The notes beneath the pieces are model-generated. The model did not search any database, was not told the DNA's origin, and was given only the letters and a program-made list of their open reading frames with translations. Made by a program: the position numbers and the translations under genes. This document shows positions 1 through 64,000 of a DNA stretch of 64,000 bases, one piece after another. The DNA is from Planctomycetota bacterium. Its GTDB lineage: Bacteria; Planctomycetota; B15-G4. How positions within the stretch are numbered: the first letter of the stretch is position 1; every line of letters starts with the position of its first letter. The stretch spans positions 212,252 through 276,251 of the forward strand of contig JBQTIY010000011.1 of the NCBI GenBank assembly GCA_052387675.1, written 5' to 3'.

Positions 1-86
1 CTCACCCCCACGCGACCGGGAGGCCGACGTCGTTGCTGGTGTGCAAGACTGCGTAGTCGGCCGCGGAGTCAGTCCACGGATTCCAG

Positions 87-596
87 TCACTCTGGGATCT
101 CCAAGCGCTCGATGATGTCCTGAAAGGTTATGACGCCTTCGACGTCGCCGGCCCCGCACGACCGGTCGACGAAGTGCTCGCGAGCGATGGCCTGTCCGTT
201 CCACATTCGCGTGACCGTGATGTAGTCGGTGTCGCTGCAGCCGTCGCCCGGCCCGGCGCGGTAGTAGTTCAGCAGTTTCTCCAGACCAAGCAGATCGGCC
301 TGAGTGAGGCGGCCCTCGACGGTCGGACTGCGCTGCCGCTCGGTGAATTGCTGCGACTCCTCAGACCAGAGTCCCGAGCTCATGGTCACGCTCACGAGGG
401 GCTGCACGCCACCGCGCAAGTCGAGGTCGTACGCCCTGTCACCAAAGCAGCCATCCGTGACGAGGTGCACCTGCCACGAGTCGGATGCGGGTAGCTCGGC
501 GGACGCCACCACCTCCGGCAACTCTTCCGGCGATCTGCTTGAGCAACCCAGGCTGAGACTCAGAACCGAGGAGAAGATCACGACCATCTTCAGCAT
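87..596 (-). CDS. hypothetical lipoprotein (169 aa), cassette cargo
   Basis: ATG start. N-terminal signal peptide with lipobox LSLGC. No family recognised. The stop of the upstream small ORF overlaps its start. Confidence 0.6.
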   Translation of the reverse strand: MLKMVVIFSSVLSLSLGCSSRSPEELPEVVASAELPASDSWQVHLVTDGCFGDRAYDLDLRGGVQPLVSVTMSSGLWSEESQQFTERQRSPTVEGRLTQADLLGLEKLLNYYRAGPGDGCSDTDYITVTRMWNGQAIAREHFVDRSCGAGDVEGVITFQDIIERLEIPE

Positions 597-793
597 GTCT
601 CGTCACTCCCGGCCTTCGGCTCTTGGATAGACGTGACGAGCGCGGGCACGGCCCGGTCGAGATTCCTCGAGTACGCCCCCGCGAAGAGTCTTCCGAGCAG
701 CGAGGCGCCGAAGCCTTCCGCGTCCACGATCCAAGTCAGGCGCGTCCGATCGGGTGCCACCACATCAAACTGGGGCTGCAGCAAGCGAGTCAT
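590..793 (-). CDS. SRPBCC/polyketide-cyclase-like C-terminal fragment (67 aa), possibly a truncated gene
   Basis: ATG at 793 (the track start at 811 is TTG). The sequence ...TRLTWIVDAEGFGASLLGRLFAGAYSRNLDRAV... resembles only the last third of SRPBCC proteins. An attC-like repeat lies immediately upstream. Confidence 0.35.
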   Translation of the reverse strand: MTRLLQPQFDVVAPDRTRLTWIVDAEGFGASLLGRLFAGAYSRNLDRAVPALVTSIQEPKAGSDETC

Positions 794-802
794 CAAACCG
801 AA

Positions 803-868
803 TCCTAGCAACCCGCCGACTGGCTGTGCTGCTCGGCCGGTCGGCTGCAGCGGCGGAACAGGCTAAGG
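803..868 (-). repeat. attC-like imperfect inverted repeat
   Basis: The right arm GGCCGGTCGGCTGCAGCGGCGG is nearly identical to the arm of the 7368-7466 site. It lies between the DUF1697 stop (869) and the next ORF start. The core boxes are degenerate (CCTAGCAAC / GCTAAGGC). Confidence 0.5.
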
Positions 869-1432
869 CTACTTGTTCGATGGGGCATCGGCGTCGCCTT
901 TACCCGCGAGCGCGTGCAGCTTGAGTGTCGTGGCCCAGTTCCTCGTCGTAGCAAGCCTTCCTGCCTTTCCGAGAAGCGCCTCGCCAGCTTTGCTTTGCAG
1001 TATGCCGGTAGCGCACCAGAGGTAGGCGGCGTGCTTGCCGATCGCGAACTGCTCTGGAGCCTCGACGAACTGCTGGACAGCCGCCAGGCTCGTGAGCGCC
1101 CGGGCGTCTGGCGCAAAGGCAACCAGGAAGCGGGAGTGTTGCTCTGCTTCAGCGACAATCGGGTTCTCGGCAACGATGGCAGCAAGCTCCTTGGCAGACT
1201 TGACCACTACTGGCACCTGGACACCGAGCTCGGCCGCGAGAGCTGCAGCGATACTTGCAGCGTGCTTGGCAGGCGCACCCTTCGTTGCACGGAAGACTGC
1301 GTTCCCGCTGTTCAACAGAGTGACTACGTCCGTGTAACCCAGGCCCGAGAGAAGCTTGCGGAACTCGGCCATCGGGACACGCTTGGCTTTGCCGACGTTG
1401 ACGCCGCGCAGAAGGGCTACGAATCTGGGCAT
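869..1432 (-). CDS. DUF1697 family protein (187 aa)
   Basis: N-terminus MPRFVALLRGVNVGKAKRVPMAEFRKLL...LLNSGNAVF is the characteristic DUF1697 signature. Confidence 0.85.
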   Translation of the reverse strand: MPRFVALLRGVNVGKAKRVPMAEFRKLLSGLGYTDVVTLLNSGNAVFRATKGAPAKHAASIAAALAAELGVQVPVVVKSAKELAAIVAENPIVAEAEQHSRFLVAFAPDARALTSLAAVQQFVEAPEQFAIGKHAAYLWCATGILQSKAGEALLGKAGRLATTRNWATTLKLHALAGKGDADAPSNK

Positions 1433-1439
1433 GTGCGAC

Positions 1440-1484
1440 GCCTCACGACTCTGCCGCTTAGCTGCCGGCCGCAGTTCGTTAGGC
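1440..1484 (-). repeat. short attC-like site
   Basis: GCCTCAC-GACTCTGCCGC...GCCGCAGTTC-GTTAGGC. On the minus strand it reads GCCTAAC...GTGAGGC. It fills the whole gap between the stop at 1490 and the start at 1432. At 45 bp it is shorter than typical attC sites. Confidence 0.5.
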
Positions 1485-1489
1485 GACGC

Positions 1490-2035
1490 TCATTTGACAA
1501 CTGTCACCCTTCGGTCATCGAAGTGTGCCCGTAGTGGCTCTGGTTCCGCTGTGCACCACCCACGTGGAGCGAGCATGGGGTCGTCGATGATCAGCCCCAC
1601 GCGTCGGCCGTTGATGGTCAGCCATGCTCCCAGTTCATCCATCGACCTGTGGGGGTCACGGTCGTTCACCTTCACCTCGAACGACTGAATGACCGCATTG
1701 GCCCAATCCGCGGCGTCGCACACGCGCCAGAAGTTCTCACGCTGTTTCTCGCGTATCTCCTGCCATGTGAGAATCCATATGCCATCGGCCGTCGCGGTCG
1801 TGGTCCTCGCCTTCTCCTCTGCCGAGAGTGTGGCTGAGGCATCCATTGCCGCGAGAATGTCTTCTCGAGTCGCGCAGATCTTGAGAAAGGCGTCTTCATC
1901 GCGCTGCTGCAGAGCCAGGAGTGCATGCCGTACAAGAGCCTCGGGATCTGTGAGTGCGGTCTGACGGCAACCGACGGCGAACAAGCTTACGAGCAGCAGT
2001 GCACTGACTCTGCTCAGGAGACTGAGCAACACCAT
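1490..2035 (-). CDS. hypothetical lipoprotein (181 aa)
   Basis: Internal ATG at 2035 is preceded by GAGAGGAGC. Signal peptide with lipobox LFAVGC. The longer track ORF (to 2119) adds an unlikely N-terminal extension. Confidence 0.6.
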   Translation of the reverse strand: MVLLSLLSRVSALLLVSLFAVGCRQTALTDPEALVRHALLALQQRDEDAFLKICATREDILAAMDASATLSAEEKARTTTATADGIWILTWQEIREKQRENFWRVCDAADWANAVIQSFEVKVNDRDPHRSMDELGAWLTINGRRVGLIIDDPMLAPRGWCTAEPEPLRAHFDDRRVTVVK

Positions 2036-2155
2036 CAGATGCTCCTCTCGAGATGAATGTCGGTGGCGTCGCGGCACGCCGACTGCTGCCGTCACGATCA
2101 CAAACGCTGCTCCAATCATCGTTCAGCGTGCCTCTCGACCGAGCTCAATCGCTTC

Positions 2156-2335
2156 TCACTTCTTCTCTAAGTCGTCCAAGCGCTGCTGCAGTTTGGCAAC
2201 CTGATCTTCCAAGTCTTGCCGCTTGCTCTTGCCGACGAGCGATCTCAACCACTCATCTGCACCTGTGATGCTGGCGAAGACCAGCCAGGCCACGCCGAGG
2301 CAAACGGCCCACGTGATCAGGTTAGAAGGTTCCAT
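2156..2335 (-). CDS. small membrane protein with C-terminal coiled coil (59 aa, absent from the ORF track)
   Basis: My own translation: MEPSNLITWAVCLGVAWLVFASITGADEWLRSLVGKSKRQDLEDQVAKLQQRLDDLEKK. It has one TM helix plus a heptad-like tail and sits upstream of the lipoprotein gene on the same strand. Confidence 0.4.
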   Translation of the reverse strand: MEPSNLITWAVCLGVAWLVFASITGADEWLRSLVGKSKRQDLEDQVAKLQQRLDDLEKK

Positions 2336-2447
2336 GCTCCGTTTGCCCTCTTCGTTGGTTGCCGCCTAAAGGACGGTGGAATCGCCGCCGCGCCCGACGG
2401 GTCAGATCATGCCACAGATGGTGACTGCCACTGGGTACGTGCGCAGC

Positions 2448-3212
2448 CTAGTCGACCTCATCGCCGACACGGCGTGGCGGGAGTTGCACAATGAACTCCG
2501 TTCTCGGCTGAATGAGCACGCTGTACGCCGTGTGTTGCTCCTCGAACGGCACGATGCCCAGGCGATCAAGCAGGTCCCATCTCGCGGAGCGTACGCGGCC
2601 GGCTGAGGGTGTCAGGCGCTCATGCCACACCGCGTACGATCCCAGGTGTCCATCTCGCCGCGTGAAGTACCCGGTCAGAGGGTGCGTCAGCACCACAAGG
2701 CCCGTCTCGATATCCGGGAAACCGTCGAACACCAGCGGTCCACCGGTGTCCTCAAGCTCCACCATGGCCGAAGCCCAGCGACTCTCTGTCGCCACCTTAA
2801 AGCAGGAGTAGCGGCCCGATGATTCTTGCTCGCACTCAAACCGAAAGCGCCCATAGTGCCAGGGCAGTCGCCACAGATAGCGCGGCAAGGCCACGGACCA
2901 CGAGCCGAGCGTGGTGCCGAGAAACCAGACTGCTCGCGTGCCGGTCTGGCGCTCACGAATATAGATCCGGTAGTTCGTCTGACCAAAGCGCAGCCGGGGG
3001 CTGGGGAAGGCCGCCGCGCGAAAGTCCTGGTCCTCAAATGGAACAACCGACAACAGAGCCCGCATCTGACCGTCGAGCGAGATGCAATCCAGTTCAAAGC
3101 GTGGATGCAGAAGAGGCTGCAGCCGCTCAGGCGGAACAGCGTAGGTGACGAGGGCGAAATGCCGCAGGGTCGTGACTGCATCGACGCCGGAGACGGCGGG
3201 CCGCTGCAGCAT
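2448..3212 (-). CDS. DUF2071 family protein (254 aa)
   Basis: The pattern ...FALVTYAVPPERLQPLL...LLSVVPFED...FGQTNYRIYIR... matches my memory of DUF2071. Confidence 0.6.
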   Translation of the reverse strand: MLQRPAVSGVDAVTTLRHFALVTYAVPPERLQPLLHPRFELDCISLDGQMRALLSVVPFEDQDFRAAAFPSPRLRFGQTNYRIYIRERQTGTRAVWFLGTTLGSWSVALPRYLWRLPWHYGRFRFECEQESSGRYSCFKVATESRWASAMVELEDTGGPLVFDGFPDIETGLVVLTHPLTGYFTRRDGHLGSYAVWHERLTPSAGRVRSARWDLLDRLGIVPFEEQHTAYSVLIQPRTEFIVQLPPRRVGDEVD

Positions 3213-3335
3213 CGACGACGTGAACGTCTGTGGCTCGATGAGTGTTCCCTAGCCTGCTAACGATCGATCGTAGCGAGCCACGCTTCGGCCGACTCCTGTT
3301 GAACGTCTGCTCCCACCATCATCGAGCCCCCGGCC

Positions 3336-3950
3336 TCAGTCATCAGGCGACTGCTCAAACCACCAATCGGAATCGCCAATCCGCCTGACTTCGACGGGCC
3401 CCAAGCTGCTACTCCACTCAGCGGGCTTTGCCCCGGGGGAATAGATATAGGTGAACACCAACTCGATGCCGCCGCCGCGGCGCCGGAAAGAAGCGGAGCT
3501 GAGGGTTCCGTCCTCCGCAAACTTGGCTTCAACCAGCCGGTTGGTCGGAACCCCGCTGGCTCGAATGGCCTGAGCCAACTGCTCAAAGGCCGCCTCGGTC
3601 TCCTTGTCAAACACCTGGTCACCATCCTCACGCGCACGCTCTGCGTCCGTGCTGAACTTCCCGCGTTTCCAGGCGATCGAGCCACCCGACATACCCTCGT
3701 TGAGGTACCAGGTGACTCGAAGGTCACTGACCACAGGCAGGACGTGAGTCTGCAGTGCCGCGACCTCCTCGGACTGCTGCTCGACGGAGGGCGGTGAGGT
3801 CATTCCGGGATACCAGCATCCTCCCTTGGCGAACGCGATCGCGAGAGTCACCCAGCGAAGGGTCACCAAGCGCAGGCCCACTCCCGTCGCCGCTCGCCCG
3901 CGAGTTTTGCTCTCTCTTGGATTCACGTCACGTTCCTTCTGCATGCTCAT
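3336..3950 (-). CDS. hypothetical protein (204 aa)
   Basis: ATG preceded by the strong SD AGAGGAGAGG. One N-terminal hydrophobic segment. No family recognised. Confidence 0.55.
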   Translation of the reverse strand: MSMQKERDVNPRESKTRGRAATGVGLRLVTLRWVTLAIAFAKGGCWYPGMTSPPSVEQQSEEVAALQTHVLPVVSDLRVTWYLNEGMSGGSIAWKRGKFSTDAERAREDGDQVFDKETEAAFEQLAQAIRASGVPTNRLVEAKFAEDGTLSSASFRRRGGGIELVFTYIYSPGAKPAEWSSSLGPVEVRRIGDSDWWFEQSPDD

Positions 3951-4072
3951 GAGGCACCTCTCCTCTGGGAGATGTTAGGACCTTGGCCGCGCACGCCACA
4001 ATCCTTTGCGCGCTGCGTGCTGAACAGCTTCCACATAAGGAATAATGGCCTGCCGATGACTGAGACGGCAAG

Positions 4073-4771
4073 TTAGCGTGCATCGTCCAGCTTTCCAGCG
4101 AGCTCTTTCAGGAACTCTGCCGAGGTGACTTCTTTCCCGTCAGCGCGGCGAATGCGGTAGTCCTTCCCGCTCAGCGAGGACTTGCTGGCACAAAGGCTGA
4201 TGAAGTCATCGAGGCTGCGAACCTCCGACCGTTTGGAAGACAGCTTGCCCCGCAGGTGCTCAGCGGCCTGAGCTGCGGTGTACTCGCTGCCATTGCGAAT
4301 GAACACGCAGCCAACTTGGGACTCGAGGGCACTGAGCAACTCCTCGATTCGCTCAGACTCGCTGATCGCGCCCACGCCTGGTGACCCAAGGACAAAGTCC
4401 GCGGAGTCCTGACCGATTATGAGGTTGTGGATCTCGACGAGTTGGAGCTGAAGCGGAAACTCTTGCAGTTGAAAGGCAAGGACTTCCCCTGCGTGCAGCG
4501 ACGCTTCTGCGAGCGGGCCGGAGGCCGAGGAGGAGATGACCGTGTGGACCTGGTCTCCAGAGATGTCCCCCAGCGCAACGCGGAGATCCCCGTTGGTATC
4601 AGGGATCTCCGCCGTAGCGCGCTGCTGAACCGAGAAGCTGATGGGCAGCGCGAAGGGAGGCGGCGGTGGCGCTGCAGCGACTTCCGTGGCCTCGATGTTC
4701 GTGGCCTCGCTACAGGCAGACAGCAGAAGCGCCACGACTGCCGAGAGGACGGTCCCAGTTCTCCGAGCCAC
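4073..4771 (-). CDS. lipoprotein with DUF5329-like C-terminal domain (232 aa from GTG)
   Basis: Lipobox LLLSAC. The C-terminus ...FIRNGSEYTAAQAAEHLRGKL...FISLCASKSSLSGKDYRIR... resembles DUF5329. The start is uncertain. An alternative ATG at 4846 forms an ATGA overlap with the upstream stop. Confidence 0.55.
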   Translation of the reverse strand: MARRTGTVLSAVVALLLSACSEATNIEATEVAAAPPPPPFALPISFSVQQRATAEIPDTNGDLRVALGDISGDQVHTVISSSASGPLAEASLHAGEVLAFQLQEFPLQLQLVEIHNLIIGQDSADFVLGSPGVGAISESERIEELLSALESQVGCVFIRNGSEYTAAQAAEHLRGKLSSKRSEVRSLDDFISLCASKSSLSGKDYRIRRADGKEVTSAEFLKELAGKLDDAR

Positions 4772-4842
4772 GCTACCGACACTGCCGCTTAGCCGCCAGC
4801 CAAGCCTCGTCGCGCCGTGACAATGAAGACGCGTACCCGACC

Positions 4843-5301
4843 TCATGACTTGGACTCGTGCAACACACCTTGCCGCTGCAAGTTCTGCACGTACCTGGCC
4901 AGGATGAAGAAGAGGAACAAGCCGCCGAAGCCGGCCCAAAGGATCGCCGAGGCCTCATGGCCGTTGAGCCATCGCCACACACCGCCCACTTGCACCAGGG
5001 CGACCCACAGAACGATCAACCACGCGGGCCAGACTGCGCGCGCGCTGCGCTTGAGAAGCAGGTAGACACAAAGAGCTGCGCTCCCGTGATAGAGCAGCCC
5101 CGTGCCGAAGTACTGGTCGAAGGCCGTCGTGCCGGCCCAGTCCTGATCGGGCAGCGTCTCGGAGGATCTCAGGTAGTAGTAGAGCGGGATGGGTCCAACG
5201 GCGGTGAAGGCGTAGACCAAGTAGGCCGGCCACAGATCCCGGCGCCGCGGCTCAGGAGACACCGTCGCGCCCGGTAAAGGCAATGCGCTAGCTTCCGGCA
5301 T
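4843..5301 (-). CDS. hypothetical integral membrane protein (152 aa)
   Basis: ATG at 5301 preceded by AAGGAG with 6-nt spacing. About 4 hydrophobic helices. Confidence 0.6.
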   Translation of the reverse strand: MPEASALPLPGATVSPEPRRRDLWPAYLVYAFTAVGPIPLYYYLRSSETLPDQDWAGTTAFDQYFGTGLLYHGSAALCVYLLLKRSARAVWPAWLIVLWVALVQVGGVWRWLNGHEASAILWAGFGGLFLFFILARYVQNLQRQGVLHESKS

Positions 5302-5377
5302 GCTGACTCCTTGGTCATCAAACGACACAGCCGCTCGACGGCCGAGGCCGCTCCACCGTCAATGAATCCTATGAGAT

Positions 5378-5629
5378 CTATGGTCGATTCCGGTCACGTG
5401 CAGCACCTGATTCGGCGTCTGAGCGCGAACGAGGTCCAGGTGGGCGACGACGCAAGAGCCGGCCGACGCCAATCAACAGCACGCCTCCGAGGAACGGCCC
5501 ATACCAGGGTGCCACGGCAAACTCGAAAGCGACACCGAGTTGCTGCAGTAAGGTCGACAGGAGGCCGAGCAGCCCAATGACGACCGCCGCAAGCCCTGCC
5601 ACAAGGATTCCATTGCCAATCCGCCGCAT
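5378..5629 (-). CDS. small membrane protein (83 aa)
   Basis: Internal ATG at 5629 preceded by AGGAGAAG. Two hydrophobic helices. The upstream part of the 197-aa track ORF looks non-coding. Confidence 0.5.
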   Translation of the reverse strand: MRRIGNGILVAGLAAVVIGLLGLLSTLLQQLGVAFEFAVAPWYGPFLGGVLLIGVGRLLRRRPPGPRSRSDAESGAARDRNRP

Positions 5630-5673
5630 CGTCTTCTCCTGGTGATGAAGGGCACCTCGAGTGCAACGGATGC

Positions 5674-6012
5674 TCAGGCAACCCGCTTGGAGCGCTCTGC
5701 CTTCCCGAGGAAGTAATGAATCAGCAGGGCCAGGAGAGTCCAGTACAGGGCGAAGCCGAGAACCAGGATCGGGGGCGGCAAGTCCGGCAATTCGGTCAAA
5801 GGCAGCAAGGGTCCGATCAACACAACCTTGATTGGCAGCAGAAGGGCAGAGACTGCACTCTTCCATGCCACCACGGACCCGAGTCCCAGGAAGGACTCGC
5901 TCCTCGCCGGAAACAGTCGCACTTCCGATCCCAAGACTGAGTTGGAGATGAACTGAAAGGCAAACCCGCAAAGCAGAAAGACGGCGACAAACCGTGTTCT
6001 CGAAACTTTCAA
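5674..6012 (-). CDS. small membrane protein (112 aa, TTG start)
   Basis: GGGAGGA lies 6-7 nt before the TTG at 6012. Hydrophobic helices follow directly. The longer ORF (to 6183) would run through an attC-like repeat. Confidence 0.45.
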   Translation of the reverse strand: MKVSRTRFVAVFLLCGFAFQFISNSVLGSEVRLFPARSESFLGLGSVVAWKSAVSALLLPIKVVLIGPLLPLTELPDLPPPILVLGFALYWTLLALLIHYFLGKAERSKRVA

Positions 6013-6050
6013 AGTAGTCCTCCCAATTTGGATCTGATTGCTGGACGTCC

Positions 6051-6166
6051 GTTCAACGATGCCGCCATCCGGTGCAGCCAAGGCGCAATTCGGCGGCAGC
6101 AAATGGCGCTCTGCCGGTGCAGGATCAAACAACCTGCTGAGCACCGGACGAGCGGCTGTTCGAGGC
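6051..6166 (-). repeat. attC-like imperfect inverted repeat
   Basis: The left arm GTTCAAC-GATGCCGCCATCCGGTGC pairs with the right arm GCACCGGACGAGCGGCT-GTTCGAGGC. The site lies between the stop at 6187 and the proposed start at 6012. Confidence 0.5.
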
Positions 6167-6186
6167 ATTGCGAGTTCATCCATGCC

Positions 6187-7086
6187 TCACTTAGGGGACA
6201 CCGCGCGCCAGTGTGGTCGCGTCGAAACCCGCCAGCCAATAACCGGTCCGGCGTCCTTCTCGCGCTGGACCATCAGCGCCTCAGAGCGCATGGCCTCGAC
6301 TTTGGTAATCGTCAACCGCTGAACCAGCCCAGGGGGCGCGATGACGAACAGTTGTGTCCCGATCCGAAGACCCTGCTCGCTCCCGGCGGCGAGGGTCAGC
6401 GGCGTATCTCGGAAGTTCCAGCCGGAGACGCCTGGCCGGAGTGCGAACTCCCCGACTTCCAGCACTGTCGTCTCCACCGGTTCCTTCAGCAGAGCGTTCT
6501 GGTAGTCAAAGGGCAACTCCGGATCTCCAGTAACTTTGGTCAGCTCGTCTCCCTTGCGCAGCAGATACTCGCCGAAGATGGAGGTGCGCGGCTCGTCGCC
6601 CGCGTTGACATCGTTGCAGAAGCCAATGACGTCGTCGGCTGGCACGAGATAGACGCGCGGCCCCCACGGGATGACGACGAGCTCGGGTGCGAGGCCGCGA
6701 AAGCCCTCGTGCACGTTCTCGAAGGCAAATGACAGGCCGAGCTTGCGGCCCGTCGAGGTCACGGCGCCGTAGTTGCGGTCGTACAGGCCGAGGCAACCAT
6801 GCCACTCGAAGACGTAGCCTGAACGGGGTGCCAGAGTGAGCGACGTGTTCACCCCCGTCCCGTCGCCTGCGAAGTACTCGCCGGCCCAGGCGTGCGCTTC
6901 GAGCGTTGCGAGCTCGGCGCGGATCTCGGCGCGTCGCGCGTTCGCCGCGTGTTCGGCTTCGGCGGAGTGGCGGCTCTCCTCAGAGGCCACGCCCCTCGAC
7001 ACACTGACGCTCGGGGCAGACGGACTGCTCGGGGCTGGAGAGCACGCTGCCAGGAAGAACAGGAGGCTGTCGCGCAATCGCTTCAT
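6187..7086 (-). CDS. hypothetical lipoprotein (299 aa)
   Basis: Internal ATG at 7086. MKRLRDSLLFFLAAC lipobox. No family recognised. Confidence 0.6.
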   Translation of the reverse strand: MKRLRDSLLFFLAACSPAPSSPSAPSVSVSRGVASEESRHSAEAEHAANARRAEIRAELATLEAHAWAGEYFAGDGTGVNTSLTLAPRSGYVFEWHGCLGLYDRNYGAVTSTGRKLGLSFAFENVHEGFRGLAPELVVIPWGPRVYLVPADDVIGFCNDVNAGDEPRTSIFGEYLLRKGDELTKVTGDPELPFDYQNALLKEPVETTVLEVGEFALRPGVSGWNFRDTPLTLAAGSEQGLRIGTQLFVIAPPGLVQRLTITKVEAMRSEALMVQREKDAGPVIGWRVSTRPHWRAVSPK

Positions 7087-7120
7087 TGGCTGGGTCGCCC
7101 GACCAGCTGCGCCAGGGGCC

Positions 7121-7345
7121 TCAACCTGGCACCGCCCGCCCTCGAATCTCAGCGAGCTCCCCCTCGAGCACCTCGACGCGGCGTCGCAGCGTATGCAATG
7201 GAGCGTAAGCCATGAAGATGATGCCGACCCCGAAGGCCACGAGGCCCCAGTGGCCGTTGGACGGGAGGCTCGTGCCGACAACTGCGCCGCCGGCACCCGT
7301 GAGGCCGGCGCCGACGAAGATGAAAAGAAGGCTCAGCCGGGGCAT
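7121..7345 (-). CDS. small membrane protein with C-terminal coiled coil (74 aa)
   Basis: ATG preceded by GAGGAGG. Two Gly-rich hydrophobic helices are followed by LRRRVEVLEGELAEIRG. Confidence 0.5.
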   Translation of the reverse strand: MPRLSLLFIFVGAGLTGAGGAVVGTSLPSNGHWGLVAFGVGIIFMAYAPLHTLRRRVEVLEGELAEIRGRAVPG

Positions 7346-7367
7346 ATCAGGGACCTCCTCGTGTGCC

Positions 7368-7466
7368 GCCTAACAACTCTGCCGCTCAGCAGCCGGCCAC
7401 ACGCGAGCGCTCCGCAGCCTAGGTCGGCGCCGCGAGCGGCCGGTCGGATGCAGCGGCGGGTTAAGC
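7368..7466 (-). repeat. attC-like recombination site (99 bp)
   Basis: GCCTAAC-AACTCTGCCGCTCAGCAGCCGGCC ... GGCCGGTCGGATGCAGCGGCGG-GTTAAGC. The arms are complementary with bulges. The site lies between the stop at 7483 and the start at 7345. Confidence 0.75.
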
Positions 7467-7482
7467 AGCAGCAAGGCACGCT

Positions 7483-7932
7483 CTAGTCTCCGCCCAGCAG
7501 CGTATCGGTTCCATCTGGGCTCCGCAGGTAGAGCAAGTAGTTCAATTGAAGCGGGTACATGCGGCTCTTGTAAACCATGGGCGCCGCGCTCTCCCGGCAT
7601 GAGGACAAGAAGCGTGCCTCTTCAGCGTAAGCCACGGCTTGAGCCACGCTGAATGCTACGACCAGCATGAGCGCCAAGCCACGGACTGAACGGCGCGCCG
7701 GCACAGGAGGACGCGCGCTGCCGCCAGGAACCACGCTGAGGACGCGTTGCGGCCGGGGAAGAAACGGCAGGAGCACAAGGCCGACGGCCAGGATTGCAGT
7801 CGCGGCAAAAACCCACTCCTCACCCGTGACATCTGCGATGCTCGAGTGCATGGTGCGGATCCAGAGCAGAACTAGCCAGGACCACGCGCCAAACAGTCCG
7901 AGCACGATTCGCGATCTGGCCTTGGCGCTCAT
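7483..7932 (-). CDS. hypothetical membrane protein (149 aa)
   Basis: ATG at 7932 (the track start at 7956 is TTG). Several hydrophobic helices. Confidence 0.55.
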   Translation of the reverse strand: MSAKARSRIVLGLFGAWSWLVLLWIRTMHSSIADVTGEEWVFAATAILAVGLVLLPFLPRPQRVLSVVPGGSARPPVPARRSVRGLALMLVVAFSVAQAVAYAEEARFLSSCRESAAPMVYKSRMYPLQLNYLLYLRSPDGTDTLLGGD

Positions 7933-8056
7933 GGGACGCGTTGCGCTATTAGGCAAGTGAGCTGTCCTTTAGTTGCGGACCGCAGCCCAGAACGCCTTCG
8001 ACGTGGACGACGCCCCCTCGCTGCCCTTCGGCTGCCAGAGCTCATCGCGCCGCGAT

Positions 8057-8422
8057 TCATGAACCTGGCTGCCCGCTCGACGGAACTAGGCCGCTGCGAT
8101 TGCGCGCACCCCAGGTGAGTGCCTCGACGAGCGCGACGGCGCTGAGACTGCGGAGGATGAGCAGACCCAGTGAGTCAGGTGGGCTCGAAGCAAACACCGC
8201 TGCGCCCAAGAGGGCACACGCCAGCCAAGCACTGGCGCTCCGTCGCGTGAGCTGGAGGGTGCCGTCTTCCGCGGCGGTGAAACGCACGACGAGCCACAGA
8301 GCCAGCAGGAACAGGCACACGAAGGCGACGGACATGACGCCTTGCAGTTCAGGAAGAGCCGACAAGGCCGCGACGGAAATGGCAACCATGACCGCAACAG
8401 AGCACCGCCGCTCATACTGCAT
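8057..8422 (-). CDS. hypothetical membrane protein (121 aa)
   Basis: ATG at 8422, shortly after a GTTGGGC core box on the minus strand. 3-4 hydrophobic helices. Confidence 0.5.
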   Translation of the reverse strand: MQYERRCSVAVMVAISVAALSALPELQGVMSVAFVCLFLLALWLVVRFTAAEDGTLQLTRRSASAWLACALLGAAVFASSPPDSLGLLILRSLSAVALVEALTWGARNRSGLVPSSGQPGS

Positions 8423-8440
8423 GGGAGATTCTCTTTCGGT

Positions 8441-8525
8441 GCCCAACGACTCTGTTGCCCAACTGCAGGCCGCGCACGAACCCATCGCGGCGTAGGCAGC
8501 AGCCGGCAACGCCAAGTCGTCTGCT
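8441..8525 (-). repeat. attC-like imperfect inverted repeat
   Basis: GCCCAAC-GACTCTGTTGCC ... GGCAACGCCAAGTC-GTCTGC. The minus strand ends in GTTGGGC (fits GTTRRRY) just before the ORF start at 8422. Confidence 0.5.
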
Positions 8526-8545
8526 GCGTCGAGTCAGCCGGAAGC

Positions 8546-8698
8546 TCATAAGCGAGATGCCATCCGGATGACAAAGACCGCAAGGACCACGAACGTCGAG
8601 AGCTGGCGCCAATCCAAGATGGTGTCGCCGCACTCCCGGCAGTCGCTCCACCAGAGCCGCGCCTCTGCTGAGCACTTGCGACAGCGCAGTAGAGTCAT
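8546..8698 (-). CDS. zinc-ribbon plus TM mini-protein (50 aa, absent from the ORF track)
   Basis: My own translation: MTLLRCRKCSAEARLWWSDCRECGDTILDWRQLSTFVVLAVFVIRMASRL. It has CxxC...CxxC followed by one TM helix. Its ATG overlaps the TGA of the upstream lipoprotein gene (ATGA). Confidence 0.5.
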   Translation of the reverse strand: MTLLRCRKCSAEARLWWSDCRECGDTILDWRQLSTFVVLAVFVIRMASRL

Positions 8699-9177
8699 TG
8701 CTCGCGAGGCCTCCACTCAACACGCGACTTGGCCTTGGATAAGTCGTTCAGGATGATGGCGATGCTCGCTGGGAGCGCTTCCTGAGTGCCGTATGTGCTC
8801 TGCTCGCATTGAGCACGAACAACCCTCACGGAATAGACATCCGGACCGACTGTCCCGCCAGTGTAGAAGAGCTCGCTGCTGTCCCAGTCAACGGCTTCGG
8901 CGGAGCCTGCAAGTTCTGCCCAGGCGCTCGGCTCAATAGTGCCCATCGCTTGCTGAAGTGAGCCGGTGGTGTAGTCGTCGAGATAAGCCTGGCCCCCACG
9001 GCTGAACTGTATGCGCCACACGAAGGGCGGCCGCGGTCCGCCGAAGTCGCAGCCACCTTTGTTGGTCAGTTCAAGCCCGAGAATCGGGCCGAGCTCGATT
9101 GCAGGCTCACCCGATTGATCGCACGAACTCGCGGTTAGTGGCAACAGGATCAACGGGAGCGCCCACAGGATCGCCAT
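8695..9177 (-). CDS. hypothetical lipoprotein (160 aa)
   Basis: ATG at 9177, 9 nt after the GTTAGGC core. MAILWALPLILLPLTASSC lipobox. Confidence 0.6.
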   Translation of the reverse strand: MAILWALPLILLPLTASSCDQSGEPAIELGPILGLELTNKGGCDFGGPRPPFVWRIQFSRGGQAYLDDYTTGSLQQAMGTIEPSAWAELAGSAEAVDWDSSELFYTGGTVGPDVYSVRVVRAQCEQSTYGTQEALPASIAIILNDLSKAKSRVEWRPREQ

Positions 9178-9186
9178 TAGTCTTGC

Positions 9187-9285
9187 CCGCCTAACGACTC
9201 TGCCGCTCAGCAGCGGGTCACAGCCGGTCCTGTCACGCGAAGGGGCGCGCGACAGGCGGCCCGACTGCTGCACCGGCGCGTTAGG
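9187..9285 (-). repeat. attC-like recombination site (99 bp)
   Basis: GCCTAAC-GACTCTGCCGCTCAGCAGCGGGTC ... central stem CCTGTCACGCG/CGCGCGACAGG ... GGCCCGACTGCTGCACCGGCGC-GTTAGGC. The stop codon of the 9281-9832 ORF lies inside the box. Confidence 0.75.
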
Positions 9286-9832
9286 CACCGCCGCCACCAC
9301 TCTCAAGATGCTCCAAGGCGGTTCGCGTCAGGCGAAACCATTCACCGCGACTCTCGTGTCCATAGGCACGATTCTGTTGGGATGCCGCTTCGAGCTTCTC
9401 CTTGACCGGGCTCCGGAACATGTTCGGATGCTCCAGCATGAACCACATGTTGAAAACCTTGAATGTCATGGGCGTCTCGCCGGTGAGCTGCCGATACTCG
9501 TTGACTGAGTCGAATAGTAGTGTCTCGGTTTGCTTTGGATTGAAACGCAGCGTTGCCCCAGAATCTCGGTCGGCGTGCTTGAAGAAGTTATCGGCCTCGT
9601 TGAGCAGGTCGGCCACTTGCTTCTCCGCTCCAGGGACGGCCGATGCAATCATGCGGTCCTTAAGCATCTGGCGGTTAACGCCCGCGGCCTTATTCAGGTC
9701 GCGAAGGATGTTGTTTGCCGCTGATGCTAACGTGTGAAGCGCGACGACATCGCCTTCGCGAAAGAACAGGGCAAGCGCTGCCTCGAGCTGCCGACGTGCA
9801 GCATCAAGCTTGCTGACCAGAAGTGTGGTCAT
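9281..9832 (-). CDS. hypothetical all-alpha protein (183 aa), first cassette of the array
   Basis: ATG start 7 nt after a GTTAGGC box. Visibly lower-GC codon usage. No family recognised. Confidence 0.65.
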   Translation of the reverse strand: MTTLLVSKLDAARRQLEAALALFFREGDVVALHTLASAANNILRDLNKAAGVNRQMLKDRMIASAVPGAEKQVADLLNEADNFFKHADRDSGATLRFNPKQTETLLFDSVNEYRQLTGETPMTFKVFNMWFMLEHPNMFRSPVKEKLEAASQQNRAYGHESRGEWFRLTRTALEHLESGGGGA

Positions 9833-9839
9833 ACCGTGT

Positions 9840-9872
9840 GCCTAACCTGAATCCGGCAGGTCTGCGTTAGCA
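9840..9872 (-). repeat. 33-bp mini inverted repeat with attC core boxes (array boundary)
   Basis: GCCTAAC-CTGAATCCGGCAGGTCTGC-GTTAGCA. Too short for a normal attC, so it may be a truncated site or junction. Confidence 0.4.
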
Positions 9873-10027
9873 CCGCGCGGCGCGCGTTCCCACTGCCTAA
9901 GTCGGCTGTCTGCATGCGAGTTTCCTTGCTGCAAGTCCGCCGCCCGAACGGCGAAGCGGCGATCTTAGCAGAAGGTGCCGAATGCATTCGGCAGACTTGC
10001 CGAGCGCCCTGCCTTTACGATGGCCTC

Positions 10028-10489
10028 ATGAGCCGCGCCTTTCTCAAAGAGCCCGAGAGTCCTGAGCCGAGTTGCCCGCCGCCGTCAGGATGCGGCGGCG
10101 TCGGCCTGCCCGTGTCGCGTGTGACGCTGGAGGCGCGGCTACGGCCGGAAGCCGCCGCACGCTTCGTGAGCGACGGCTTCTTCTGTCCCAACCCGGCCTG
10201 CGACGTGGCCTACTTCGACGCCGGCGGCGAGCGCGCGCTGCGCGGCGAGTTGGCCGCGCCCGCCTGGCTCAAGCAGGCCGGCGCGCCGCTCTGCGCGTGC
10301 TTCGGCGTCGGAGAGGAGTACTTCGAAGACCTCGGTCGCCGCAGCGACAAGGCCGCGATGCGCGCCTTTCTCGAGCGTACGGTCTCGCCCGAGGCTCGCT
10401 GCGTCAGCCTCGCCGCCAGCGGCCGCAGTTGCGCCACTGACGCGCGGCGCGTCTTCCTCCGCGCGCTGGAGAACACTGCCGGGGGGTGA
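10028..10489 (+). CDS. Cys-rich protein with BFD-like [2Fe-2S]-binding-type motif (153 aa)
   Basis: ATG at 10028. Motifs CPPPSGCGG, CPNPAC and CACFGVGEEYF...C. The call is a putative metal or iron-sulfur binding protein, not an integrase. Confidence 0.5.
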   Translation: MSRAFLKEPESPEPSCPPPSGCGGVGLPVSRVTLEARLRPEAAARFVSDGFFCPNPACDVAYFDAGGERALRGELAAPAWLKQAGAPLCACFGVGEEYFEDLGRRSDKAAMRAFLERTVSPEARCVSLAASGRSCATDARRVFLRALENTAGG

Positions 10490-10515
10490 TCACGCCGCGG
10501 TGCGTGCAGCGAGGT

Positions 10516-11913
10516 TCAGCTCACGACCCAGCGCGGGTCGCTGAGCTGCTTGCCGCGGATGCGCGCGGCCTCGGCCTCGTAACCCTTGCGGCCCATGAGC
10601 GCGTAGGTAGCGTTCTTGCCGGCTTCGACGCCGGGCTGATCGAAGGCGTCGACGCCGTAGAGCAGGCCCGAGTAGGCGGTTGAGATCATCTGCCACATGA
10701 GCCACTGCCCAACGTGGAAGGCATCGATGCGCGGGAAAGTGATCTGCGCACAGGGCCGGCCCGCCTCGACAAGCGCGAGGAAGGTCGCGCGGCACTCGGC
10801 GTCGAGCAACTGGCCGAAGCTCTTGCCGTCGAGGTACTCCAGACCGCCGAGGCCGGGCGGCGCGTGCGGAATGGCCACGTCCTCGTGCTGCTGCTCGACA
10901 CGCAAGAAGGTGTAGACCTTGTCCTGCGGCCCCTGCGCGAAGAGCTGCACCTGGCTGTGCTGATCGGTGGCGCCCAGCGCGCGATGCGGCGTCGGGCCCA
11001 CGCCCGCCGCGGTGGCCGCGCCGCGCGGCCGCTTGCCGAGGCTCTCGGCGACGAGCTGTACGTTCCAGTCGGCGAGCAGCCGCAACTGGTGGCTGTAGGG
11101 AAAGAGCACCTGCACATTGCAGCGCGCGCGCGTGTCGAGGGCGTGGTGCGCCACCGCCAGCAGCGCGGCCGGATTGGCGCGGAAGTCAGCCCGCAAGCAC
11201 TGCTCGCGCCCCGCGCGTGCGCCGGCCAAGAGCGCGGGCAAATCCCAGCCCATGAGCGCTCCGGGCAGCAGCCCCACCGGCGTGAGCACAGAAAAGCGTC
11301 CGCCCACATTGTCGGGAATGGTGAAGCAGGGCAGGCCGTTGGCCTCGGCAAAGGGCCGCAGTGCGCCCTGTTTGGCGTCGGTCGTCACCACGACGTGATC
11401 GCGCCAGCGTTCGCCGAGCGCAGCCTTCAGCGCCGCGAGGAAGAGCAGGAACTGGCTCATGGTCTCGGCCGTGCTGCCCGACTTGCTGATGACGTTGAAG
11501 AGCGAGGTCGCCGGATTGGCCACGCGCATCACGCCGGCCACAAGCACCGGATCGACGTTGTCGACCACGAAGAGCTTGGGGCGGTTGAGCGCGTGCCGCT
11601 TGAGATTGTGCAGCGCCGGCGAGAGTGCGGCGTGCAGGGCCAGCGTGCCCAGCGCCGAGCCGCCGATGCCCAGCACGACGATGTTTTGGAAGCGCCCGCG
11701 CCGCGCCGCCGCGTAGGCCTCGCAGGCGGTCAGCATGTCGCCGTCGTCGGGCGTGTCGAAAAAGCCCAGGGCCCCCGAGCGGCGCGCGGCGTCGAGCGCG
11801 GCCAGGCGCCCGGGATGCGCGGCCGCAGCCGCGGCCAACTCCTTCGCCTCGACGCCACAGGCGCCCTGCGGTCCCCCACTCATCAGGCAGGTCACGTCGA
11901 GTGTCAGCGACAT
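10516..11913 (-). CDS. pgi: glucose-6-phosphate isomerase
   Basis: Motifs GIGGSALG, FNVISKSGSTAETM, GGRFSVLTPVGLLP and DQHSQVQLFAQG. ATG at 11913 is preferred over the longer track ORF. Confidence 0.9.
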   Translation of the reverse strand: MSLTLDVTCLMSGGPQGACGVEAKELAAAAAAHPGRLAALDAARRSGALGFFDTPDDGDMLTACEAYAAARRGRFQNIVVLGIGGSALGTLALHAALSPALHNLKRHALNRPKLFVVDNVDPVLVAGVMRVANPATSLFNVISKSGSTAETMSQFLLFLAALKAALGERWRDHVVVTTDAKQGALRPFAEANGLPCFTIPDNVGGRFSVLTPVGLLPGALMGWDLPALLAGARAGREQCLRADFRANPAALLAVAHHALDTRARCNVQVLFPYSHQLRLLADWNVQLVAESLGKRPRGAATAAGVGPTPHRALGATDQHSQVQLFAQGPQDKVYTFLRVEQQHEDVAIPHAPPGLGGLEYLDGKSFGQLLDAECRATFLALVEAGRPCAQITFPRIDAFHVGQWLMWQMISTAYSGLLYGVDAFDQPGVEAGKNATYALMGRKGYEAEAARIRGKQLSDPRWVVS

Positions 11914-12079
11914 ACCGGTTTTATAACAAGTCGCTGCGCCGACCGGACCGATCGCGGGCGGACGGAGCGGCGCACGCGGCCGGACTCCGCGAGCGCGGGC
12001 GGCCAAGGACGTCAGTCCGCCATGAGGCACTTGCGGGGTCAGTGGTAGATTGCGGCCCTTCTTCCTCGGGATTCACACC

Positions 12080-13990
12080 ATGTCGACTCAGCTTCCGCGT
12101 CTTGCCGCCGCCACCTTCGCGATCCTCGTGCTCGGGCCCGCGCTCGCGGCGCGACAGTTCCTGCGCGACGTCGCCGCGCTGAACGACCCGGCCATCTGGA
12201 CCAATGGCGTGGCCCTGGGCGACTACGACCTGGACGGCGACCTCGACATCGTCTTCGCCAACGGCTTCGACTACGGCCCGGGCGGCGCGCTCCAGCAGCG
12301 CATGTTCTTCAATGACGGCGCGGGCAACTTTAGCGCCGTTTCGGCGCAGCTCAACGTGGCCAACTTCAATGCGCAGATGGTCATCGCCGACGACTGTGAC
12401 CTAGATGGCGACCTCGACCTGATCTTCTCGCCGGCCGGTGCTTTTCCGGCCACGACACAGCGCGCGCGCATCCTGATCAATGACGGCACCGGCAACTTCA
12501 GCGACGAGAGCACGACGCGCATGCCGCTCACCACGATGTCCTCGTGGTCGGTCGTAGCCGCCGACCTGGACAACGACGGCGACAATGACCTGGCCCTCAA
12601 CAGCGGCTGCCTCAACTTCACCGGCATGCCGGCCCAGGCCATGCTCTTCTTCAACGACGGCACTGGCCACTACACCGACCTGACCGCCACGCACGCACCG
12701 GTAGAGCTGTACAACAGCCAGGACATCATCGCCTTCGACTACGACGGCGACTTCGACCTTGACCTAGCCCACAGCGGCTTCGGCACGGTCGGCAAGCGCT
12801 CGAGCCTGTGGGTCAACGACGGCACGGGGCACTTCACGGTGAGCACGACGCTGGACAACCTCTGCACGGTGAACAGCTACGAGGCCGACTGGTCAGACTT
12901 GGATGGAGACGGCGACTGGGATGCGGCCGTGCAGTCGCTCTCGGGGATGAATGAAGGCTGGGGCGAGAACTTGGGCCTGGGCACGCCGCCGCGCAAGACG
13001 CTTTTCACCGGCACCAATGGCAACGACGACAACGAGATGGCCTCGATGGACTACGACCAAGACGGCGACATGGATGTCTTCGTCGGCTCGCTGACTGGAA
13101 CTTCGGAGAAGGTTTATCAGCAAGGCGCGCCGGGCGTGTTCGCGCGCGTGAACATCTTCACCACACTCACCGACAGTACGCTCGACTTTGCTTTCGGCGA
13201 TCTGGACGGCGACGGCCGCTATGACGTGGTCACCGCGCAGGGCGAGTCCGGCGTGCAGACCAACAAGATCTACGACAACACCGGCCCGCCGGATGTCACG
13301 GCGCCGCGCCTGCTGCGCGTGGAGTCGCCGCCCGCGGTGCTGGCCGGCGGCCTCGTCTTCCGCGCCATGCTGCAGGACTGCTGGGTGGATGACGGCCTCA
13401 CCAGCGCCGACGCCACGGTGAGCTTCGAAGTCTTTGAGTCGGGCTTGTTGGCGGGGAGCGGCGGCGGCCCGGCGAGCTTCATCGGCGGCGGCATGTTCCG
13501 CTTTGTCGTCCCCACCACCGGCGCCACCGACGGCGTGCGGGTCACGTGGCTGGCCACGGATCACGCGGGGAACTCGGCCGCGCCCGTGACGGTGGCCGTC
13601 GGCAATATTGGCAACCACGTGTGGCAGGACTTGGGACTGGGCCTCGCCGGCACCGGCGGCGTGCCGCCCGTGCTGAGTGGCAGCGGCCCGCTGGTGGGCG
13701 GCTCGACGAATGCCCTAGAGCTCAGCGGCGGTCAGCCCGCAGGCAGCGTGATTCTCATCGCGGGCGTCACGCGCATCGACCTGCCCTTCAAGGGCGGCGT
13801 CATGGTGCCGGCCGTCAACACGCTCGTGCCGGGCCTTTCACTCGATGGCGCCGGCGGGCTCTCGCTCGGCTTCCTCTGGCCCCTCCACATTCCCGCCGGC
13901 CTCGAACTCTTCCTGCAAGCCTGGCTGCCGGATGCCGGCGGCCCGCTGGGCTTTGCCGCCAGCAATGGACTGCGTGGCGAAGCGCAGTAA
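12080..13990 (+). CDS. secreted FG-GAP/VCBS repeat protein
   Basis: Signal peptide followed by repeated D-x-D-G-D-x-D motifs (GDYDLDGDLDIVF, DCDLDGDLDLIF, ADLDNDGDNDLAL, and others). Confidence 0.8.
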   Translation: MSTQLPRLAAATFAILVLGPALAARQFLRDVAALNDPAIWTNGVALGDYDLDGDLDIVFANGFDYGPGGALQQRMFFNDGAGNFSAVSAQLNVANFNAQMVIADDCDLDGDLDLIFSPAGAFPATTQRARILINDGTGNFSDESTTRMPLTTMSSWSVVAADLDNDGDNDLALNSGCLNFTGMPAQAMLFFNDGTGHYTDLTATHAPVELYNSQDIIAFDYDGDFDLDLAHSGFGTVGKRSSLWVNDGTGHFTVSTTLDNLCTVNSYEADWSDLDGDGDWDAAVQSLSGMNEGWGENLGLGTPPRKTLFTGTNGNDDNEMASMDYDQDGDMDVFVGSLTGTSEKVYQQGAPGVFARVNIFTTLTDSTLDFAFGDLDGDGRYDVVTAQGESGVQTNKIYDNTGPPDVTAPRLLRVESPPAVLAGGLVFRAMLQDCWVDDGLTSADATVSFEVFESGLLAGSGGGPASFIGGGMFRFVVPTTGATDGVRVTWLATDHAGNSAAPVTVAVGNIGNHVWQDLGLGLAGTGGVPPVLSGSGPLVGGSTNALELSGGQPAGSVILIAGVTRIDLPFKGGVMVPAVNTLVPGLSLDGAGGLSLGFLWPLHIPAGLELFLQAWLPDAGGPLGFAASNGLRGEAQ

Positions 13991-14035
13991 TCGCCGCCGT
14001 CCTCGCCTGACTCGCACACGAGGAGCGCGCTCCTC

Positions 14036-17000
14036 GTGACATCCACCGGCACGCCCGCCACGCCCGCACCTGACGCGCCGGAGTCGGCGCCACAGCGCTA
14101 CGGTTTCGCGCGGCGCCTCGTGGCGCGGCCGGTCACGCTCATGATGCTGTTCCTCACGCTGGCCGGCACCGGCGTGCTGTCTTACCTGCGCATCCCGCTC
14201 ACGCTGCTGCCGCGCGGCCTCTCCTCCAGCAATCTCAACGTCTCGCTGCCCTATCCGGGCGCCGGCCCGCTGGAAGTCGAGGACCAGCTCACGCGCCCCG
14301 TCGAGGAGGCGCTGCGCACGATCCCGGGCATCGTCGAGATCGTCTCTTACAGCAGCGAGAACTTCGCGACCATCAACGTGGAGTTCTCCAGCCGCACGGA
14401 CATGGACGTGGCCTACGGCGAGGTGCGCGACCGCATCGAACGCATCCGCGCCGAGCTGCCGCCGCAGATGGACCGCTACCGCATCCGGCGCTGGAATACC
14501 AACACCGACATGCCCGTGATGTGGATCGGCGTGCAGTACGACCCCGACGCACGCGATCCCTTCTTCCCCATCGAGAAGATCGCCGTGCCGCGCATCGAGG
14601 GCGTGGACGGCGTGGCGCGCGTGGGCCTGGGCGGCGTCGTGGACGAGGCCGTGCGCATCTTCGTGGACGTGGAGAAGTCGCGCGGCTACGGCGTCAACCT
14701 GGGCGAGGTCATCCGCGGCTTGCAGGGGGACAACTTCACGCTGCCGGCCGGCCAGATCGACGAGGGCGACCGCACCTTTGCGCTGCGCGTGGATAGCCGG
14801 CTGCGCAGCGCCGATGAGCTGCGCGCCTGGCCGATCGGCAATGGCCTGGTGCTGGGCGACATCGCCGAGATCGTGCGCGCGCGCGCCTACCGCGACACGG
14901 TCTGGCGCATCAATGGGCGGCCGGCGGTGGGCCTGGACATCAGCCGCGAGTCGGACGAGAACACCATCGCCGTCTGCGACCGCGTGGAAGCGGTCATCGA
15001 CGAGCTGCGCGCCGACCCGCGCATGTCCGGCATCAGCTTCAACATTTTCTGGAACCAGAAGAAGGCCATCCTCGAGGCCATCGGCGGCCTGAAATCCTCC
15101 GCGCTGTGGGGCGGCATCTTCGCGGTCGTCGTGCTGTGGATCTTCCTGCGCGACATTCGCCTCACGCTCGTGGCCGCGCTGGCGATTCCTTCGTCACTGC
15201 TCGCCGCCCTCGCCGCGGTCCACTTCGGCGGCGGCACGCTGAACCTCATCTCGCTGGTCGGCTTCACGCTGGGCATCGGCATGCTCGTGGACAACGCCGT
15301 CGTGGTCATCGAGAACATCGCGCGACGGCGCGCGCTCGGCGATGGAACCCACGAGGCGGCCGCGACCGGCGCCGGCGAAGTCGGCCTGGCCGTGCTGGCC
15401 TCCACGATGACTTCGGTGGTGGTCTTCTTGCCGCTGGTCTTCATGGACGGCGACCGCAACACGCGCATCATGATGCGCGAGGTGGGCCTGCCCATTTCGT
15501 GGTCGCTCATCGCCTCGCTCGTCGTGGCGCTTGTCTTCATCCCCACCTTCACGGCGCGCGTCATGGGCCGCAAACGCCGCGGCAACCACGCCGAGGCCAT
15601 CGGCGTCGGCACCGCCGGCGGGCGCTTGGCGAACAGCTACAGCGCTGCTCTGGCCTGGGTGCTGCGGCATCGCTTCGCCTCCCTCTTGCTGCTCGTGGCC
15701 CTCTTTGTGCTCTCGCTGCAAGCCAAGGAGGCCGTTCCTGCAAGCCAGTCCGGCAACGACGGCGGCGACAGCCTCAGCCTGGAGGTGGAGGTGCCCTCCA
15801 CTTACTTGCTCGCCGACACGAACAAGGTCTTTCAGTCGCTCGAGCGCTGGGCGAACGAGCACATGGAGTCCATCGGCTTCGACTTCTACTCCTCGCGCTT
15901 CGATCGCTTCAGCGGCAGCCTCGATCTCTACGCGCGCGAGGATTTGCCGCGCGCCGAAGTCGACACCATGGATGACCGCGTGCGCGCCGTGCTGCCCGAA
16001 TTGCCGGGCGTGGAACTCACCCTCGGGCGCGAGGCGGGCGGCTCTGCCGCGAAAGAGCTGCGCGTCGACCTGCAAGGCCCCGACTTCGGCGAGCTGGCGC
16101 GCATCGCCGAGGATTTGCGCCGCCGCCTCGTGGCGCTCAACACGGAGCAGGACGGCAAGCTGGTCCCGCTGCTCGACATCGTGCGCACCGACATCGAGCG
16201 CGGCCTCGATGAGGTCCACGTGCGCGTGGATCGCGAGCGCGCCAGCGAACTCGGCGTCCTGCCGGAGACGGTCGAAGGCGTCGTGGCCTGGGGCCTCTCC
16301 GGCCAGCGCCTGCCTGACCTGCAGGAAGGTGAACGCGAAGTGCGCATGCAGATCGAGTACGGCCAGACCGACGAGGAAAGCCTGGATTTCCTGCGCAATC
16401 TCGGCCTGCCACGCCTCGCCGGCGGCACGGTGCCGCTCGCTTCCGTCGCCAGCCTGGAGTTCGGCAAGGCGGTCGGCACGCTCGTGCGCAGAAACGGCCG
16501 CACCACCACCGGCCTCTCCGCCGTGCCCGGCATCGACAACCTCTACCTCGTCTCCAGCTCAGTGGCCGAAGTGCTGGCCGCCTATCCCTTCCCCGAGGGC
16601 GTGACCTGGAGCGAAGAGGGCGGCCGACGCGAGTTCGAGGCGGACATGGAAGAACTCTTCCACACGCTCCTGCTCTCCGTCGCGCTGGTCTACCTCGTCA
16701 TGGCGATCCTGCTCGAGTCCATGATCGTGCCGCTTTCGATCCTGCTCTCGATTCCGCTGGCCTCCATGGGCGTGGACTTCGCGCTCTTCGCCACCGGCTT
16801 CCCCATGGACGAGATGGTCTTCATCGGGCTCATCCTGCTGGCCGGCGTGGTGGTCAACAACGCCATCGTGCTGCTTGATCGCGTGCAGCGTCTGCGCCGC
16901 GAAGGTGTCGAGCGCAGCGCGGCTCTGCTGCAAGGCGGCGCCGACCGCCTGCGCCCCATCCTCATGACCGCGCTCACCACAATCTTCGGCCTGCTGCCCA

Positions 17001-17215
17001 TGGCCGTGCCGCACTGGTTCCCCGGCGACGGCAGCGGCGGCTACGAGTCCATGGCCGTCACCGTCGGCGGCGGCCTGGCCTTCTCCACCCTGCTCACGCT
17101 CTTCGTCGTGCCGCTCTTCTACACCTACTTCGACGACCTCAGCGTGGCCTTCGCGCGCCTCTCGCCTTGGCGCGCCCGCGCCACCGCTCCGCAACCGGAA
17201 GCGCCTAGCATGTAG
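14036..17215 (+). CDS. RND family efflux transporter permease (AcrB/HAE-like, 1059 aa)
   Basis: Length, 12-TM architecture and typical N-terminus ...RPVTLMMLFLTLAGTGVLSYLRIPLTLLP... plus ...GMLVDNAVVVIENI... GTG start with AGGAG upstream. Confidence 0.9.
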   Translation: MTSTGTPATPAPDAPESAPQRYGFARRLVARPVTLMMLFLTLAGTGVLSYLRIPLTLLPRGLSSSNLNVSLPYPGAGPLEVEDQLTRPVEEALRTIPGIVEIVSYSSENFATINVEFSSRTDMDVAYGEVRDRIERIRAELPPQMDRYRIRRWNTNTDMPVMWIGVQYDPDARDPFFPIEKIAVPRIEGVDGVARVGLGGVVDEAVRIFVDVEKSRGYGVNLGEVIRGLQGDNFTLPAGQIDEGDRTFALRVDSRLRSADELRAWPIGNGLVLGDIAEIVRARAYRDTVWRINGRPAVGLDISRESDENTIAVCDRVEAVIDELRADPRMSGISFNIFWNQKKAILEAIGGLKSSALWGGIFAVVVLWIFLRDIRLTLVAALAIPSSLLAALAAVHFGGGTLNLISLVGFTLGIGMLVDNAVVVIENIARRRALGDGTHEAAATGAGEVGLAVLASTMTSVVVFLPLVFMDGDRNTRIMMREVGLPISWSLIASLVVALVFIPTFTARVMGRKRRGNHAEAIGVGTAGGRLANSYSAALAWVLRHRFASLLLLVALFVLSLQAKEAVPASQSGNDGGDSLSLEVEVPSTYLLADTNKVFQSLERWANEHMESIGFDFYSSRFDRFSGSLDLYAREDLPRAEVDTMDDRVRAVLPELPGVELTLGREAGGSAAKELRVDLQGPDFGELARIAEDLRRRLVALNTEQDGKLVPLLDIVRTDIERGLDEVHVRVDRERASELGVLPETVEGVVAWGLSGQRLPDLQEGEREVRMQIEYGQTDEESLDFLRNLGLPRLAGGTVPLASVASLEFGKAVGTLVRRNGRTTTGLSAVPGIDNLYLVSSSVAEVLAAYPFPEGVTWSEEGGRREFEADMEELFHTLLLSVALVYLVMAILLESMIVPLSILLSIPLASMGVDFALFATGFPMDEMVFIGLILLAGVVVNNAIVLLDRVQRLRREGVERSAALLQGGADRLRPILMTALTTIFGLLPMAVPHWFPGDGSGGYESMAVTVGGGLAFSTLLTLFVVPLFYTYFDDLSVAFARLSPWRARATAPQPEAPSM

Positions 17216-17261
17216 GACGCTACGCGGCTGCCACGGGGCTCCGCTCTGCGGCGACCCGGGG

Positions 17262-17480
17262 GTGCTTCGCCTCGGCTGCCGAACCGTTCACCTGTCGTTG
17301 GCAGGGCACTCCGCGTCCGCCAACTCCCTTCCCACAATTGCGCCGGTGTGCGACGCGGCGGGGGTCGGTGTGCCGCGAGTTCCGAGCCCACCACTCGGCC
17401 GCAGCGGCCCAGTAGGCGAGGTGTCTGAGCGGCACCGCCGAGCCCCCGCCGCGGGCGCACTGAGCGCTCCCTCAGCGCTC
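17262..17480 (-). repeat. interspersed structured intergenic repeat, copy A (inverted)
   Basis: The reverse complement aligns with 22886-23105 and 24242-24390. The shared core is GCGCCCGCGGCGGGGGCTCGGCGGTGCCGCTCAGACACCTCGCC...GGCTCGGAACTCGCGGCACACCGAC. Confidence 0.65.
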
Positions 17481-17523
17481 TCTCCGATTCCTTCTCGCCG
17501 CGGCGCTCCGTAGAATCGCCGCG

Positions 17524-19155
17524 ATGAGCGCTGCCATCGTCGACGTGCCACTGCCACTCAATGAGCCGGTGAAGTCCTATGCGCCTGGAAGCCCCGAGCG
17601 CGCCACGCTGCAAGCCGAACTGACGGCGCAACGCAATCGCCCGCTGGACGTCCCCCTCTTCATCGGCGGCAAGGAAGTGCGCACCGGACGCACCATCAAG
17701 CTGGCCGAGCCGCATGCGCACGCGCGCACTCTCGGCGTAGGGCACTTGGGCGAGGCGCAGCACGTGCAGCAGGCCATCGCGGCGGCACAAGCGGCCCGCG
17801 AGGATTGGGCCCGCGCCCCCTTCGAGCACCGCGCGGCCATCTTCCTCAAGGCGGCCGAACTGCTGACCGGCCCGTGGCGCGCCAAGCTCAATGCCAGCAC
17901 GATGCTCGGCCAGAGCAAGACCGTCTACCAGGCCGAGATCGACGCGGCCTGCGAGCTCATCGACTTCTTCCGCTTCAACGTGGCCTTCGCGCGCCAGATC
18001 CTCGCGCTGCAGCCGATCTCCGGGCCGGGCATGTGGAACCGGGTCGAGTACCGCGAGCTCGAGGGCTACGTCTTCGCGGTCACGCCTTTCAACTTCACCT
18101 CCATCGCCGGCAACCTGCCCACAGCGCCAGCGCTCTTCGGCAATGTCTGCCTGTGGAAGCCGGCATCCACCTCGCTGCACAGCGGCTGGGTGATCATGGA
18201 ACTGCTGCGCGCGGCGGGCCTGCCCGACGGCGTGATCAACTTCCTGCCCGGCAAGGGCGCCGCGATCGGCGACCCGGCCATTGCGCACGAGGACTTGGCC
18301 GGCGTGCACTTCACCGGCTCCACCGAAGTCTTTCGCGCGATGTGGCGCTCCATCGGCGAGAACCTGCCGCGCTACAAGAACTTCCCGCGGCTCGTCGGCG
18401 AGACGGGCGGCAAGGACTTCGTCTTCGCGCATCCGTCGGCCGATGTGGCCCCGCTCGCGATCGGCCTGCTGCGCGGCGCCTTCGAGTACCAGGGCCAGAA
18501 GTGTTCGGCCGCCAGCCGCGCCTATGTGCCGCGCTCGCTCTGGCCGGCTGTGCGCGAGCGCCTCGTGGCCGACTTGGCCAAAGTGAGCATGGGCGACCCC
18601 ACCGACCTGCGTCACTTCATGGGCGCGGTCATCGATCAGGCCAGCTTCGAGAAGTGCAAGAGCTACATCGCCAAGGCGCGCGCCACCAAGGGCTGCACGA
18701 TCGTGAGCGGCGGCGAGTGCGAGGGCGGCGCCGGCTGGTTTGTGCAGCCGACGGTCATCGAGAGCAACGATCCACGCTCGGCCAGCATGTGCGAGGAGAT
18801 CTTCGGCCCGATCCTGACCGTGCATGTTTACGACGACGCGCGGCTGGACGAGGCCGTCACGCTCTGCGACACGACCTCGCCCTACGCGCTCACTGGCGCG
18901 ATCTTCGCGCAGGATCGCCAGGCCGTCGCCGCCATGACCACGCGCCTGCGCCACGCGGCCGGCAACTTCTACGTGAACGACAAGCCCACCGGCGCCGTCG
19001 TGGGACAGCAGCCCTTCGGCGGCGCGCGCGCCAGCGGCACCAATGACAAGGCCGGTTCGCTGGTGAACCTGTTGCGCTGGACCTCCCTGCGCACGATCAA
19101 AGAGAACTTCTCTCCGCCGACCGACTGGACCTATCCGCACATGCAGGGCTCTTGA
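17524..19155 (+). CDS. pruA: L-glutamate gamma-semialdehyde (1-pyrroline-5-carboxylate) dehydrogenase
   Basis: Aldehyde dehydrogenase motifs FTGSTEVF, VGETGGKDF and EYQGQKCSAASR. The 543-aa PruA-type length fits. Confidence 0.9.
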   Translation: MSAAIVDVPLPLNEPVKSYAPGSPERATLQAELTAQRNRPLDVPLFIGGKEVRTGRTIKLAEPHAHARTLGVGHLGEAQHVQQAIAAAQAAREDWARAPFEHRAAIFLKAAELLTGPWRAKLNASTMLGQSKTVYQAEIDAACELIDFFRFNVAFARQILALQPISGPGMWNRVEYRELEGYVFAVTPFNFTSIAGNLPTAPALFGNVCLWKPASTSLHSGWVIMELLRAAGLPDGVINFLPGKGAAIGDPAIAHEDLAGVHFTGSTEVFRAMWRSIGENLPRYKNFPRLVGETGGKDFVFAHPSADVAPLAIGLLRGAFEYQGQKCSAASRAYVPRSLWPAVRERLVADLAKVSMGDPTDLRHFMGAVIDQASFEKCKSYIAKARATKGCTIVSGGECEGGAGWFVQPTVIESNDPRSASMCEEIFGPILTVHVYDDARLDEAVTLCDTTSPYALTGAIFAQDRQAVAAMTTRLRHAAGNFYVNDKPTGAVVGQQPFGGARASGTNDKAGSLVNLLRWTSLRTIKENFSPPTDWTYPHMQGS

Positions 19156-19178
19156 CGGGCCCGACGAGGAGGTACGCG

Positions 19179-19973
19179 ATGCAGCCCCTGAACCGCGAAC
19201 GTGAACTCGGTACACGACGGTGGAGCCGGCGAGTGCTGCCGGCGCTCCTGGGCCTGATCGCATCGTTGAGCCTGGCCGCGTGTGCCAGCGTGCCGCCGCT
19301 GCGCGTGGGCTCCGACCTCGCCAATCCCCCCTTTGCTTCGCTTGATGCCAACGGCAACCCGCAGGGCCGCGACGTCGAGATGATGAAGGCCGTCGCAGTG
19401 ATGCTTGAGCGCGATCTCGTTTGGGTGCAGATGCCCTTCGAGCAACTTCTGCCGGCTGCTCAGTCGGGCGCCGTGGACATCGTCTGCGCCACGCTGGGCC
19501 GCACGCCCGAGCGCGCTGTGCACGTGAACTTCTCCGAGCCTTACTTTCTGACCGAGATCACGCTCGTCGTGCGCCAGGGCGAGGGCGAGCCCACGCTCGC
19601 GGCCCAACTCGCCGGGCGGCCGGTGGCCGCCGGCGCTGGCTCGACGGCTGAGCGCGCCCTCCAGCGCTACTTGCCGGAAGCGGTCATCGACACGGGCGGC
19701 CCGGCCAAGGCCAGCTCCATCGCGCGCTTGCTCGCCGGCGAGGTGGACGCCGCCGCCATGGACGGCCCCGCCGCCGAGGCGGCCATCGCCAAAGCTCCCG
19801 CGCGGTTGCGCCGAATCGAGAGCGCTCTGGCAGCCGAGGAATACGCCCTGGCCCTGCCGAAATCGCACTCCAGCCTGCTCTTGGCCCTCGATCGTGCGCT
19901 GGACACGCTGCGCCGCGGCGGCAGCCAGGCCCGTTGGAACAGCAAGTTTGGCGTGACGGAAGCCGCGCCCTAG
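19179..19973 (+). CDS. family 3 (amino-acid type) ABC transporter substrate-binding lipoprotein
   Basis: GAGGAGG SD before the ATG at 19179. Lipobox LSLAAC. SBP_bac_3-like sequence ...PPFASLDANGNPQGRDVEMMKAV... Confidence 0.8.
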   Translation: MQPLNRERELGTRRWSRRVLPALLGLIASLSLAACASVPPLRVGSDLANPPFASLDANGNPQGRDVEMMKAVAVMLERDLVWVQMPFEQLLPAAQSGAVDIVCATLGRTPERAVHVNFSEPYFLTEITLVVRQGEGEPTLAAQLAGRPVAAGAGSTAERALQRYLPEAVIDTGGPAKASSIARLLAGEVDAAAMDGPAAEAAIAKAPARLRRIESALAAEEYALALPKSHSSLLLALDRALDTLRRGGSQARWNSKFGVTEAAP

Positions 19974-20118
19974 CGCCGCGCCACGATCCCGCCACGCCCC
20001 GCCGCTAGGCAGGAGCCGGGCCGGATCTGATACGTTCTGCGACCGCTGCCGCCCTCTGCGGCCACGCCCGCGCGGCGTCCCCACGATCCACAGAAGTTCG
20101 CACTACCCGGAGAGAAAC

Positions 20119-22875
20119 ATGCTGAGGCCCTTCGCCCCCCTGTCCCTGGTTCTGAGCTTGCTCCTCGCCGCCGGTTGCGCAGGCACCGACAAGGCCGCCC
20201 CCACGCCGCCGACCGACAAGTCGGCTGACGCGACCGCCAAGACGGACGCGACCAAGACCGACACACCCAAGGCCGAGCCGACGAAGGGCGACAAGGCGCC
20301 GGAAGTGGCTGCCGCGCCCAAGACCACCGACAAGCCCGCCCCCAAGCCCACCGAGGAAGAGCTGAGCGAGGCCCAGAAGAAGGCCAAGGAGAAGGAAGAG
20401 AAGGAGAAGAAGGAGCGCGAGGCCAACAAGAAGAAGTGGGACGAGGTGGTCGAGAAGCTGACCAAGTCCGAGGGTCTCTTCACGGTGTGGTCGAACGAGC
20501 ACACCCTGCTGATCGAGCTGGACAAGGCCTCCTTTGGCCGTGAGTTCCTCTACCAGGCCGGCCTGGGCAGCGGCGCCGGCAACGGCAGCGTCTATCGCGG
20601 CGCGATGCTCGGCGACAATGAGTTCGTCTTGCGCTTCGAGCGCCGTAACGACAAGAAGATCGTGCTCGTGGCGGAGAACAACCGCTACCTCGAGCCGGGC
20701 GACTCGCTCGAGCAGAAGATGCTCGACGAGGTCACCTCCGACAGCATCCTGCTGCAGTGGGATCCGGCCGCCGAGAACAAGGACGAGGGCCGCGTGCTCA
20801 TCGACTTCGGCAAATGGTTCTTCGAAGACAACCTGCAGCTTGCGCGCGGCCTGGAGGGCAAGTTCTCGCCGTCCAAGGACCTCAGCGCCATCAAGAAGGT
20901 CGGCAATTTCCCGCGCAATATCGAGGTGGACCTCGACTTGGTCTTCACCGGCTCGCGCGGCGGCGGCAACCTGACCATCGCGGACGGGCGCGGCATGCGC
21001 CTCAAGGTGCACCACTCGCTCTGCGCCCTGCCCGACGGCGGCTTCAAGACGCGCGCGCTCGATCAGCGCGTGGGTTACTTCTTCACCGAGCGCAAGGACC
21101 TCTTCGACATTCGCTCCGATGACCCCGTGCGCCGCTACATCAATCGCTGGCGCCTGCAGAAGAAGGACCCCTCGGCCGAGGTGAGCGATCCGGTGCAGCC
21201 GATCACGTACTGGATCGAGAACAGCACGCCCAAGGAGTGGCGCGAGGCGGTCAAGAAGGGCATCGAGGCTTGGGAGCCGGCCTTCCGCAAGGCGGGCTTC
21301 AGCAATGCCATCGTGGCCAAGCAGATGCCTGAGGACGCCGACTGGGATCCGGCCGACGTGCGCTACGCCGTCGTGCGCTGGTCCGCCGACGAGAACGTGG
21401 GCTTCGCCATTGGCCCGTCACGCGCCGACCCGCGCACCGGCGAAATCTTCGACGCCGACATCACCATGCAGGCCAACTTCCTGGCCATCTACCGCGAGCG
21501 TTTCGAGACCTACGTGGCCGACATCGCCGGGATGAGCAAGGAAGAGATGCTGGCCGAGGTCGAGGCGCGGCTCAATCCGACGCTGCCCGAGAACTTCGAC
21601 CTGCGCCGGATGTGCCAGATCTCCGGCGATGAGCGCGTGCAGCAGGCCGCCCAGGCCGCAGCAATCTCGTCGATCATTCGCGACGACTTCGACGTGGATC
21701 AGTTCCTCACGGCGATGCTCACGGAAGTCGTGGCGCACGAGGTTGGGCACACGCTCGGCCTGCGGCACAACTTCAAGTCCTCCACCTGGCTCGATGTCGA
21801 CCAGATGGCCGACGTCAGCAGCACCGCCCAGCGCGGTCTGATCGGCTCGGTGATGGACTACACGGCCATCAACATCGCCGCGCCGGGCAAGCCCCAGGGC
21901 GAGTACTTCGCCTCGGCGGTCGGCCCCTACGACATCTGGGCCATCGAGTACGGCTACACCGAGTTCGGCAACAACGATGCCGGCGGCCTGGCCGCCATCG
22001 CTGCCCGCTCGGCTGAGCCGGGACTCGACTACGGCACCGACGAGGACCTCTTCATGGGCGACCCGTGGGCCGCTCAGTGGGACCTCGGCAAGGACCCCGT
22101 GGCCTTCGCCAAGGAGCAGATCGCGCTGTCCGAGAAGGGCTTCGCCAAGCTCGCCGAGAAGGGCGCCAAGAAGGGCGAGGGCTTCCACAAGTACAACGAG
22201 TACTACGGGATGTTCCTCTCGCTCTACACGCGCAACTACCGCTCACTCGACCGCTTCCTGCATGGCGTCGGCATGAACCGCGACCTGGTCGGCCAGGAAG
22301 GCGGCCGCAGCCCGATCGTGTTCCCGGATCCGGCCATGCAGCGCGCCGCGCTCGACATCCTTGTCGACGAGGGCCTCACCTGGACCGGCAGCATCCCGCA
22401 GGAGCAGCGCCTCTTGCTCGCCAACCGGAAGTACGGCTCCTTCGGCGAGTGGTTCGACCCGTGGTCCTTCGATCCGCTGCCGCGCATCGTGAACGCCGCC
22501 CGCTACCGCGTGCTCTCGTCGCTGATGAACACCACGGCGATGGAGCGCGTGGCCGCCCAGGCCAAGCTCGTCGGTGCACGCGCCGTCACCCCCACCGAGA
22601 TCGCGGACCGCGCCTTCGCCGCCACCTGGGCCAAGGAAAGCCCCGATGAGCACGATCGCTGGATCCAGTCCGACTACGTGTATCTGGTCATCAACAGCCT
22701 CACGTCGGACACGACACCCGAGCTGACCGCACTCTACGACTCGCTCATGACGCGGGCCGAGCAGCGCTGCGAGCAGCTCGCCAAGTCGGGCAACCGCGAG
22801 ATCGCCACGCACGGCGCCTGGCTCAAGGGCCGCATCGAGCGCTTCCGGAACCGCCAGGTTATCGAAGGCTACTGA
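20119..22875 (+). CDS. zinc-dependent metalloprotease (zincin, DUF5117-type) lipoprotein, 918 aa
   Basis: Lipobox LLAAGC. HEXXH site VVAHEVGHTLGLRHNF. Lys/Glu-rich low-complexity linker near the N-terminus. Confidence 0.85.
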   Translation: MLRPFAPLSLVLSLLLAAGCAGTDKAAPTPPTDKSADATAKTDATKTDTPKAEPTKGDKAPEVAAAPKTTDKPAPKPTEEELSEAQKKAKEKEEKEKKEREANKKKWDEVVEKLTKSEGLFTVWSNEHTLLIELDKASFGREFLYQAGLGSGAGNGSVYRGAMLGDNEFVLRFERRNDKKIVLVAENNRYLEPGDSLEQKMLDEVTSDSILLQWDPAAENKDEGRVLIDFGKWFFEDNLQLARGLEGKFSPSKDLSAIKKVGNFPRNIEVDLDLVFTGSRGGGNLTIADGRGMRLKVHHSLCALPDGGFKTRALDQRVGYFFTERKDLFDIRSDDPVRRYINRWRLQKKDPSAEVSDPVQPITYWIENSTPKEWREAVKKGIEAWEPAFRKAGFSNAIVAKQMPEDADWDPADVRYAVVRWSADENVGFAIGPSRADPRTGEIFDADITMQANFLAIYRERFETYVADIAGMSKEEMLAEVEARLNPTLPENFDLRRMCQISGDERVQQAAQAAAISSIIRDDFDVDQFLTAMLTEVVAHEVGHTLGLRHNFKSSTWLDVDQMADVSSTAQRGLIGSVMDYTAINIAAPGKPQGEYFASAVGPYDIWAIEYGYTEFGNNDAGGLAAIAARSAEPGLDYGTDEDLFMGDPWAAQWDLGKDPVAFAKEQIALSEKGFAKLAEKGAKKGEGFHKYNEYYGMFLSLYTRNYRSLDRFLHGVGMNRDLVGQEGGRSPIVFPDPAMQRAALDILVDEGLTWTGSIPQEQRLLLANRKYGSFGEWFDPWSFDPLPRIVNAARYRVLSSLMNTTAMERVAAQAKLVGARAVTPTEIADRAFAATWAKESPDEHDRWIQSDYVYLVINSLTSDTTPELTALYDSLMTRAEQRCEQLAKSGNREIATHGAWLKGRIERFRNRQVIEGY

Positions 22876-22885
22876 GAGTTGGCTG

Positions 22886-23105
22886 TTGGGCGCTGAGTGC
22901 GCCCGTTTTGGGCGCTCAGTGCGCCCGCAGCGGGGGCTCGGCGGTGCCGCTCAGACACCTCGCCGGCTCGGCCGAAACGGCCGTGACCGGCTCGGAACTC
23001 GCGGCACACCGACCCCCGCTGCGTCGCACACCGTCGCACGGGGTGTAAGGCAGTTGGCGGCCGAGAGATGCTCGGCCAACGGCCACGGCAGAGCTGCTCC
23101 GCTTT
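22886..23105 (+). repeat. interspersed structured intergenic repeat, copy B
   Basis: Begins right after the protease stop. Two GGGCGC-N5-GCGCCC hairpins are followed by the conserved core. The 3' extension also matches copy A. Confidence 0.65.
22888..22910 (+). terminator. candidate intrinsic terminator
   Basis: GGGCGC-TGAGT-GCGCCC followed by GTTTTG, 13 nt after the stop at 22875. Confidence 0.45.
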
Positions 23106-23391
23106 AGGGCTTGTCGCGGAGTTCGCGGCGGAGTTTGGGCCGCAGGAGGAGCCGCCACCGGCGTGGCAGGCGCCGCTCGCGGGTGTTGATCCAGCGCGCG
23201 GCGCGGCGGCTGGCGAGCCCCAGGCAAACCAGTGCCAGGATGTGGAAGGGAATGCCGGTGAGCACCGGGATGAGCCAGAAGGCCACGCCCAGCAGAAAGA
23301 AGATGCCGGCCGCGGAGAGCAGCGCCAGGCGATAAATCAGCGAACGCTCGGGGCGGTCCTCGGGGAGCAGGTCGGGGATCTCGTCGGTCAT
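23104..23391 (-). CDS. small membrane protein (95 aa, PGPGW/YbaN-like)
   Basis: Two TM helices with the sequence ...WLIPVLTGIPFHILALVCLG... and a basic C-terminal tail. Confidence 0.5.
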   Translation of the reverse strand: MTDEIPDLLPEDRPERSLIYRLALLSAAGIFFLLGVAFWLIPVLTGIPFHILALVCLGLASRRAARWINTRERRLPRRWRLLLRPKLRRELRDKP

Positions 23392-23441
23392 GACGGGCGG
23401 TCGGAGCTGAGGCAGCGAGCGCGGCTGCTACCATTCGCGGC

Positions 23442-24242
23442 ATGAGCGATTCGGCCGTCGAACTCAATGCGCGCGTGGTCCATCGCCTCGACCTTACTGC
23501 GCGGCTCTCCGTGGTGCGAGTGGCTCCCGAGGGCTGGAGCCTGCCGCCCTTTTCGGCGGGCCAGTGGGCCACGCTGGGTCTGCCGGAAACTCAGGCTGCG
23601 GCTGGCGCGGCGCCCAAGCTGCTGAAGCGCGTCTACTCCATCGCCTCCGCACCTGGGCGGCCTGAGTTGGAGTTCTTCATCCAGCTCGTCAAGGAGGGCG
23701 AGTTCACCACCAAGCTCTGGCCGCTCGAGAACGGCGACCGGCTGTGGCTCTCCCCCAAGATCGGCGGACACTTCACGCTCGCGCCCGTGCCCAAGACCAG
23801 CCGGATCGTGCTCATCGGCACAGGCACCGGCGTAGCGCCCTTTGTCTCGATGGTGCGCGCCGGCACCTCCGGCGGCCCGGGCCACCGTCCATGGAAGCAC
23901 TGCGTGCTCGTGCACGGCGCGCGTGACCAGAGCGAGCTGGGCTTCCGCGCTGAACTCCACGCCCTGGCGGCCAGCGACACGAGCTTCACCTACTTGCCCA
24001 TGCTCACGCGCGAGCCGCTCGGTTCGGCCTGGACCGGGCGGCGCGGCCGCGTGCAGTCACTGCTCGACGGCGGCGCCTTCGCGCGCTTCACCGGCCAGGA
24101 CTTCGACCCGGCCGACACGCACGTCCTGCTCTGCGGCAATCCCGAGATGATCGACGACATGGAGCGGCGTCTCGCTGCGCTGGGCTTCCGGCATCACACC
24201 CGCGAGCAGGCGGGGAATCTGCATTTCGAGCGGTACTGGTAG
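23442..24242 (+). CDS. fpr: ferredoxin--NADP(+) reductase
   Basis: Motifs RVYSIASAP, LIGTGTGVAPFVSM and CGNPEMIDDM. Confidence 0.85.
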   Translation: MSDSAVELNARVVHRLDLTARLSVVRVAPEGWSLPPFSAGQWATLGLPETQAAAGAAPKLLKRVYSIASAPGRPELEFFIQLVKEGEFTTKLWPLENGDRLWLSPKIGGHFTLAPVPKTSRIVLIGTGTGVAPFVSMVRAGTSGGPGHRPWKHCVLVHGARDQSELGFRAELHALAASDTSFTYLPMLTREPLGSAWTGRRGRVQSLLDGGAFARFTGQDFDPADTHVLLCGNPEMIDDMERRLAALGFRHHTREQAGNLHFERYW

Positions 24243-24390
24243 GCGCGCTCAGTGCGCCGAGGATGGGCGCTGAGTGCGCCCGCGGCGGGGGCTCGGCGGT
24301 GCCGCTCAGACACCTCGCCGACTCGGCCGCTGCGGCCGAGAGGTCGGCTCGGAACTCGCGGCACACCGACACCCCGCCGCGTCGCACATC
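24242..24390 (+). repeat. interspersed structured intergenic repeat, copy C
   Basis: Begins at the fpr stop. It has the same twin hairpins and conserved core as copies A and B. Confidence 0.65.
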
Positions 24391-24433
24391 GCCGCATCTG
24401 CGGGCAGACAACGACGTTCGTACCGTTCAGTGG

Positions 24434-26074
24434 CTACGGCCAGTACTCGTCAGCTCCGATATCCACGCGACCGTACTCTCGACCCTCTCCTTCGATGTCG
24501 TAGGTGGTTAATGCGACAACCGGCGTGATGTCGCCCTTGGCAATGCATGGGGAGCCATACAGAATCGTGAAGTCGCCGGCGCCTGCATTGACGAAATCTG
24601 GATTCTCGTCAATGTTGAAGTACGGGGCCGAGGGCGGGTCAGTGGCACTTCCGAGGCACTCCCAGACGCAATAATCAATAAAGTCCGCTGAGCCCGGATC
24701 CCACTCCAGAGTGCCGTCGACCTGCTGGGTGCCGCCGTTACCGTACACAATCAAGTTCTGCATGTTGGCGTACGTAGTCGAGTCGCCATCGATCCAGAAC
24801 CCGGCGGCGCTGTTGTTCGCGATCGTGTCGCCCACGCTCTTCTGTCCTCCCTCCGAGCTGACGTCCTGGACGCCGCTGATGTGAATGCCAACAGTGTTCT
24901 GAACGATCAGGTTCCCCACCGTGTCCACGCTGATGTAACGACCCGCATCTCCGACGTCCCACGATCCGTAATCCAGGTGAAGCCCAGCGGCTCCATTGCC
25001 CCTGAGGGTGTTTTGCTCGATGTGACCTGTGGAGAAGTAGGCGTAACTGCTCTCGTCGTCATCGGTGTCCACCGTGGCGAGAATTCCGTCGCCAAGGCAT
25101 GCCTTGACCGTGTTGCCGATGATCTCGATCGTCGGCGTCGTGGCAAACCGCACCTGCTTGCCCTCGGCGCCTGCTGCGACGAATTCAATTCCTGTTTCGA
25201 TGCCATGACCCTCATTGCTGAGTGACGAGTCGATCGTGTTGCGCAGGATGAAGGGTGTGAAAATGGCATCAACGGGCACGATTCGACCGTCCCCGGCGAG
25301 CCGGATGCCGAACTCGGCATCGTCATCGCCCTCCAGCCCGATGATGTTCTCGCTGATGATGATGCGAGCCGAGGCATCACCCTCGCCGGTATCGGTCGTC
25401 CGCAGTTCGATTCCGCCGCGAGCCGTCGGCTCGATCCCATTATTGCTGATGTGGAAGGGGCCCTCGGAGTCACCGAGTTGGCCGTCACCAACTTCCAACA
25501 GGACCGAGGGTTGATCGGCACTCTCGCCATCGTTCATCTCACTGCGCTCGAAGTCGCAGGACTCGATGCTGCAGTCCGTCGCTGCGTTGCCGGAATCCAC
25601 GCGAACCAGTACCGCCGCTGGTGGGTCGAACTCTTCCTCATCCTCGGCTAGGAATCTGAGATTCTCGATGATGGTTCCATCGTGGCTCGCGGACGTTGCG
25701 TCGATGAAGACCAAGCCATACGAGCCAGAATCGGGCGGGTCTGCGTGGGCGTCGCCTCCCACCCTGGGCTTGTCACCGTCGTCATATGCCCTGACCCGAA
25801 CTCCACTTGGAATCACTAGGGGCCAGGACTCACCCAGCGCAGTGTTGTACGTGCCTGGCAAAACGACAATCTCGTCGCCGCTCACGGGCTCCCCTTCAAG
25901 CAATGCCTGCGTGATGGTCTCGTATGGATCAGCAAAGGAGCCAGTATGCGGAGCGGTGTCGTTGCTGTCATCGACATAGAAGGTCGTCGGCGTTGGCATG
26001 GCGATCAGGCCAACAGCGACCACGCCGACCCCAAAGCCGCACAGACTGATACCTAACTTGCTTAGTTGACGCAT
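24434..26074 (-). CDS. membrane-anchored right-handed parallel beta-helix (pectin-lyase fold) protein
   Basis: GGAGG SD before the ATG at 26074. N-terminal TM anchor. Repetitive G-N/D-rich beta-helix turns. Visibly lower GC than its neighbours. Confidence 0.7.
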   Translation of the reverse strand: MRQLSKLGISLCGFGVGVVAVGLIAMPTPTTFYVDDSNDTAPHTGSFADPYETITQALLEGEPVSGDEIVVLPGTYNTALGESWPLVIPSGVRVRAYDDGDKPRVGGDAHADPPDSGSYGLVFIDATSASHDGTIIENLRFLAEDEEEFDPPAAVLVRVDSGNAATDCSIESCDFERSEMNDGESADQPSVLLEVGDGQLGDSEGPFHISNNGIEPTARGGIELRTTDTGEGDASARIIISENIIGLEGDDDAEFGIRLAGDGRIVPVDAIFTPFILRNTIDSSLSNEGHGIETGIEFVAAGAEGKQVRFATTPTIEIIGNTVKACLGDGILATVDTDDDESSYAYFSTGHIEQNTLRGNGAAGLHLDYGSWDVGDAGRYISVDTVGNLIVQNTVGIHISGVQDVSSEGGQKSVGDTIANNSAAGFWIDGDSTTYANMQNLIVYGNGGTQQVDGTLEWDPGSADFIDYCVWECLGSATDPPSAPYFNIDENPDFVNAGAGDFTILYGSPCIAKGDITPVVALTTYDIEGEGREYGRVDIGADEYWP

Positions 26075-26142
26075 TGACCTAACCTCCAAGTCATCCGCTG
26101 CCTCATCGGCTCGAAGGATGACTGACTAGGGATTCCCGAAAC

Positions 26143-27924
26143 CTATGGAACTGCGCCATGCAGGATCGTGACATGGCCGCTGTTTGTGATTCCGAAGTCG
26201 TCTGCTGAGGCGACGCCTAGCACGAGCTCGATCGATCCGTCACCGTCCAGGTCGCCGAAGGCGTTGCGCTCGATACCGACATTGCAGAGCGGAACCTTGT
26301 CACTGATTCGGGCAAACGTCGCATGAAACGGCCCAAGTGCGACGAAAGTCATTCCCCCCGCCGTCAGAGAACAACCCTGCATCGGCCCGTCGAAATGGTC
26401 TGAGATCAGCAAATCCGTGATGCCGTCGCCACTCAAGTCTGCTGCCCCTAGCCAACTCCCAAAGTTGCTCTCACCGAAGGGGTTCTCGTAAAGCGATGGT
26501 GGCTTGGTCACCTTGAGATAGGACTCATAGTCCGGTCCGTAGTGAACGAAGGCCCGGTCCCGGTCGTCGTCGATGAGCAGATCCGTCGTGCCATCCCCAT
26601 CGAGATCGCCAACGCCCATGTGAATCCCGAAGGCTGTCCCCACGCCGAGGGGCTCGGGGCACTCGATGGTTCGAAAGAGTGTGAGGTCGGGACCCAAGTA
26701 AACGTGAGCGCTCCCGATGCTTTGCACACCGCCGATGTCGTCACCGCCTGAAGCTTCGAACAAGTCGTCGATCCCGTCGCCGTTGGCGTCGCCAACCGCA
26801 ATGCAGGAGCCAAAGCCGTGCCCGGCCTCGGGCGTAGGATTCGAGACCCAGATCGAGGAGGTGAAGTCGGGCCCCAGCAGAATGTCGACGCGGCCGGCCT
26901 CTCCAAAGCCCCCGACAGAAGCCTTGTTGATGCTGATGGCAACGTCGCCGTGTGAGTCGTTGTTGAAGTCCCCGATGGCGATGGCGTGCCCGTAGCCCGT
27001 GAACTTGATGCCGGTTCCTGGGCTGTGCAGGATCAGCGTGGGGACTCCTGTAGCGAGCGTTGCACCGCTATAGACGTAGAGCTTTCCGGGCAGGCCAGGC
27101 ACGGGCGGCGCACCAGCGGTTTCACCGATGATCAAGTCATCGAGTTCGTCTCCGTCGAGCCGACCGACTGTCATGCCGACACCAAAGAAACCGTAATAGT
27201 GCGGTAGCTCCGAGTAGAGTGCTGTGAAGTTCGTGTAGTCGGGGCCCCAGAGCACATAGGCAGCGCCGGAGTTTTGAATGCCGAGATAGTCCTCGCCCTC
27301 GGCGCAGCCAACGATGTCGCCGAAACCGTCGCCATTGAAGTCACCGACACCGACGGTGCGACCGAAAAGAGCTCGATCGGTGGGGTTGGGGTTGCTAATC
27401 ACCTGGCCCGTAGCCGGTGTCAAGTAGGGCTGGTCGAGCGGGAGCGTGGCCGGATTCGTCAGCGCACCCGGCACGAGCCCTTGCAACACGATGGGAATGC
27501 CGGAGAACAGCGGGTCAAGCAGCGGCAGCGTGATCGGCATGTCGATGCGGCCGCTCGGCGGAATGGCACCAAGAGCCAGGACGTTTAGGACTTGGCCGAT
27601 GTAGAACGGCCCCTTGGGTGTCCAGACGGGCGTGATGAGCGGCTGCAGGCCGTAGAGCAGCGCCGTGAAATGCCCCGGCGTGCCGGAGAAGTGCAGCGTC
27701 AGTTCGCCTTCAGAGAAGGGCTCACCCTGGATCTGCAGCAGAGGGGCATCCTGCGCCCTGCTGGCGGGAACTAGGGCACTAAACACCACGAGAAGCGCCG
27801 CCCACAGTCCACGTTGCACGAAGTCTCGCCGCAGCGACGGAGGCCCCCCCGCCTTCCCTTGCGGAGCACCCATGACGGAAAGCCTACAGCAATCGGCTCT
27901 CGACTGCTCCTGGGAAAGCATCAT
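26143..27924 (-). CDS. secreted FG-GAP repeat (integrin-alpha-like beta-propeller) protein
   Basis: Seven repeats of the type GDFNGDGFGDIV, GRLDGDELDDLI, GDANGDGIDDLF, GDLDGDGTTDLL, and others. SLRRDFV lies ahead of the hydrophobic segment and is Tat-like. The start is uncertain (27924 or 27873). Confidence 0.75.
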   Translation of the reverse strand: MMLSQEQSRADCCRLSVMGAPQGKAGGPPSLRRDFVQRGLWAALLVVFSALVPASRAQDAPLLQIQGEPFSEGELTLHFSGTPGHFTALLYGLQPLITPVWTPKGPFYIGQVLNVLALGAIPPSGRIDMPITLPLLDPLFSGIPIVLQGLVPGALTNPATLPLDQPYLTPATGQVISNPNPTDRALFGRTVGVGDFNGDGFGDIVGCAEGEDYLGIQNSGAAYVLWGPDYTNFTALYSELPHYYGFFGVGMTVGRLDGDELDDLIIGETAGAPPVPGLPGKLYVYSGATLATGVPTLILHSPGTGIKFTGYGHAIAIGDFNNDSHGDVAISINKASVGGFGEAGRVDILLGPDFTSSIWVSNPTPEAGHGFGSCIAVGDANGDGIDDLFEASGGDDIGGVQSIGSAHVYLGPDLTLFRTIECPEPLGVGTAFGIHMGVGDLDGDGTTDLLIDDDRDRAFVHYGPDYESYLKVTKPPSLYENPFGESNFGSWLGAADLSGDGITDLLISDHFDGPMQGCSLTAGGMTFVALGPFHATFARISDKVPLCNVGIERNAFGDLDGDGSIELVLGVASADDFGITNSGHVTILHGAVP

Positions 27925-27929
27925 GGATG

Positions 27930-27938
27930 CCCCCCCCC
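27930..27938. repeat. homopolymeric C9 tract (G9 on the coding strand)
   Basis: Read directly from the sequence. It lies 5 nt upstream of the ATGATG at 27924/27921. A second C7 tract lies at 27844-27850. Confidence 0.9.
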
Positions 27939-28279
27939 GCGTAACCTGACATTGCGGTCGCCAGAGCGGCTGCGGGTGACGCACTTTGCCCCAGGCCAGC
28001 GGGCGCCACCCCTGGCGTTGTCGCTGCCTTCGTCATGAAAAGGCTCCCGAAGCCGAAACGGCTAAGCCCACTTCGCACAAGGCGGGTAAGCGAACCGTCA
28101 CGAGCGCTGGTGTAATCCCACTCCCCAAATTTCCGCAAGGGGGAAAATTCGTGGGAGGCGAAGTTGTTATCGACTTTCTCGCTCCAGCCGGTCGTTCCCT
28201 GATCAGGTCGGCCGCGGAACGACGCTGGCGCTTTGACCCGCAGTGAAACCCCGTGGCCGCCGCAGAGCGGAGCCGCGAC

Positions 28280-29068
28280 TCAGCCGCCTGGCGCGCGGTC
28301 GGCGGGCGTGAGGCGGCTGTGCCGCTTGCGGACGTCGAAGGTGCGCAGCGCCGCTTCGAGCTGGATGCGCACGCTCATCTTGGACTCGCCGGCGGCGCGA
28401 TCGGGAAACTCGATCGGGACTTCGCGCAGCACGTAGCCGAGGCGCGCGGCGACGTAGGCCATCTCGACTTGGAAGACGTAGCCATTGCTGTGGATGCGCC
28501 GGCCGAGATCCATGCCGAGCAAGGTCTGGCGGCGCCAGAGGCGGAAGCCGCCGGTCGCGTCGCGCAGGCCGATGCTCAGGATGGCGCGTACGTAGAGGCT
28601 GTTGGCGAACCAGGAGAGCAGCTTGCGCCACCAGGCCCAGTCGGGGTCCACGCTGCCGCCCGGCGCGAAGCGGCTGCCCAGCACCATGTCTGCACCCGGC
28701 AGGGCGGCGAGCAAGTCGTGCAGGTACTCCGGCTGGTGGCTGAAGTCGCAGTCCATCTGCAGGATGAGGTCGGCGCCCTCGGCGAGCGCGCGCGCGAAGC
28801 CGGCCAGGTAGGCCTTGCCCAGGCCCTCCTTGCCGCGGCGGTGCAGCACGGCCACGCGGCCAGGATGACGCAGGGCAAGTTGGTCGGCGAGTTGGCCGGT
28901 GCCGTCGGGCGAGGCATCGTCCACGACGAGGATGGACAGCACGGCGGGCTCGGCCGGGTCGGTGGGCGCGGTGAGGCGCAGCGCCAGGAGCGCGGCGACC
29001 ATGCGCTCCAGGTTGTCGGCCTCGTTGTAGGTCGGCAGCACGACGGTGATGCGGAGCGGCTGCGCCAT
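28280..29068 (-). CDS. GT2 polyprenol-phosphate mannosyltransferase-like (Ppm1/DPM1-like)
   Basis: Sequence VVLPTYNEADNLERMV...VVDDASPDGTGQLA...DCDFSHQPE. Confidence 0.85.
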   Translation of the reverse strand: MAQPLRITVVLPTYNEADNLERMVAALLALRLTAPTDPAEPAVLSILVVDDASPDGTGQLADQLALRHPGRVAVLHRRGKEGLGKAYLAGFARALAEGADLILQMDCDFSHQPEYLHDLLAALPGADMVLGSRFAPGGSVDPDWAWWRKLLSWFANSLYVRAILSIGLRDATGGFRLWRRQTLLGMDLGRRIHSNGYVFQVEMAYVAARLGYVLREVPIEFPDRAAGESKMSVRIQLEAALRTFDVRKRHSRLTPADRAPGG

Positions 29069-29176
29069 GTCGCGGTCGCCGACTCTAGCATCCGCTCGCG
29101 GCGCTCGGCGCGCGGGAAGTCGTGCGGGTCATTCCGCACGGGGGCCGGGCGCCTCCGGCTGATATCTTTGGCCTCG

Positions 29177-30529
29177 ATGCGCCTGCGCACCACGATCCTT
29201 CTCGCCGCGGCCGGCACGGGACTGCTGCTCTGGGCGCTGCTCGCCACGGAGCAGGCCGGTGTGGGGACGCGCGCCGACGGCAAGCCGGCCTACCCCTTCG
29301 TTCTGGAGGACCAGGCCGACCGCTGGGTCTACCAGCAGCGCGGCCGCTGGCTGCCCTCCGAGCGCGAGCCCTACGTGGAGGAGCACTCGGAGTATCCGCA
29401 GCTCGCCACCTGGATGTTCGGGCTGCCCTACCTGTTCATGGAGCACTCGGTGCCGGTGGGCCGCGCGCAGACGTCGGCCGAGTTCACGGCCGCGCGCGAG
29501 GACTCGCGGGCCTACTTCGACCGGCACCACGTGTCCATGGCCCTGGGCTATTTCGCACTGCTGGCGCTGACGGCCGCGGTGCTGCGGCAGCTCGGCCACT
29601 CGCCCGGCTACGCGCTCTTGCTGCTGCTGCCCGGCACGGCGTATTTCTCCTTCAATCGTTTCGATGCCTGGCCGGCCGCCTTCGTGGCGCTGGCCTGCCT
29701 GCTGCAGTTCCGCGGGCGGCGCAACGGCGCGGCGGCGGCGCTGGCTCTCGGCGCGATGATGAAGTGGTACCCCGCACTGTTGCTGCCGCTCTTTCTGGCC
29801 CACAATCTTTGGAGTGAGCACGACGCCAAAGGTCGTGGCGGCGTGTCGGTGGGCCGGTTGTTCGCGGCGCTGCCGCGCGCCGTACTCGTGCCGGGACTGG
29901 TGGCCGGTGCTGTGATCACGGCCATCCTCAGTGTCAGCTACGTCGGCGGCGGCTGGGAGGCGGTCACACACGTCTACAGCCATCACGCCGGGCGCGTGCA
30001 CAACCCGCCTTCGCTGGCGGCGGCGATCTTGGAGCCCTGGCGCTGGGGCCTGCTGCCGCTCGAGAGCTTCCCGCGCGTGTACCAGTGGCTCACGGTGCTG
30101 CAGTTCCTGCCGGCCGTGCTGCTGGCCCTTGTGCCGATCCGCAGCCGGACGGCACTGCTCTGGGCCTGCCTGGCCGTCGTGGTGGGCTTTGCCGAGTTCG
30201 GCAAGGTCTTCTCGCCGCAGTGGATCTGCTGGGTCTCGCCGCTGGCCCTGCTGCTGGCGCCCGGCCGGCGCACCCTGCTCGGCCTCATCGTGGCGCTCGA
30301 ACTGCTCATCTACCTGCAGATCCCGCTGCTCTTCTACTCGCACATGACCACTCCGGAGGCGGCCGCGGCCCTGGCGCGCGGCCAACCGGCCATTCCGCCG
30401 GAAGCCTTTTTCTGGTGGGTCAGCGATGGGCGCCATCTGCTGCTCTTTGGGCTGTGGGCGTGGAGTCTGGCTGCTTTCCTGCGTACCGTGTCGCGCGGCG
30501 CCGAGGCCCCCGCCCCCGCCCTGCGCTAG
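29177..30529 (+). CDS. GT-C fold integral membrane glycosyltransferase (DUF2029/GT87-like)
   Basis: ATG at 29177. Polytopic. HSEYPQLA and MKWYPALLLPLF motifs. The upstream third of the 758-aa track ORF is antisense shadow of the GT2 gene. Confidence 0.6.
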   Translation: MRLRTTILLAAAGTGLLLWALLATEQAGVGTRADGKPAYPFVLEDQADRWVYQQRGRWLPSEREPYVEEHSEYPQLATWMFGLPYLFMEHSVPVGRAQTSAEFTAAREDSRAYFDRHHVSMALGYFALLALTAAVLRQLGHSPGYALLLLLPGTAYFSFNRFDAWPAAFVALACLLQFRGRRNGAAAALALGAMMKWYPALLLPLFLAHNLWSEHDAKGRGGVSVGRLFAALPRAVLVPGLVAGAVITAILSVSYVGGGWEAVTHVYSHHAGRVHNPPSLAAAILEPWRWGLLPLESFPRVYQWLTVLQFLPAVLLALVPIRSRTALLWACLAVVVGFAEFGKVFSPQWICWVSPLALLLAPGRRTLLGLIVALELLIYLQIPLLFYSHMTTPEAAAALARGQPAIPPEAFFWWVSDGRHLLLFGLWAWSLAAFLRTVSRGAEAPAPALR

Positions 30530-30545
30530 AGTCCCCCGCCCCAAA

Positions 30546-30609
30546 AAGCCCCGCGCCGAAGAACCCCGCGTCGAGAAGCCCTGCGTCGAAAAGCCCTGCG
30601 TCGAAAAGC
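30546..30609 (+). repeat. 15-bp tandem repeat, about 4.3 copies
   Basis: AAGCCCCGCGCCGAA GAACCCCGCGTCGAG AAGCCCTGCGTCGAA AAGCCCTGCGTCGAA AAGC, abutting the ATG at 30610. Confidence 0.85.
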
Positions 30610-31800
30610 ATGGACCCGCTGAAAACTGACTGCCGCCACTTCCGGCCCGACCGCCCCTGCGCGCCCCACAAGGCGCACGGCGTGATCTGCGCCACGTGCA
30701 CCACGGATTACGACCCGGTGGCGCGGCGCGTGCTCATCGTGAAGTTGGCCGCGATCGGCGATGTGCTGCGCACCACCTGCTTGCTGCCCGGTATTCACCG
30801 GCGCTGGCCGGGCAGCCATGTCACCTGGATCACCGCACCCGGCGCCGTGGAGCTCTTCGCGGGCAACCGCCTCGTGGATCGCGTGCTGGCCTGGAAGAGC
30901 ACGCCGGGCGCCGGCGCGCCGCTCGAACTGCTGGCCGAGAGTTTCGACGTGATCCTCAACACCGACACCGCGGGCGATGCCTGCGCGCTGGCGCACGTGG
31001 CGCGCCTGTCGCCCGGCGGGCAGCGCGTGGGCTTCGATCTCGATGCGCGCGGCGCGCCGCTGCCGCTCTCGCCGGCCGCCGAGACCTGGCTGGAACTCGG
31101 CGTGCGCGACGACAAGAAGCGCCAGAACACGCGCACCTATCAAGATCACATGGCCGCGATCTTGGGCGTGGACGACCGTCAGGAGCCGCCGATTCTGGAG
31201 TTGGACGAGGCGGCGCTCGGCAAGGGCCGTGCGGTCCTCGCGCGCATGGCGGTCGGCGCCCCACGCGGCCGCAGCGCCATTGTGGGACTGAACACCGGCG
31301 CCGGCGGACGCTGGCGCTTCAAGCGCTGGACTGAAACCGGCTACACGCAGCTCATCGCGCGGCTGGCGCGCGACGGCCACCGCGTGCTCTTGCTCGGCGG
31401 GCCCGAGGAAGTCGAGCGCAATCAGCGGCTCGCGCAGCAGAGCGGCGGGGCAGCCTTCGACACCGGCGGCGACAACAGCCTGCGCGAGTTCGCCGGCATC
31501 ATCGAGCAGTGCGATGTTGTCGTGACCGGCGACACCCTCGCGCTGCACATTGCCAGCGCCCGCAGAAAGCGCCTCGTGGCACTCTTCGGCCCCACCTCGC
31601 TGCACGAGATCGAGGTCTTCGGGCGCGGCGAACGCCTGGCCCCCGAGCTTGATTGCTTGGTCTGCTACAAGACCGACTGCGACTTCGTGCCCAACTGCAT
31701 GGAGTCGCTCAGCACCGAGGTGGTGCACGCCGCCGTGCTGCGGCAGATTGCCGCGCTGCACTCGGAGACGGCCAAGCCGGCTCCGCAGGCGCGTCGATGA
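30610..31800 (+). CDS. glycosyltransferase family 9 (heptosyltransferase-like) with Cys-rich N-terminus
   Basis: Sequence RVLIVKLAAIGDVLRTT...NTGAGGRWRFKRW...VVTGDTLALHIA. N-terminal CRHF..PC..H..H..CATC. Confidence 0.8.
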   Translation: MDPLKTDCRHFRPDRPCAPHKAHGVICATCTTDYDPVARRVLIVKLAAIGDVLRTTCLLPGIHRRWPGSHVTWITAPGAVELFAGNRLVDRVLAWKSTPGAGAPLELLAESFDVILNTDTAGDACALAHVARLSPGGQRVGFDLDARGAPLPLSPAAETWLELGVRDDKKRQNTRTYQDHMAAILGVDDRQEPPILELDEAALGKGRAVLARMAVGAPRGRSAIVGLNTGAGGRWRFKRWTETGYTQLIARLARDGHRVLLLGGPEEVERNQRLAQQSGGAAFDTGGDNSLREFAGIIEQCDVVVTGDTLALHIASARRKRLVALFGPTSLHEIEVFGRGERLAPELDCLVCYKTDCDFVPNCMESLSTEVVHAAVLRQIAALHSETAKPAPQARR

Positions 31801-32579
31801 GCGCCCAGCCGAGTCCCGCGAAGCACGCGGCCGCGGGTGCCGGCGCAGTGGGCCGCATCGTCGTCACCGTGCCGACCTACAACGAGATCGAGAACATCGT
31901 CTCGCTGTGCCGCGCGATCTTGGGCCAGGACGGCCGCATCGAGGTGCTCGTGGTGGATGACAACTCGCCCGACGGCACGTGGCGCGCCGTGGCCGAACTC
32001 GCCGCGACGGAGCCGCGCGTGCGTCTGCTGCATCGCACCACCGACCGCGGCCGCGGCCGCGCCGGCCGCGCCGGCTTTCTGGCCGCGCTCGAACGCCAAG
32101 CGGACCTGGTCTTCGAGATGGATGCTGACTGGAGCCATCACCCCGAGCACCTGCCCGCGATGATCGCGGCGCTGGGCGCGCACGACGTCGTGCTGGGCAG
32201 CCGGCAAGTGCCGGGCGGCGCCGACATCGGGCGGCCGCCGGCGCGCATCTGGCTCACACACGCGAGCAACCTCTACGTGCGCCTCGTGCTCGGCCTGCCG
32301 GTGCGCGACTGCAACAGCGGCTACCGCGGCTTCCGCGCCAGCGCGCTGCGCGCCATCGAAGTGGAGTCGGCTTTCTCGCCGGGCCCCGCCCTGGTGCACG
32401 AACTGCTCTACAAAGCCAAGGTCCGCCGACTGCGCCTCACCGAGGTGCCGATTCAGTTCCGAGAGCGCGAGCGCGGCACGTCCACGCTCACATTCGCCAC
32501 GCTCTTGCGCTCCTACACGACGATCCTGCGCCTGCGCTGGCTCGGGCTCACCGGCCGGCTCTTCGCGAGGGCGGCATGA
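31797..32579 (+). CDS. GT2 polyprenol-phosphate mannosyltransferase-like (second copy)
   Basis: ATGA overlap with the GT9 stop. Sequence VTVPTYNEIENI...VVDDNSPDGTWRAV...DADWSHHPE. Confidence 0.85.
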   Translation: MSAQPSPAKHAAAGAGAVGRIVVTVPTYNEIENIVSLCRAILGQDGRIEVLVVDDNSPDGTWRAVAELAATEPRVRLLHRTTDRGRGRAGRAGFLAALERQADLVFEMDADWSHHPEHLPAMIAALGAHDVVLGSRQVPGGADIGRPPARIWLTHASNLYVRLVLGLPVRDCNSGYRGFRASALRAIEVESAFSPGPALVHELLYKAKVRRLRLTEVPIQFRERERGTSTLTFATLLRSYTTILRLRWLGLTGRLFARAA

Positions 32580-34069
32580 GGAACACCCAGGCTGGTCGAG
32601 GCTTGGCGCGCCTGCTGCTGAGTGGCCTTGCCCTGATGAGTGGTCTCGCCTTGGGAGGCTTGGCGGTTGCTGCCTGCGGCGACAGCGCGCCGCCGCCCCC
32701 GCGCTGGAACGTGCTGGTGCTCACGCTCGACACGGTGCGCGCCGACCGCCTCGGCGCCTACGGACACACCGCACGCGACATCACCCCACACCTCGACGCT
32801 CTGGCGGCCGAGAGCGTGCTCTTCGAGCAGGCCTTCTCCAACAGCAGTTTCACGCCGCCCACGCACGCCTCGATCTTCACCGGCCTGCTGCCCGCCGAGC
32901 ACGGCCTGCTGCACTGGAACTACCAGCTCGCCAAGGGCGTGAAAACCGCAGCCGAGATTTTCAGCGAGGCCGGCTATCGCACCGGCGCCTTCACACCGAT
33001 GCAGACGCTCCTCAGTCTGGGCCTGCGCCGCGGCTTCGAGGAGAAGCAAAGCCCGCCCTACCAGAAGGTGCAGACCGCGCTGGGCGAACAGGTGGTGCTG
33101 GCCGACGCGGATGCGCTCAACGCCGCCGCGCTGCCGTGGCTCACCTCGAGCAGCAGCCAGCCCTTCTTTGCCTGGATCCATTACTACGACGCGCATCGGC
33201 CCTACGGCCGGCAGGGCGCCGAATGGGCCGGGCGCTACACCGAGCGCGACGACTTCCGGCTCGGCGCAGAAGCGGTCGGCGCGATCGAGCAGTGGTACCA
33301 GCTCACGCCGGCCAAGCGCGCCGCCATGGGCCTCACCCCCGAGCAGACACAGATCATCAAGGACAAGTACGACGGCGGCCTCTCCTATTTGGACGACCGC
33401 GTCGGCCGGCTGCTTGCCGAGCTGCGGCGCAGCGGCGTGCTGGAGCGCACGCTGCTCATCGTGCTGGCCGATCACGGAGAAGTGCTGGACGAGCACGAAG
33501 AGGAGTGGTTCTCGCACGACCCCCATCTCTGGACTGAGAACACGCACATTCCGCTGCTGATCCGCTTCCCGGACGGCATGCACGCCAAGCAGCGCGTGCC
33601 CGGCTTGGTCAGCCAAGTGGATGTGCTGCCCACGCTGCTAGACCTCTTCCGCTTGCCGCCCGGTGATCCTGAGCCCGCCGGCCGGAGCCTGCTGCCGTTC
33701 ATCGAGGTGGCCGCCCGAGGCGAGACTCTGCCGCCGCGCGTCGTGCTGGCCGATCGCATCGGCGATGACCGCGTGCCGGAGAACGCGCCTCCCGAACGCC
33801 TGGCCCAGAAGCGCGACCACAAGCGCAGTGTGCGCAAAGGCGAGCACCTGCTGCTCGTGGAACACGACCGCGGCAATCGCACGACACTGCACACCGTCGA
33901 AGGCGGCGCCCGCGAGGCGCGCGACATCTCGGCCGACGAGCCCAAACTTCTCGAACAACTCCTGCGCATCTACGGTGATCTGCTTTCGGCACTGCGCAGG
34001 CCAGCCGACACGCAGTCGAGCGATCTGGACGAGAACGACCGGATCTTCCTCGATCAGATGGGCTACTAG
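32576..34069 (+). CDS. sulfatase-like hydrolase/transferase (alkaline-phosphatase superfamily) lipoprotein
   Basis: ATGA overlap with the upstream stop. Lipobox AVAAC. Sequence LTLDTVRADRLG...SSFTPPTHASIFTG...LADHGE. Confidence 0.8.
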   Translation: MRNTQAGRGLARLLLSGLALMSGLALGGLAVAACGDSAPPPPRWNVLVLTLDTVRADRLGAYGHTARDITPHLDALAAESVLFEQAFSNSSFTPPTHASIFTGLLPAEHGLLHWNYQLAKGVKTAAEIFSEAGYRTGAFTPMQTLLSLGLRRGFEEKQSPPYQKVQTALGEQVVLADADALNAAALPWLTSSSSQPFFAWIHYYDAHRPYGRQGAEWAGRYTERDDFRLGAEAVGAIEQWYQLTPAKRAAMGLTPEQTQIIKDKYDGGLSYLDDRVGRLLAELRRSGVLERTLLIVLADHGEVLDEHEEEWFSHDPHLWTENTHIPLLIRFPDGMHAKQRVPGLVSQVDVLPTLLDLFRLPPGDPEPAGRSLLPFIEVAARGETLPPRVVLADRIGDDRVPENAPPERLAQKRDHKRSVRKGEHLLLVEHDRGNRTTLHTVEGGAREARDISADEPKLLEQLLRIYGDLLSALRRPADTQSSDLDENDRIFLDQMGY

Positions 34070-34072
34070 CGC

Positions 34073-35431
34073 ATGAGCGGCGCGCGGGGCCCGCGACTCT
34101 GGACCGCGCTGCTCATCGGCCTCGCACTGCTCTTCCCAGTGGGCGCGCTGCTGCAACCCTGGCTCTGGCCCGCGCGCTCGCAACTGCCGGCCGTGCCGCG
34201 TCAGCTCAACCAGCCGGTGATCCTCATCACCGTGGCGGGGCTGCGCGCCGACAGACTGCACCACTTGGGCTACGCGCGAGCGACGTCGCCGTCCATCGAC
34301 CGCCTGGCCGACTCCGGTGTGAGCTTCCAGACCTTCTACGCCAGCAGCAACGATGCGCTGAGCACGGCCGCCGCGCTGCTCACCGGACTTTGCCCGCTGC
34401 AAACGGGCCTGGGGTCGGCGCCGCCCGGACCGGCCGGGCCGGGGCGCAGCGACGCGCGTGTCCTGCCGGCTGAGCAGGAGACTCTCGCCGAGCGCGCACT
34501 CGCGGCGCGCTACAGCACCGCCGCCGTGCTCTCCAATCCCGCGCTCATCGGGCACGGCCTCGAACAGGGCTTCAGCCAAGTGGCGGCCTTGCCCGGCGCG
34601 ACAGCCGAGCAGGCGCTCAGCGCGGCGGCAGCGCTCCTGCCCTCCTTGGGCGATCGCTTCCTCTTGTGGATCGACCTCGGCGACCTCTGCGCGCCCTACG
34701 GCGGCGACTCACTGGACCTCGCGCGCTTCGCTCCGGACGCGCCGCCGGGCTTCGGCTCGCAGCCCGGTGACTACGACCTCGATGAGGCGAGCCTCGCGGC
34801 GCGCGGCTTCGGCGCGCGCGAGCGCGCTTGGCTCTCGGCGCGCTACGACGCGGCGCTCTTTGCGCTCGATGCGGCCGTCGGGCGCTTCGTGGAAACGCTC
34901 TCGGCGCAGAACCGCCTGCACACGCTCACGCTCTGCCTCACCGGCCTGCGCGGCGAGCGGCTGGACGAGCGCGCCGGCCGCGCCTTCACGCACGGCGTCG
35001 ACCTCTACGAGCCGAGCCTGCGCGTGCCCTTCGTGCTCACGCTGCCGGCCAAGTTTGTGCGCGGGCTGCGCCTCGACCGCCTCGGCCACTCCGTGGATGT
35101 CGCCCCCACGCTCGCCGACCTGGGCCTGCGGCAGGCCTGGCCCGGCACGAGCGGCATCTCGCTGGCCGTCGCGATTCGCTATCAGCAGCACCCCAACAAG
35201 TTCATCTTTGCGCAGGGAGCGCTGCAGCCGCGCCGAGACGAGCCCGCGCTGGCCGGTCAGGTGCTGCGCCTGCCCACGCACAAGCTCATCACCAACGCCA
35301 CCTTCACGCGCAACGAGCTGTACCTCATCGCCTCCGATCCGGGCGAGACGACGCCGGTGGCGGTGAATGCCCTGCAGCTCGATGTGCTCGCCGGGCACGG
35401 CCGCGCCTGGTTCGACGCCTGCGTGCGCTGA
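34073..35431 (+). CDS. sulfatase-like protein, catalytic motif apparently degenerate
   Basis: Sequence ILITVAGLRADRL...SPSIDRLADSGVSF. The nucleophile-motif position reads DALSTAAALLTG. Confidence 0.7.
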   Translation: MSGARGPRLWTALLIGLALLFPVGALLQPWLWPARSQLPAVPRQLNQPVILITVAGLRADRLHHLGYARATSPSIDRLADSGVSFQTFYASSNDALSTAAALLTGLCPLQTGLGSAPPGPAGPGRSDARVLPAEQETLAERALAARYSTAAVLSNPALIGHGLEQGFSQVAALPGATAEQALSAAAALLPSLGDRFLLWIDLGDLCAPYGGDSLDLARFAPDAPPGFGSQPGDYDLDEASLAARGFGARERAWLSARYDAALFALDAAVGRFVETLSAQNRLHTLTLCLTGLRGERLDERAGRAFTHGVDLYEPSLRVPFVLTLPAKFVRGLRLDRLGHSVDVAPTLADLGLRQAWPGTSGISLAVAIRYQQHPNKFIFAQGALQPRRDEPALAGQVLRLPTHKLITNATFTRNELYLIASDPGETTPVAVNALQLDVLAGHGRAWFDACVR

Positions 35432-35480
35432 GCGCGCCGGCGCAGCGGCCGCGGCCCGTCGCCCTGCGCTGGGCGCGGCT

Positions 35481-37469
35481 TTAGAAGCCGGTTGTGCGCG
35501 GCTTGGCCGTGCGCGCCGCGTTCATCTCTTCGGGCGTGAGCCGGTACATGCGGATCGTGTGACCGATCATGAACTCCGGCTGCTTGTCGGCTAGGAAGGC
35601 ATAGGCCTCGGGCATGCGGAGCTGGAGCGCCAAGTGCACCGCCACCCAGGGCTGCTGCGGAGTGTCGAGATTCTGTCCGCCGAAGATCGGCCGATAGCGC
35701 ACGCCCCAGACCTCGGGATCGCCCTCGGTGTACGGGTCGTAATAGATCCAGTCCGGCTCGTCCGGCTCGTCCGGCGCGCCGGGCGCGACTTGCGCGCGTG
35801 TGCGACTGGCCATCCAGCGCCCGAGGCGCGCCGTGTCCTGGCCCCAGTCGTCGCCGATGATCGACCAGCGCCAGCCGTTCTCGGGTCCGCCCACCCACTC
35901 GTTGAAGTACATGTGGTTCTGCGGCTGGCGCGCGAGGCTGGCGAGGCTGGCCCAGAGCACGAGCACGCCAACGGCGGACATCGTGGGCGCGGCGGCGGCC
36001 GGCGCGCGGCCGGCGCGGAAGAGCAAGGCCGCGGCCACGAGCGGAACGATGAGCGTCAGTTCATGACGGAGGTGCCAGGCTCCCGTGTCGCCGAAGCCGA
36101 AGCGGCCGAGCAGCGCCGCGAGCACGAGCAGCGCGACGGCCAAGCGCCGTTCGCCGCGGCCGAGCAGCGAGGGATCGGCAAAGCGACTGGCCGCCACGGC
36201 GAAGAAGGGCACGACCGGCAGCGCGTACTTGAAGCCAAGCTGCACATCGCCCAGTGAGAGGAAGGCCAGCAGCAGCAGGGGATAGAGCCAGAGCGCCGCT
36301 TCGTGGAGCGCTCCTCGCCAAGCGCGCCACAGCGCCAGCAGCGAGAGCAGCAGCAAGAGCGAGAAGCCCTCGGGATTCTTGATCAGCCAGCTCAGCGCGA
36401 AGAACTCGGGCGCGCCCTGCTTGCTCACCTCTCCGCGCCAGTAGTTGCTGTGCCCCGACTCGGCGTGCTCGGTCTGATGATCGAAACCCTTGAGCAGCGA
36501 GAGCAGCGGAATGGGCTGGTCGCTGCCGAAGACGCGCTGCAGTCCGCTCTCGAGCGCCTCGTTGTGGAAGACGCGGCCGTCGGCGCCCTTGAGTCCGAAG
36601 CGCGGATGCACGCGCGCTTCGGCGAGCGAACGGGCCTCGCCGAGATAGAGCAGCCAGAGCACACCCAAGGCGGCGGCCCCGCCCACAAAGGCCCAGCCCA
36701 GCAGCGCCGGCCGGCGCCAAGCCAGCGCGGCGACCAGCACGATGAGCCCGAAGACCGGCAGGAGCATGAGCGCACTGAGCTTGCTGCCGAGGGCCAGACC
36801 AAGCATCAAAGCGCAGAGCAGCAGGTGTCGCTTGGCTCCGGCTGGCAACGGGCCCTGCCGCTCGCCGTGCAGCCAGCGCCAGAGATGGAAGCAGGCGAGG
36901 AAGCCGAAGACCGTGAGCGCGAAATCGTTGCCGGCGGTCGTGGCGTGCGCAATGAGATTGGGATTGAGCGCGGCGAGCGCCAGCGCCACGAGCCCGGCCG
37001 AGCCGCCGAAGGCCAAGGCCGCCCAACGCCAGACGTAGAGCAGCAGCAGCACGCCGAGGACCAGTCCGGGCAGACGCGCGAGAAAGAGCATCGTGGCCGC
37101 GCTGGCCCGCGGCTGATGCGCGAAGAACTGGAACTCGATGCCGGGCCGCACTTGGTAGTCGGGCGGCAGCTCCAGGTCGAGAGCCAGCAGCGGCAGCGCC
37201 AGCAGATACTTGGCCAGCGGCGGGTGCTCGCGGTTGAACGAGAGGTCGCCGGTGACGAGGTAGCTGTACCCGCTGAGCAGATACATCGGCTCGTCGTAGG
37301 CCTCGGAATCGGAGGCCGCCCGCCAGGCGCCGAGCACCACAAAAAGCAGGACGAGCATCGCAACGAGCCAGCGGTGCTGGCCTGCTGGCCGCTGATCGAC
37401 CGGTTGCGGCGGCGCTGGTGGCGGGGCCTGCGCTGACGTCCCGGCCGGATTGCTCGCCGCCTCACTCAC
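35481..37469 (-). CDS. GT39/ArnT-like (PMT_2) polyprenol-phosphate-dependent glycosyltransferase
   Basis: Sequence DEPMYLLSGYSYL...REHPPLAKYLL. More than 10 TM helices. GTG start. Confidence 0.8.
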   Translation of the reverse strand: MSEAASNPAGTSAQAPPPAPPQPVDQRPAGQHRWLVAMLVLLFVVLGAWRAASDSEAYDEPMYLLSGYSYLVTGDLSFNREHPPLAKYLLALPLLALDLELPPDYQVRPGIEFQFFAHQPRASAATMLFLARLPGLVLGVLLLLYVWRWAALAFGGSAGLVALALAALNPNLIAHATTAGNDFALTVFGFLACFHLWRWLHGERQGPLPAGAKRHLLLCALMLGLALGSKLSALMLLPVFGLIVLVAALAWRRPALLGWAFVGGAAALGVLWLLYLGEARSLAEARVHPRFGLKGADGRVFHNEALESGLQRVFGSDQPIPLLSLLKGFDHQTEHAESGHSNYWRGEVSKQGAPEFFALSWLIKNPEGFSLLLLLSLLALWRAWRGALHEAALWLYPLLLLAFLSLGDVQLGFKYALPVVPFFAVAASRFADPSLLGRGERRLAVALLVLAALLGRFGFGDTGAWHLRHELTLIVPLVAAALLFRAGRAPAAAAPTMSAVGVLVLWASLASLARQPQNHMYFNEWVGGPENGWRWSIIGDDWGQDTARLGRWMASRTRAQVAPGAPDEPDEPDWIYYDPYTEGDPEVWGVRYRPIFGGQNLDTPQQPWVAVHLALQLRMPEAYAFLADKQPEFMIGHTIRMYRLTPEEMNAARTAKPRTTGF

Positions 37470-37536
37470 CGAGCAGATGCTCGCACACGCGACGCGGACC
37501 CGGAAGCCCGCGCCGCGTGTGCGCCTTGCTCAGCGC

Positions 37537-38505
37537 TCAGTTCTGCGGATGCAGCGCGGCCAGCTCGGCGGCGCGCGTGCCGCTCGGCGTGCCTTGGTAC
37601 TTCTTGGCGATGCTCGCGTAAGACTTCACGGCCTTCTCCAGGTCGCCCTTGCGGAAGGTCGACATGGCTTCCTGCAGCTTGTCCCAGGCGGCCAATTCGT
37701 TCTTGGCCTCCTTGTTCTTCAGCAGGGCCTCGGCCGCCGCCTTCGCCGCCTCGGCTCCCGGCACGCTCACGAAGAGACGTGCAATCTCTTCATAGCGCCC
37801 AAGCGCCTCACCGTAGGCATTGCCCTCAGCCTTGGCCTTCGCTTCGCCGAGACGCGTTTCGAGCAACGCTGTGATGGCGCCCTGAGCCGCCTTCGCCACA
37901 GCGTCCTCCTGGTTCTTCACCAGGTGCTTAGCGAGAGCTGCCCAAGCCTTGCCGAAGGCTCGCTGTGCGAGCAATTCATTGATGGCCTCGTAGTCGCCGG
38001 CCAACGGCGGAATGACATCGACGTCCTTCAGCGCCTCCGTGATGAGCTCGTCGTCGAAGTTGCCCGGATGACCGGACCACACGACGAAACCCTTGGCATC
38101 AATGAGGTAGGCAGACGGGAAGCCTGCCACGCCGTACTGGCGGTCGAAGTCCTCGCCAGAAACCATGGCGATGGGAAAACGCATCTTCTTCTTGACGGCG
38201 TCTTTCGACACCAAACTGTCGGGTTCGTTGGTCACGCCAACGACCACAAGCCCCTGCGGCCCGAACTTTTCAGAAATCTTGTTCAGGTGCGGAACTTGTG
38301 AGGTGCAAGGGCCTCACCAGGTACGCCAAGCCTCGATGAAAACAAGCCGTCCGCCCAGGTCGCTCAAGCTGCCTTTGGAGCTGGAGTGATTGATCCACGT
38401 GGCCTCGAAGTCCGGGGCCACGCTGCCAACCTTGACTGTCACGTCGTCGCTGCTGGGAGCAGCAGCGAGGGCCGTGAGGGCGGCAGCCGCGATGAGCATA
38501 CGCAT
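37537..38505 (-). CDS. TlpA/ResA-like thioredoxin-fold protein with TPR-like C-terminal domain; in-frame TGA (38314-38316) read as selenocysteine in a UGPC motif
   Basis: ORFs 38314..38733 and 37537..38247 are in the same frame. The junction translates as FIEAWRTW-TGA-GPCTSQVPHLN, so the TGA sits at the first Cys of WCGPC. GAGGAG SD before the ATG at 38505. Signal peptide present. Confidence 0.7.
38245..38316 (-). promoter_or_regulatory. candidate bacterial SECIS region downstream of the UGA
   Basis: Hand-folded. Outer stem CACAAG/CUUGUG, inner stems UUCC/GGGG and CCUGAAC/GUUCGGG, 14-nt apical loop starting about 37 nt after the UGA. Not verified computationally. Confidence 0.3.
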
Positions 38506-38720
38506 GAGCGATCTCCTCGGGGGAATGCCGGAGCGCTCACGATCCGAGGGACCACGACGGCCCTCGCCATCCGAGCACTTGGGGGCCCACGCTACGCGAA
38601 TGCCTAGGGGTGTCAAGCAAGAAGGCTGCTCCGTGGCGCTTGCTAAGATCGCTCGCAGGAATCCGGTTCCTGCGCGGCCTCTCACGCCGCTCTTCAGCAC
38701 CCGCACCCGAGAGATGACTG

Positions 38721-39122
38721 ATGCCCTCCGCAAACCATGGCCCGTCCGGACCCTTGAAGGCCGTCGCCGTGATCGGCGCCTCCGCCGACCGCAGCAAGTT
38801 CGGGAACAAGGCCGTGCGCGCCTATCAGCGGCAGGGCTGGACGGTCTACCCGGTGCACCCCAAGCTCAAGGAAGTTGAGGGCCTGCCGGCCTTCGCCTCC
38901 GTGCGCGGGCTGCCCGGTCCGGTGCAACGCATCGCCATCTATCTGCCGCCGGAACTCGGTCTCAGCGTGCTGCCCGACATCGCCGCCACGCCGCACGAAG
39001 AGTTCTTTGTGAACCCGGGCGCGGAGAGCGGCCCGCTGCTCGCCGCAGCGCGCAAGCTGGGCCTTGCCCCGCTGGAAGCCTGCGCCATCGTGGACGTGGG
39101 CGTCAGCCCCGCTTCGCTCTAG
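38721..39122 (+). CDS. CoA-binding domain protein (YccU/YneT-like)
   Basis: Sequence KAVAVIGASADRSKFGNKAVRAYQRQGWTVYPVHP... Confidence 0.85.
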   Translation: MPSANHGPSGPLKAVAVIGASADRSKFGNKAVRAYQRQGWTVYPVHPKLKEVEGLPAFASVRGLPGPVQRIAIYLPPELGLSVLPDIAATPHEEFFVNPGAESGPLLAAARKLGLAPLEACAIVDVGVSPASL

Positions 39123-39156
39123 TCGGCACGCGCGCGCGCCGCTGGTGCGCGGACGA

Positions 39157-40029
39157 TCAGAGCCCCGCGAAGGAAGGCGAGCGCCAGAGCGCCACGCCCA
39201 GCGCGGCGACAAGGCAAGCGCCGCCGAAGGCCCAGGCGCCGACACGCCACGCTCCAGATCTCAGGGCCGCTGCGCCTTGCGGGAGCAGCGCCGGAACGAG
39301 CGGCGCGGCGGCCAGCAGCACGGCGCTGGCGGCGGGCAACTCGGAGACATGCAGTCCGGCGAGTGTCAGCGCGAAGAGGACCAGCACGAAGACCGGCTGC
39401 GCCGCGGCGAGTCGCGGCGTGCGCCAGTGCAGCCAGCCCAGCACGAGCACGGCACCGGCCGCGGCCGTCAGCGCACCGGCCAAACGCGCCTGCTGCTCGC
39501 TGCCCGATAGGCCCAGGCAGGCCGAGAGCGTCAGGCAGAGCGCGAAGTTGCCGACCGCGCTGGCCGTTTCGTCGCGCACCGCAGTGCGTTCCTGCGCCCA
39601 GAACACCACGGCTGCGAGCAGGATGGGAAGAGCCAGCGCGAAGAACACTGCCAGCAACGTCGGGTCGGTTGCCGCAGCCTTCAGTACACGCCGAATCGCC
39701 GGTCCGGCGAGCGTGTAGGCCACCACGCCCGCCACTGTGATGCGCACAACCCAGCCCAGCGCGCGCGGAGCCCGGCGCGTGAGCGCCGTGCCGCCCAGCA
39801 CCACGCCGAGCAGGGCCGCGAGCGGCACCCAGTCCACTGCCGAGCGCGGCGACCACCCGCGCCAGCCGGTCAGGACGTAATGGCCGGCTAGGTAGCCGGC
39901 CCCGACCGCGAGCGCGAGGAGCCAGTCGCCGAAGCGACCGGCCGGCCGCCACCGCGTGAGCAAGAGCAGCGCTCCGGCAAGCAACGCCGGCACGAGCGCT
40001 CCCGGCAGCAGATCCACGAACTCTGGCAC
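39157..40029 (-). CDS. hypothetical polytopic membrane protein (290 aa)
   Basis: 8-9 hydrophobic helices. GTG start. No family recognised. Confidence 0.5.
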   Translation of the reverse strand: MPEFVDLLPGALVPALLAGALLLLTRWRPAGRFGDWLLALAVGAGYLAGHYVLTGWRGWSPRSAVDWVPLAALLGVVLGGTALTRRAPRALGWVVRITVAGVVAYTLAGPAIRRVLKAAATDPTLLAVFFALALPILLAAVVFWAQERTAVRDETASAVGNFALCLTLSACLGLSGSEQQARLAGALTAAAGAVLVLGWLHWRTPRLAAAQPVFVLVLFALTLAGLHVSELPAASAVLLAAAPLVPALLPQGAAALRSGAWRVGAWAFGGACLVAALGVALWRSPSFAGL

Positions 40030-40066
40030 GAGCGCGCTCTCGCTGCTCCCGTTCGGCCGCCGCCGC

Positions 40067-40753
40067 TCAGCCCTTGGCTCGCGCCTCGAGGGAGACGATG
40101 ACGTGCACGTCTTCGCCGAGTGAACCCGGGCCGTAGCTCACGTCGAACTCGCTGCGCTGGATCGTGAACGTGACCTCGAAGCCGATGAAGGAGTTGCCCT
40201 TGTCGTCGCGCGCGGCACCTGTGCGCTCGGCCTTGGCCAGGACGCTCTTGGTGACGCCACGCAGAGTGAGATCACCCTGGACGTCGTAGTGCGTGTCGTC
40301 GACCTTCGTGACCTTGGTGCTCTTGAAGACGATTTCGGGGAACTCTTTAGCCGAGAAGAAGTCCGGGCCGCGCAGGTGCTGGTCGCGCTTCTCGTTGTTG
40401 CTGTCGACGCTCTCCGCCGGAACGGTGACTTCCACTGAGCTGCCGGCCGCGTCCTGCTCGTCCAGCACGAAGTGGCCGCTCAGTTCGTTGAAGCGGCCGT
40501 AGAAGTTGGCCAAGTCCTTGTGACGCACCTTGAAGACCATCGAGGAGTGCACTGGATCGATGTCGTAGCGCAGGGGCTTGAGCGCGGCGGCCGCGGCCGG
40601 TGCGCTGAGCGTCGGCGCGGTGAGCGTCGGCGCGGCGACGAGCAGCACCGGTTGGGCAGCCGCAGCGGCAGCGCGGGCGCGCAACACGAGCGCGGAGGGC
40701 AGCACGACCACGGCCAGAAGCACGACGATCAACACGGGAAGTCGGCGAAACAT
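40067..40753 (-). CDS. YceI family periplasmic protein
   Basis: Signal peptide followed by YDIDPVHSSMVFKVRHKDLANFYGRFNELSGHF. Confidence 0.85.
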   Translation of the reverse strand: MFRRLPVLIVVLLAVVVLPSALVLRARAAAAAAQPVLLVAAPTLTAPTLSAPAAAAALKPLRYDIDPVHSSMVFKVRHKDLANFYGRFNELSGHFVLDEQDAAGSSVEVTVPAESVDSNNEKRDQHLRGPDFFSAKEFPEIVFKSTKVTKVDDTHYDVQGDLTLRGVTKSVLAKAERTGAARDDKGNSFIGFEVTFTIQRSEFDVSYGPGSLGEDVHVIVSLEARAKG

Positions 40754-40912
40754 GGGACACCTCGGTCAGCGGGAAACGGGAAGCGGGATCGAAGGGAGGC
40801 CTTGATAGCCTTGGATCCCATGACTGTCCCCGATGCAGGACCCGCTGTGCAACGCCGACCCCGGCCAAGCGCGCTCCGGCCGGCCTGGCGCCGCCTCGCG
40901 GCGACAGCCTGA

Positions 40913-41878
40913 ATGCGTGGCCTGGTCATCGAGCGCGGCCGGGTCACGCTGCGCAACGACCTGCCCGAGCCCGTGCCCCCGCCGGGCGAGAGCCTGGTGC
41001 AGGTGCTGCTGGCCGGCATCTGCGCCACCGACCTGGCGCTCGCGCGCGGCTACATCGGCTTTGCCGGCGTGCCGGGCCACGAGTTTGTGGGACGCGCGCT
41101 CAGCGGGCCGCTGGCCGGCCAGCGCGTGGTCGGCGAGATCAATGCGGGCTGCGGACGCGCCGAGTGCCCCGAATGCCGGCGCGAGGATCCGCGCCACTGT
41201 CCAAGGCGCACGGTGCTCGGCATTCTCGGGCGCAGCGGCGCCTTCGCCGGGCGCCTCGTGCTGCCCGACCGCAACTTGCACGCTGTGCCTGACTCGGTGA
41301 GCGACGAGCAGGCCGTCTTCGCCGAGCCCTGGGCGGCCGCTCTGCACGCTGCGGAGCAGTTGCCCGCCGTGCGAGGCCAACGCGTGCTGGTCGCAGGCGA
41401 CGGACGCCTCGGCCTGCTCTGCGCGCACGCTCTCGCGCGGGCCGGCGCGCACGTCACCGTGGCCGGGCGTCATCCCGAGCGCACGGCGCTGCTGCCGGCC
41501 GGTGCGCGCTTGGTCACTGGGTGGCTTGAAGCTGAAATCGCCGACGGCCGCACCGATTCGTTCCCATACGCGGTGGAAGCGACGGGCCGCCCCGAGACGC
41601 TCGCGCGCTTGCTGGCGCGCGTCGCGCCGCGCGGCACGATCGTGCTGAAGACGACCTGCGAAACTCCCGCTCCGCTCGATCTGGCGCCGCTCGTCGTGAA
41701 CGAGCAGGCCCTCATCGGCAGCCGCTGCGGCCGCATGGCGCCCGCGATTGCGGCGCTGCGCGACAATCCGCCGCCGATTGCAGCTTTTGGCGCCGAGCGT
41801 TTTCCGCTGAGCGACGCTGTCGCTGCGCTGGCCCACGCGAGCAAGCGCGGCGTGCTCAAAGTCTTGCTCGACGTGTGA
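40913..41878 (+). CDS. zinc-binding alcohol dehydrogenase family (MDR) oxidoreductase
   Basis: Sequence GICATDLALARGYIGFAGVPGHEFVG and a Cys cluster GCGRAECPECRR. Confidence 0.85.
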   Translation: MRGLVIERGRVTLRNDLPEPVPPPGESLVQVLLAGICATDLALARGYIGFAGVPGHEFVGRALSGPLAGQRVVGEINAGCGRAECPECRREDPRHCPRRTVLGILGRSGAFAGRLVLPDRNLHAVPDSVSDEQAVFAEPWAAALHAAEQLPAVRGQRVLVAGDGRLGLLCAHALARAGAHVTVAGRHPERTALLPAGARLVTGWLEAEIADGRTDSFPYAVEATGRPETLARLLARVAPRGTIVLKTTCETPAPLDLAPLVVNEQALIGSRCGRMAPAIAALRDNPPPIAAFGAERFPLSDAVAALAHASKRGVLKVLLDV

Positions 41879-41894
41879 CGCACTCATGTGCGGG

Positions 41895-41937
41895 CCGCGC
41901 CCGCGCTGAAAAAAACTCGCCGCGCGGGGGCGGTTTT
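41895..41937 (+). terminator. candidate intrinsic terminator
   Basis: CCGCGCCCGCG ... CGCGGGGGCGG pairs 10 of 11 positions and is followed by TTTT, 17 nt after the stop. Confidence 0.45.
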
Positions 41938-42034
41938 GCTGGTCAGGCGCGCCGATCCTGCCTAGGGTGCGAGTCGAGTCGCGCGCAACGCCGGCTCGCG
42001 CACCACTGAGCCCGCGCAACACTGAGGAGGCCGC

Positions 42035-43447
42035 ATGGTCACCGCGTCCCCCCGCGGCATCACGCCGCGCACCTACCGCGCCTACACCCGCAAGGATCTC
42101 GAACGGATCCCGCAGTTGCAGAGTCTGAGCCCCGAGGCTCGGCTCGAAATGCAGGCCGTCTCGGCCGTGCTGCCCTTCAAGGTGAACAGCTACATCATCG
42201 ACCGGCTGATCGACTGGGAGGACATTCCCGACGATCCCATCTTTCAGCTCACTTTTCCGCAGGCCGGCATGCTCGAGCCGCAGGATCTGCGGCGCATGGT
42301 GCGCCTCGTACGCGAAGAGGCTTCAGATAAGGCCGTGCAGGAGGCCGCGCGCCGCATTCAGCGCCGGCTGAATCCTCACCCAGCCGGCCAGCTCGATCTC
42401 AACGTGCCGCAGCTCGACGGCGAGCGCCTGCCGGGCTTTCAGCACAAGTATCGCGAGACGGTGCTCTTCTTTCCGCAGCAGGGGCAGACCTGCCACGCCT
42501 ACTGCACCTACTGCTTCCGCTGGGCGCAGTTCGTGGGCATCGACGAACTGAAGTTCGCGCAGCGCGAGGCCTCCACGCTGGCGAACTACGTCGCTGTGCA
42601 CCCGGAAGTGCAGAGCGTGCTCTTCACGGGCGGCGACCCGCTCATCATGAAGAGCAGCTTGCTGCGCCGCTACATCGAGCCATTGCTCGCGCCGGAGCTT
42701 GAGCACTTGGTGAGCATCCGGCTCGGCACTAAGTCCACCACCTACTGGCCCTACCGCTTCCTCACCGACCCGGATGCCGACGACCTGCTGCGGCTCTTCG
42801 AGAGCGTCGTACGAGCCGGCCATCACCTCTCGATCATGGCGCACGTCAGCCATCCGCGCGAGTTGGAAACGCGCGAAGCGCAGATGGCCGTCCGGCGCAT
42901 CCTGCGCACCGGCGCCGCCGTGCGCTGCCAAGCTCCGCTCATCCGGCACGTGAATGACAGCGCCCGCCTCTGGAGCGAGATGTGGCAGGCTCAGATCCGG
43001 CTCGGGGCGGTGCCGTACTACATGTTCGTCGAGCGGGACACCGGCCCCAAGGGCTACTTCGACGTGCCGCTCGCGCGCGCCTTCGAGATTTACACGCGCG
43101 CTACGCGGCGCGTCTCAGGGCTGGCGCGCACCGTGCGCGGACCGTCCATGTCGGCGACGCCCGGCAAAGTCGTGGTCGATGCCGTGGCCGACGTGGCCGG
43201 CGAGCAGGTCTTCGTGCTCAAGTTCCTGCAGGCCCGCGACCCGGCCTGGGTGAATCGCGTCTTCTTCGCCGCCTTCGATCCCGCGGCGACCTGGCTCACC
43301 GACCTGCGGCCCGCCTTTGGTGAGCAGGAGTTCTTCTTCGAACCGGCAATGGAAGCGCTGCGGCGTCAGGGCGGACAGTCGGCCTGGGGTCAGCCGCCGG
43401 GGCGTCGCGCAAAGGCTTCGCAGTTCGGCCACGTGGAGTGGGAGTAG
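42035..43447 (+). CDS. KamA family radical SAM protein (lysine 2,3-aminomutase-like)
   Basis: GAGGAGG SD. CHAYCTYCFRWAQ (CxxxCxxC) in a KamA-like context. Confidence 0.85.
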   Translation: MVTASPRGITPRTYRAYTRKDLERIPQLQSLSPEARLEMQAVSAVLPFKVNSYIIDRLIDWEDIPDDPIFQLTFPQAGMLEPQDLRRMVRLVREEASDKAVQEAARRIQRRLNPHPAGQLDLNVPQLDGERLPGFQHKYRETVLFFPQQGQTCHAYCTYCFRWAQFVGIDELKFAQREASTLANYVAVHPEVQSVLFTGGDPLIMKSSLLRRYIEPLLAPELEHLVSIRLGTKSTTYWPYRFLTDPDADDLLRLFESVVRAGHHLSIMAHVSHPRELETREAQMAVRRILRTGAAVRCQAPLIRHVNDSARLWSEMWQAQIRLGAVPYYMFVERDTGPKGYFDVPLARAFEIYTRATRRVSGLARTVRGPSMSATPGKVVVDAVADVAGEQVFVLKFLQARDPAWVNRVFFAAFDPAATWLTDLRPAFGEQEFFFEPAMEALRRQGGQSAWGQPPGRRAKASQFGHVEWE

Positions 43448-43492
43448 CTCGCGGTGGAGTGGGAGTCGTCGCGCGCGGCGAGGCCGGGTCCC

Positions 43493-44767
43493 TCAGACCG
43501 CCTCGCCCGCTGCTGCGCCGGAGGCCCAGGCCCACTGGAAGTTGAAGCCGCCCAGCCAGCCGGTCACGTCGACGACCTCGCCGATGAAGTGCAGGCCGGG
43601 GACTTCGCGAGCCTCAAGCGTGCGTGAGGAGAGTGCGCGCGTGTCGACGCCGCCGAGCGTGACCTCGGCCTTGGCGTAGCCGGCGTCGGCGGCGGGCCGC
43701 GCGCGCCAGTCGGAAAGCAGGCGCGCCGCCGCCACGAGGTCTTGATCGGCGCACTGGCCGATCGGGCGCTCGCTGGCCAAGAGAAGTCGCGGCGTGGCCG
43801 CGGCCGCGCCCGCGCCCACCCCCACGCCCGGGCCGGCGCCCTCCAGCAGCACGTCGATGAGGCGCCGGGGCAGGCTCTCGGCCAGCACGTTGCGCAAGCT
43901 CATCGCCCCGCCCGCGGCACTGCCGGCCGACTTGCGTGCACGCAGCGCGGCGAGGAGGTCTTCGTCGGGGCGCCAATCGATGCTGAGTTCGCTGCCCGGC
44001 CGCCACACATTGCTGATCTGCAAGATCGCAGGCCCGGAGAGCCCGTCGTGCGTGAAGAGCACGTTCTCCAGAAAGCTCGCGCCCGCGCAGCGCACGCGCG
44101 CGAAGACGGCGATGCCGGCCAGCGGGCCGTAGCGCGCGCGATCGGGGCCGCTCCACAAGAGTGGCACGAGGCCGGGGCGCGACGGCACGAGCGGCAGGCC
44201 GAACTGCCGCGCGAGGCGATAACCGAAATCGCTCACGCCGAGCCGCGGCCAGGCGAGTCCACCCGTGGCCACGACAAGCGAGGAGCAGGTGAGCTCCTGT
44301 CCGCCAGCCGCGACCAGAAAGCGCGAGGCATCGGAGGCTGCGCCATCCAGCCGGCGCACGGAGTGCACCTCGCAGCCGGTGCGCAACTCGACACCGGCCT
44401 GCTCGCATTCGTCGAGCAGCAGCCCGAGGATGCGCTTCGCCGAGTCGTCGCAAAAGAGCTGGCCCCATTTGCGCTCGTGGAAGGGCAGGCCGTGGGCCTC
44501 GACGAGTTGCAGGAAGTCCTCGGGCCCAAAGCGCGCCAAGGCCGAGCGCGGGAAGTCGGCGTTGCCGGTGTGAAAGTTTTCGGCCCCGACGCGCCGGTTG
44601 GTGAAGTTGCAGCGGCCGCCGCCGGAAACCAGGATCTTGAGCCCCGGGCGCGCGTTGCGCTCCAGCACCAGCACGCGCCGGCCTCGCCGCGCGGCCACGC
44701 GCGCGCACATGAGCCCGGCCGCGCCCGCGCCGAGGACGATCACATCGTGCTGCTGCGGAAGCGTCAT
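43493..44767 (-). CDS. HI0933/BaiN-like NAD(P)/FAD-dependent oxidoreductase
   Basis: ATG at 44767. Sequence DVIVLGAGAAGLMCA...VSGGGRCNFTN. Confidence 0.85.
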   Translation of the reverse strand: MTLPQQHDVIVLGAGAAGLMCARVAARRGRRVLVLERNARPGLKILVSGGGRCNFTNRRVGAENFHTGNADFPRSALARFGPEDFLQLVEAHGLPFHERKWGQLFCDDSAKRILGLLLDECEQAGVELRTGCEVHSVRRLDGAASDASRFLVAAGGQELTCSSLVVATGGLAWPRLGVSDFGYRLARQFGLPLVPSRPGLVPLLWSGPDRARYGPLAGIAVFARVRCAGASFLENVLFTHDGLSGPAILQISNVWRPGSELSIDWRPDEDLLAALRARKSAGSAAGGAMSLRNVLAESLPRRLIDVLLEGAGPGVGVGAGAAAATPRLLLASERPIGQCADQDLVAAARLLSDWRARPAADAGYAKAEVTLGGVDTRALSSRTLEAREVPGLHFIGEVVDVTGWLGGFNFQWAWASGAAAGEAV

Positions 44768-44847
44768 GATCTCGAGGGGAGGGCCGCGAACGGGGACTCG
44801 CCCGCGTCGCGCCGTTTCGCTACGTTGCCGGCCCCCCGGAGCATCGC

Positions 44848-46395
44848 ATGATCCGACCGTCCTTCGCCGCACTGGTCTGCCGGCACCTCACTTCGCGCGT
44901 CGCGCTACTGGCCCTGTCGCTCGCGGCACTCACGGGCTGCGGCGCTCCTAGCCACAGCGCTCCCACTAAGGGCGCGCCAGCCGCGCCCGCAGCCAGCGGC
45001 GCCCCGCAGGCCGCCGCCGAGACAGACGACCTCACAGTGCTTGAGCTTGTAACACTGGGCAAAATGGAAGCGCTGGGCTACATGCAGGCAGCGACGCAAG
45101 TGGGTGCCGATCAGAGCGTGTTTGCCGCTCAGCGCCAACCACAAGGTCCCGTGGCCTTCGTCGGCGCGCGCCTTCTGCCCATCAGCGCGCCCCCCATCGA
45201 GAACGGCGTGCTGGTCATTGATGACGGGCGCATCGTGGCGCTCGGGCCGGCCGGTTCGGTGAGCGTGCCTGCCGACGCGACGCAGATTCCTTGCCACGGC
45301 CTCACGCTCATGCCTGGACTCGTGGACACGCACTCGCACATCGGCGGCGGCTGGGGCGCCGACGAGAGCGCACCGATTCAGCCGGACGTGCGGCTGCTCG
45401 ACGCCATCGACGTGCGCGACGCCACGATCCAGCGCGCGCAGGCCGGCGGCATCACGACCGCCAACCTCATGTCGGGCAGCGGTCACCTCATGAGCGGCCA
45501 AACCGCCTACCTCAAGCTGCGCGACGCGAACACGATCGAGGAGCTGCTTTACTGGAGCGCGGACGGCCTGCCGCTGGGCGGCATGAAGATGGCCAATGGA
45601 ACGAACAGCCAGCGCAGCGCGCCCTTCCCCGGCACGCGCGGCAAGTCGGCGGCGCTGGTGCGCGAGCAGTTCGTCAAAGCCCTGAGCTACCGCGACAAGC
45701 TGCAGCGCGCCGGCGACGACGCCGAGAAGCGCCCCGAGCGCGACCTCGGCCTGGAGGCCCTGCTGGAAGTCCTCGATGGCCGGCGCATGGTGCATCACCA
45801 CACGCACCGCCACGACGACATCCTCACCGTGCTGCGCTTGCAGCAGGAGTTTGGCTTTCGCGTCGTGCTGCACCACGTCAGCGAAGGCTGGAAAGTGGCC
45901 GACGAGATCGCTACGGCCGGCGTGGGCAGCTCGCTCATCATGATCGACAGCCCCGGCGGCAAGCTCGAAGCGATGGACTTCGACATGAGCACGGGCGCTG
46001 CGCTGGAGCGCCGCGGCGCGGCCGTGGCCTTCCACACCGACGACTGGATCAATGACAGCCGGCTCTTCCTGCGCAGCGCCGCGCTGGGCGTGCGAGGCGG
46101 GATGTCACGCGAGGGCGCCCTGGCCGCGCTGACGATCAACGGCGCGCGCATGCTGGATCTTCAAGACCGCATCGGCTCGCTGGAAGTCGGCAAGGACGCC
46201 GATCTCGTGCTGCTCAACGGCGACCCGCTGGCCCTGCGCACAGCCGTCGTGCAGACCTGGGCGGCGGGCGAGCTGGTCTTCGACGACAGCGATCCGCGGG
46301 ACCACCTCTGGGCCGTGGGCGGCTGGGGCGCCGGCCGGCAGCGCGCTGCCGGAGAACAAAACCTCTGCTGCTTCGGTGATCGCGAGGAACAGTGA
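44848..46395 (+). CDS. amidohydrolase family lipoprotein
   Basis: Lipobox ALTGC. Sequence PGLVDTHSHIGG. Metal-dependent hydrolase architecture. Confidence 0.8.
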   Translation: MIRPSFAALVCRHLTSRVALLALSLAALTGCGAPSHSAPTKGAPAAPAASGAPQAAAETDDLTVLELVTLGKMEALGYMQAATQVGADQSVFAAQRQPQGPVAFVGARLLPISAPPIENGVLVIDDGRIVALGPAGSVSVPADATQIPCHGLTLMPGLVDTHSHIGGGWGADESAPIQPDVRLLDAIDVRDATIQRAQAGGITTANLMSGSGHLMSGQTAYLKLRDANTIEELLYWSADGLPLGGMKMANGTNSQRSAPFPGTRGKSAALVREQFVKALSYRDKLQRAGDDAEKRPERDLGLEALLEVLDGRRMVHHHTHRHDDILTVLRLQQEFGFRVVLHHVSEGWKVADEIATAGVGSSLIMIDSPGGKLEAMDFDMSTGAALERRGAAVAFHTDDWINDSRLFLRSAALGVRGGMSREGALAALTINGARMLDLQDRIGSLEVGKDADLVLLNGDPLALRTAVVQTWAAGELVFDDSDPRDHLWAVGGWGAGRQRAAGEQNLCCFGDREEQ

Positions 46396-47702
46396 TGAGT
46401 CCCATGCACACACGTCATCCGCAGCGGCTAGCCCGGTCCGGGCTCCTGTCCGCGGCGTTCGTCGCTCTGCTCGTCCTTGGCCTGCTTCTCGGCGGCACGC
46501 GCCCCGCGGCCGCGCAGAATCTCGCCGTGCATGGCGATCTGGTTTGGACCATGACGCCCGGCCCCGGTTCGACGACGCCCCTGCGCGATGCGATGGTCAT
46601 CGTGCGCGACGGCAAGATCGTGGCCATCGGCCCGGCAGCCAGCACGCCCGTGCCGGCCGGCTTCGAGCGCCTGCGCGCAGCGGTCGTCACGCCCGGACTC
46701 ATCGACGCGCACAGCGTCGTGGGCCTGGCCGGCTACCTCAACCAACCCACCGACCAGGATCAGCGCGACGAGAGCGGGCCGATCCAGCCCGAGCTGCGCG
46801 CGATCGATGCCTACAACGCCCGCGAGCCGCTCATCGCCTGGCTGCGCGGCTTCGGCATCACCACCATTCACACGGGGCACGGGCCCGGCGCGCTCATGAC
46901 TGGCGAGACGCTCATCGCCAAGACGCGCGGCGACACGATGGAGCAGGCCGTCATCAACCCGCGCGCTATGATCGCGGCCACGCTCGGCGAGAGCGCCCTG
47001 GCTCCCGGCGGCGATGACGGCGGCAAGTCGCCGGGCACGCGCGCCAAGGAAGTGGCGCTGCTGCGCGCTGAGTTTCTGAAAGCGCAGGCCTGGGCGGCCA
47101 AGCGCGCAGCCGCCGGTGACGACCAGAGCAAGGCGCCCGACCCCGACCTGCGCCTCGCGGCCCTGGCCGACCTCTTGGATCGCAAGCTGCCCCTGCTCGT
47201 CACCGCGCACCGGCATCACGATCTGCTCAATGCGCTGCGCCTGGCGCGCGAGTTCAATCTGCGCCTCGTGCTGGACGGCGCCGCCGAAGCCTATGAAGTG
47301 CTCGACGAGATCCGCGCGGCGGGCGTGCCGGTGCTCGCCCACGCGCCGATGATGCGCGCCGAGGGCGAGGCCGAGAACGCCACGATGGAACTCACTTCGC
47401 GCCTACGCGAGGCCGGCATCCCCTTCGCGCTGCAGAGCGGCTTCGAGGACTACGTGCCCAAGACGCGCGTCGTGCTTTACGAGGCGGCCATCGCGGCGCG
47501 CTACGGGCTCTCGGACGGCGCGGCGCTGGCCTCCATCACCTGCGACGCGGCCAGTCTCCTGGGCCTCGAGGCGCGCCTGGGCTCACTGGCCGCAGGCCTC
47601 GACGGCGATCTAGCGCTCTTCGACGGCGACCCCTTCGAGTACACCTCGCACTGCATCGGCACCGTGATCGAAGGTGAGGTCGTGAGCCGAGCCGTTCGTT
47701 GA
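46392..47702 (+). CDS. amidohydrolase family protein (secreted)
   Basis: Start overlaps the upstream stop. Signal peptide. Sequence PGLIDAHSVVG. Confidence 0.8.
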   Translation: MMSPMHTRHPQRLARSGLLSAAFVALLVLGLLLGGTRPAAAQNLAVHGDLVWTMTPGPGSTTPLRDAMVIVRDGKIVAIGPAASTPVPAGFERLRAAVVTPGLIDAHSVVGLAGYLNQPTDQDQRDESGPIQPELRAIDAYNAREPLIAWLRGFGITTIHTGHGPGALMTGETLIAKTRGDTMEQAVINPRAMIAATLGESALAPGGDDGGKSPGTRAKEVALLRAEFLKAQAWAAKRAAAGDDQSKAPDPDLRLAALADLLDRKLPLLVTAHRHHDLLNALRLAREFNLRLVLDGAAEAYEVLDEIRAAGVPVLAHAPMMRAEGEAENATMELTSRLREAGIPFALQSGFEDYVPKTRVVLYEAAIAARYGLSDGAALASITCDAASLLGLEARLGSLAAGLDGDLALFDGDPFEYTSHCIGTVIEGEVVSRAVR

Positions 47703-48406
47703 GCGGCGCAGGCCTGCTCAAGGAAGATCTCTTCGGCCGCGTCGAGCGTATTGAGCACGACGGCCGGCCCGCGGTGCAGCGCGACATCTCGGGCGTGCGT
47801 TGGTGGATCGCGCCGCTGGCACGCTGGATGCTGCGCCGCGAGGCGCGCGCGCTCGCCGCGCTGGCCGCCGCCCCTCCGCATCTGCAAGCGCGCTTGGCCG
47901 GCTCGCTGCCGCAGCTTGTCGAACTGCGCCGCGACGGCCTGCTGCGCTCCTGGCTCGACGGACGCCCAATGCAGAAGGCCCAACCGAGTGAGGCGCACTA
48001 CTACCGCGAGGCACGCCGCCTGCTCTGCGCGCTGCACTCCGCGGGCATCACTCACAACGACGACGCCAAGGAGCAGAACTGGCTCGTGCTGAATGACGGC
48101 CGGCCCGCGCTGATCGACTTTCAGCTCGCGGTGCTCAGCTCGGCGCGGCGGTGGAACGCCGGTGAGCAGCCGACCGGCCGCGCGCGCAGGCGCAGCCGCT
48201 TCTTCCGCCTGCTGGCGCGCGAGGACCTGCGCCATCTCTGCAAGCACAAGCGCAAGTACTGCCCGCGGGCCCTCACGCCCCGCGAGCAGCGCCTCTTGGA
48301 GCAGCCCTCGCGCGCTGCGCGCCTGCTGCGCGCCGGCCCCAAGCGCGCCTACAGCTTCGTCACGCGCCGCCTGCTCGGCTGGCGCGACGACGAGGGCCGC
48401 GGCTAG
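47699..48406 (+). CDS. protein-kinase-like fold protein (RIO / Kdo-LPS-kinase-like)
   Basis: TTGA overlap with the upstream stop. Catalytic-loop-like LHSAGITHNDDAKEQNWLV...ALIDFQLA. Confidence 0.55.
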   Translation: MSGAGLLKEDLFGRVERIEHDGRPAVQRDISGVRWWIAPLARWMLRREARALAALAAAPPHLQARLAGSLPQLVELRRDGLLRSWLDGRPMQKAQPSEAHYYREARRLLCALHSAGITHNDDAKEQNWLVLNDGRPALIDFQLAVLSSARRWNAGEQPTGRARRRSRFFRLLAREDLRHLCKHKRKYCPRALTPREQRLLEQPSRAARLLRAGPKRAYSFVTRRLLGWRDDEGRG

Positions 48407-48473
48407 ATCCTTCCCCCCGCGTGAACTGGGTCGCGCGCGAGCCGCGCCGAGCGCTCTGGGCAGCGCCTTTGCT

Positions 48474-49274
48474 ATGCTCCGGCGCTTCATGGCCACTGCA
48501 ACTCACGGCGCGCCCGAAGACAACAAGCTCGCGCTGTTCATCGACATGGACAACGTGGTCATCGGCGTGCGCGATGCGCGCTTCGACAAGTTCGACATCG
48601 AACTCGTGCTGGCGCGCCTGGTCGAAAAGGGCGACCTCATCGTGAAGAAGGCCTACGCCGACTGGTCGAACCACACCACCTACAAGCGGCCGCTGCATGA
48701 AGCGGCCATCGAGCTGATCGACATTCCCGAAAGCCGGCGCACCGGCAAGAACAGCGCCGACATCAAGATGGTCGTGGACGCCATGGAGCTGTCCTACGCC
48801 AAGCCGCACATCGACACCTTCGTGCTGGTCTCAGGCGACAGCGACTTCTCGCCGCTGGTGAGCAAGCTGCGCGAGAACGGCAAGCACATCATCGGCCTGG
48901 GCGTGAAGAACAGCAGCGCGCGCCTGCTGATCGACAATTGCGACGAGTTCGTTTTCTATGACGACCTCGTGCGCAGCAAGCCGCGCCGTCGCTCGGTGGC
49001 GGCCGGCGCCGGCGTGACCCAAGAGAAGCAGGAGGCCTTCGCCCTGCTCATGGAGACGCTGGCCGCCCTGCAGCGCGAAAACAAAGACGTGCTCTGGGGC
49101 TCGCTGGTCAAGGACACCATGAAGCGCAAGCAGCCGCAGTTCAACGAGGAGTACCACGGCTATTCCTCGTTCGGCAAGCTGCTCGAGGACGCCGAAAAGC
49201 ACAAGCTCATCCGCCTGCGCAAGGACAGCCGCAGCGGCACCTACGTGATCGACGAGGTGCTGGAGAGCGCGTAG
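48474..49274 (+). CDS. NYN (LabA-like) nuclease domain protein with C-terminal OST-HTH/LOTUS domain
   Basis: Sequence LALFIDMDNV...GKNSADIKMVVDAME...FVLVSGDSDFSPLV. The C-terminus ...WGSLVKDTMKRKQPQFNEEYHGYSSFGKLLEDA fits the LOTUS domain. Confidence 0.8.
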   Translation: MLRRFMATATHGAPEDNKLALFIDMDNVVIGVRDARFDKFDIELVLARLVEKGDLIVKKAYADWSNHTTYKRPLHEAAIELIDIPESRRTGKNSADIKMVVDAMELSYAKPHIDTFVLVSGDSDFSPLVSKLRENGKHIIGLGVKNSSARLLIDNCDEFVFYDDLVRSKPRRRSVAAGAGVTQEKQEAFALLMETLAALQRENKDVLWGSLVKDTMKRKQPQFNEEYHGYSSFGKLLEDAEKHKLIRLRKDSRSGTYVIDEVLESA

Positions 49275-49275
49275 G

Positions 49276-51717
49276 ATGGCGCCCTCCTCGTTCGGGAGTC
49301 GCCTCGTGCTTCGCTCCGCTCTCGCCCTGCCTCTGCTGAGTCTCGCGGCGCTGGCCGCCCTCGCCGCGCCCGCCTCCGCCAGCGACCTCAAGCTCAACAA
49401 CCAAGTCGCGCTGACCGCCGCGGTCGGCGCGCCGCTGACCATGAAGCTCACCGGGCCCGCGCTCAAACCGGCCATCATCCTGGTGGACATCGGCCCCGGC
49501 CCCGCGACGATCGGCGGCGAGTCCGTGCCGCTGGCCTTCTCGCCCTTCGCGCGCATCATCGCTTCGGGCTTCACGTCGAGTCTCGGCGTCTACAACGTGC
49601 CGGGCTCCATTCCGGACGTGGGCGACCTGGGCGGACTGCAAGTGCACTTCGTGGGTGTCGTGCTGGACAGCGCCGACCCCAATGGCAAGGACTGGAGCAA
49701 CGGCGCCTCGCTCTCCATCACCTTGAGCGTGGGCGCCGGCCCGCCGACGGGCGGACTCGTGGGCCGCGTCACGACCTTCGACGGCAGCGCCGCCACGGGC
49801 ATCGACGACGCGCTGCCCTTCGGCACCAGCCTGAACTGGACCGTGCTGCAGAAGCCGGCCGGCAGCAGCGCCACGCTCACCGGCGCCAATCTCCTCACGC
49901 CCACGCTCAAGCCGGATCAGCCCGGTGATTACTTGCTGCGCTCCACGCTCACCTCGCACACGACGAGCGTCAGTTCCGACACGACGCTGCATGCTTGGCG
50001 CGTGACGCTCACCGGCCTGCCCGATGGCAGCATTCTCAGCACGGGCAGCGTGCTCATGCAGGGCCTCATCGAGGGCCCGCCCGTCGCCGCCGTGAAAGTG
50101 GACGGCGTGCCGGTCTTTGTCGCGGCCAACACGTTCGGGCCAGTGGCGCGCAGTTTCGCGCCCGGAGCGATCACGCTGCCGGTGGTCGTCGAACTGCAGC
50201 ACGCCGACGGCTCGATCGCCCGCCAGCGCCTGAGTTTCGTGCAGGGCAGCGCCGCGGCCGTGGGCGCGCCCTCTGCCAACGCCCTCTCAGCGCGCCTCAA
50301 CCAAGCCGCACTGGATCAGATGGAGGCACTCGGCGCGACGGAACTCCAGGGCGCCAACATCCAGGGCCCGCTGCTGGCCATGCCGCCGCAGCTCGTGGCC
50401 AATGACGAAGGCATCTTCGGCTTCACGATCTTCTCTGCGTGGGTCGACTTCACCGGCATCAGCTACAACCCCAACATCCAGCTCGCGCTGGTGCCCAGCG
50501 CCTCCGGCATCCTCGCCACGGTCACGATTCACAACGTAGTGGCCACCTTTGACACCTGGGGCGAAGTGCTCGAGGTGGACTACAACCTCGACGGCTACAT
50601 CTCCACCTCGCCCACCGTCATCACCGCCACGCTCGTGGGCTCGGCGGCCGGCGGCCAGATCCAGGTGGCGGTCACGAATGTGCAGGTGGACCGCCAGAAC
50701 TTCGACTTCGAGCTGAACGGCTTCCTCGGCACCGTGGCCGAAGTCTTCGTCATCGAGAGCGCCGTGAAAGAGGATGTCGAAGCCATTGTGGCGCAGACCA
50801 TCTCGCAGGAACTCGGCCCGGCCATCCAGGAGATCCTGGGCAGCTTCGTGCTGGCCGGCAACCTCTTCGAGACGCTCGACGTGGACGTGAACATCGCCGC
50901 GCCGATCACCGGCGTGGTGCATGACACCTCGGGTGTGACGATCCGCCTCGCCAGCACGGCGGGCGTGGGCGTGGCCGAGCCCGGCTCGCCCGTTGTGCCT
51001 TTCTATCGCGCCACGCCGGCTGCCGGCGCGGCCATGGGCGCCAACACCCCCGGCGGTCAGAGCTACGGCGCCGGCCTGGCCCTGGCCGACGACTTCGCCA
51101 ATCAGGTGCTGGCCGCGGCCACCGGCGCGGGCCTGCTCGACGGCGACCTCACCACGCTCGTGCCTTCCACCGGCAAGGTCGCGATCAACTTCGTCACCGA
51201 AGAACTCGCCCTGCTCTTCCCCAACTGCGGCTTCGACCTCTTCCCCGACGGCACGCCGATCACGCTGCGCGCGCACGGCACAGTGCCGCCCATCCTGCGG
51301 CTCACGCCCGGCGGCCCCGCCATGGGCGTCATTGACATCGCCGGCTTGCAGGTGGCCTTCGAGGCACCGGGCGCGGCGGGCCCCGTTCCGCTGCTCTACG
51401 TGACGGCCGACGGCAGCGCCACGCTCGACGTTGCCGCCGGCGGCGAGGGCACGCTTTCGGCGACGCTCGTGGACGGCACGCTCGTGGTGCGCGCCCTCGG
51501 CGCCTTCCCGGGCGCGAACTACGCCACGATCGATGTGAATGCCGGCCTGCTCGGCACGGTGCTGGAACAGGCCCTGCCGCAGATTGTCGAGGCGCTGGGC
51601 GGCATACCGCTGCCCTCGCTCGAGGCGCAGGGCCTGGGCCTTTCGGCCTCTTCCGTGGCGATTCTCGGCGGTGGCGCGCACTTGGCGGCCTTCGGGCAAC
51701 TCGTCGTCACGCCCTGA
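49276..51717 (+). CDS. large secreted hypothetical protein (813 aa)
   Basis: Signal peptide ...AALAAPASA. Ig/PKD-like N-terminal part. Long beta-rich C-terminal part of unknown family. Confidence 0.7.
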   Translation: MAPSSFGSRLVLRSALALPLLSLAALAALAAPASASDLKLNNQVALTAAVGAPLTMKLTGPALKPAIILVDIGPGPATIGGESVPLAFSPFARIIASGFTSSLGVYNVPGSIPDVGDLGGLQVHFVGVVLDSADPNGKDWSNGASLSITLSVGAGPPTGGLVGRVTTFDGSAATGIDDALPFGTSLNWTVLQKPAGSSATLTGANLLTPTLKPDQPGDYLLRSTLTSHTTSVSSDTTLHAWRVTLTGLPDGSILSTGSVLMQGLIEGPPVAAVKVDGVPVFVAANTFGPVARSFAPGAITLPVVVELQHADGSIARQRLSFVQGSAAAVGAPSANALSARLNQAALDQMEALGATELQGANIQGPLLAMPPQLVANDEGIFGFTIFSAWVDFTGISYNPNIQLALVPSASGILATVTIHNVVATFDTWGEVLEVDYNLDGYISTSPTVITATLVGSAAGGQIQVAVTNVQVDRQNFDFELNGFLGTVAEVFVIESAVKEDVEAIVAQTISQELGPAIQEILGSFVLAGNLFETLDVDVNIAAPITGVVHDTSGVTIRLASTAGVGVAEPGSPVVPFYRATPAAGAAMGANTPGGQSYGAGLALADDFANQVLAAATGAGLLDGDLTTLVPSTGKVAINFVTEELALLFPNCGFDLFPDGTPITLRAHGTVPPILRLTPGGPAMGVIDIAGLQVAFEAPGAAGPVPLLYVTADGSATLDVAAGGEGTLSATLVDGTLVVRALGAFPGANYATIDVNAGLLGTVLEQALPQIVEALGGIPLPSLEAQGLGLSASSVAILGGGAHLAAFGQLVVTP

Positions 51718-51791
51718 AGTTGGGCGCGAAGTCGCCGGCGGGGCGAGAGGGCTGGGGCTACACTGGCCGCCCTCAACTTGGAACCCGCACC

Positions 51792-52736
51792 ATGACGACG
51801 CGCTTTTTCTCCCTGTCCGGTCGCTTGCTCGGCCTCTCGCTCTGCCTCGCCCCCGCGCTCGCCGCGCAGCAGGCCGCGGACACCGCCCTGGCCCTCGCCG
51901 TGCAGGCGGCCCTCGAGAGTGATGTGCGCGACGTCCCGGCGAGCAGCGCCGAACAGGAATCGCTGCTGCTGCTGCGCGAGGATTTGGGCGTGGCCCGCGA
52001 CGTGAGCAGCGCCCTCGCCGCCCGCGGACTGCAAGGCACCGTGGTGAGCTGCCACAGCGGCGTCGTGGAGCTGCGCGGCACGGTCGCCGACGGCCGCCAA
52101 GCGGCGGCCGCCGCGCAACTCGCCGAGCAACTGGCCGCCGGGCGCAGCGTCAGCAACCGGCTGCGCTACCCGGGTCAGCCCGCCGCCGCCGCCGAGTCGG
52201 CTCCGCTCCTCGCCGCCCAGCCGGCCAACCTGCCGCGCAGCACCTCCGAGTCGCAGCCGGCCGTCATCACCGGCCTGCGCTTCCTCACCACCGACGGCCT
52301 GGCCGGCCGCGGGATCTCCGTTGAGGTTCTCGACGGCCGCGTGACCTTCACTGGCGAAGTGAACAGCGAGGCGGCACAGCGCTACGTCTCGGTGGCGGCC
52401 CAGCGCATTGCCGGCCTGCGCTCGGTGCGCAACGATCTGCGCCTGCGTCCCGAGGATGACGAGGCCGAGCGCCGCCTGACGCTCCTGGTGCAACGGCAAA
52501 TCGAGCAGAGCGCTCTGGTTCAGGACGTCGCGCCCGCTATCCTGGTTTCATGTCGCAAGGGCATCATCCGGCTCGAGGGCCGTGTGCGCGACGTTGCTCA
52601 GCGCGAAGAGGCGCTGCGCCTCGCGGCCGAGACACGCACGGTCATGGCCGTGGACGACCAGCTCGCGGTGGACGCGCGCCTCGTAGTGCACGAGCGCCGC
52701 TTCGGCCAGCGGCTGCCCCCGCGCGCCGCCCCCTGA
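51792..52736 (+). CDS. BON domain-containing periplasmic protein (about three BON repeats)
   Basis: Signal peptide. Repeated segments ...V..G.V.L.G.V......A...A....G...V.N.L... Confidence 0.75.
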   Translation: MTTRFFSLSGRLLGLSLCLAPALAAQQAADTALALAVQAALESDVRDVPASSAEQESLLLLREDLGVARDVSSALAARGLQGTVVSCHSGVVELRGTVADGRQAAAAAQLAEQLAAGRSVSNRLRYPGQPAAAAESAPLLAAQPANLPRSTSESQPAVITGLRFLTTDGLAGRGISVEVLDGRVTFTGEVNSEAAQRYVSVAAQRIAGLRSVRNDLRLRPEDDEAERRLTLLVQRQIEQSALVQDVAPAILVSCRKGIIRLEGRVRDVAQREEALRLAAETRTVMAVDDQLAVDARLVVHERRFGQRLPPRAAP

Positions 52737-53212
52737 GCCGTGCACGCCGGCCGGCCGGCATCACGCTCGTTGAGTTGCTCATCGTCGTCGTGTGCATCAG
52801 CATCCTGGCGCTGCTCGTGCTGCCGGCCATCAACAGTGAACGCCGGCAGGCCGTGGGCTCGGCCCTCGCGGCCAATGTCGCGCAGGTTTCCATGGTCCTC
52901 GAGCAGCGCCGTCAGTTCACCTCCGATGGAAGCTGGCCGGCCACGCTCGACCCGACCTGGTTCGTGAGCGGCCAGTTGCCCAGCCATCCCGACCAAATGG
53001 TTGGCGTGCCGCTCATCGAAACGGTGTCGGTGCCCTTTGCCCTGCATCCGCGCGACAAGGTCGTGCAGCCGAACAGCGCCGGCGCCTACTGGTACAACTG
53101 CGCCAATGGCAGCTTTCGGGCGCGCGTCAAGCAGCAGCCCACGACGGCCGAGACCCTTGAGCTCTACAACTTCATCAACCAGAGCACGCTCGCGGCGCTG
53201 GCCGAAGATTAG
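52733..53212 (+). CDS. type IV pilin / type II secretion pseudopilin-like protein; start codon unresolved
   Basis: Prepilin-type N-terminus RRPAG|ITLVELLIVVVCISILALLVLP with Glu at +5. The only in-frame ATG (52550) lies 187 nt inside the BON gene, and the nearest candidate is a CTG at 52733. Confidence 0.5.
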   Translation: MSRARRPAGITLVELLIVVVCISILALLVLPAINSERRQAVGSALAANVAQVSMVLEQRRQFTSDGSWPATLDPTWFVSGQLPSHPDQMVGVPLIETVSVPFALHPRDKVVQPNSAGAYWYNCANGSFRARVKQQPTTAETLELYNFINQSTLAALAED

Positions 53213-53252
53213 GATGCGCGCTTCTCACCGGCCGGGAAGGCCAGGAGCCTGC

Positions 53253-54245
53253 ATGCAGACCGTGGCCTCGCCCAAAGTTCCGCGCCGAGCTTTCGCGCGC
53301 CTCCCGTTGCTCTTGGCCGGCGTGCTTTTTGCGCCCGCGCTTTCTGCGCAGCAGGACTTCACGCTGGTGCAGATCAGCGTGCAGCCGGTGGCGGGCGCCG
53401 TCCACCTCTTGCAGGGTTCGGGCGGCAATGTGGGCGTCTCGGCCGGCCCGGACGGCGTGCTCATCGTGGACGATCAGTTCGAACCGCTGGCCGAGAAGAT
53501 CCGCGCGGCCCTCGACAGGCTGGCTCCCGGCGGCCCGCGCTTCATCCTCAACACGCACTGGCATAGCGATCACACCGGCGGCAATGCGCACTTCGGGCGC
53601 ACCGGCACAATCGTCGCGCACCGCGCCGTGCGCCAGCGCCTCGCGGCGCCAACCGAGGTGCTGGGCCGCACGCCGGAACCGGCCCCCCCGCAGGCCCTGC
53701 CGGTGGTCACTTTCGAAGACTCGCTCTCGCTGCATTGGAACGGCGAAGAGATCCGCCTGCAGCATTTGCCCAACGGTCACACCGACGGCGACGCCTACGT
53801 ACACTTCCTCGGCAGCGGCGTCGTGCATCTCGGCGATCTTTTCTTCGCCGGGCGCTTCCCCTTCGTGGACCTGGGCAGCGGCGGCGATGTGATCGGCCTG
53901 CAGCGCAATATCGCGCGGCTCATCGAAACCCTGCCCGCTGACGTGCGCATCATTCCCGGCCACGGGCCGCTCTCTACGCTCAACGATCTGCGCACCTACC
54001 ACCGCATGCTTGAGTCCTCCATCGCCGTCGTCCGGCAGCGGCGTGCGGACGGGCTGTCGCTGGCCGACACGGTGGCCGCCGGCCTGCCTGAGGAATGGGC
54101 GGGCTGGGGCAATGCCTTCATCTCCACCGAGCGCTGGCTCAAGACCGTGTACGAGAGCCTCGAGCGCTCGCCGCAGGGGCCGCCGGCCGCGGCCGTTGCG
54201 CCTGCCGCCACCGGCGCGGCTGCCGGCGCTGGCAGCGGAGGCTGA
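53253..54245 (+). CDS. MBL-fold metallo-hydrolase (secreted)
   Basis: Signal peptide. HWHSDHTGGN motif. Confidence 0.85.
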   Translation: MQTVASPKVPRRAFARLPLLLAGVLFAPALSAQQDFTLVQISVQPVAGAVHLLQGSGGNVGVSAGPDGVLIVDDQFEPLAEKIRAALDRLAPGGPRFILNTHWHSDHTGGNAHFGRTGTIVAHRAVRQRLAAPTEVLGRTPEPAPPQALPVVTFEDSLSLHWNGEEIRLQHLPNGHTDGDAYVHFLGSGVVHLGDLFFAGRFPFVDLGSGGDVIGLQRNIARLIETLPADVRIIPGHGPLSTLNDLRTYHRMLESSIAVVRQRRADGLSLADTVAAGLPEEWAGWGNAFISTERWLKTVYESLERSPQGPPAAAVAPAATGAAAGAGSGG

Positions 54246-54250
54246 GCGCC

Positions 54251-55096
54251 GTGGATCTCGGCCTCACCGACAAGCTTGTCTTTCTCACGGGCGCCTCGGG
54301 CGGCATCGGCCGCGCCCTGGCCGAGCGCTTCGCCGCCGAGGGAGCGCGCCTAGCGCTGCACGGCCACGCGCGCGCCGGCGAACTCGCCGCCTGGCTCGCC
54401 GCGCAGCCCTGGCGCGAGCGAGCGCGCCTCTACAGCGGCGATGTGCGCGATCCCGGCGCGATGGACGCGGCCCTGCAGAGCGCGGCGCGTGATTTCGGGC
54501 GCGTGGACGCCTGCATCGCCAATGCCGGCGCCTGGACTCCGCCCGACCGACGCCTGCACGAAGCCGACGTGGAGCGCATCCGCACGGCCATCGACATCAA
54601 TCTGCTTGGCTCGCTGTGGACCGCGCGCGCCTTCTTCGCCGCGCTGGCCCGCAGCGGCCCGCGCTCCGACGGCCACGGCGCGAGCCTGGTCTTCATCGGC
54701 TCCACCGCCGGCCGCTTCGGCGAGGCGGGGCACGCCGAGTATGCGGCCGCCAAAGCCGGCCTGCTGGGCCTCATGAGCTCACTCAAGAACGAGATCGTGA
54801 CCCTCGATCCCTTCGCGCGCGTGAATGTCGTCGAGCCGGGCTGGACCGTCACGCACATGGCGCGGCCGGCGCTGCAACAGCCGGGCGTGATCGCCAAGGC
54901 GCTGGCCACCATGCCGGTGCGCCAACTCGGCCGCGCGCAGGATGTCGCCGCAACCGTAGCCTGGCTTTGCTCGCCGCTCGCGGCGCGACACGTGAGCGGC
55001 CAAGTCCTCACCGTGGCCGGCGGCATGGAAGGCCGCCAGCTCTGGGCAGCCGCCGACATCGACGAGGAGTCCGTGCGCCGGCGCGCGACGTCCTAG
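54251..55096 (+). CDS. SDR family oxidoreductase
   Basis: GTG start. TGASGGIGRALA motif and YAAAKAG active-site motif. Confidence 0.85.
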   Translation: MDLGLTDKLVFLTGASGGIGRALAERFAAEGARLALHGHARAGELAAWLAAQPWRERARLYSGDVRDPGAMDAALQSAARDFGRVDACIANAGAWTPPDRRLHEADVERIRTAIDINLLGSLWTARAFFAALARSGPRSDGHGASLVFIGSTAGRFGEAGHAEYAAAKAGLLGLMSSLKNEIVTLDPFARVNVVEPGWTVTHMARPALQQPGVIAKALATMPVRQLGRAQDVAATVAWLCSPLAARHVSGQVLTVAGGMEGRQLWAAADIDEESVRRRATS

Positions 55097-55097
55097 T

Positions 55098-55586
55098 TCA
55101 GCGCGGCCTAGGCGCCCGGCTGATCGGGATGGCGCAGTGGCGATCATCCACTGCGACCATGGTCACGGTGGCTTCGGTCACGTGCACGGATTCGTGCGGC
55201 GGCGCGCGCCGCTCGGCCCAGACCGTGACGCGCACGGTGACCGAAGTGCGCCCTACGCGCTGCACGTCGGTGTAGAGCGAGACGAGGTCGCCGACAAAAA
55301 TCGGCTGCTTGAACTCGACCTTGTCCATGGCCACGGTCACCACGTTGCCGGGGTGCAGCTTGTGCGCCTCGATGGCCGCGGCCAAGTCGATCTCAGAGAG
55401 GATCGCGCCGCCGAAGACCGTGCCCATGAGGTTGGTGTCCTGGGGCGTGGTCACGCGGCGGAGCGTGGGCATGCGCTGGCTAGGGAAGTCCTCCTGAGGA
55501 CTCAACTCACCACCCCGCTTGGCCGATGCTGGCCCGATCCGGGACGGACTGGAGCGTGTCCGCTGACTGGCCTTCTTCGCGCTCAT
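55098..55586 (-). CDS. acyl-CoA thioesterase (hotdog fold, YciA-like)
   Basis: Sequence TTPQDTNLMGTVFGGAILSEIDLAAAI...FKQPIFVGDLV. The ATG at 55586 has GGAG upstream. Confidence 0.8.
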   Translation of the reverse strand: MSAKKASQRTRSSPSRIGPASAKRGGELSPQEDFPSQRMPTLRRVTTPQDTNLMGTVFGGAILSEIDLAAAIEAHKLHPGNVVTVAMDKVEFKQPIFVGDLVSLYTDVQRVGRTSVTVRVTVWAERRAPPHESVHVTEATVTMVAVDDRHCAIPISRAPRPR

Positions 55587-55595
55587 GAGGTCTCC

Positions 55596-56318
55596 GTGAA
55601 TCCTTTGCCGAATCATGCGGCCCTGCCAGGGGCCGCCGCAAGCGTCGAGGCGCCCTTCGCGCTCTTGCTGCGCTCCTCCCTGGAAGCGCTGCGCGCACGG
55701 CCTGGCCTGCGCGCGCGCCTCAGCAACTGGCCGGCCCTGCGCAGTGACGCGCGGCAGCGCTGGGAGCACCTTTGTGAGGCGCGGCGCTTTGCCCAGGAGT
55801 ACGCCGACGACGCACTGAGCTGGCTCTTGCCGCACGTCAACAGCCCGGCTGTGCAGGCGCGGGACGGCTTCGTGCATCCCGAGGCCGACCCGCGCGGCGA
55901 TCCGCTAGGACGGCTGATCTGCGGCGGCTGGCTGCGGCCCGGCGAAGAGCCGCTGCTGGGACGCGCGCTCGTGGAGTTTGTGCGCAAGGCGCTCGATGAG
56001 CCGGCCGGTCTGTGGCCGGCCTGCGATGCACTCGCGGCGGCGCCCGGCGGCCGCGGCCTGAACGCCGCACTCGTCTCGCCGATCCTGCACGCTCTGCAGC
56101 CTGATCGCTTCGTGCTCGGCAGCGCCTCGCTGCGCGGGCTGCTCTCTGCGCTGGAGGGCAGCGACTTCGGGCCCACGCTCGACGACTACCCCGCCTGCAA
56201 CGCGGCCGCGCAGCGCCTGCTCTTGGCCAATGCGGCGCTCATGCGCGTCGAGCCGTACAGCGATCACCATCCCAGTGATCTGCTCGATGCCATGGCGGAG
56301 TGGGCGCTGTCACCCTGA
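55596..56318 (+). CDS. hypothetical protein, start uncertain
   Basis: This is the part of the 393-aa track ORF not explained as antisense of the thioesterase gene. No family recognised. Confidence 0.3.
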   Translation: MNPLPNHAALPGAAASVEAPFALLLRSSLEALRARPGLRARLSNWPALRSDARQRWEHLCEARRFAQEYADDALSWLLPHVNSPAVQARDGFVHPEADPRGDPLGRLICGGWLRPGEEPLLGRALVEFVRKALDEPAGLWPACDALAAAPGGRGLNAALVSPILHALQPDRFVLGSASLRGLLSALEGSDFGPTLDDYPACNAAAQRLLLANAALMRVEPYSDHHPSDLLDAMAEWALSP

Positions 56319-56392
56319 CGAGACCGCGGCCCGGCGCGGCACCAGCCCTTGACCGCGCGAAAGCTGCTGCAGGCTCTGTTATCGTGGCCGCG

Positions 56393-56929
56393 ATGGCACC
56401 CCTCACCGCCCGGCAGATCGGCGGCGCCCTGCTGCGCGACGCAACGCCCGCTGACGCCGCCGCGCTGGCCGCGATCTACAACCACTACATCCTGCACACA
56501 GTGGTCACCTTCGAGGAGCAGGTCATCGACGCGGCCGAAATGGCTCGCCGACTCGCCGCGGTCATGGCTCAGCACCCCTGGCTCGTGCTGGAGGCCGACG
56601 GCGAACTGCTCGGCTACGCCTATGCCGGCACGTGGAAGCCGCGCTCGGCCTATCGCTTCACGGTCGAGACGACGGTCTATCTCGCAGCGCAGGCCGTGGG
56701 CGCGGGCCTCGGCTCACGGCTCTACGAGGCGCTTCTGCTCGAACTGCGCCGACGCGGCCTGCACGTCGCCATCGGCGGCATCACGCTGCCCAATGCGGCC
56801 AGCGTCGCGCTGCACGAGAAGTTTGGCTTTCGCAAAGTGGCCCACTTCAGCGAGCAAGGCTGGAAGTTCGGCCAGTGGCTCGACGTGGGCTACTGGCAGC
56901 TCACTCTGAGCAAAGGCCCGCCGGCCTAA
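56393..56929 (+). CDS. GNAT family N-acetyltransferase (phosphinothricin-acetyltransferase-like)
   Basis: Sequence ...IYNHYILHTVVTFEE...GYAYAGTWKPRSAYRFTVETTVYL...GLGSRLY... Confidence 0.85.
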   Translation: MAPLTARQIGGALLRDATPADAAALAAIYNHYILHTVVTFEEQVIDAAEMARRLAAVMAQHPWLVLEADGELLGYAYAGTWKPRSAYRFTVETTVYLAAQAVGAGLGSRLYEALLLELRRRGLHVAIGGITLPNAASVALHEKFGFRKVAHFSEQGWKFGQWLDVGYWQLTLSKGPPA

Positions 56930-57309
56930 GGCTCTTCGGCCAAGCCGCGCTGCTCGCCCACTGCGGCGAGCAAACCGGCGCCGTCGAAGAGCAGCATGAG
57001 CAGGTCGCTGCGCTGCGAGCCAATGCTGCGCTCATAGATCGGCAGCAGCGGCACGAGCAGCAGGCGCGAGCCGCGCAGCTCGTCCTGCCGGTAGAGAAAG
57101 ATCTCGCCGTCGGTTTGGCGGCGCACGGAAACGGGCGGACCGAGCAGGGCCAGCGCTTCGGCCTTCGTGGTGCGCCCTACAACAAGCCCCACGGAGGTGG
57201 GCACGTCGCGGCCGCTCGTTTGGTGTGTGAGGTAACAGGCCGGCAGCGACGCCGCGAGCAGCACGGCCAACGCCAAGCACTGGGTCCGCCACCGCGCACG
57301 TGCTGTCAT
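56926..57309 (-). CDS. BamE/SmpA_OmlA-like lipoprotein paralog 5 of 5 (127 aa)
   Basis: Lipobox SLPAC. Motif GRTTKAEALALLGPP. ATGA overlap with the upstream paralog. Confidence 0.65.
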   Translation of the reverse strand: MTARARWRTQCLALAVLLAASLPACYLTHQTSGRDVPTSVGLVVGRTTKAEALALLGPPVSVRRQTDGEIFLYRQDELRGSRLLLVPLLPIYERSIGSQRSDLLMLLFDGAGLLAAVGEQRGLAEEP

Positions 57310-57737
57310 CGGCTCACCGCCTCTTGCGCAGCAGAGCCCGACGCGCCGGCAGCCGAAGCTGGCGGCGCCGGCGCATCAAGCAGCCGCCCCTGCCGGTCGA
57401 AGCGCAGGAGCAGCAGGCCGTCGGTTTGCCGGCCGCGCACATCGAGATAGATCGGGAAGCGCGGCAAGCCCACCAGGCCGCTGTGCACGTTGAGGATGTC
57501 CAACGCGGTGTGCCGCAGGCGGTAGACGAAGAGTTCGCCGTCGGCCAGGGCCACGATCTCCTGCGGCGCCCCGAGCTGCGTCAGGACTTCGCGCTTGGTG
57601 CCGAGTTGCGGCGCTGTCGCGAGGAGCGACTCGATCTCGGCCGGGTCCTGGCCTGCATCAAAGCGCGTCTGCGAGTAGAGCGCCGCTCCGCAGCCAGGCA
57701 GGAGCAGCGCGGCCCCGAGCACCAGCGCCGCCTTCAC
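57306..57737 (-). CDS. BamE/SmpA_OmlA-like lipoprotein paralog 4 of 5 (143 aa)
   Basis: Lipobox LLPGC. Motif GTKREVLTQLGAP. GTGA overlap with the upstream paralog. Confidence 0.65.
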   Translation of the reverse strand: MKAALVLGAALLLPGCGAALYSQTRFDAGQDPAEIESLLATAPQLGTKREVLTQLGAPQEIVALADGELFVYRLRHTALDILNVHSGLVGLPRFPIYLDVRGRQTDGLLLLRFDRQGRLLDAPAPPASAAGASGSAAQEAVSR

Positions 57738-58171
57738 GAGGCGTCGTCCCGGAAGGCGAAGTGGCGCACGCGGCCGTCCTCTTCGAAGAAGATCGTGAGC
57801 GTGCGGCTCTCGATCTCGGCATCCACCCAGAGGAAGAGCACCGGAAAGAAGTAGACGTTGGCGGCGATGCGCACGTGCTGCCAGGTCAGGGCGTGGTCGT
57901 CGAGCTGAGCGGGCAGTGCGCCGGCGCCGAGCGGTGTGCCGGTGCGCGTGACGATGGCGCGCAGATCCGTGGCGTAGACGCCGGTCGGCGGGCCGAGGCT
58001 CGCCAGCAGTTCCGCGCGCGTGCTGGTGCCCGGCACGATGGCCGCCACTTGCTCGGCCGTCAGGCGCACGCCGGCCTCATCCCGCAGCACGACGCAGCCA
58101 GCCGGCAGCAGCAGCAGCGCGAGCAGCAGCAGACGCGCAAGCACCAGAAGGCGCGGCAGGGCGGCGCTCAT
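57734..58171 (-). CDS. BamE/SmpA_OmlA-like lipoprotein paralog 3 of 5 (145 aa)
   Basis: Lipobox LPAGC. Motif GTSTRAELLASLGPP. ATGA overlap with the upstream paralog. Confidence 0.65.
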   Translation of the reverse strand: MSAALPRLLVLARLLLLALLLLPAGCVVLRDEAGVRLTAEQVAAIVPGTSTRAELLASLGPPTGVYATDLRAIVTRTGTPLGAGALPAQLDDHALTWQHVRIAANVYFFPVLFLWVDAEIESRTLTIFFEEDGRVRHFAFRDDAS

Positions 58172-58638
58172 CGCGACTCTCGCAGCGACTGGCTCGTCGT
58201 GACTTCACGGACCACGTCGAAGGCATCGAAGAAAATCACCACGCGCTCGCTGCGCGTGTCCACCGTGACGACGTTGAGCAAGAGCAGGATGGTGCCGCGC
58301 GCCTGCAAGTCATCGCGCTGCCAGGTGAGCACATTCTCGGCGCGATGGGCGAAGGAGAGTGCGCCGGCGATGCGCAGCTCGTCGTCGGACATGGCCGCAA
58401 CGGCTTCGGGACGCCGGTGCTCGTCGGGCGGGCCCAGCAGGGCCAGCACTTCGGCCTTGGTCGTGCGGCCCGGCACGATGCGCCCCAGATCCGCGGCCGG
58501 CAGGTGCGGGCCGATGCTGCCCGAGCCGCCCACGAAAAGGCAGCCCGGCACGAGCGCCAGGGCGACTAGGCACACGACGAGCACGCCGGCCGGTGGACAA
58601 GAGCGCGCCGGCGGGCGGCTGCGAGTCGGCGCGCTCAT
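58168..58638 (-). CDS. BamE/SmpA_OmlA-like lipoprotein paralog 2 of 5 (156 aa)
   Basis: Lipobox LVPGC. Motif GRTTKAEVLALLGPP. The ATG at 58638 forms an ATGA overlap with the upstream stop. Confidence 0.65.
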   Translation of the reverse strand: MSAPTRSRPPARSCPPAGVLVVCLVALALVPGCLFVGGSGSIGPHLPAADLGRIVPGRTTKAEVLALLGPPDEHRRPEAVAAMSDDELRIAGALSFAHRAENVLTWQRDDLQARGTILLLLNVVTVDTRSERVVIFFDAFDVVREVTTSQSLRESR

Positions 58639-59057
58639 TCCTCGCCCTGCCACGACCAGCTCAGCAGGCGGCCCTGCCCATCGAAGAAGGCCACCAGCCG
58701 GTCGCCGCTGGACTCCACGCGCGAATGCGAGAAGAGCGTCAGGACGGGCAGAAACTCAAAGCGCCTCTCCACGCGCGTGTCGTGCGCCCAGGTGTGGACG
58801 CGCCGGCCGAGCAGCTCGCGCTCGTCGAGCACGCGGAGCGCCACCGGGTCCTGAGCCCGCAGCGCGGCCAGCGGCACAGGCCGCGCCTCATCGTCCGGTG
58901 GACCAAGCAGCGCACAGACCTGAGCGTAGTCGTGCACACCCGGCTGCAACGCAGCCAGCGCAGCCTCGTCAGGCAAGGGCTCGCCAAAGCGCACCGTGAG
59001 CACCGTGCAGCCCGAAAGCAGCAACGCCAGCCCAGCCGCCAGCACACGAGTTCTCAT
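58635..59057 (-). CDS. BamE/SmpA_OmlA-like lipoprotein paralog 1 of 5 (140 aa)
   Basis: Lipobox LLSGC. Motif VHDYAQVCALLGPPD. C-terminal FFDGQGRLL as in the other paralogs. Confidence 0.6.
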   Translation of the reverse strand: MRTRVLAAGLALLLSGCTVLTVRFGEPLPDEAALAALQPGVHDYAQVCALLGPPDDEARPVPLAALRAQDPVALRVLDERELLGRRVHTWAHDTRVERRFEFLPVLTLFSHSRVESSGDRLVAFFDGQGRLLSWSWQGEE

Positions 59058-59110
59058 CGCGGCGATGATAACTGCTGGAGGGTCCCGGGCCGGCGTGTTA
59101 CGACTCCGCG

Positions 59111-59860
59111 ATGCAAGACCGGCCCACGCGCACCAGCGGCTTCTCGCGCCGCGACGTGGTCTTCGCCGTCCTGGGCGCCTTCTTCCTCACGAACGCGATC
59201 ACCGCCGAAATGGTCGGCGGCAAGATCATCCACGTGGCGCCCGAGGGCTTCACCATCTGGGGCGCGCGGCCGGCCGCCACCGTGGGCGTCTTCCTCTGGC
59301 CCTTCGTCTTCGTGACCACCGACCTGGTCAACGAGTACTTCGGCACGCGCGGCGTGCGGCGGCTGACGCTGCTCACCGTGGGCATGATCGTTTACGTCTT
59401 CATTCTGCTGCAGCTCGCGCGCATGGTGCCCTCGGCCGGCTTCCCGAACACGGTCGACGACGCCTCCTTCAATCGCGTCTTCGGGCAGAGCCAGTGGATC
59501 ATCGTCGGCTCGCTGGCGGCCTTCCTGGTGAGCCAGCTCGTGGACGTCTTCGTCTTCCAGAAGCTGCGCCGCGCAACCGGCGCGCGCCTGCTCTGGCTGC
59601 GCGCCACGGGTTCCACGGTGATCAGCCAAGTGCTGGACAGCGTCATCGTGCTCTGGATCGGCTTGGCCATCCCGCTCGGCTGGAACGTGCACCAGTTCGC
59701 GCAAGTCGCCGCGCCGAACTACCTCATCAAGCTGGTAGAGGCGCTGGCCATGACGCCGGTGATCTACTTCATGCACTGGCTGGTCGAGAAGTACCTCGGC
59801 CGCGCACAGGCCGAAGAACTTGCCGAGCAGGCCGCGCGCAGCTCGCGCTCAGCCGTCTAG
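59111..59860 (+). CDS. yhhQ: queuosine precursor transporter (VUT/DUF165 family)
   Basis: Sequence ...WPFVFVTTDLVNEYFGTRG... and ...RATGSTVISQVLDSVIV... are typical of YhhQ. Confidence 0.8.
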   Translation: MQDRPTRTSGFSRRDVVFAVLGAFFLTNAITAEMVGGKIIHVAPEGFTIWGARPAATVGVFLWPFVFVTTDLVNEYFGTRGVRRLTLLTVGMIVYVFILLQLARMVPSAGFPNTVDDASFNRVFGQSQWIIVGSLAAFLVSQLVDVFVFQKLRRATGARLLWLRATGSTVISQVLDSVIVLWIGLAIPLGWNVHQFAQVAAPNYLIKLVEALAMTPVIYFMHWLVEKYLGRAQAEELAEQAARSSRSAV

Positions 59861-59896
59861 CCGCGATCAGCCGCCGCGATCAGTCCCGAGGCGCCG

Positions 59897-60832
59897 TCAG
59901 TTCTCGAGCCGCGCCCAGACCTCGGCCGGCACGTCGAGGTCGGCGGCGAGCAGGTTTTCCTGCAACTGCTCCACGCGCGTCACGCCCACGATGGCTGAGG
60001 AGATCTCCGGCCGGCGCAGCACCCAAGCCAGCGCCAGTTGCGCAGTGCTACAGCCCAACTCGGCCGCCACGCCCGAGAGACGCGCAACACGCGCGTGGTT
60101 TTCCGGCGTGAGCATCGGCTGCAGAAACTTGCCGCGCGCCTCGTCGGCGCCGCGACTGCCGGCCGGCGGCCGCCCGCCGCGATACTTGCCGGTGAGCAGC
60201 CCCTGCGCGAGCGGACTCCACACGACCTGACTGAGACCCAGGGCCGCGCAGGCCGGCAGAATCTCCTGCTCGATGCCGCGCTGCAGAAAGCTGTACTCAG
60301 GCTGATTGCTGATCGGCCGGTAGGCGCCGAAGTGGTCGGCCCGCTCGCAGGCCGCGCGGATCTGCTCGGCGGTCCACACCGACACGCCCCAGTAGAGCAC
60401 CTTGCCCTGTCGTACGAGATCGTCGAGCGCGCGCACGGTCTCCTCGATGGGCGTTTCGGGATCCGGCCGGTGGCACTGGTACAGATCCAAATAGTCCGTG
60501 CCGAGCCGGCGCAGCGAGGCATGGCAGCTCTCGACGAGGTGTTTGCGCGAGAGCCCGCGGTCGTTGACGTTCTCGGTCATGGGCCAAAAGGCCTTGCTGG
60601 CCAGCACCAGATCTTGGCGGCGCAGCGGCGCCAGCGCCTTGCCCAGCGCCGTTTCGGCGGCGCCGCGCGCGTAGATGTCGGCCGTGTCGAAGAAGTTCAC
60701 GCCGGCCTCGAAGGCCGCGCGCACGCAGGCCTCCGCCGTGGCCTGCTCCACCGAGCTGCCGAAGGTCAGCCAGCTCCCCAAGCCGATCGTGGAGACCTTG
60801 CAACCCGAGACACCAAGAGGTCGATAGCGCAT
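59897..60832 (-). CDS. aldo/keto reductase (Kv-beta/YajO-like)
   Basis: ATG at 60832. Sequence MRYRPLGVSGCKVSTIGLGSW...FFDTADIYARGAAE...LDLYQCHRPD. Confidence 0.9.
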   Translation of the reverse strand: MRYRPLGVSGCKVSTIGLGSWLTFGSSVEQATAEACVRAAFEAGVNFFDTADIYARGAAETALGKALAPLRRQDLVLASKAFWPMTENVNDRGLSRKHLVESCHASLRRLGTDYLDLYQCHRPDPETPIEETVRALDDLVRQGKVLYWGVSVWTAEQIRAACERADHFGAYRPISNQPEYSFLQRGIEQEILPACAALGLSQVVWSPLAQGLLTGKYRGGRPPAGSRGADEARGKFLQPMLTPENHARVARLSGVAAELGCSTAQLALAWVLRRPEISSAIVGVTRVEQLQENLLAADLDVPAEVWARLEN

Positions 60833-60914
60833 GGCCGCATTGTAGGCCGCGCATCGCCAAGACCAGCAAGTCTCAGACGACGCTAAGGACCGCGCGGAGT
60901 GCTCTGCGCCGAGA

Positions 60915-62786
60915 TCAGGCTTGCTCGACAGAGCTGGCCAGCGCCTCGAGCGTGGCCACGCGCCGCGCCCGCAGCACGGCCGCGCGACCGCCCTGCTGCG
61001 CCGCATGGCACACGGCCTCGAGGCGACCCGGCTGATAGAGCCCGCGCGTGCGCAGCGTGGCCGCGTCGAGGGTGAAGGCCGGCTGCGGGGAACTCTCGGC
61101 CGCAGGACGCAGCCGCGCCGCAACCCGCCGAGCGAGATCGGGCAGCAGCGGCAGAAAGCGCAGCGCATTGCTGGGCCGCAGCGGCAGGGCCGGCGCGCCA
61201 TTGGCCATCGGCAGTGCTGCGAGAGCCGGGTGCAGTCGCTCAATGAGCCGGCGCGCCAAGCCGTCGTGCCGCCGCAGCGCGACGGGAGCCGCGAGCGCAG
61301 TCTCCAGCGGCGCGCGAAACAGAAAGGGCGAGTAACAGGGCCACAGCCGATCCGTGGAACTCGCCAGCCGCCCCGCCCAGCGCTGCATGCGCAGGCGCAG
61401 ATAGACCGCGTCGGCCTGCGCCGTGCCCGGCAGATCGCCGAGCGCCTGCAGTGTGCGCGCGACGACGCCTGCAAAGTGTTCAGCGAGCGGCGGCAGCGCG
61501 CCGCCGTCCGCGCCGCGGAGGGCGCCGTCCACCCAAGGGTCCGTGGCGAAGCGCAGCAAGGCCGCGCGGCGTGGGTCGAGGCGCTCGCGCGGCGAACGCC
61601 CGCCCCGCGGCAACAGATCCCACCAGTAGCCGCGGCAGAGTTCCCCCACCGTGCCGTTGACCGTGGCCTGGCCGCCGGCCTCCGCCATCTGGCGATGCAC
61701 GGCCGCGATCGCGGCGTACTCGTGAAGTTCGCACTCGCCGTCGGTCAGGCGCAGCGCGCGATCCAGCTCGGCCGCCTGAGCGGCCGGCGCACGCCGCACC
61801 TGCGTGTGCGCGAGATGCAGCGCCTGCGCAATGCGATTGGCCGCCACGACATCGGCCTCGTGATCTTCGCCCACAACCACAGTGCGCAGCGGCCGGCCAC
61901 TCGCCGGGCCGGCAGCAGCCAGGCCGGCGTTCGCCAGGCCGGCGGCCACGACGCCGCGAGAATCGAAGCCGCCGGTGAGATCGAGCACGGCCTGCGGATG
62001 GAGGCTGAGCACGGCCCCGACGCTCAGCCGCAGCGCCTCGGCCAAGGCCTCAACCGGTTCCCGCGGCGGCGGTGCCGCCAAGGCCGCGGCCAGATCCCAC
62101 CACGGTGAGCAGCTCTGGAGTTGCCCCTCGCGGAAACGCAGCAGTGAAGCCGGCGGCAGCTTCTCGACCCCCTGCAGCAAGGAGCGCCCTTCGAAGACCG
62201 AGCCCGTTCCCAGAAACTCGGCCGCTGCGAGCGGATCCAGCGGCGCCTGCACCAGCGCGCCGAGCAGCAGCGCGGAGGTCCCGAGCAGGACGCAGCCCTG
62301 CGACTGCGCGCGGTAAACGTGCAGCATGCCGTTGCGATCGGTGAGCAGCGCGGTCTCGCCGCGGGCTGGGTCCACGGCAGCCAAGGCGAAGAAGCCGTCG
62401 AGCGCGGGGGCCAGCGCCAGAAAGCGCGCGTCGCCTTCACGCAGCGCCGCCCCGATCCGGCGCAGAGCTTCGCCGCTCGCTTGCGGCGCGCGCTCGGCAT
62501 TGGCCGCCGAGCCGGACACACCCGGCTCGACCGCGCCGTGCAAGAGCCAGGCCCCGGCGGACACGGTGAGCGCGCGTGGGCTGGGCGGCAGCCCCGCGGG
62601 AGCACCGCGCACGAGACTCGCGCCATCGCCGAGAGCGCGGCCGAAGGCCAGCACGGCCGTGCCGCCGTCGAGCAGAGACTCGGAGGGCGGCTGCACCAGG
62701 AAGCGCGGCGCCAGCGAGAGCGCGCGCTGGAAAAGCTCAGCCACCCTCGCGGGTTGCTGTCCCTGCACGATCAGCCACTGTCCCAT
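60915..62786 (-). CDS. asparagine synthase-related protein (PP-loop ATP pyrophosphatase domain; no N-terminal Cys nucleophile)
   Basis: LDLTGGFDSRGV (SGGxDS-type PP-loop). The N-terminus MGQWLIV lacks the Cys2 of class II amidotransferases. Confidence 0.7.
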   Translation of the reverse strand: MGQWLIVQGQQPARVAELFQRALSLAPRFLVQPPSESLLDGGTAVLAFGRALGDGASLVRGAPAGLPPSPRALTVSAGAWLLHGAVEPGVSGSAANAERAPQASGEALRRIGAALREGDARFLALAPALDGFFALAAVDPARGETALLTDRNGMLHVYRAQSQGCVLLGTSALLLGALVQAPLDPLAAAEFLGTGSVFEGRSLLQGVEKLPPASLLRFREGQLQSCSPWWDLAAALAAPPPREPVEALAEALRLSVGAVLSLHPQAVLDLTGGFDSRGVVAAGLANAGLAAAGPASGRPLRTVVVGEDHEADVVAANRIAQALHLAHTQVRRAPAAQAAELDRALRLTDGECELHEYAAIAAVHRQMAEAGGQATVNGTVGELCRGYWWDLLPRGGRSPRERLDPRRAALLRFATDPWVDGALRGADGGALPPLAEHFAGVVARTLQALGDLPGTAQADAVYLRLRMQRWAGRLASSTDRLWPCYSPFLFRAPLETALAAPVALRRHDGLARRLIERLHPALAALPMANGAPALPLRPSNALRFLPLLPDLARRVAARLRPAAESSPQPAFTLDAATLRTRGLYQPGRLEAVCHAAQQGGRAAVLRARRVATLEALASSVEQA

Positions 62787-62843
62787 CGAGCGCTCCCGTG
62801 TCGGCACTCCAGACTAGCAGGCGCGCTTCCGTATACTCGGCGC

Positions 62844-64000
62844 ATGTTTCGCCGCCTGCTCATCGCCGCCCTGCTGGTCGTCACCGGCTGCGGCGCCGAG
62901 GAGCCCAGCGCGCCTCCGGTGCGCATCGTGCTGGTGACCCTGGACACGCTGCGCTACGACGCGGTCTTCGGGCCGCGCGCCTGCATGCCGACGCTCGCGG
63001 CGCTGGCCGCGCGCGGCACCGTGTTCCACCAGGCCTATTCGGCTACGTCGACCACGCAGCCGAGCCACGCCTCGCTCTTCACCGGGCTGCACCCTTGGGA
63101 GCACGGCGTCACCCGCAACAGCCTGGTGCTGGCGGAAGATTTCACGACGCTCGCCGAGCGGCTCAGCGCGGCCGGCTTTGCCACCGCGGGCGTCGCGGCC
63201 TCGCTGCCGATGCATTCGCGCTTCGGCTGGGCGCAGGGCTTTCAGCACTACGACGACCACTTCAACGAAGTGCGTGCCGGTCAGCGCGAATGGGCCGACG
63301 TCGCCGTGCCCGGAGAGCCATTTTCCTCGTTCGGTGAAGACGTCACGGCGCGAGGGCTCGCCGCCCTCGCCGCCCTGCGCGGCGACCGGCAGTTTCTCTG
63401 GGTGCACTATTTCGACGCGCATGCGCCCTATGGCGACACCGGCGACACTATCGTGAACATGAGTCAGCTTGTCACGGCCGCCCGCTATCAGGCGCCTGAG
63501 CTTCCGGCGCTCATCACGGAGGCGCGGCGGCTCTACGAGGCCGATGCCCGCGCGATGGACGCCGCGCTCGGCCGGCTGCTAGCTCAAGTGGAGGCCGAGG
63601 CCGGCCGCTTCGAAACGCACATCGTCGTGACGGCAGACCACGGCGAGAGCCTCGGCGACGACGGCTCCTTTGGTCACGGCAAGAGCGTGAATCGCCAGCA
63701 AGTGCACGTGCCGCTCATTGTGTTCTCGCCGCGCCTGCCGGCGGGCGCACGCGAGGATGCCAGCGCCTCGGTGGACATCGCCGACACGCTCCTGGCACTT
63801 GCGGGCCAGCCGCCCCTGCCGGGCAGCCGCGGCCGCAGTCTTCTACGGCCACTGCCGGCCGAGGCCTCGCCGCCCATCGTGGGCATGCGCCGCATCTACG
63901 AAGAGCCCACCGACGATGTGCTGGCCGACGGGCGCGTCGTGCCCGTGCAAGGACCGATGTTCTTTATCGTGCGCGACGGACAACTGCATCACGGCGATGC
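62844..64000 (+). CDS. sulfatase-like hydrolase/transferase lipoprotein (3' end outside the window; not in the ORF track)
   Basis: My own translation: MFRRLLIAALLVVTGC...LVTLDTLRYD...STTQPSHASLFTG...TADHGESLGDDGSFGHGKS. The reading frame stays open to the window end. Confidence 0.8.
   Translation, partial: MFRRLLIAALLVVTGCGAEEPSAPPVRIVLVTLDTLRYDAVFGPRACMPTLAALAARGTVFHQAYSATSTTQPSHASLFTGLHPWEHGVTRNSLVLAEDFTTLAERLSAAGFATAGVAASLPMHSRFGWAQGFQHYDDHFNEVRAGQREWADVAVPGEPFSSFGEDVTARGLAALAALRGDRQFLWVHYFDAHAPYGDTGDTIVNMSQLVTAARYQAPELPALITEARRLYEADARAMDAALGRLLAQVEAEAGRFETHIVVTADHGESLGDDGSFGHGKSVNRQQVHVPLIVFSPRLPAGAREDASASVDIADTLLALAGQPPLPGSRGRSLLRPLPAEASPPIVGMRRIYEEPTDDVLADGRVVPVQGPMFFIVRDGQLHHGD

Follow-up and report, generated by a model that had tools for sequence, protein, structure and literature searches.

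A single minus-strand gene at positions 37537..38505 of the window, by which we mean the whole 64-kb stretch of DNA that was analysed, very probably encodes a selenoprotein, as judged from the sequences of the gene and its homologues. A selenoprotein had already been proposed in a sequence-only reading of this DNA, and the proposal is borne out by a conserved TGA at the position of the catalytic Cys, by homologues that carry Cys in its place, and by purifying selection on both sides of the codon. Our overall interpretation, held with good confidence, is that this one gene specifies an exported oxidoreductase with selenocysteine (Sec) in a W-U-G-P-C motif, a helical tail, and a two-hairpin SECIS. 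The two hairpins, H1 and H2, probably constitute the recoding element. Within this element we lean slightly towards H2, and not the apex of H1, as the site bound by SelB.

The coding sequence is a 323-codon frame that runs on the minus strand from the ATG at 38505 to the gene's own stop, TGA 37539..37537, giving a protein of 322 aa with Sec at residue 64 (U64). The sole interruption of the frame is the TGA at 38316..38314, and the homologues read through in the same manner. The frame check agrees with the earlier proposal that the ORFs 38314..38733 and 37537..38247 share one frame with a TGA between them, and re-translation returned a read-through peptide identical to the one quoted before, ...LVFIEAWRTW-*-GPCTSQVPHLNKISEKFGPQGLVVVGVTNEP..., which across U64 reads ...AWR / TW-U-GPCTSQVPHLNK. 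The merged 322-aa protein and its Shine-Dalgarno-like GAGGAG (38513..38518, minus strand), separated by a 7-nt spacer from the ATG at 38505..38503, were likewise found on the minus strand as described. The proposed Sec codon (38314..38316, minus strand), U64 of U-G-P-C, is conserved and falls at the first Cys of W-C-G-P-C within a ResA/TlpA-like redoxin domain. Its predicted placement at the nucleophilic Cys of WCGPC is matched by the alignment with ResA 4nmu, where it faces the N-terminal, nucleophilic Cys of WCKPC. The resolving Cys of the UxxC motif, encoded by TGC at 38305..38307 (minus strand), is invariant as an amino acid and written as TGC in 19 of 20 cases. Elsewhere UGA acts as an ordinary stop, ending the gene itself and many of the coding-like ORFs of the window; when the window was searched for other TGA codons of this kind, antisense artefacts were all that came up. 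A very stable hairpin (37467..37535, minus strand; -53.4 kcal/mol, z -5.6) lies right after the stop codon and before the PMT_2 gene. It is outside the recoding signal and may represent a terminator or attenuator, and the miRNA-precursor matches at this hairpin, seen in Rfam at permissive thresholds over 37400..38800, are spurious.

Structurally, the protein comprises a hydrophobic N-terminus, a thioredoxin-fold domain, and a C-terminal helical domain. With Cys put at the stop, Pfam detects AhpC-TSA/Redoxin at aa 25-146 (E 1.5e-18 and 2e-16; PF00578 67.3 bits and PF08534 60.5 bits, both above gathering). This ResA/TlpA-like thioredoxin-fold domain (38068..38433, minus strand) is recognised through Pfam, NCBIfam, PDB, and Foldseek, and the fold claimed earlier for the merged protein is confirmed by the Pfam domain together with the ResA match. 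The best solved relative is ResA 4nmu (E 1.2e-18), with WCKPC aligned to W-[TGA]-GPC, and a conserved GFPSAYLID accompanies the W-U-G-P-C motif, features that place the domain in the TlpA-like/ResA-like (cd02966) fold. A peroxiredoxin (AhpC/TSA proper) was considered and rejected, as the motif WxxW-U-GPC is of the CxxC type with no TxxC/U, and the top matches among curated families and solved structures are to ResA, TlpA, and DsbE instead. The hydrophobic N-terminus MRMLIAAAALTALAAAP (38455..38505, minus strand) has an equivalent in all homologues and may serve as a signal peptide or membrane anchor; of the signal peptide claimed earlier, the conserved hydrophobic segment stands, the signal itself being a prediction from hydrophobicity.

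The C-terminal domain (aa ~160-322; 37540..38028, minus strand) is all-helical and TPR-like according to the AF2 model of the Cys homologue P0002 and to homology with the tail of NF041382, and the motif AKKY..TP[SA]G..AAEL at its end is conserved. The P0002 model (pLDDT 81) consists of unstructured residues 1-30, the thioredoxin fold, and eight C-terminal helices with pLDDT 87-95, and Foldseek relates it to ResA and DsbE with target TM of 0.74-0.79. The earlier description of a TPR-like tail therefore holds in so far as this homologue has an eight-helix domain, whereas no Pfam TPR model matched the window protein significantly. The helical tail is likely a protein-interaction module. Taken from its domains and motif, the gene product would be an exported ResA/TlpA-like thiol-disulfide oxidoreductase, in which Sec64 would act as the attacking nucleophile and Cys67 would resolve.

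A protein search yielded 17 close relatives, 15 of which are ORFs of 207-249 aa whose start lies a few residues past the active site, while P0002 (316 aa) is a full-length relative with the motif WCGPC. In every case, the truncated relatives are preceded by an upstream ORF of 60-63 aa whose terminal TGA shares the frame of the downstream ORF, and reading through this TGA restores ...W[RQA]TW-U-GPC.... Standard gene callers had been expected to split the gene, and the public calls indeed consist of two ORFs, of 60-63 aa and 235-249 aa, in every contig examined. Homologous DNA was fetched in three ways, by exact protein identity, by pattern search of one genome per species, and by pattern search of metagenomes. 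Read at the DNA level, 30 distinct homologues from Planctomycetota MAGs and metagenomes, with identities down to ~30%, all have TGA at the codon in question, and TAA and TAG occur in none (0 each). Clade A accounts for 21 of these genes, which share 34-95% identity with the window protein, and clades B and C for nine (~30%); furthermore, two tandem paralogues, in L016 and L017, also have TGA at the Sec codon. Almost all genome records with the gene are Planctomycetota MAGs. Synteny is kept, with a divergent CoA_binding_2 gene, the selenoprotein gene, and usually a PMT_2 glycosyltransferase gene downstream. In related MAGs, the vicinity of the gene contains additional Sec candidates: L018 has a second UGPC protein of the Trx-like type, and L013, L016, and L017 have Sec paralogues in tandem.

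Cys forms are represented by P0002/L026, a second copy in L013, and the Verrucomicrobiota loci L019, L020, and L036. Alignment with Cys-containing homologues had been suggested as a check, and in these five Cys forms the U faces the first Cys of WCGPC. A different stop or a frameshift in close homologues had been named as the sign of a pseudogene or sequencing error; the homologues, close and distant, all carry TGA and show no frameshift. Conserved residues vary freely at synonymous sites both upstream and downstream of the TGA, which shows that selection acts on the protein in each half. The C-terminal ORF, used in an exhaustive search, gave 746 representative clusters at E <= 1e-3. Among the best 150 of these 746 50%-identity clusters, 118 have their first residue 3-26 positions beyond the Sec site, and the other 32 include the site, 15 of them carrying Cys by a crude alignment. 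Since 118 of these 150 clusters are truncated and a TGA was present in every truncated member read at the DNA level, Sec forms with split public gene calls probably make up most of the family.

The shorter of the two hairpins, H2, is the proposed SelB-binding SECIS core. Counting columns from the U of UGA, it is a 19-nt hairpin, UCGUUGG-CGUGA-CCAACGA, at columns 74-92 (38225..38243, minus strand). Its stem measures 7 bp, the second and third positions of its CGUGA loop are G-U, and its dG is -8.2 kcal/mol or lower. In the ungapped alignment, the codons GTC GTT GGC GTG ACC AAC (V V G V T N) occupy columns 73-90 (window 38244..38227). This 18-nt block is identical, synonymous sites included, in 19 of 21 Sec genes that are otherwise only 34-60% identical. 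The two deviating genes (L046 and L050) differ within the block solely at the paired bases U78 (to C) and A88 (to G); Asn becomes Asp (GAC) and the Val codon GTC, so that a compensatory C-G pair stands in place of U-A. Codon entropy is 0 at codons +24, +26, +27, +28, and +29 and 0.47 bits at codon +25 (GTT n=18, GTC n=2), compared with ~1.0-1.9 bits at most other conserved four-fold sites of the gene. At 69% GC, the codon GTT is rare; it occurs here wherever AAC is its partner. The hairpin is 100% paired, against at most 47% (<=47%) in slid controls. The loop bases C81 and G84 are unpaired and lie at synonymous sites, and are still invariant, which argues for sequence-specific recognition beyond structure alone.

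Several further properties of H2 were considered. Its amino-acid sequence, V-G-V-T-N/D, partly favours the hairpin by itself. In the Verrucomicrobiota Cys homologues L019 and L036, an H2-like hairpin is possible from preferred codons alone. H2 is not a repeated genomic motif, with one exact copy per locus and one in the window. Two further pairings were examined by eye, one a pseudoknot joining the H2 loop to columns 16-19 and the other between H2 and the UGA region; both were abandoned, as the bases opposite are unconserved. An ascertainment bias of the pattern-based locus search was likewise rejected, as the codons are the same in loci fetched by protein identity, and Cys homologues retrieved with these peptide patterns use others.

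H1 is a long hairpin of 58 nt at approximately columns 16-73 (38244..38301, minus strand), taken from MFE folds and proposed to be a SECIS spacer or pausing helix. Its sequence, apical loop, and register differ among the Sec genes. When the codons of 20 Sec genes were shuffled synonymously, H1 had a mean z of -3.0 with p <= 0.03 in 17 of the 20; the same shuffles gave z of +0.5 to +1.4 and -0.8 for five Cys homologues, none of which (0/5) shows excess stability. The lower stem is 84% paired with compensatory changes, compared to at most 47% (<=47%) in slid controls. Covariation in H1 is modest, its register is not constant between subclades, and the hairpin is weak in three marine genes (L008, L010, and L028). 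In the window gene, the 96-nt region folds into H1 and H2 at -38.7 kcal/mol (z -2.9); a fold of the single sequence over the 67 nt directly downstream of the UGA is unremarkable (z -0.96), and the signal emerged only with the homologues and the 96-nt region. An internal comparison is offered by the Cys form P0002/L026, which is nested in clade A and 61% identical to the Sec protein P0015. It keeps V-V-G-V-T-N but encodes it as GTC GTG GGC GTC ACG AAC, which makes H2 impossible, and it has no excess H1 stability. The absence of the H2 codons and of H1 stability from this Cys form ties both hairpins to the TGA.

The bacterial SECIS (bSECIS) model specifies a loop of 3-9 nt with G in the first two loop positions, a distance of 16-37 nt from UGA to loop, and a dG of -7.5 kcal/mol or lower (PMC13188914, PMC10778597). 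With a simplified implementation that considers perfect stems only, no qualifying hairpin was detected in the window gene. Two of 20 clade A genes satisfy the model, through H1 and at the extreme spacing of 36-37 nt. H2 passes all rules except spacing, its loop lying 77 nt after the UGA instead of 16-37 nt. Rfam, run at gathering thresholds on the whole window and permissively on 37400..38800, returned no SECIS and only chance matches. Compared with the canonical bacterial SECIS (E. coli fdhF; bSECISearch consensus), H2 is alike in its 7-bp stem and small loop with G-U, and it shares with the minimal fdhF SECIS the length of 19 nt and the location in the coding region downstream of the UGA. 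It differs in that a selected 58-nt hairpin, H1, fills the gap between UGA and H2. In the E. coli fdhF SECIS, the G-U is found at positions 23-24 (G23/U24). Per-sequence folds of the clade B/C genes show short G+C-rich hairpins at columns ~20-27, a canonical distance, with loops GGU, GUU, AGGU, and GGUC; most of these genes have the G-U of the Val codon at columns 22-23, close to the fdhF positions. An RNAalifold consensus for clades B and C was discarded as meaningless because the hairpin registers differ.

A SECIS usually has a stem of 6-8 bp and is located near the mRNA entrance (PMC4605307), and SelB binds it ahead of the arrival of the ribosome (PMC5311926). A 19-nt minimal SECIS grafted onto helix h16 of 16S rRNA remains functional (PMC10945757), so that spatial proximity appears decisive. 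We postulate that SelB delivers Sec-tRNASec to the UGA at 38316..38314 under the direction of a two-hairpin SECIS. H2, with the size and loop pattern of the minimal bacterial SECIS, would be the SelB-binding element. H1 would begin ~13 nt past the UGA, at the mRNA entrance when the UGA is in the A site, and once folded would bring H2 beside the ribosome. If the 58 nt of H1 are skipped, G82-U83 of H2 would come to an effective position of 24-25, which compares with columns 22-23 in the sister clade. H1 may additionally pause the ribosome at the UGA. As a generalisation of this model, clade A would use an undescribed class of bacterial SECIS in which H2, ~75 nt from the UGA, is delivered by an H1 free of sequence requirements, an idea that we regard as evenly poised.

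The placement of the SelB site has one competing version, which we consider unlikely. The protein would still be a selenoprotein, with SelB bound at the H1 apex, whose loop lies ~38-44 nt after the UGA, and with H2 as an accessory element, such as a pausing signal or a clamp that steadies the base of H1. The stability of H1 is under selection, many H1 apical loops have G first or second (GGCAGA, GUAC, GGGA, AGGC, GCAG), and the two genes that formally fit the bSECIS model do so through H1, all of which would suit an apical site. These loops, however, are unconserved in sequence and size, the genes at L008, L010, and L028 are nearly without an apical stem, and the spacing exceeds 37 nt in most genes. 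An apical site would also leave unexplained why unpaired, synonymous loop bases of H2 are invariant.

More distant alternatives dispense with Sec altogether. We give very little credence to a UGA recoded without Sec (by near-cognate Trp or Cys, or by SelB-delivered Cys) or used as a regulated stop, in which case H1 and H2 would be a generic stimulator of read-through or pausing, and the regulated stop would yield a 63-aa peptide together with a C-terminal protein initiated internally. Stimulators of read-through and frameshifting are known to have a strong hairpin ~13 nt after the stop codon, and the hairpin found ~13 nt past the present stop resembles them; moreover, neither the window nor the flanks of 21 loci yielded Sec machinery. 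Against this, TGA is the stop in every case, invariably placed at the nucleophilic Cys of CxxC, the signature of Sec/Cys pairs (PMC1088965), and H2 has the dimensions of a minimal SECIS and an xGUxx loop (PMC13188914). Canonical SECIS-like hairpins in the sister clades and additional Sec candidates nearby in related genomes point the same way, and the C-terminal fragment released by a regulated stop would have neither strand beta1 nor the active site. A pseudogene, or an error in sequencing or assembly by which a normal Cys gene became an interrupted one, has a negligible probability and is refuted by the comparative data: nothing speaks for it except the splitting of the gene in all automatic annotations, whereas the identical TGA recurs in 30 independently assembled genes from varied studies and habitats, with amino acids conserved amid synonymous divergence on both sides and with no further stops or frameshifts.

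As to the decoding machinery, selA, selB, and selD are absent from the 64-kb window (Pfam on 30 window genes), and none was found in the ~20-kb flanks of 21 related loci. Similarly, tRNA-Sec was not found in the window by ARAGORN or Rfam, nor by ARAGORN in the ~20-kb flanks of the 21 related loci. We assume that the source genome decodes Sec, with indirect support from the additional Sec candidates close to the gene in related MAGs and from several Planctomycetes that carry the full selA/B/C/D set (PMC4807772). The same Planctomycete genome study lists two 'thiol-disulfide isomerase-like thioredoxin' Sec candidates in which bSECISearch found no SECIS (PMC4807772 Table S9). If these two candidates are of the same type as the present family, their missing SECIS would be expected.

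UxxC selenoproteins of the TlpA-like, Prx-like, and redoxin types have been catalogued since 2005, so the substitution of Sec for Cys in thioredoxin-like motifs, invoked in the sequence-only reading as an established bacterial class, is well documented (PMC1088965, PMC1794560, PMC13188914). Within this UxxC class, the present protein is new or at least uncurated. The known TlpA-like/redoxin families were all predicted via Sec/Cys pairing (PMC1088965, PMC1794560, PMC13188914 table), and the present family has in common with them the fold, Sec for the N-terminal Cys of CxxC, and widespread Cys homologues. Compared by description, it differs from them in its ~165-aa helical tail and its occurrence mainly in Planctomycetota. 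A canonical SECIS is reported for the known families and is absent from the window gene of this one. The resemblance to ResA, TlpA, and CcmG(DsbE) lies in W-C-x-P-C, the N-terminal hydrophobic anchor or signal, and the 'GxPxxxLID' cis-Pro region; the window protein differs from these in having Sec for Cys and an extra helical domain. The gene neighbourhood is also distinct, with CoA_binding_2 and PMT_2 in place of cytochrome-c maturation or copper-chaperone genes.

These comparisons are reflected in the NCBIfam scores, where no model reaches its cut-off in any of seven family members (the window protein and six others). For the window protein, the scores and curated cut-offs are 82.9/170 for ResA, 38.3/230 for TlpA, and 35.2/123 for DsbE. 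NCBIfam includes two curated families of Trx-like selenoproteins, NF041054 and NF041382, and membership of either was rejected, the scores being below the curated cut-offs and the motifs absent. NF041054, 'ResA-like WAxxUGC motif-containing protein', scores 44.6 against a cut-off of 300 on the window protein and 20.9-46.5 bits in five other family members (cut-off 300), and the motif here is W[RQA]TW-U-GPC instead. NF041382, 'VPGUxxT family thioredoxin-like (seleno)protein, type 1', has a homologous tail, whereas its VPGUxxT motif is missing here. It matches the window protein over aa 180-316 only, with 22.1 bits (cut-off 350) and E 7.8e-5; among clade B and the related clade C the tail match reaches E 1.4e-17 (L037), and scores across the family are 22-64.

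If the proposed class exists, SECIS recognition would hinge on spatial and not on linear proximity, and searches restricted to 16-37 nt would systematically overlook such genes. H2 is a testable candidate for one of the undescribed 'distinct classes of bSECIS' (PMC13188914), and the natural switch from Sec to Cys within clade A serves as a built-in control. A bridging-helix SECIS that acts at a distance could be used in recombinant selenoprotein design, where the codons directly after the Sec codon would be freed from SECIS constraints in engineered selenoproteins. For annotation, the consequence is that gene calls of this family that are cut in two lose the active site, as in 118 of the best 150 clusters. 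In Planctomycetota, the Sec form outnumbers the Cys form by ~4:1, which suggests a selenium-dependent redox function in the cell envelope.

Directly 3' of the selenoprotein stop codon, the window contains a near-perfect and very stable hairpin (37467..37535, minus strand), with a 19-bp core and a folding energy of -53.4 kcal/mol (z -5.6). The hairpin has no U-tract and borders on the presumed GTG start codon of the next gene downstream, which encodes a PMT_2 glycosyltransferase. This element may represent a terminator, an attenuator, or a REP-like element.

Three metagenome-assembled genomes (MAGs) carry paralogues of the selenoprotein family in tandem. In L013, a Sec copy and a Cys copy are adjacent (positions 9077 and about 10193 of the locus). 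The pairs in L016 (10187 and 11248) and L017 (10187 and 11247) are each composed of two Sec copies that differ in their motifs, namely WATW-U-GPC and WKIH-U-EPC. A second selenoprotein candidate is found in the Planctomycetota MAG locus L018 (position 2291, plus strand), 8 kb away from the family member of the same MAG. The candidate is DsbD-gamma/thioredoxin-like, features the motif FYLPG-U-GPC and a TPR tail, and is accompanied by a hairpin with the loop CGCACA, starting 22 nt 3' of the UGA.

Among the Cys forms, those of Verrucomicrobiota at L019:5788 and L036:1291 can still form a hairpin, GUCGG-CGU[CG]A-CCGA[UC], resembling H2, the proposed SelB-binding core of the SECIS in Sec genes. This hairpin arises from preferred codons; it could be a chance product of a G+C-rich gene or a relic of a former Sec state.

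One family gene resides on a contig labelled Pseudohongiellaceae (L010, JBLIMM010000017.1), whereas all other carriers are Planctomycetota. In sequence and layout, this gene is near-identical to that of a Phycisphaerales MAG (L008), and the contig is probably mis-binned.

Within the window, G+C content is lower at 1..8000 and 24000..28000 (0.62-0.63, compared to 0.67-0.72 in the rest). Both stretches may stem from horizontal transfer; the second one codes for DUF1565 and FG-GAP repeat proteins. Regions 39157..46395 and 48162..52736 exhibit long-range synteny with Planctomycetota MAG contigs (L003, L046, L048), comprising genes for YceI, a 290-aa membrane protein, Zn-ADH, an HI0933-like flavoprotein, two amidohydrolases, and NYN and BON domain proteins. 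On the basis of this synteny, the window and JBBQUR01 (Co_metawrap_1940) belong to one lineage.

Follow-up and report, generated by a model that had tools for sequence, protein, structure and literature searches.

An ordered array of five overlapping genes for predicted BamE-fold lipoproteins in Planctomycetota

In the window, a 64,000-nt stretch of DNA from a Planctomycetota bacterium (contig JBQTIY010000011.1), we found five consecutive minus-strand genes that overlap by 4 nt at each internal junction and encode five diverged putative lipoproteins with a BamE-like fold. Co-conservation of the five genes as an ordered array was observed in nine complete arrays. The explanation that we prefer, with roughly even confidence, is that the five proteins form a hetero-oligomeric, lipid-anchored periplasmic complex. 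As judged from the predicted models, the resemblance to BamE is one of fold and not of family membership. The five proteins are not BamE orthologs, and the term “BamE-like fold” is not to be read as “BAM subunit.”

The sequence-only reading had proposed five ORFs of 127-156 aa within positions 56926-59057, linked by four start/stop overlaps. All five ORFs were present, and a base-by-base reading of the minus strand bore out the overlaps (Table 1). For gene 2, there is an alternative GTG start at 58653. The GC content by codon position was of the coding type in all five genes (GC3 0.83-0.90, GC2 ~0.5), and each of the five had orthologs in other genomes; therefore, we consider them real genes rather than ORFs that arise by chance in DNA of 70% GC. 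Two plus-strand ORFs overlapping the array (57300-57854 and 57761-58999) were rejected as spurious, the minus-strand genes being the real ones. The current annotation describes the array proteins as “hypothetical” only.

Table 1. Features of the array and of its upstream side (positions in the window).
Feature	Position	Strand	Description
Gene 1	58635-59057	(-)	140 aa, predicted long-type BamE-fold lipoprotein, lipobox LLSGC (Cys17)
Gene 2	58168-58638	(-)	156 aa from ATG 58638, predicted long-type BamE-fold lipoprotein, lipobox LVPGC (Cys33)
Gene 3	57734-58171	(-)	145 aa, predicted long-type BamE-fold lipoprotein, lipobox LPAGC (Cys26)
Gene 4	57306-57737	(-)	143 aa, GTG start, short-type, lipobox LLPGC (Cys16)
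Gene 5	56926-57309	(-)	127 aa, predicted short-type lipoprotein, lipobox SLPAC (Cys25)
ATGA overlap, gene 1/gene 2	58635-58638	(-)	minus-strand reading
ATGA overlap, gene 2/gene 3	58168-58171	(-)	minus-strand reading
GTGA overlap, gene 3/gene 4	57734-57737	(-)	minus-strand reading
ATGA overlap, gene 4/gene 5	57306-57309	(-)	minus-strand reading
Vut_1 (YhhQ-type) transporter gene	59111-59860	(+)	Pfam PF02592, E=3.6e-43; divergent from gene 1, context only
Divergent intergenic region, gene 1/Vut_1	59058-59110	.	53 bp; presumed shared promoter or operator region

The related loci were found by a search with the position-2 orthologs. Among the seven of the nine arrays that were compared, the best match between arrays was at the same position in 210/210 cases. 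Identity between orthologs was 39-52%, compared to ~30% between paralogs of the window's array. Position 1 had orthologs in all 7 compared arrays with a mean identity of 39%, position 2 was the best conserved (mean 52%; orthologs P0006-P0015), and position 5 averaged 51%. Gene 4 (orthologs P0180-P0188) was the most divergent paralog, with a C-terminal tail rich in Ala, Pro and Ser.

From these sequence comparisons, the five-gene array is ancestral. Two-gene versions exist at two loci (L005 and L015), so five genes are not universal for the family; single-gene members of the wider family are found in other phyla, and a look-up of wider-family clusters gave only metagenomic singletons. All the named sources of the window and its relatives were uncultured Planctomycetota MAGs. 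Some of the conservation of order may be plain inheritance since the carriers make up a narrow lineage that is generally syntenic, with Vut_1, an N-domain/AAA_5 gene and 4HBT also kept nearby. Literature searches for such an array, or for BamE in Planctomycetes, returned nothing relevant.

Across the seven compared arrays, 21 of the 28 junctions were -4 overlaps and three were -1 overlaps; the gene 1/gene 2 junction had its -4 overlap in most of the other arrays. Such 4-nt overlaps would couple the translation of the five genes, and therefore the five proteins would be made in near-equal amounts; the five genes would constitute one operon of distinct, anciently diverged lipoproteins. Obligate subunits would be expected to keep number, order and coupling over such divergence, as was seen here; independent paralogs would be expected to show gene gain and loss. 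The latter reading is that of sub-functionalised paralogs, each with a partner or a condition of its own, co-transcribed for convenience and forming no common complex. The low identity within the window's array, the position-specific signatures described below, the single-gene members in other phyla and the two-gene versions would all agree with it. We nevertheless regard it as rather unlikely: all nine arrays share one gene order and a count of exactly five, with every tested gene matching its own position and with the coupling kept, the copy number in arrays of independent paralogs normally varies, and coupled, near-equimolar synthesis would have no obvious purpose for unrelated functions.

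The architecture that we propose for all five proteins consists of a signal peptide running up to the lipobox Cys, a position-specific conserved strand, and a BamE-type domain of two helices and three strands, in which the beta1-beta2 hairpin would be elongated and would carry a hydrophobic, proline-centred tip. The five lipobox strings named in the sequence-only reading were all found (Table 1), and a hydrophobic N-terminus ending in G/A-C was seen in the five window proteins as well as in 40/40 orthologs examined. The lipobox Cys was at least 90% conserved among 139 relatives. Four of the five lipoboxes are non-canonical in having Pro at -2 or -3, which we take to fall outside the classical lipobox pattern (PROSITE PS51257). 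The five proteins are probably lipidated, and both this and the membrane that they would occupy are inferred. The residues directly after the Cys form a conserved set peculiar to each position.

Also present were the helix motif described earlier, PGRTTKAEVLALLGPP with its variants, and, in the C-terminal part, the FFD..G motif; small deviations were PGVHDYAQVCALLGPP in gene 1 and FFEEDG in gene 3. A signature of gene 5 is LGPPVSVRRQxDG. The five proteins fall into two types, three “long” and two “short,” with mature sizes of ~11-14 kDa. In gene 3 the tip of the hairpin is hydrophobic and invariant, V(Y/A/T)FFP(V/I/L)LF.WV; a hydrophobic tip was found at positions 1, 3 and 5 and also in the single-gene relatives from other phyla.

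Assignment of the proteins to the SmpA_OmlA (PF04355) pattern held in part: a profile search gave sub-threshold matches for genes 1-3, and there was no match for genes 4 and 5. The gathering score of Pfam BamE, 23.2 bits, was reached by none of the five paralogs. The best score was that of gene 3 (19.8 bits), for which BamE was the top match; gene 1 (12.8 bits, E=0.11) and gene 2 (13.3 bits, E=0.075) each had BamE among two or three weak matches. Only positions 4-30 of the 71 in PF04355 were matched by genes 1 and 2 and by the best stretch of gene 3. In NCBIfam (OsmE, the BamE equivalogs and others), no curated cut-off was attained by any of the five, and four of them had no family match at all; gene 1 had a lone 11-bit match of its signal peptide to LptM. 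Thus, no Pfam or NCBIfam model covers the five proteins.

When the family profile, signal peptides included, was run against PDB sequences, BamE/OmlA chains were the only matches. Among the wider relatives, 63/139 matched PF04355 at E<=0.01, and relatives with several domains scored above the Pfam gathering score. The profiles of positions 5 and 4, when limited to the mature parts, gave no BamE match among PDB sequences. Their hhalign comparison with a single E. coli BamE sequence, partly confirmed by the PDB profile match, was not significant (1.5% probability). What ties the family to BamE by sequence is therefore positions 1-3 together with the family profile. The hhalign comparisons with position 2 gave a probability of 96.6% (E=4.7e-10) for the gene 4 position and of 98% (E=1.9e-13) for the gene 5 position. 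Genes 4 and 5 thus have no sequence link of their own to BamE and are tied to it only through homology to the other positions and, for gene 4, through structure. One apparent relative, P0054 (4066 aa, 11 “stretches”), turned out to consist of Ig/NHL/FG-GAP repeats, matched no BamE model and was discarded as spurious.

Structure prediction pointed in the same direction as the profile matches, and a BamE-related fold was detected as the sequence-only reading had supposed. The AF2 models had pLDDT values of 84.1 for gene 3 and 82.9 for gene 4, and both showed the alpha-alpha-beta-beta-beta order of two helices and three strands; the modelling covered these two, and genes 1, 2 and 5 were homologous by profile. 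In a Foldseek search of the PDB, the top 15 matches of the gene 3 model were all BamE, with probability 0.96-1.00 and target-normalised TM 0.58-0.69. For the gene 4 model, the top match was the BamE chain 7ri5_E (probability 0.99, target TM 0.59), and all the other matches had TM <0.26. The E-values were modest, from 6e-3 to 0.27 and none <=1e-3. E. coli BamE was the only credible structural match in the PDB for either model. The order of secondary structure elements, the Foldseek matches and the transitive link through the 63 relatives place the proteins in the BamE-like fold superfamily (PMC12419801).

As is predicted for the array proteins, BamE itself (SmpA/OmlA; e.g., E. coli BamE in PDB 5d0o, 7tt0 and 7ri5) is a small lipoprotein whose lipobox Cys is N-terminal, with two helices followed by three beta-strands; its “...V...LG.P” helix-turn motif and its C-terminal “L.F...G.V” motif align with those of the array proteins. 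In contrast to BamE, which is one gene, the array is made of five ordered paralogs. The array proteins also differ in the conserved strand immediately after the Cys, in an insertion of ~30 residues that separates helix 2 from strand 1 at positions 1-3, in the hydrophobic Pro-centred hairpin tip, and in that the array loci show no link to BamA or BamD. The beta-strands of the array proteins are also roughly twice as long as those of BamE.

Given these matches, one may ask if the five proteins are accessory BAM lipoproteins of this lineage, i.e., functional equivalents of BamE that bind BamA/BamD and perhaps replace missing BamB/C/E. BamE chains from BAM complexes were the only credible structural matches and BamE was the sole PDB family matched by the family profile, and other lineages are known to have evolved BAM lipoproteins of their own, e.g., BamF (PMC3359395). 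On the other hand, neither the Pfam nor the NCBIfam thresholds were reached, and neither bamA or bamD nor other envelope-biogenesis genes were found near the array, with bamA and bamD absent from the window and from the flanks of the related loci. Genuine BamE has been detected only in alpha-, beta- and gamma-proteobacteria, and OsmE and other lipoproteins outside BAM are likewise matched by the BamE model (PMC3359395); the carriers here are Planctomycetota. Moreover, the fold serves outside BAM in TpgA (bioRxiv 10.64898/2026.01.22.700529) and in toxin-immunity proteins (PMC12419801). We consider a BAM role of this kind quite improbable.

OsmE and other non-BAM lipoproteins of the BamE fold are small like the array proteins and are not BAM subunits. 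OsmE-type lipoproteins match the BamE model weakly (~1e-5 to 1e-8), and a genome can carry two or more of them (PMC3359395). None of the array proteins, however, matched a named NCBIfam family, and descriptions of OsmE-type genes do not include ordered arrays with translational coupling. The N-terminal domain of TpgA (PDB 9vnj_B) was a weaker Foldseek match of the gene 3 model, with a probability of 0.57 and a target TM of 0.52. In TpgA, a BamE-like periplasmic domain docks on an outer-membrane beta-barrel from its periplasmic side, with the barrel of the trimeric autotransporter AtaA as its likely binding partner, which illustrates the adaptor role that we propose (bioRxiv 10.64898/2026.01.22.700529). 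TpgA often has an OmpA peptidoglycan-binding domain and an adjacent autotransporter gene; neither an OmpA domain in the five proteins nor an autotransporter gene near the array was found.

Another group with a BamE-like fold, membrane-anchored and periplasmic as the array proteins would be, is that of the immunity proteins against lipocone toxins (PMC12419801). By analogy, the array could be a set of periplasmic immunity proteins or inhibitors acting against envelope-targeting toxins or enzymes, and the membrane-anchored BamE-like family is indeed the most widespread type of lipocone-toxin immunity protein (PMC12419801). No toxin, secretion-system or Rhs/PAAR-type gene, however, was adjacent to the array in any locus examined. 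Divergent immunity paralogs in tandem arrays are common at polymorphic-toxin loci, which speaks for an immunity function. Known immunity proteins are toxin-linked and evolve rapidly, whereas the five proteins keep a strict one-to-one orthology with fixed number and order at 39-52% identity. We consider an immunity role very improbable.

Within the preferred reading, the five lipoproteins would assemble into one defined hetero-oligomer, and the complex would serve, close to the membrane, to dock or scaffold some other component of the envelope, in the way of other BamE-fold domains (BamE on BamA/BamD, TpgA on the AtaA barrel). BamE, for instance, associates with BamD (PMC3359395). The hydrophobic hairpin tips may point to oligomerisation or to membrane contact; their presence in single-gene relatives fits a route from a homo-oligomer to a hetero-oligomer of paralogs. 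The BamE fold is used in multi-copy assemblies, as some relatives contain 3-5 BamE-type domains in one chain: P0138 has ~5 domains, and P0089 and P0128 have three each. In these single-chain lipoproteins several domains work together, as we propose for the array, and the first domain of P0089 belongs to the long type seen in the window family. Their domains, however, are fused in one polypeptide and are mostly canonical BamE above the Pfam threshold, and these proteins are orthologous to none of the five positions.

A bolder version, which we hold doubtful at best, is that the hairpins and the post-Cys strands build a heteropentamer partly embedded in the outer membrane. Such a small multi-subunit beta-structure or platform would be a Planctomycetota-specific machine (e.g., a replacement of BAM accessories, a new pore or an anchor) that arose by duplication of a homo-oligomeric single-gene ancestor.

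In its known examples, a BAM subunit, an autotransporter helper and a toxin-immunity protein, the BamE fold serves as a small adaptor close to the membrane. If our reading is true, five different BamE-fold lipoproteins acting as an obligate set would be a novel use of the fold, because their number, their order and the coupling of their translation have survived deep divergence. Such a set would also give a rare handle on the envelope architecture of Planctomycetota, where little is known of outer-membrane biogenesis factors other than BamA. A family definition would be useful in itself since the existing Pfam and NCBIfam models leave these proteins uncovered. For now, the value is limited by the fact that the carriers are all uncultured and that nothing points to a specific function.

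The most consistent neighbor of the array was the Vut_1 gene. It lies divergently beside gene 1 in six of the eight arrays in which the upstream side was examined, with the arrangement of the window seen also at L001, L003, L007, L010 and L021. The substrates of the E. coli protein YhhQ are queuosine precursors, and one could imagine a functional tie in which the array serves as an envelope module capturing or delivering the substrate of the transporter. The short intergenic region contains a motif, GTA(A/G)CA(C/T)GCC ... CCAGCAGT, that an alignment showed to be partly conserved at other array loci. Still, we give this idea hardly any credence: Vut_1 was missing from the arrays at L009 and L013 and from both two-gene arrays, and the divergent orientation means that Vut_1 and the array are not co-transcribed. 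Moreover, the whole neighborhood is syntenic in the lineage, so that the adjacency may be simply inherited. A preQ1 or other riboswitch in the gap was rejected, with no Rfam match at gathering or permissive thresholds, and no covariation was detected in a four-locus alignment of the region.

A search for a sigma-70-like promoter of the operon found no site, and the terminator-like matches lie within coding sequence and are uninformative. The AAA_5 neighbor was dismissed as a partner, being convergent and of a cytoplasmic type; its presence was attributed to synteny. In the window, the AAA_5 part of this neighbor gene is replaced by a GNAT gene.

The five minus-strand genes at 56926-59057 (genes 1 to 5 in transcription order) were found at exactly the coordinates claimed in a sequence-only reading, and the four 4-nt overlaps of their stop and start codons, three ATGA and one GTGA, lie where that reading placed them when the minus strand is read. 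Each protein has a hydrophobic N-terminal segment that ends in a lipobox, as well as a C-terminal FFD..G motif and a helix motif (consensus PGRTTKAEVLALLGPP); lipoboxes and motifs of both types had been claimed in that reading as well. The codon-position GC of all five genes is of the coding type (GC3 0.83-0.90, GC2 about 0.5); the locus tags are ACT4PU_11860-11880, and every array protein is annotated as ‘hypothetical’. Given the divergent Vut_1 gene (a YhhQ-type transporter, PF02592) on one side and the convergent GNAT gene on the other, the five genes make up a self-contained transcription unit. The stop codons of gene 5 and of the GNAT gene overlap at 56926-56929, which leaves a terminator no intergenic room on either strand. 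Long antisense ORFs over the array are a risk for mis-annotation at 70% genome GC. For example, when genes were called simply by GC3, the 184-aa ORF, with GC3 of 0.82, took the place of the real gene 4.

Features of the array, its flanks and related loci in other sequences (L numbers); positions without a locus name are those of the window
Feature	Location	Strand	Remarks
Gene 1	58635-59057	-	140 aa, lipobox LLSGC
Gene 2	58168-58638	-	156 aa, lipobox LVPGC
Gene 3	57734-58171	-	145 aa, lipobox LPAGC
Gene 4	57306-57737	-	143 aa, GTG start, lipobox LLPGC
Gene 5	56926-57309	-	127 aa, lipobox SLPAC
ATGA overlap	58635-58638	-	genes 1/2
ATGA overlap	58168-58171	-	genes 2/3
GTGA overlap	57734-57737	-	genes 3/4
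ATGA overlap	57306-57309	-	genes 4/5
Antisense ORF	57300-57854	+	184 aa
Antisense ORF	57761-58999	+	412 aa
Vut_1/YhhQ-type transporter gene	59111-59860	+	divergent, 53 bp upstream of gene 1, E=3.6e-43
GNAT acetyltransferase gene	56300-56929	+	convergent to gene 5
Unknown domain	about 55653-56312		35-39% identity by tblastn, no Pfam match
Convergent gene/region (~240-aa domain with or without AAA_5)	55653-56929	+
Same	L001 7589-9343; L003 7743-9683; L007 6380-7324; L010 3241-4803; L020 2753-4555
Vut_1/gene 1 divergent spacer	59058-59110; L001 ~5454-5533; L003 ~5462-5584; L010 ~754-922
Complete array	window; L001/L002/L022; L003/L004/L014; L007/L008; L009/L012; L010/L011; L013; L020/L021; L023
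Two-gene version	L005 6001-6778 (also L006); L015 4923-5877		overlap 14 or 17 nt
ORF	28253-30529	+	758 aa
ORF	49276-51717	+	813 aa

The five proteins are probably acylated; four of the five window lipoboxes are non-canonical in having a proline. In genes 2-5 and their orthologs (L001-L020) the lipobox is mostly (L/A)-P-G-C, with proline at -2, which falls outside the classical pattern. Such lipoboxes may reflect a relaxed specificity of Lgt in this lineage.

A word-indexed search of 5.8 billion clusters returned only 23 relatives. When 1.84 billion representatives were searched exhaustively by profile, 2,699 matched at E<=1e-3, of which 237 reached E<=1e-10 and 8 reached E<=1e-30; therefore, the close family is rare, yet it sits within a sizeable, almost wholly metagenomic superfamily. 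Gene-context look-ups and locus scans yielded nine complete five-gene arrays, while a tenth (L024) is interrupted by a contig end, and all named array sources are uncultured Planctomycetota MAGs. The number and order of the genes are fixed. In the all-against-all comparison of seven arrays, the best match was at the same position in 210 of 210 cases, with mean ortholog identities of 39, 52, 46, 40 and 51% for positions 1-5 (the orthologs of genes 1-5); the paralogs within the window's array share about 30% identity. Among 28 junctions, 21 have the -4 overlap and three a -1 overlap; at the others the genes are 2-11 nt apart, and in two of these cases an alternative GTG would restore the -4 overlap.

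More distant lineages have two-gene versions (L005/L006 and L015) in which a short gene comes after a long-type one; long refers here to positions 1-3, which carry a ~30-residue insertion, and short to positions 4 and 5. The short gene is clearly position-5-like in L005 and weakly so in L015. These loci may represent the ancestral pair. Still more distant relatives occur as single genes, and a likely history would run from a single gene through a long+short pair to three long and two short genes. In L005 a radical SAM gene lies immediately before the pair, and in L015 the pair is divergent from ABC-transporter genes. The single-chain lipoproteins P0138 (529 aa), P0089 (308 aa) and P0128 (316 aa), which came from the search of representatives and carry three to five BamE-type domains in tandem, exceed the Pfam BamE threshold; the first domain of P0089 is of the long type seen in the window family.

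The BamE-like reading of the five proteins held for the fold but not for membership in the BamE family (SmpA_OmlA, PF04355). PF04355 was the top Pfam match of gene 3 (19.8 bits) and was among the two or three weak matches of genes 1 (12.8 bits) and 2 (13.3 bits), all below the gathering score of 23.2 bits and mostly confined to the N-terminal helices (profile positions 4-30). The Pfam search gave no PF04355 match for genes 4 and 5, and the NCBIfam search of the five proteins returned nothing. A family profile built from 23 sequences matched nine sequences in the PDB, each of them BamE or OmlA (best E=8.6e-4); part of that score comes from the signal peptide and the lipobox. For positions 4 and 5, profiles restricted to the mature proteins did not reach BamE. 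In profile-profile comparisons, positions 4 and 5 were clearly homologous to position 2 (96.6 and 98% probability, respectively). Since 63 of 139 wider-family representatives matched PF04355 at E<=0.01 and multi-domain relatives passed its gathering score, a transitive link connects the array to BamE.

For the AlphaFold2 model of gene 3 (pLDDT 84.1, pTM 0.68), the top 15 Foldseek matches in the PDB were E. coli BamE chains only (probability 0.96-1.00, target-normalised TM 0.58-0.69, E from 6e-3 to 0.27). The sole other weakly credible match was the TpgA N-terminal domain, 9vnj_B (probability 0.57, target TM 0.52), and the rest had TM <=0.2. The model of gene 4, the most divergent paralog, was built with the orthologs of that gene (pLDDT 82.9); its top match was BamE 7ri5_E (probability 0.99, target TM 0.59), and every other match had TM <0.26. 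The array proteins belong, as divergent members, to the BamE-like fold superfamily; they lie outside the curated BamE family and are not BamE orthologs. The array is real and conserved, and the initial interpretation was essentially right. Genuine BamE was seen in no bacteria other than alpha-, beta- and gamma-proteobacteria, and non-BAM lipoproteins such as OsmE are also picked up by the BamE model (PMC3359395). That the five proteins, with their BamE fold, are true BAM accessory subunits seems to us rather improbable; no outer-membrane biogenesis genes lie within the 64-kb window.

Compared to BamE, the array proteins have a predicted strand directly after the lipobox Cys, conserved position by position: CL(F/V/Y)VGGS at position 2 (in 5 of 8 arrays), C(V/I)VLxDxAGV at position 3, CxGALxS at position 4 and CSIxHxTxG at position 5. 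They also differ in the insertion between helix 2 and strand 1 at positions 1-3, modelled with low confidence, and in strands 1 and 2, which span 16-20 residues. The hairpins of positions 1, 3 and 5 are tipped by a hydrophobic stretch of 11 residues with a proline at its centre; at position 3 this stretch is an almost invariant V(A/T/Y)FFP(V/I/L)LF.WV (mean Kyte-Doolittle ~2.3). Single-gene relatives from other phyla share the hairpin, so it is a family trait rather than an array-specific one. The BamE fold and the general kind, a small BamE-like lipoprotein, are already known. What appears to be new is the family itself, which no Pfam or NCBIfam model covers, the distinctive structural additions to the BamE fold predicted by the models, and an operon whose five translationally coupled paralogs are fixed in number and order. 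A literature search found no paper on any of these, and the array carriers are uncultured.

Our best-supported reading, to which we give about an even chance, is a mechanism in which the operon would provide near-equimolar synthesis of five different lipid-anchored BamE-fold subunits, which would assemble into a single hetero-oligomer on the periplasm-facing surface of a membrane and act as a docking or scaffold module. Assembly is suggested by the conserved signature at each position, by the hydrophobic hairpin, which must be buried in a partner or in lipid, and by the existence of natural single-chain proteins with three to five BamE-type domains. Moreover, number, order and coupling are kept as by obligate subunits, while arrays of independent paralogs gain and lose members; five independent, sub-functionalised paralogs, diverged as these are, would therefore be an unlikely, though not negligible, explanation. 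The docking role is proposed by analogy to BamE, which docks on BamD/BamA (PMC3359395), and to TpgA, which probably docks on the AtaA barrel (bioRxiv 10.64898/2026.01.22.700529). There is also a BamE-like immunity family (PMC12419801), and we consider it very improbable that the array encodes similar toxin-immunity or inhibitor proteins.

The divergent Vut_1 gene adjoins the array in six of the eight arrays with the upstream side examined, and is absent at L009, L013 and both two-gene loci. Since the entire neighbourhood is syntenic in this lineage, this adjacency carries little functional weight, and an accessory of the transporter is a very improbable role for the five proteins. The other flank usually has a convergent gene, with a ~240-aa unknown domain fused to AAA_5, and then a 4HBT thioesterase gene. 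The window keeps the unknown domain, with the separate GNAT gene in place of the AAA_5 part; in L007 the N-domain alone remains. In the short Vut_1/gene 1 spacer, the motif GTA(A/G)CA(C/T)GCC, followed after ~18 nt by CCAGCAGT, is partly conserved. No sigma-70-like site was seen in this spacer, and the motif may act as an operator shared by the two genes or as a non-sigma-70 promoter. A riboswitch there was ruled out, with no Rfam match and no covariation.

Elsewhere, no tRNA or Rfam elements were detected anywhere in the window. In the 758-aa and 813-aa ORFs, GC3 is of the coding type and no Pfam domain matches at E<=1e-5. Stretches 1-10000 and 24000-28000 are of lower GC (0.62-0.65 compared to about 0.70) and encode, besides several ORFs with no Pfam match, DUF2071, DUF5329, DUF1565/beta-helix and FG-GAP proteins.
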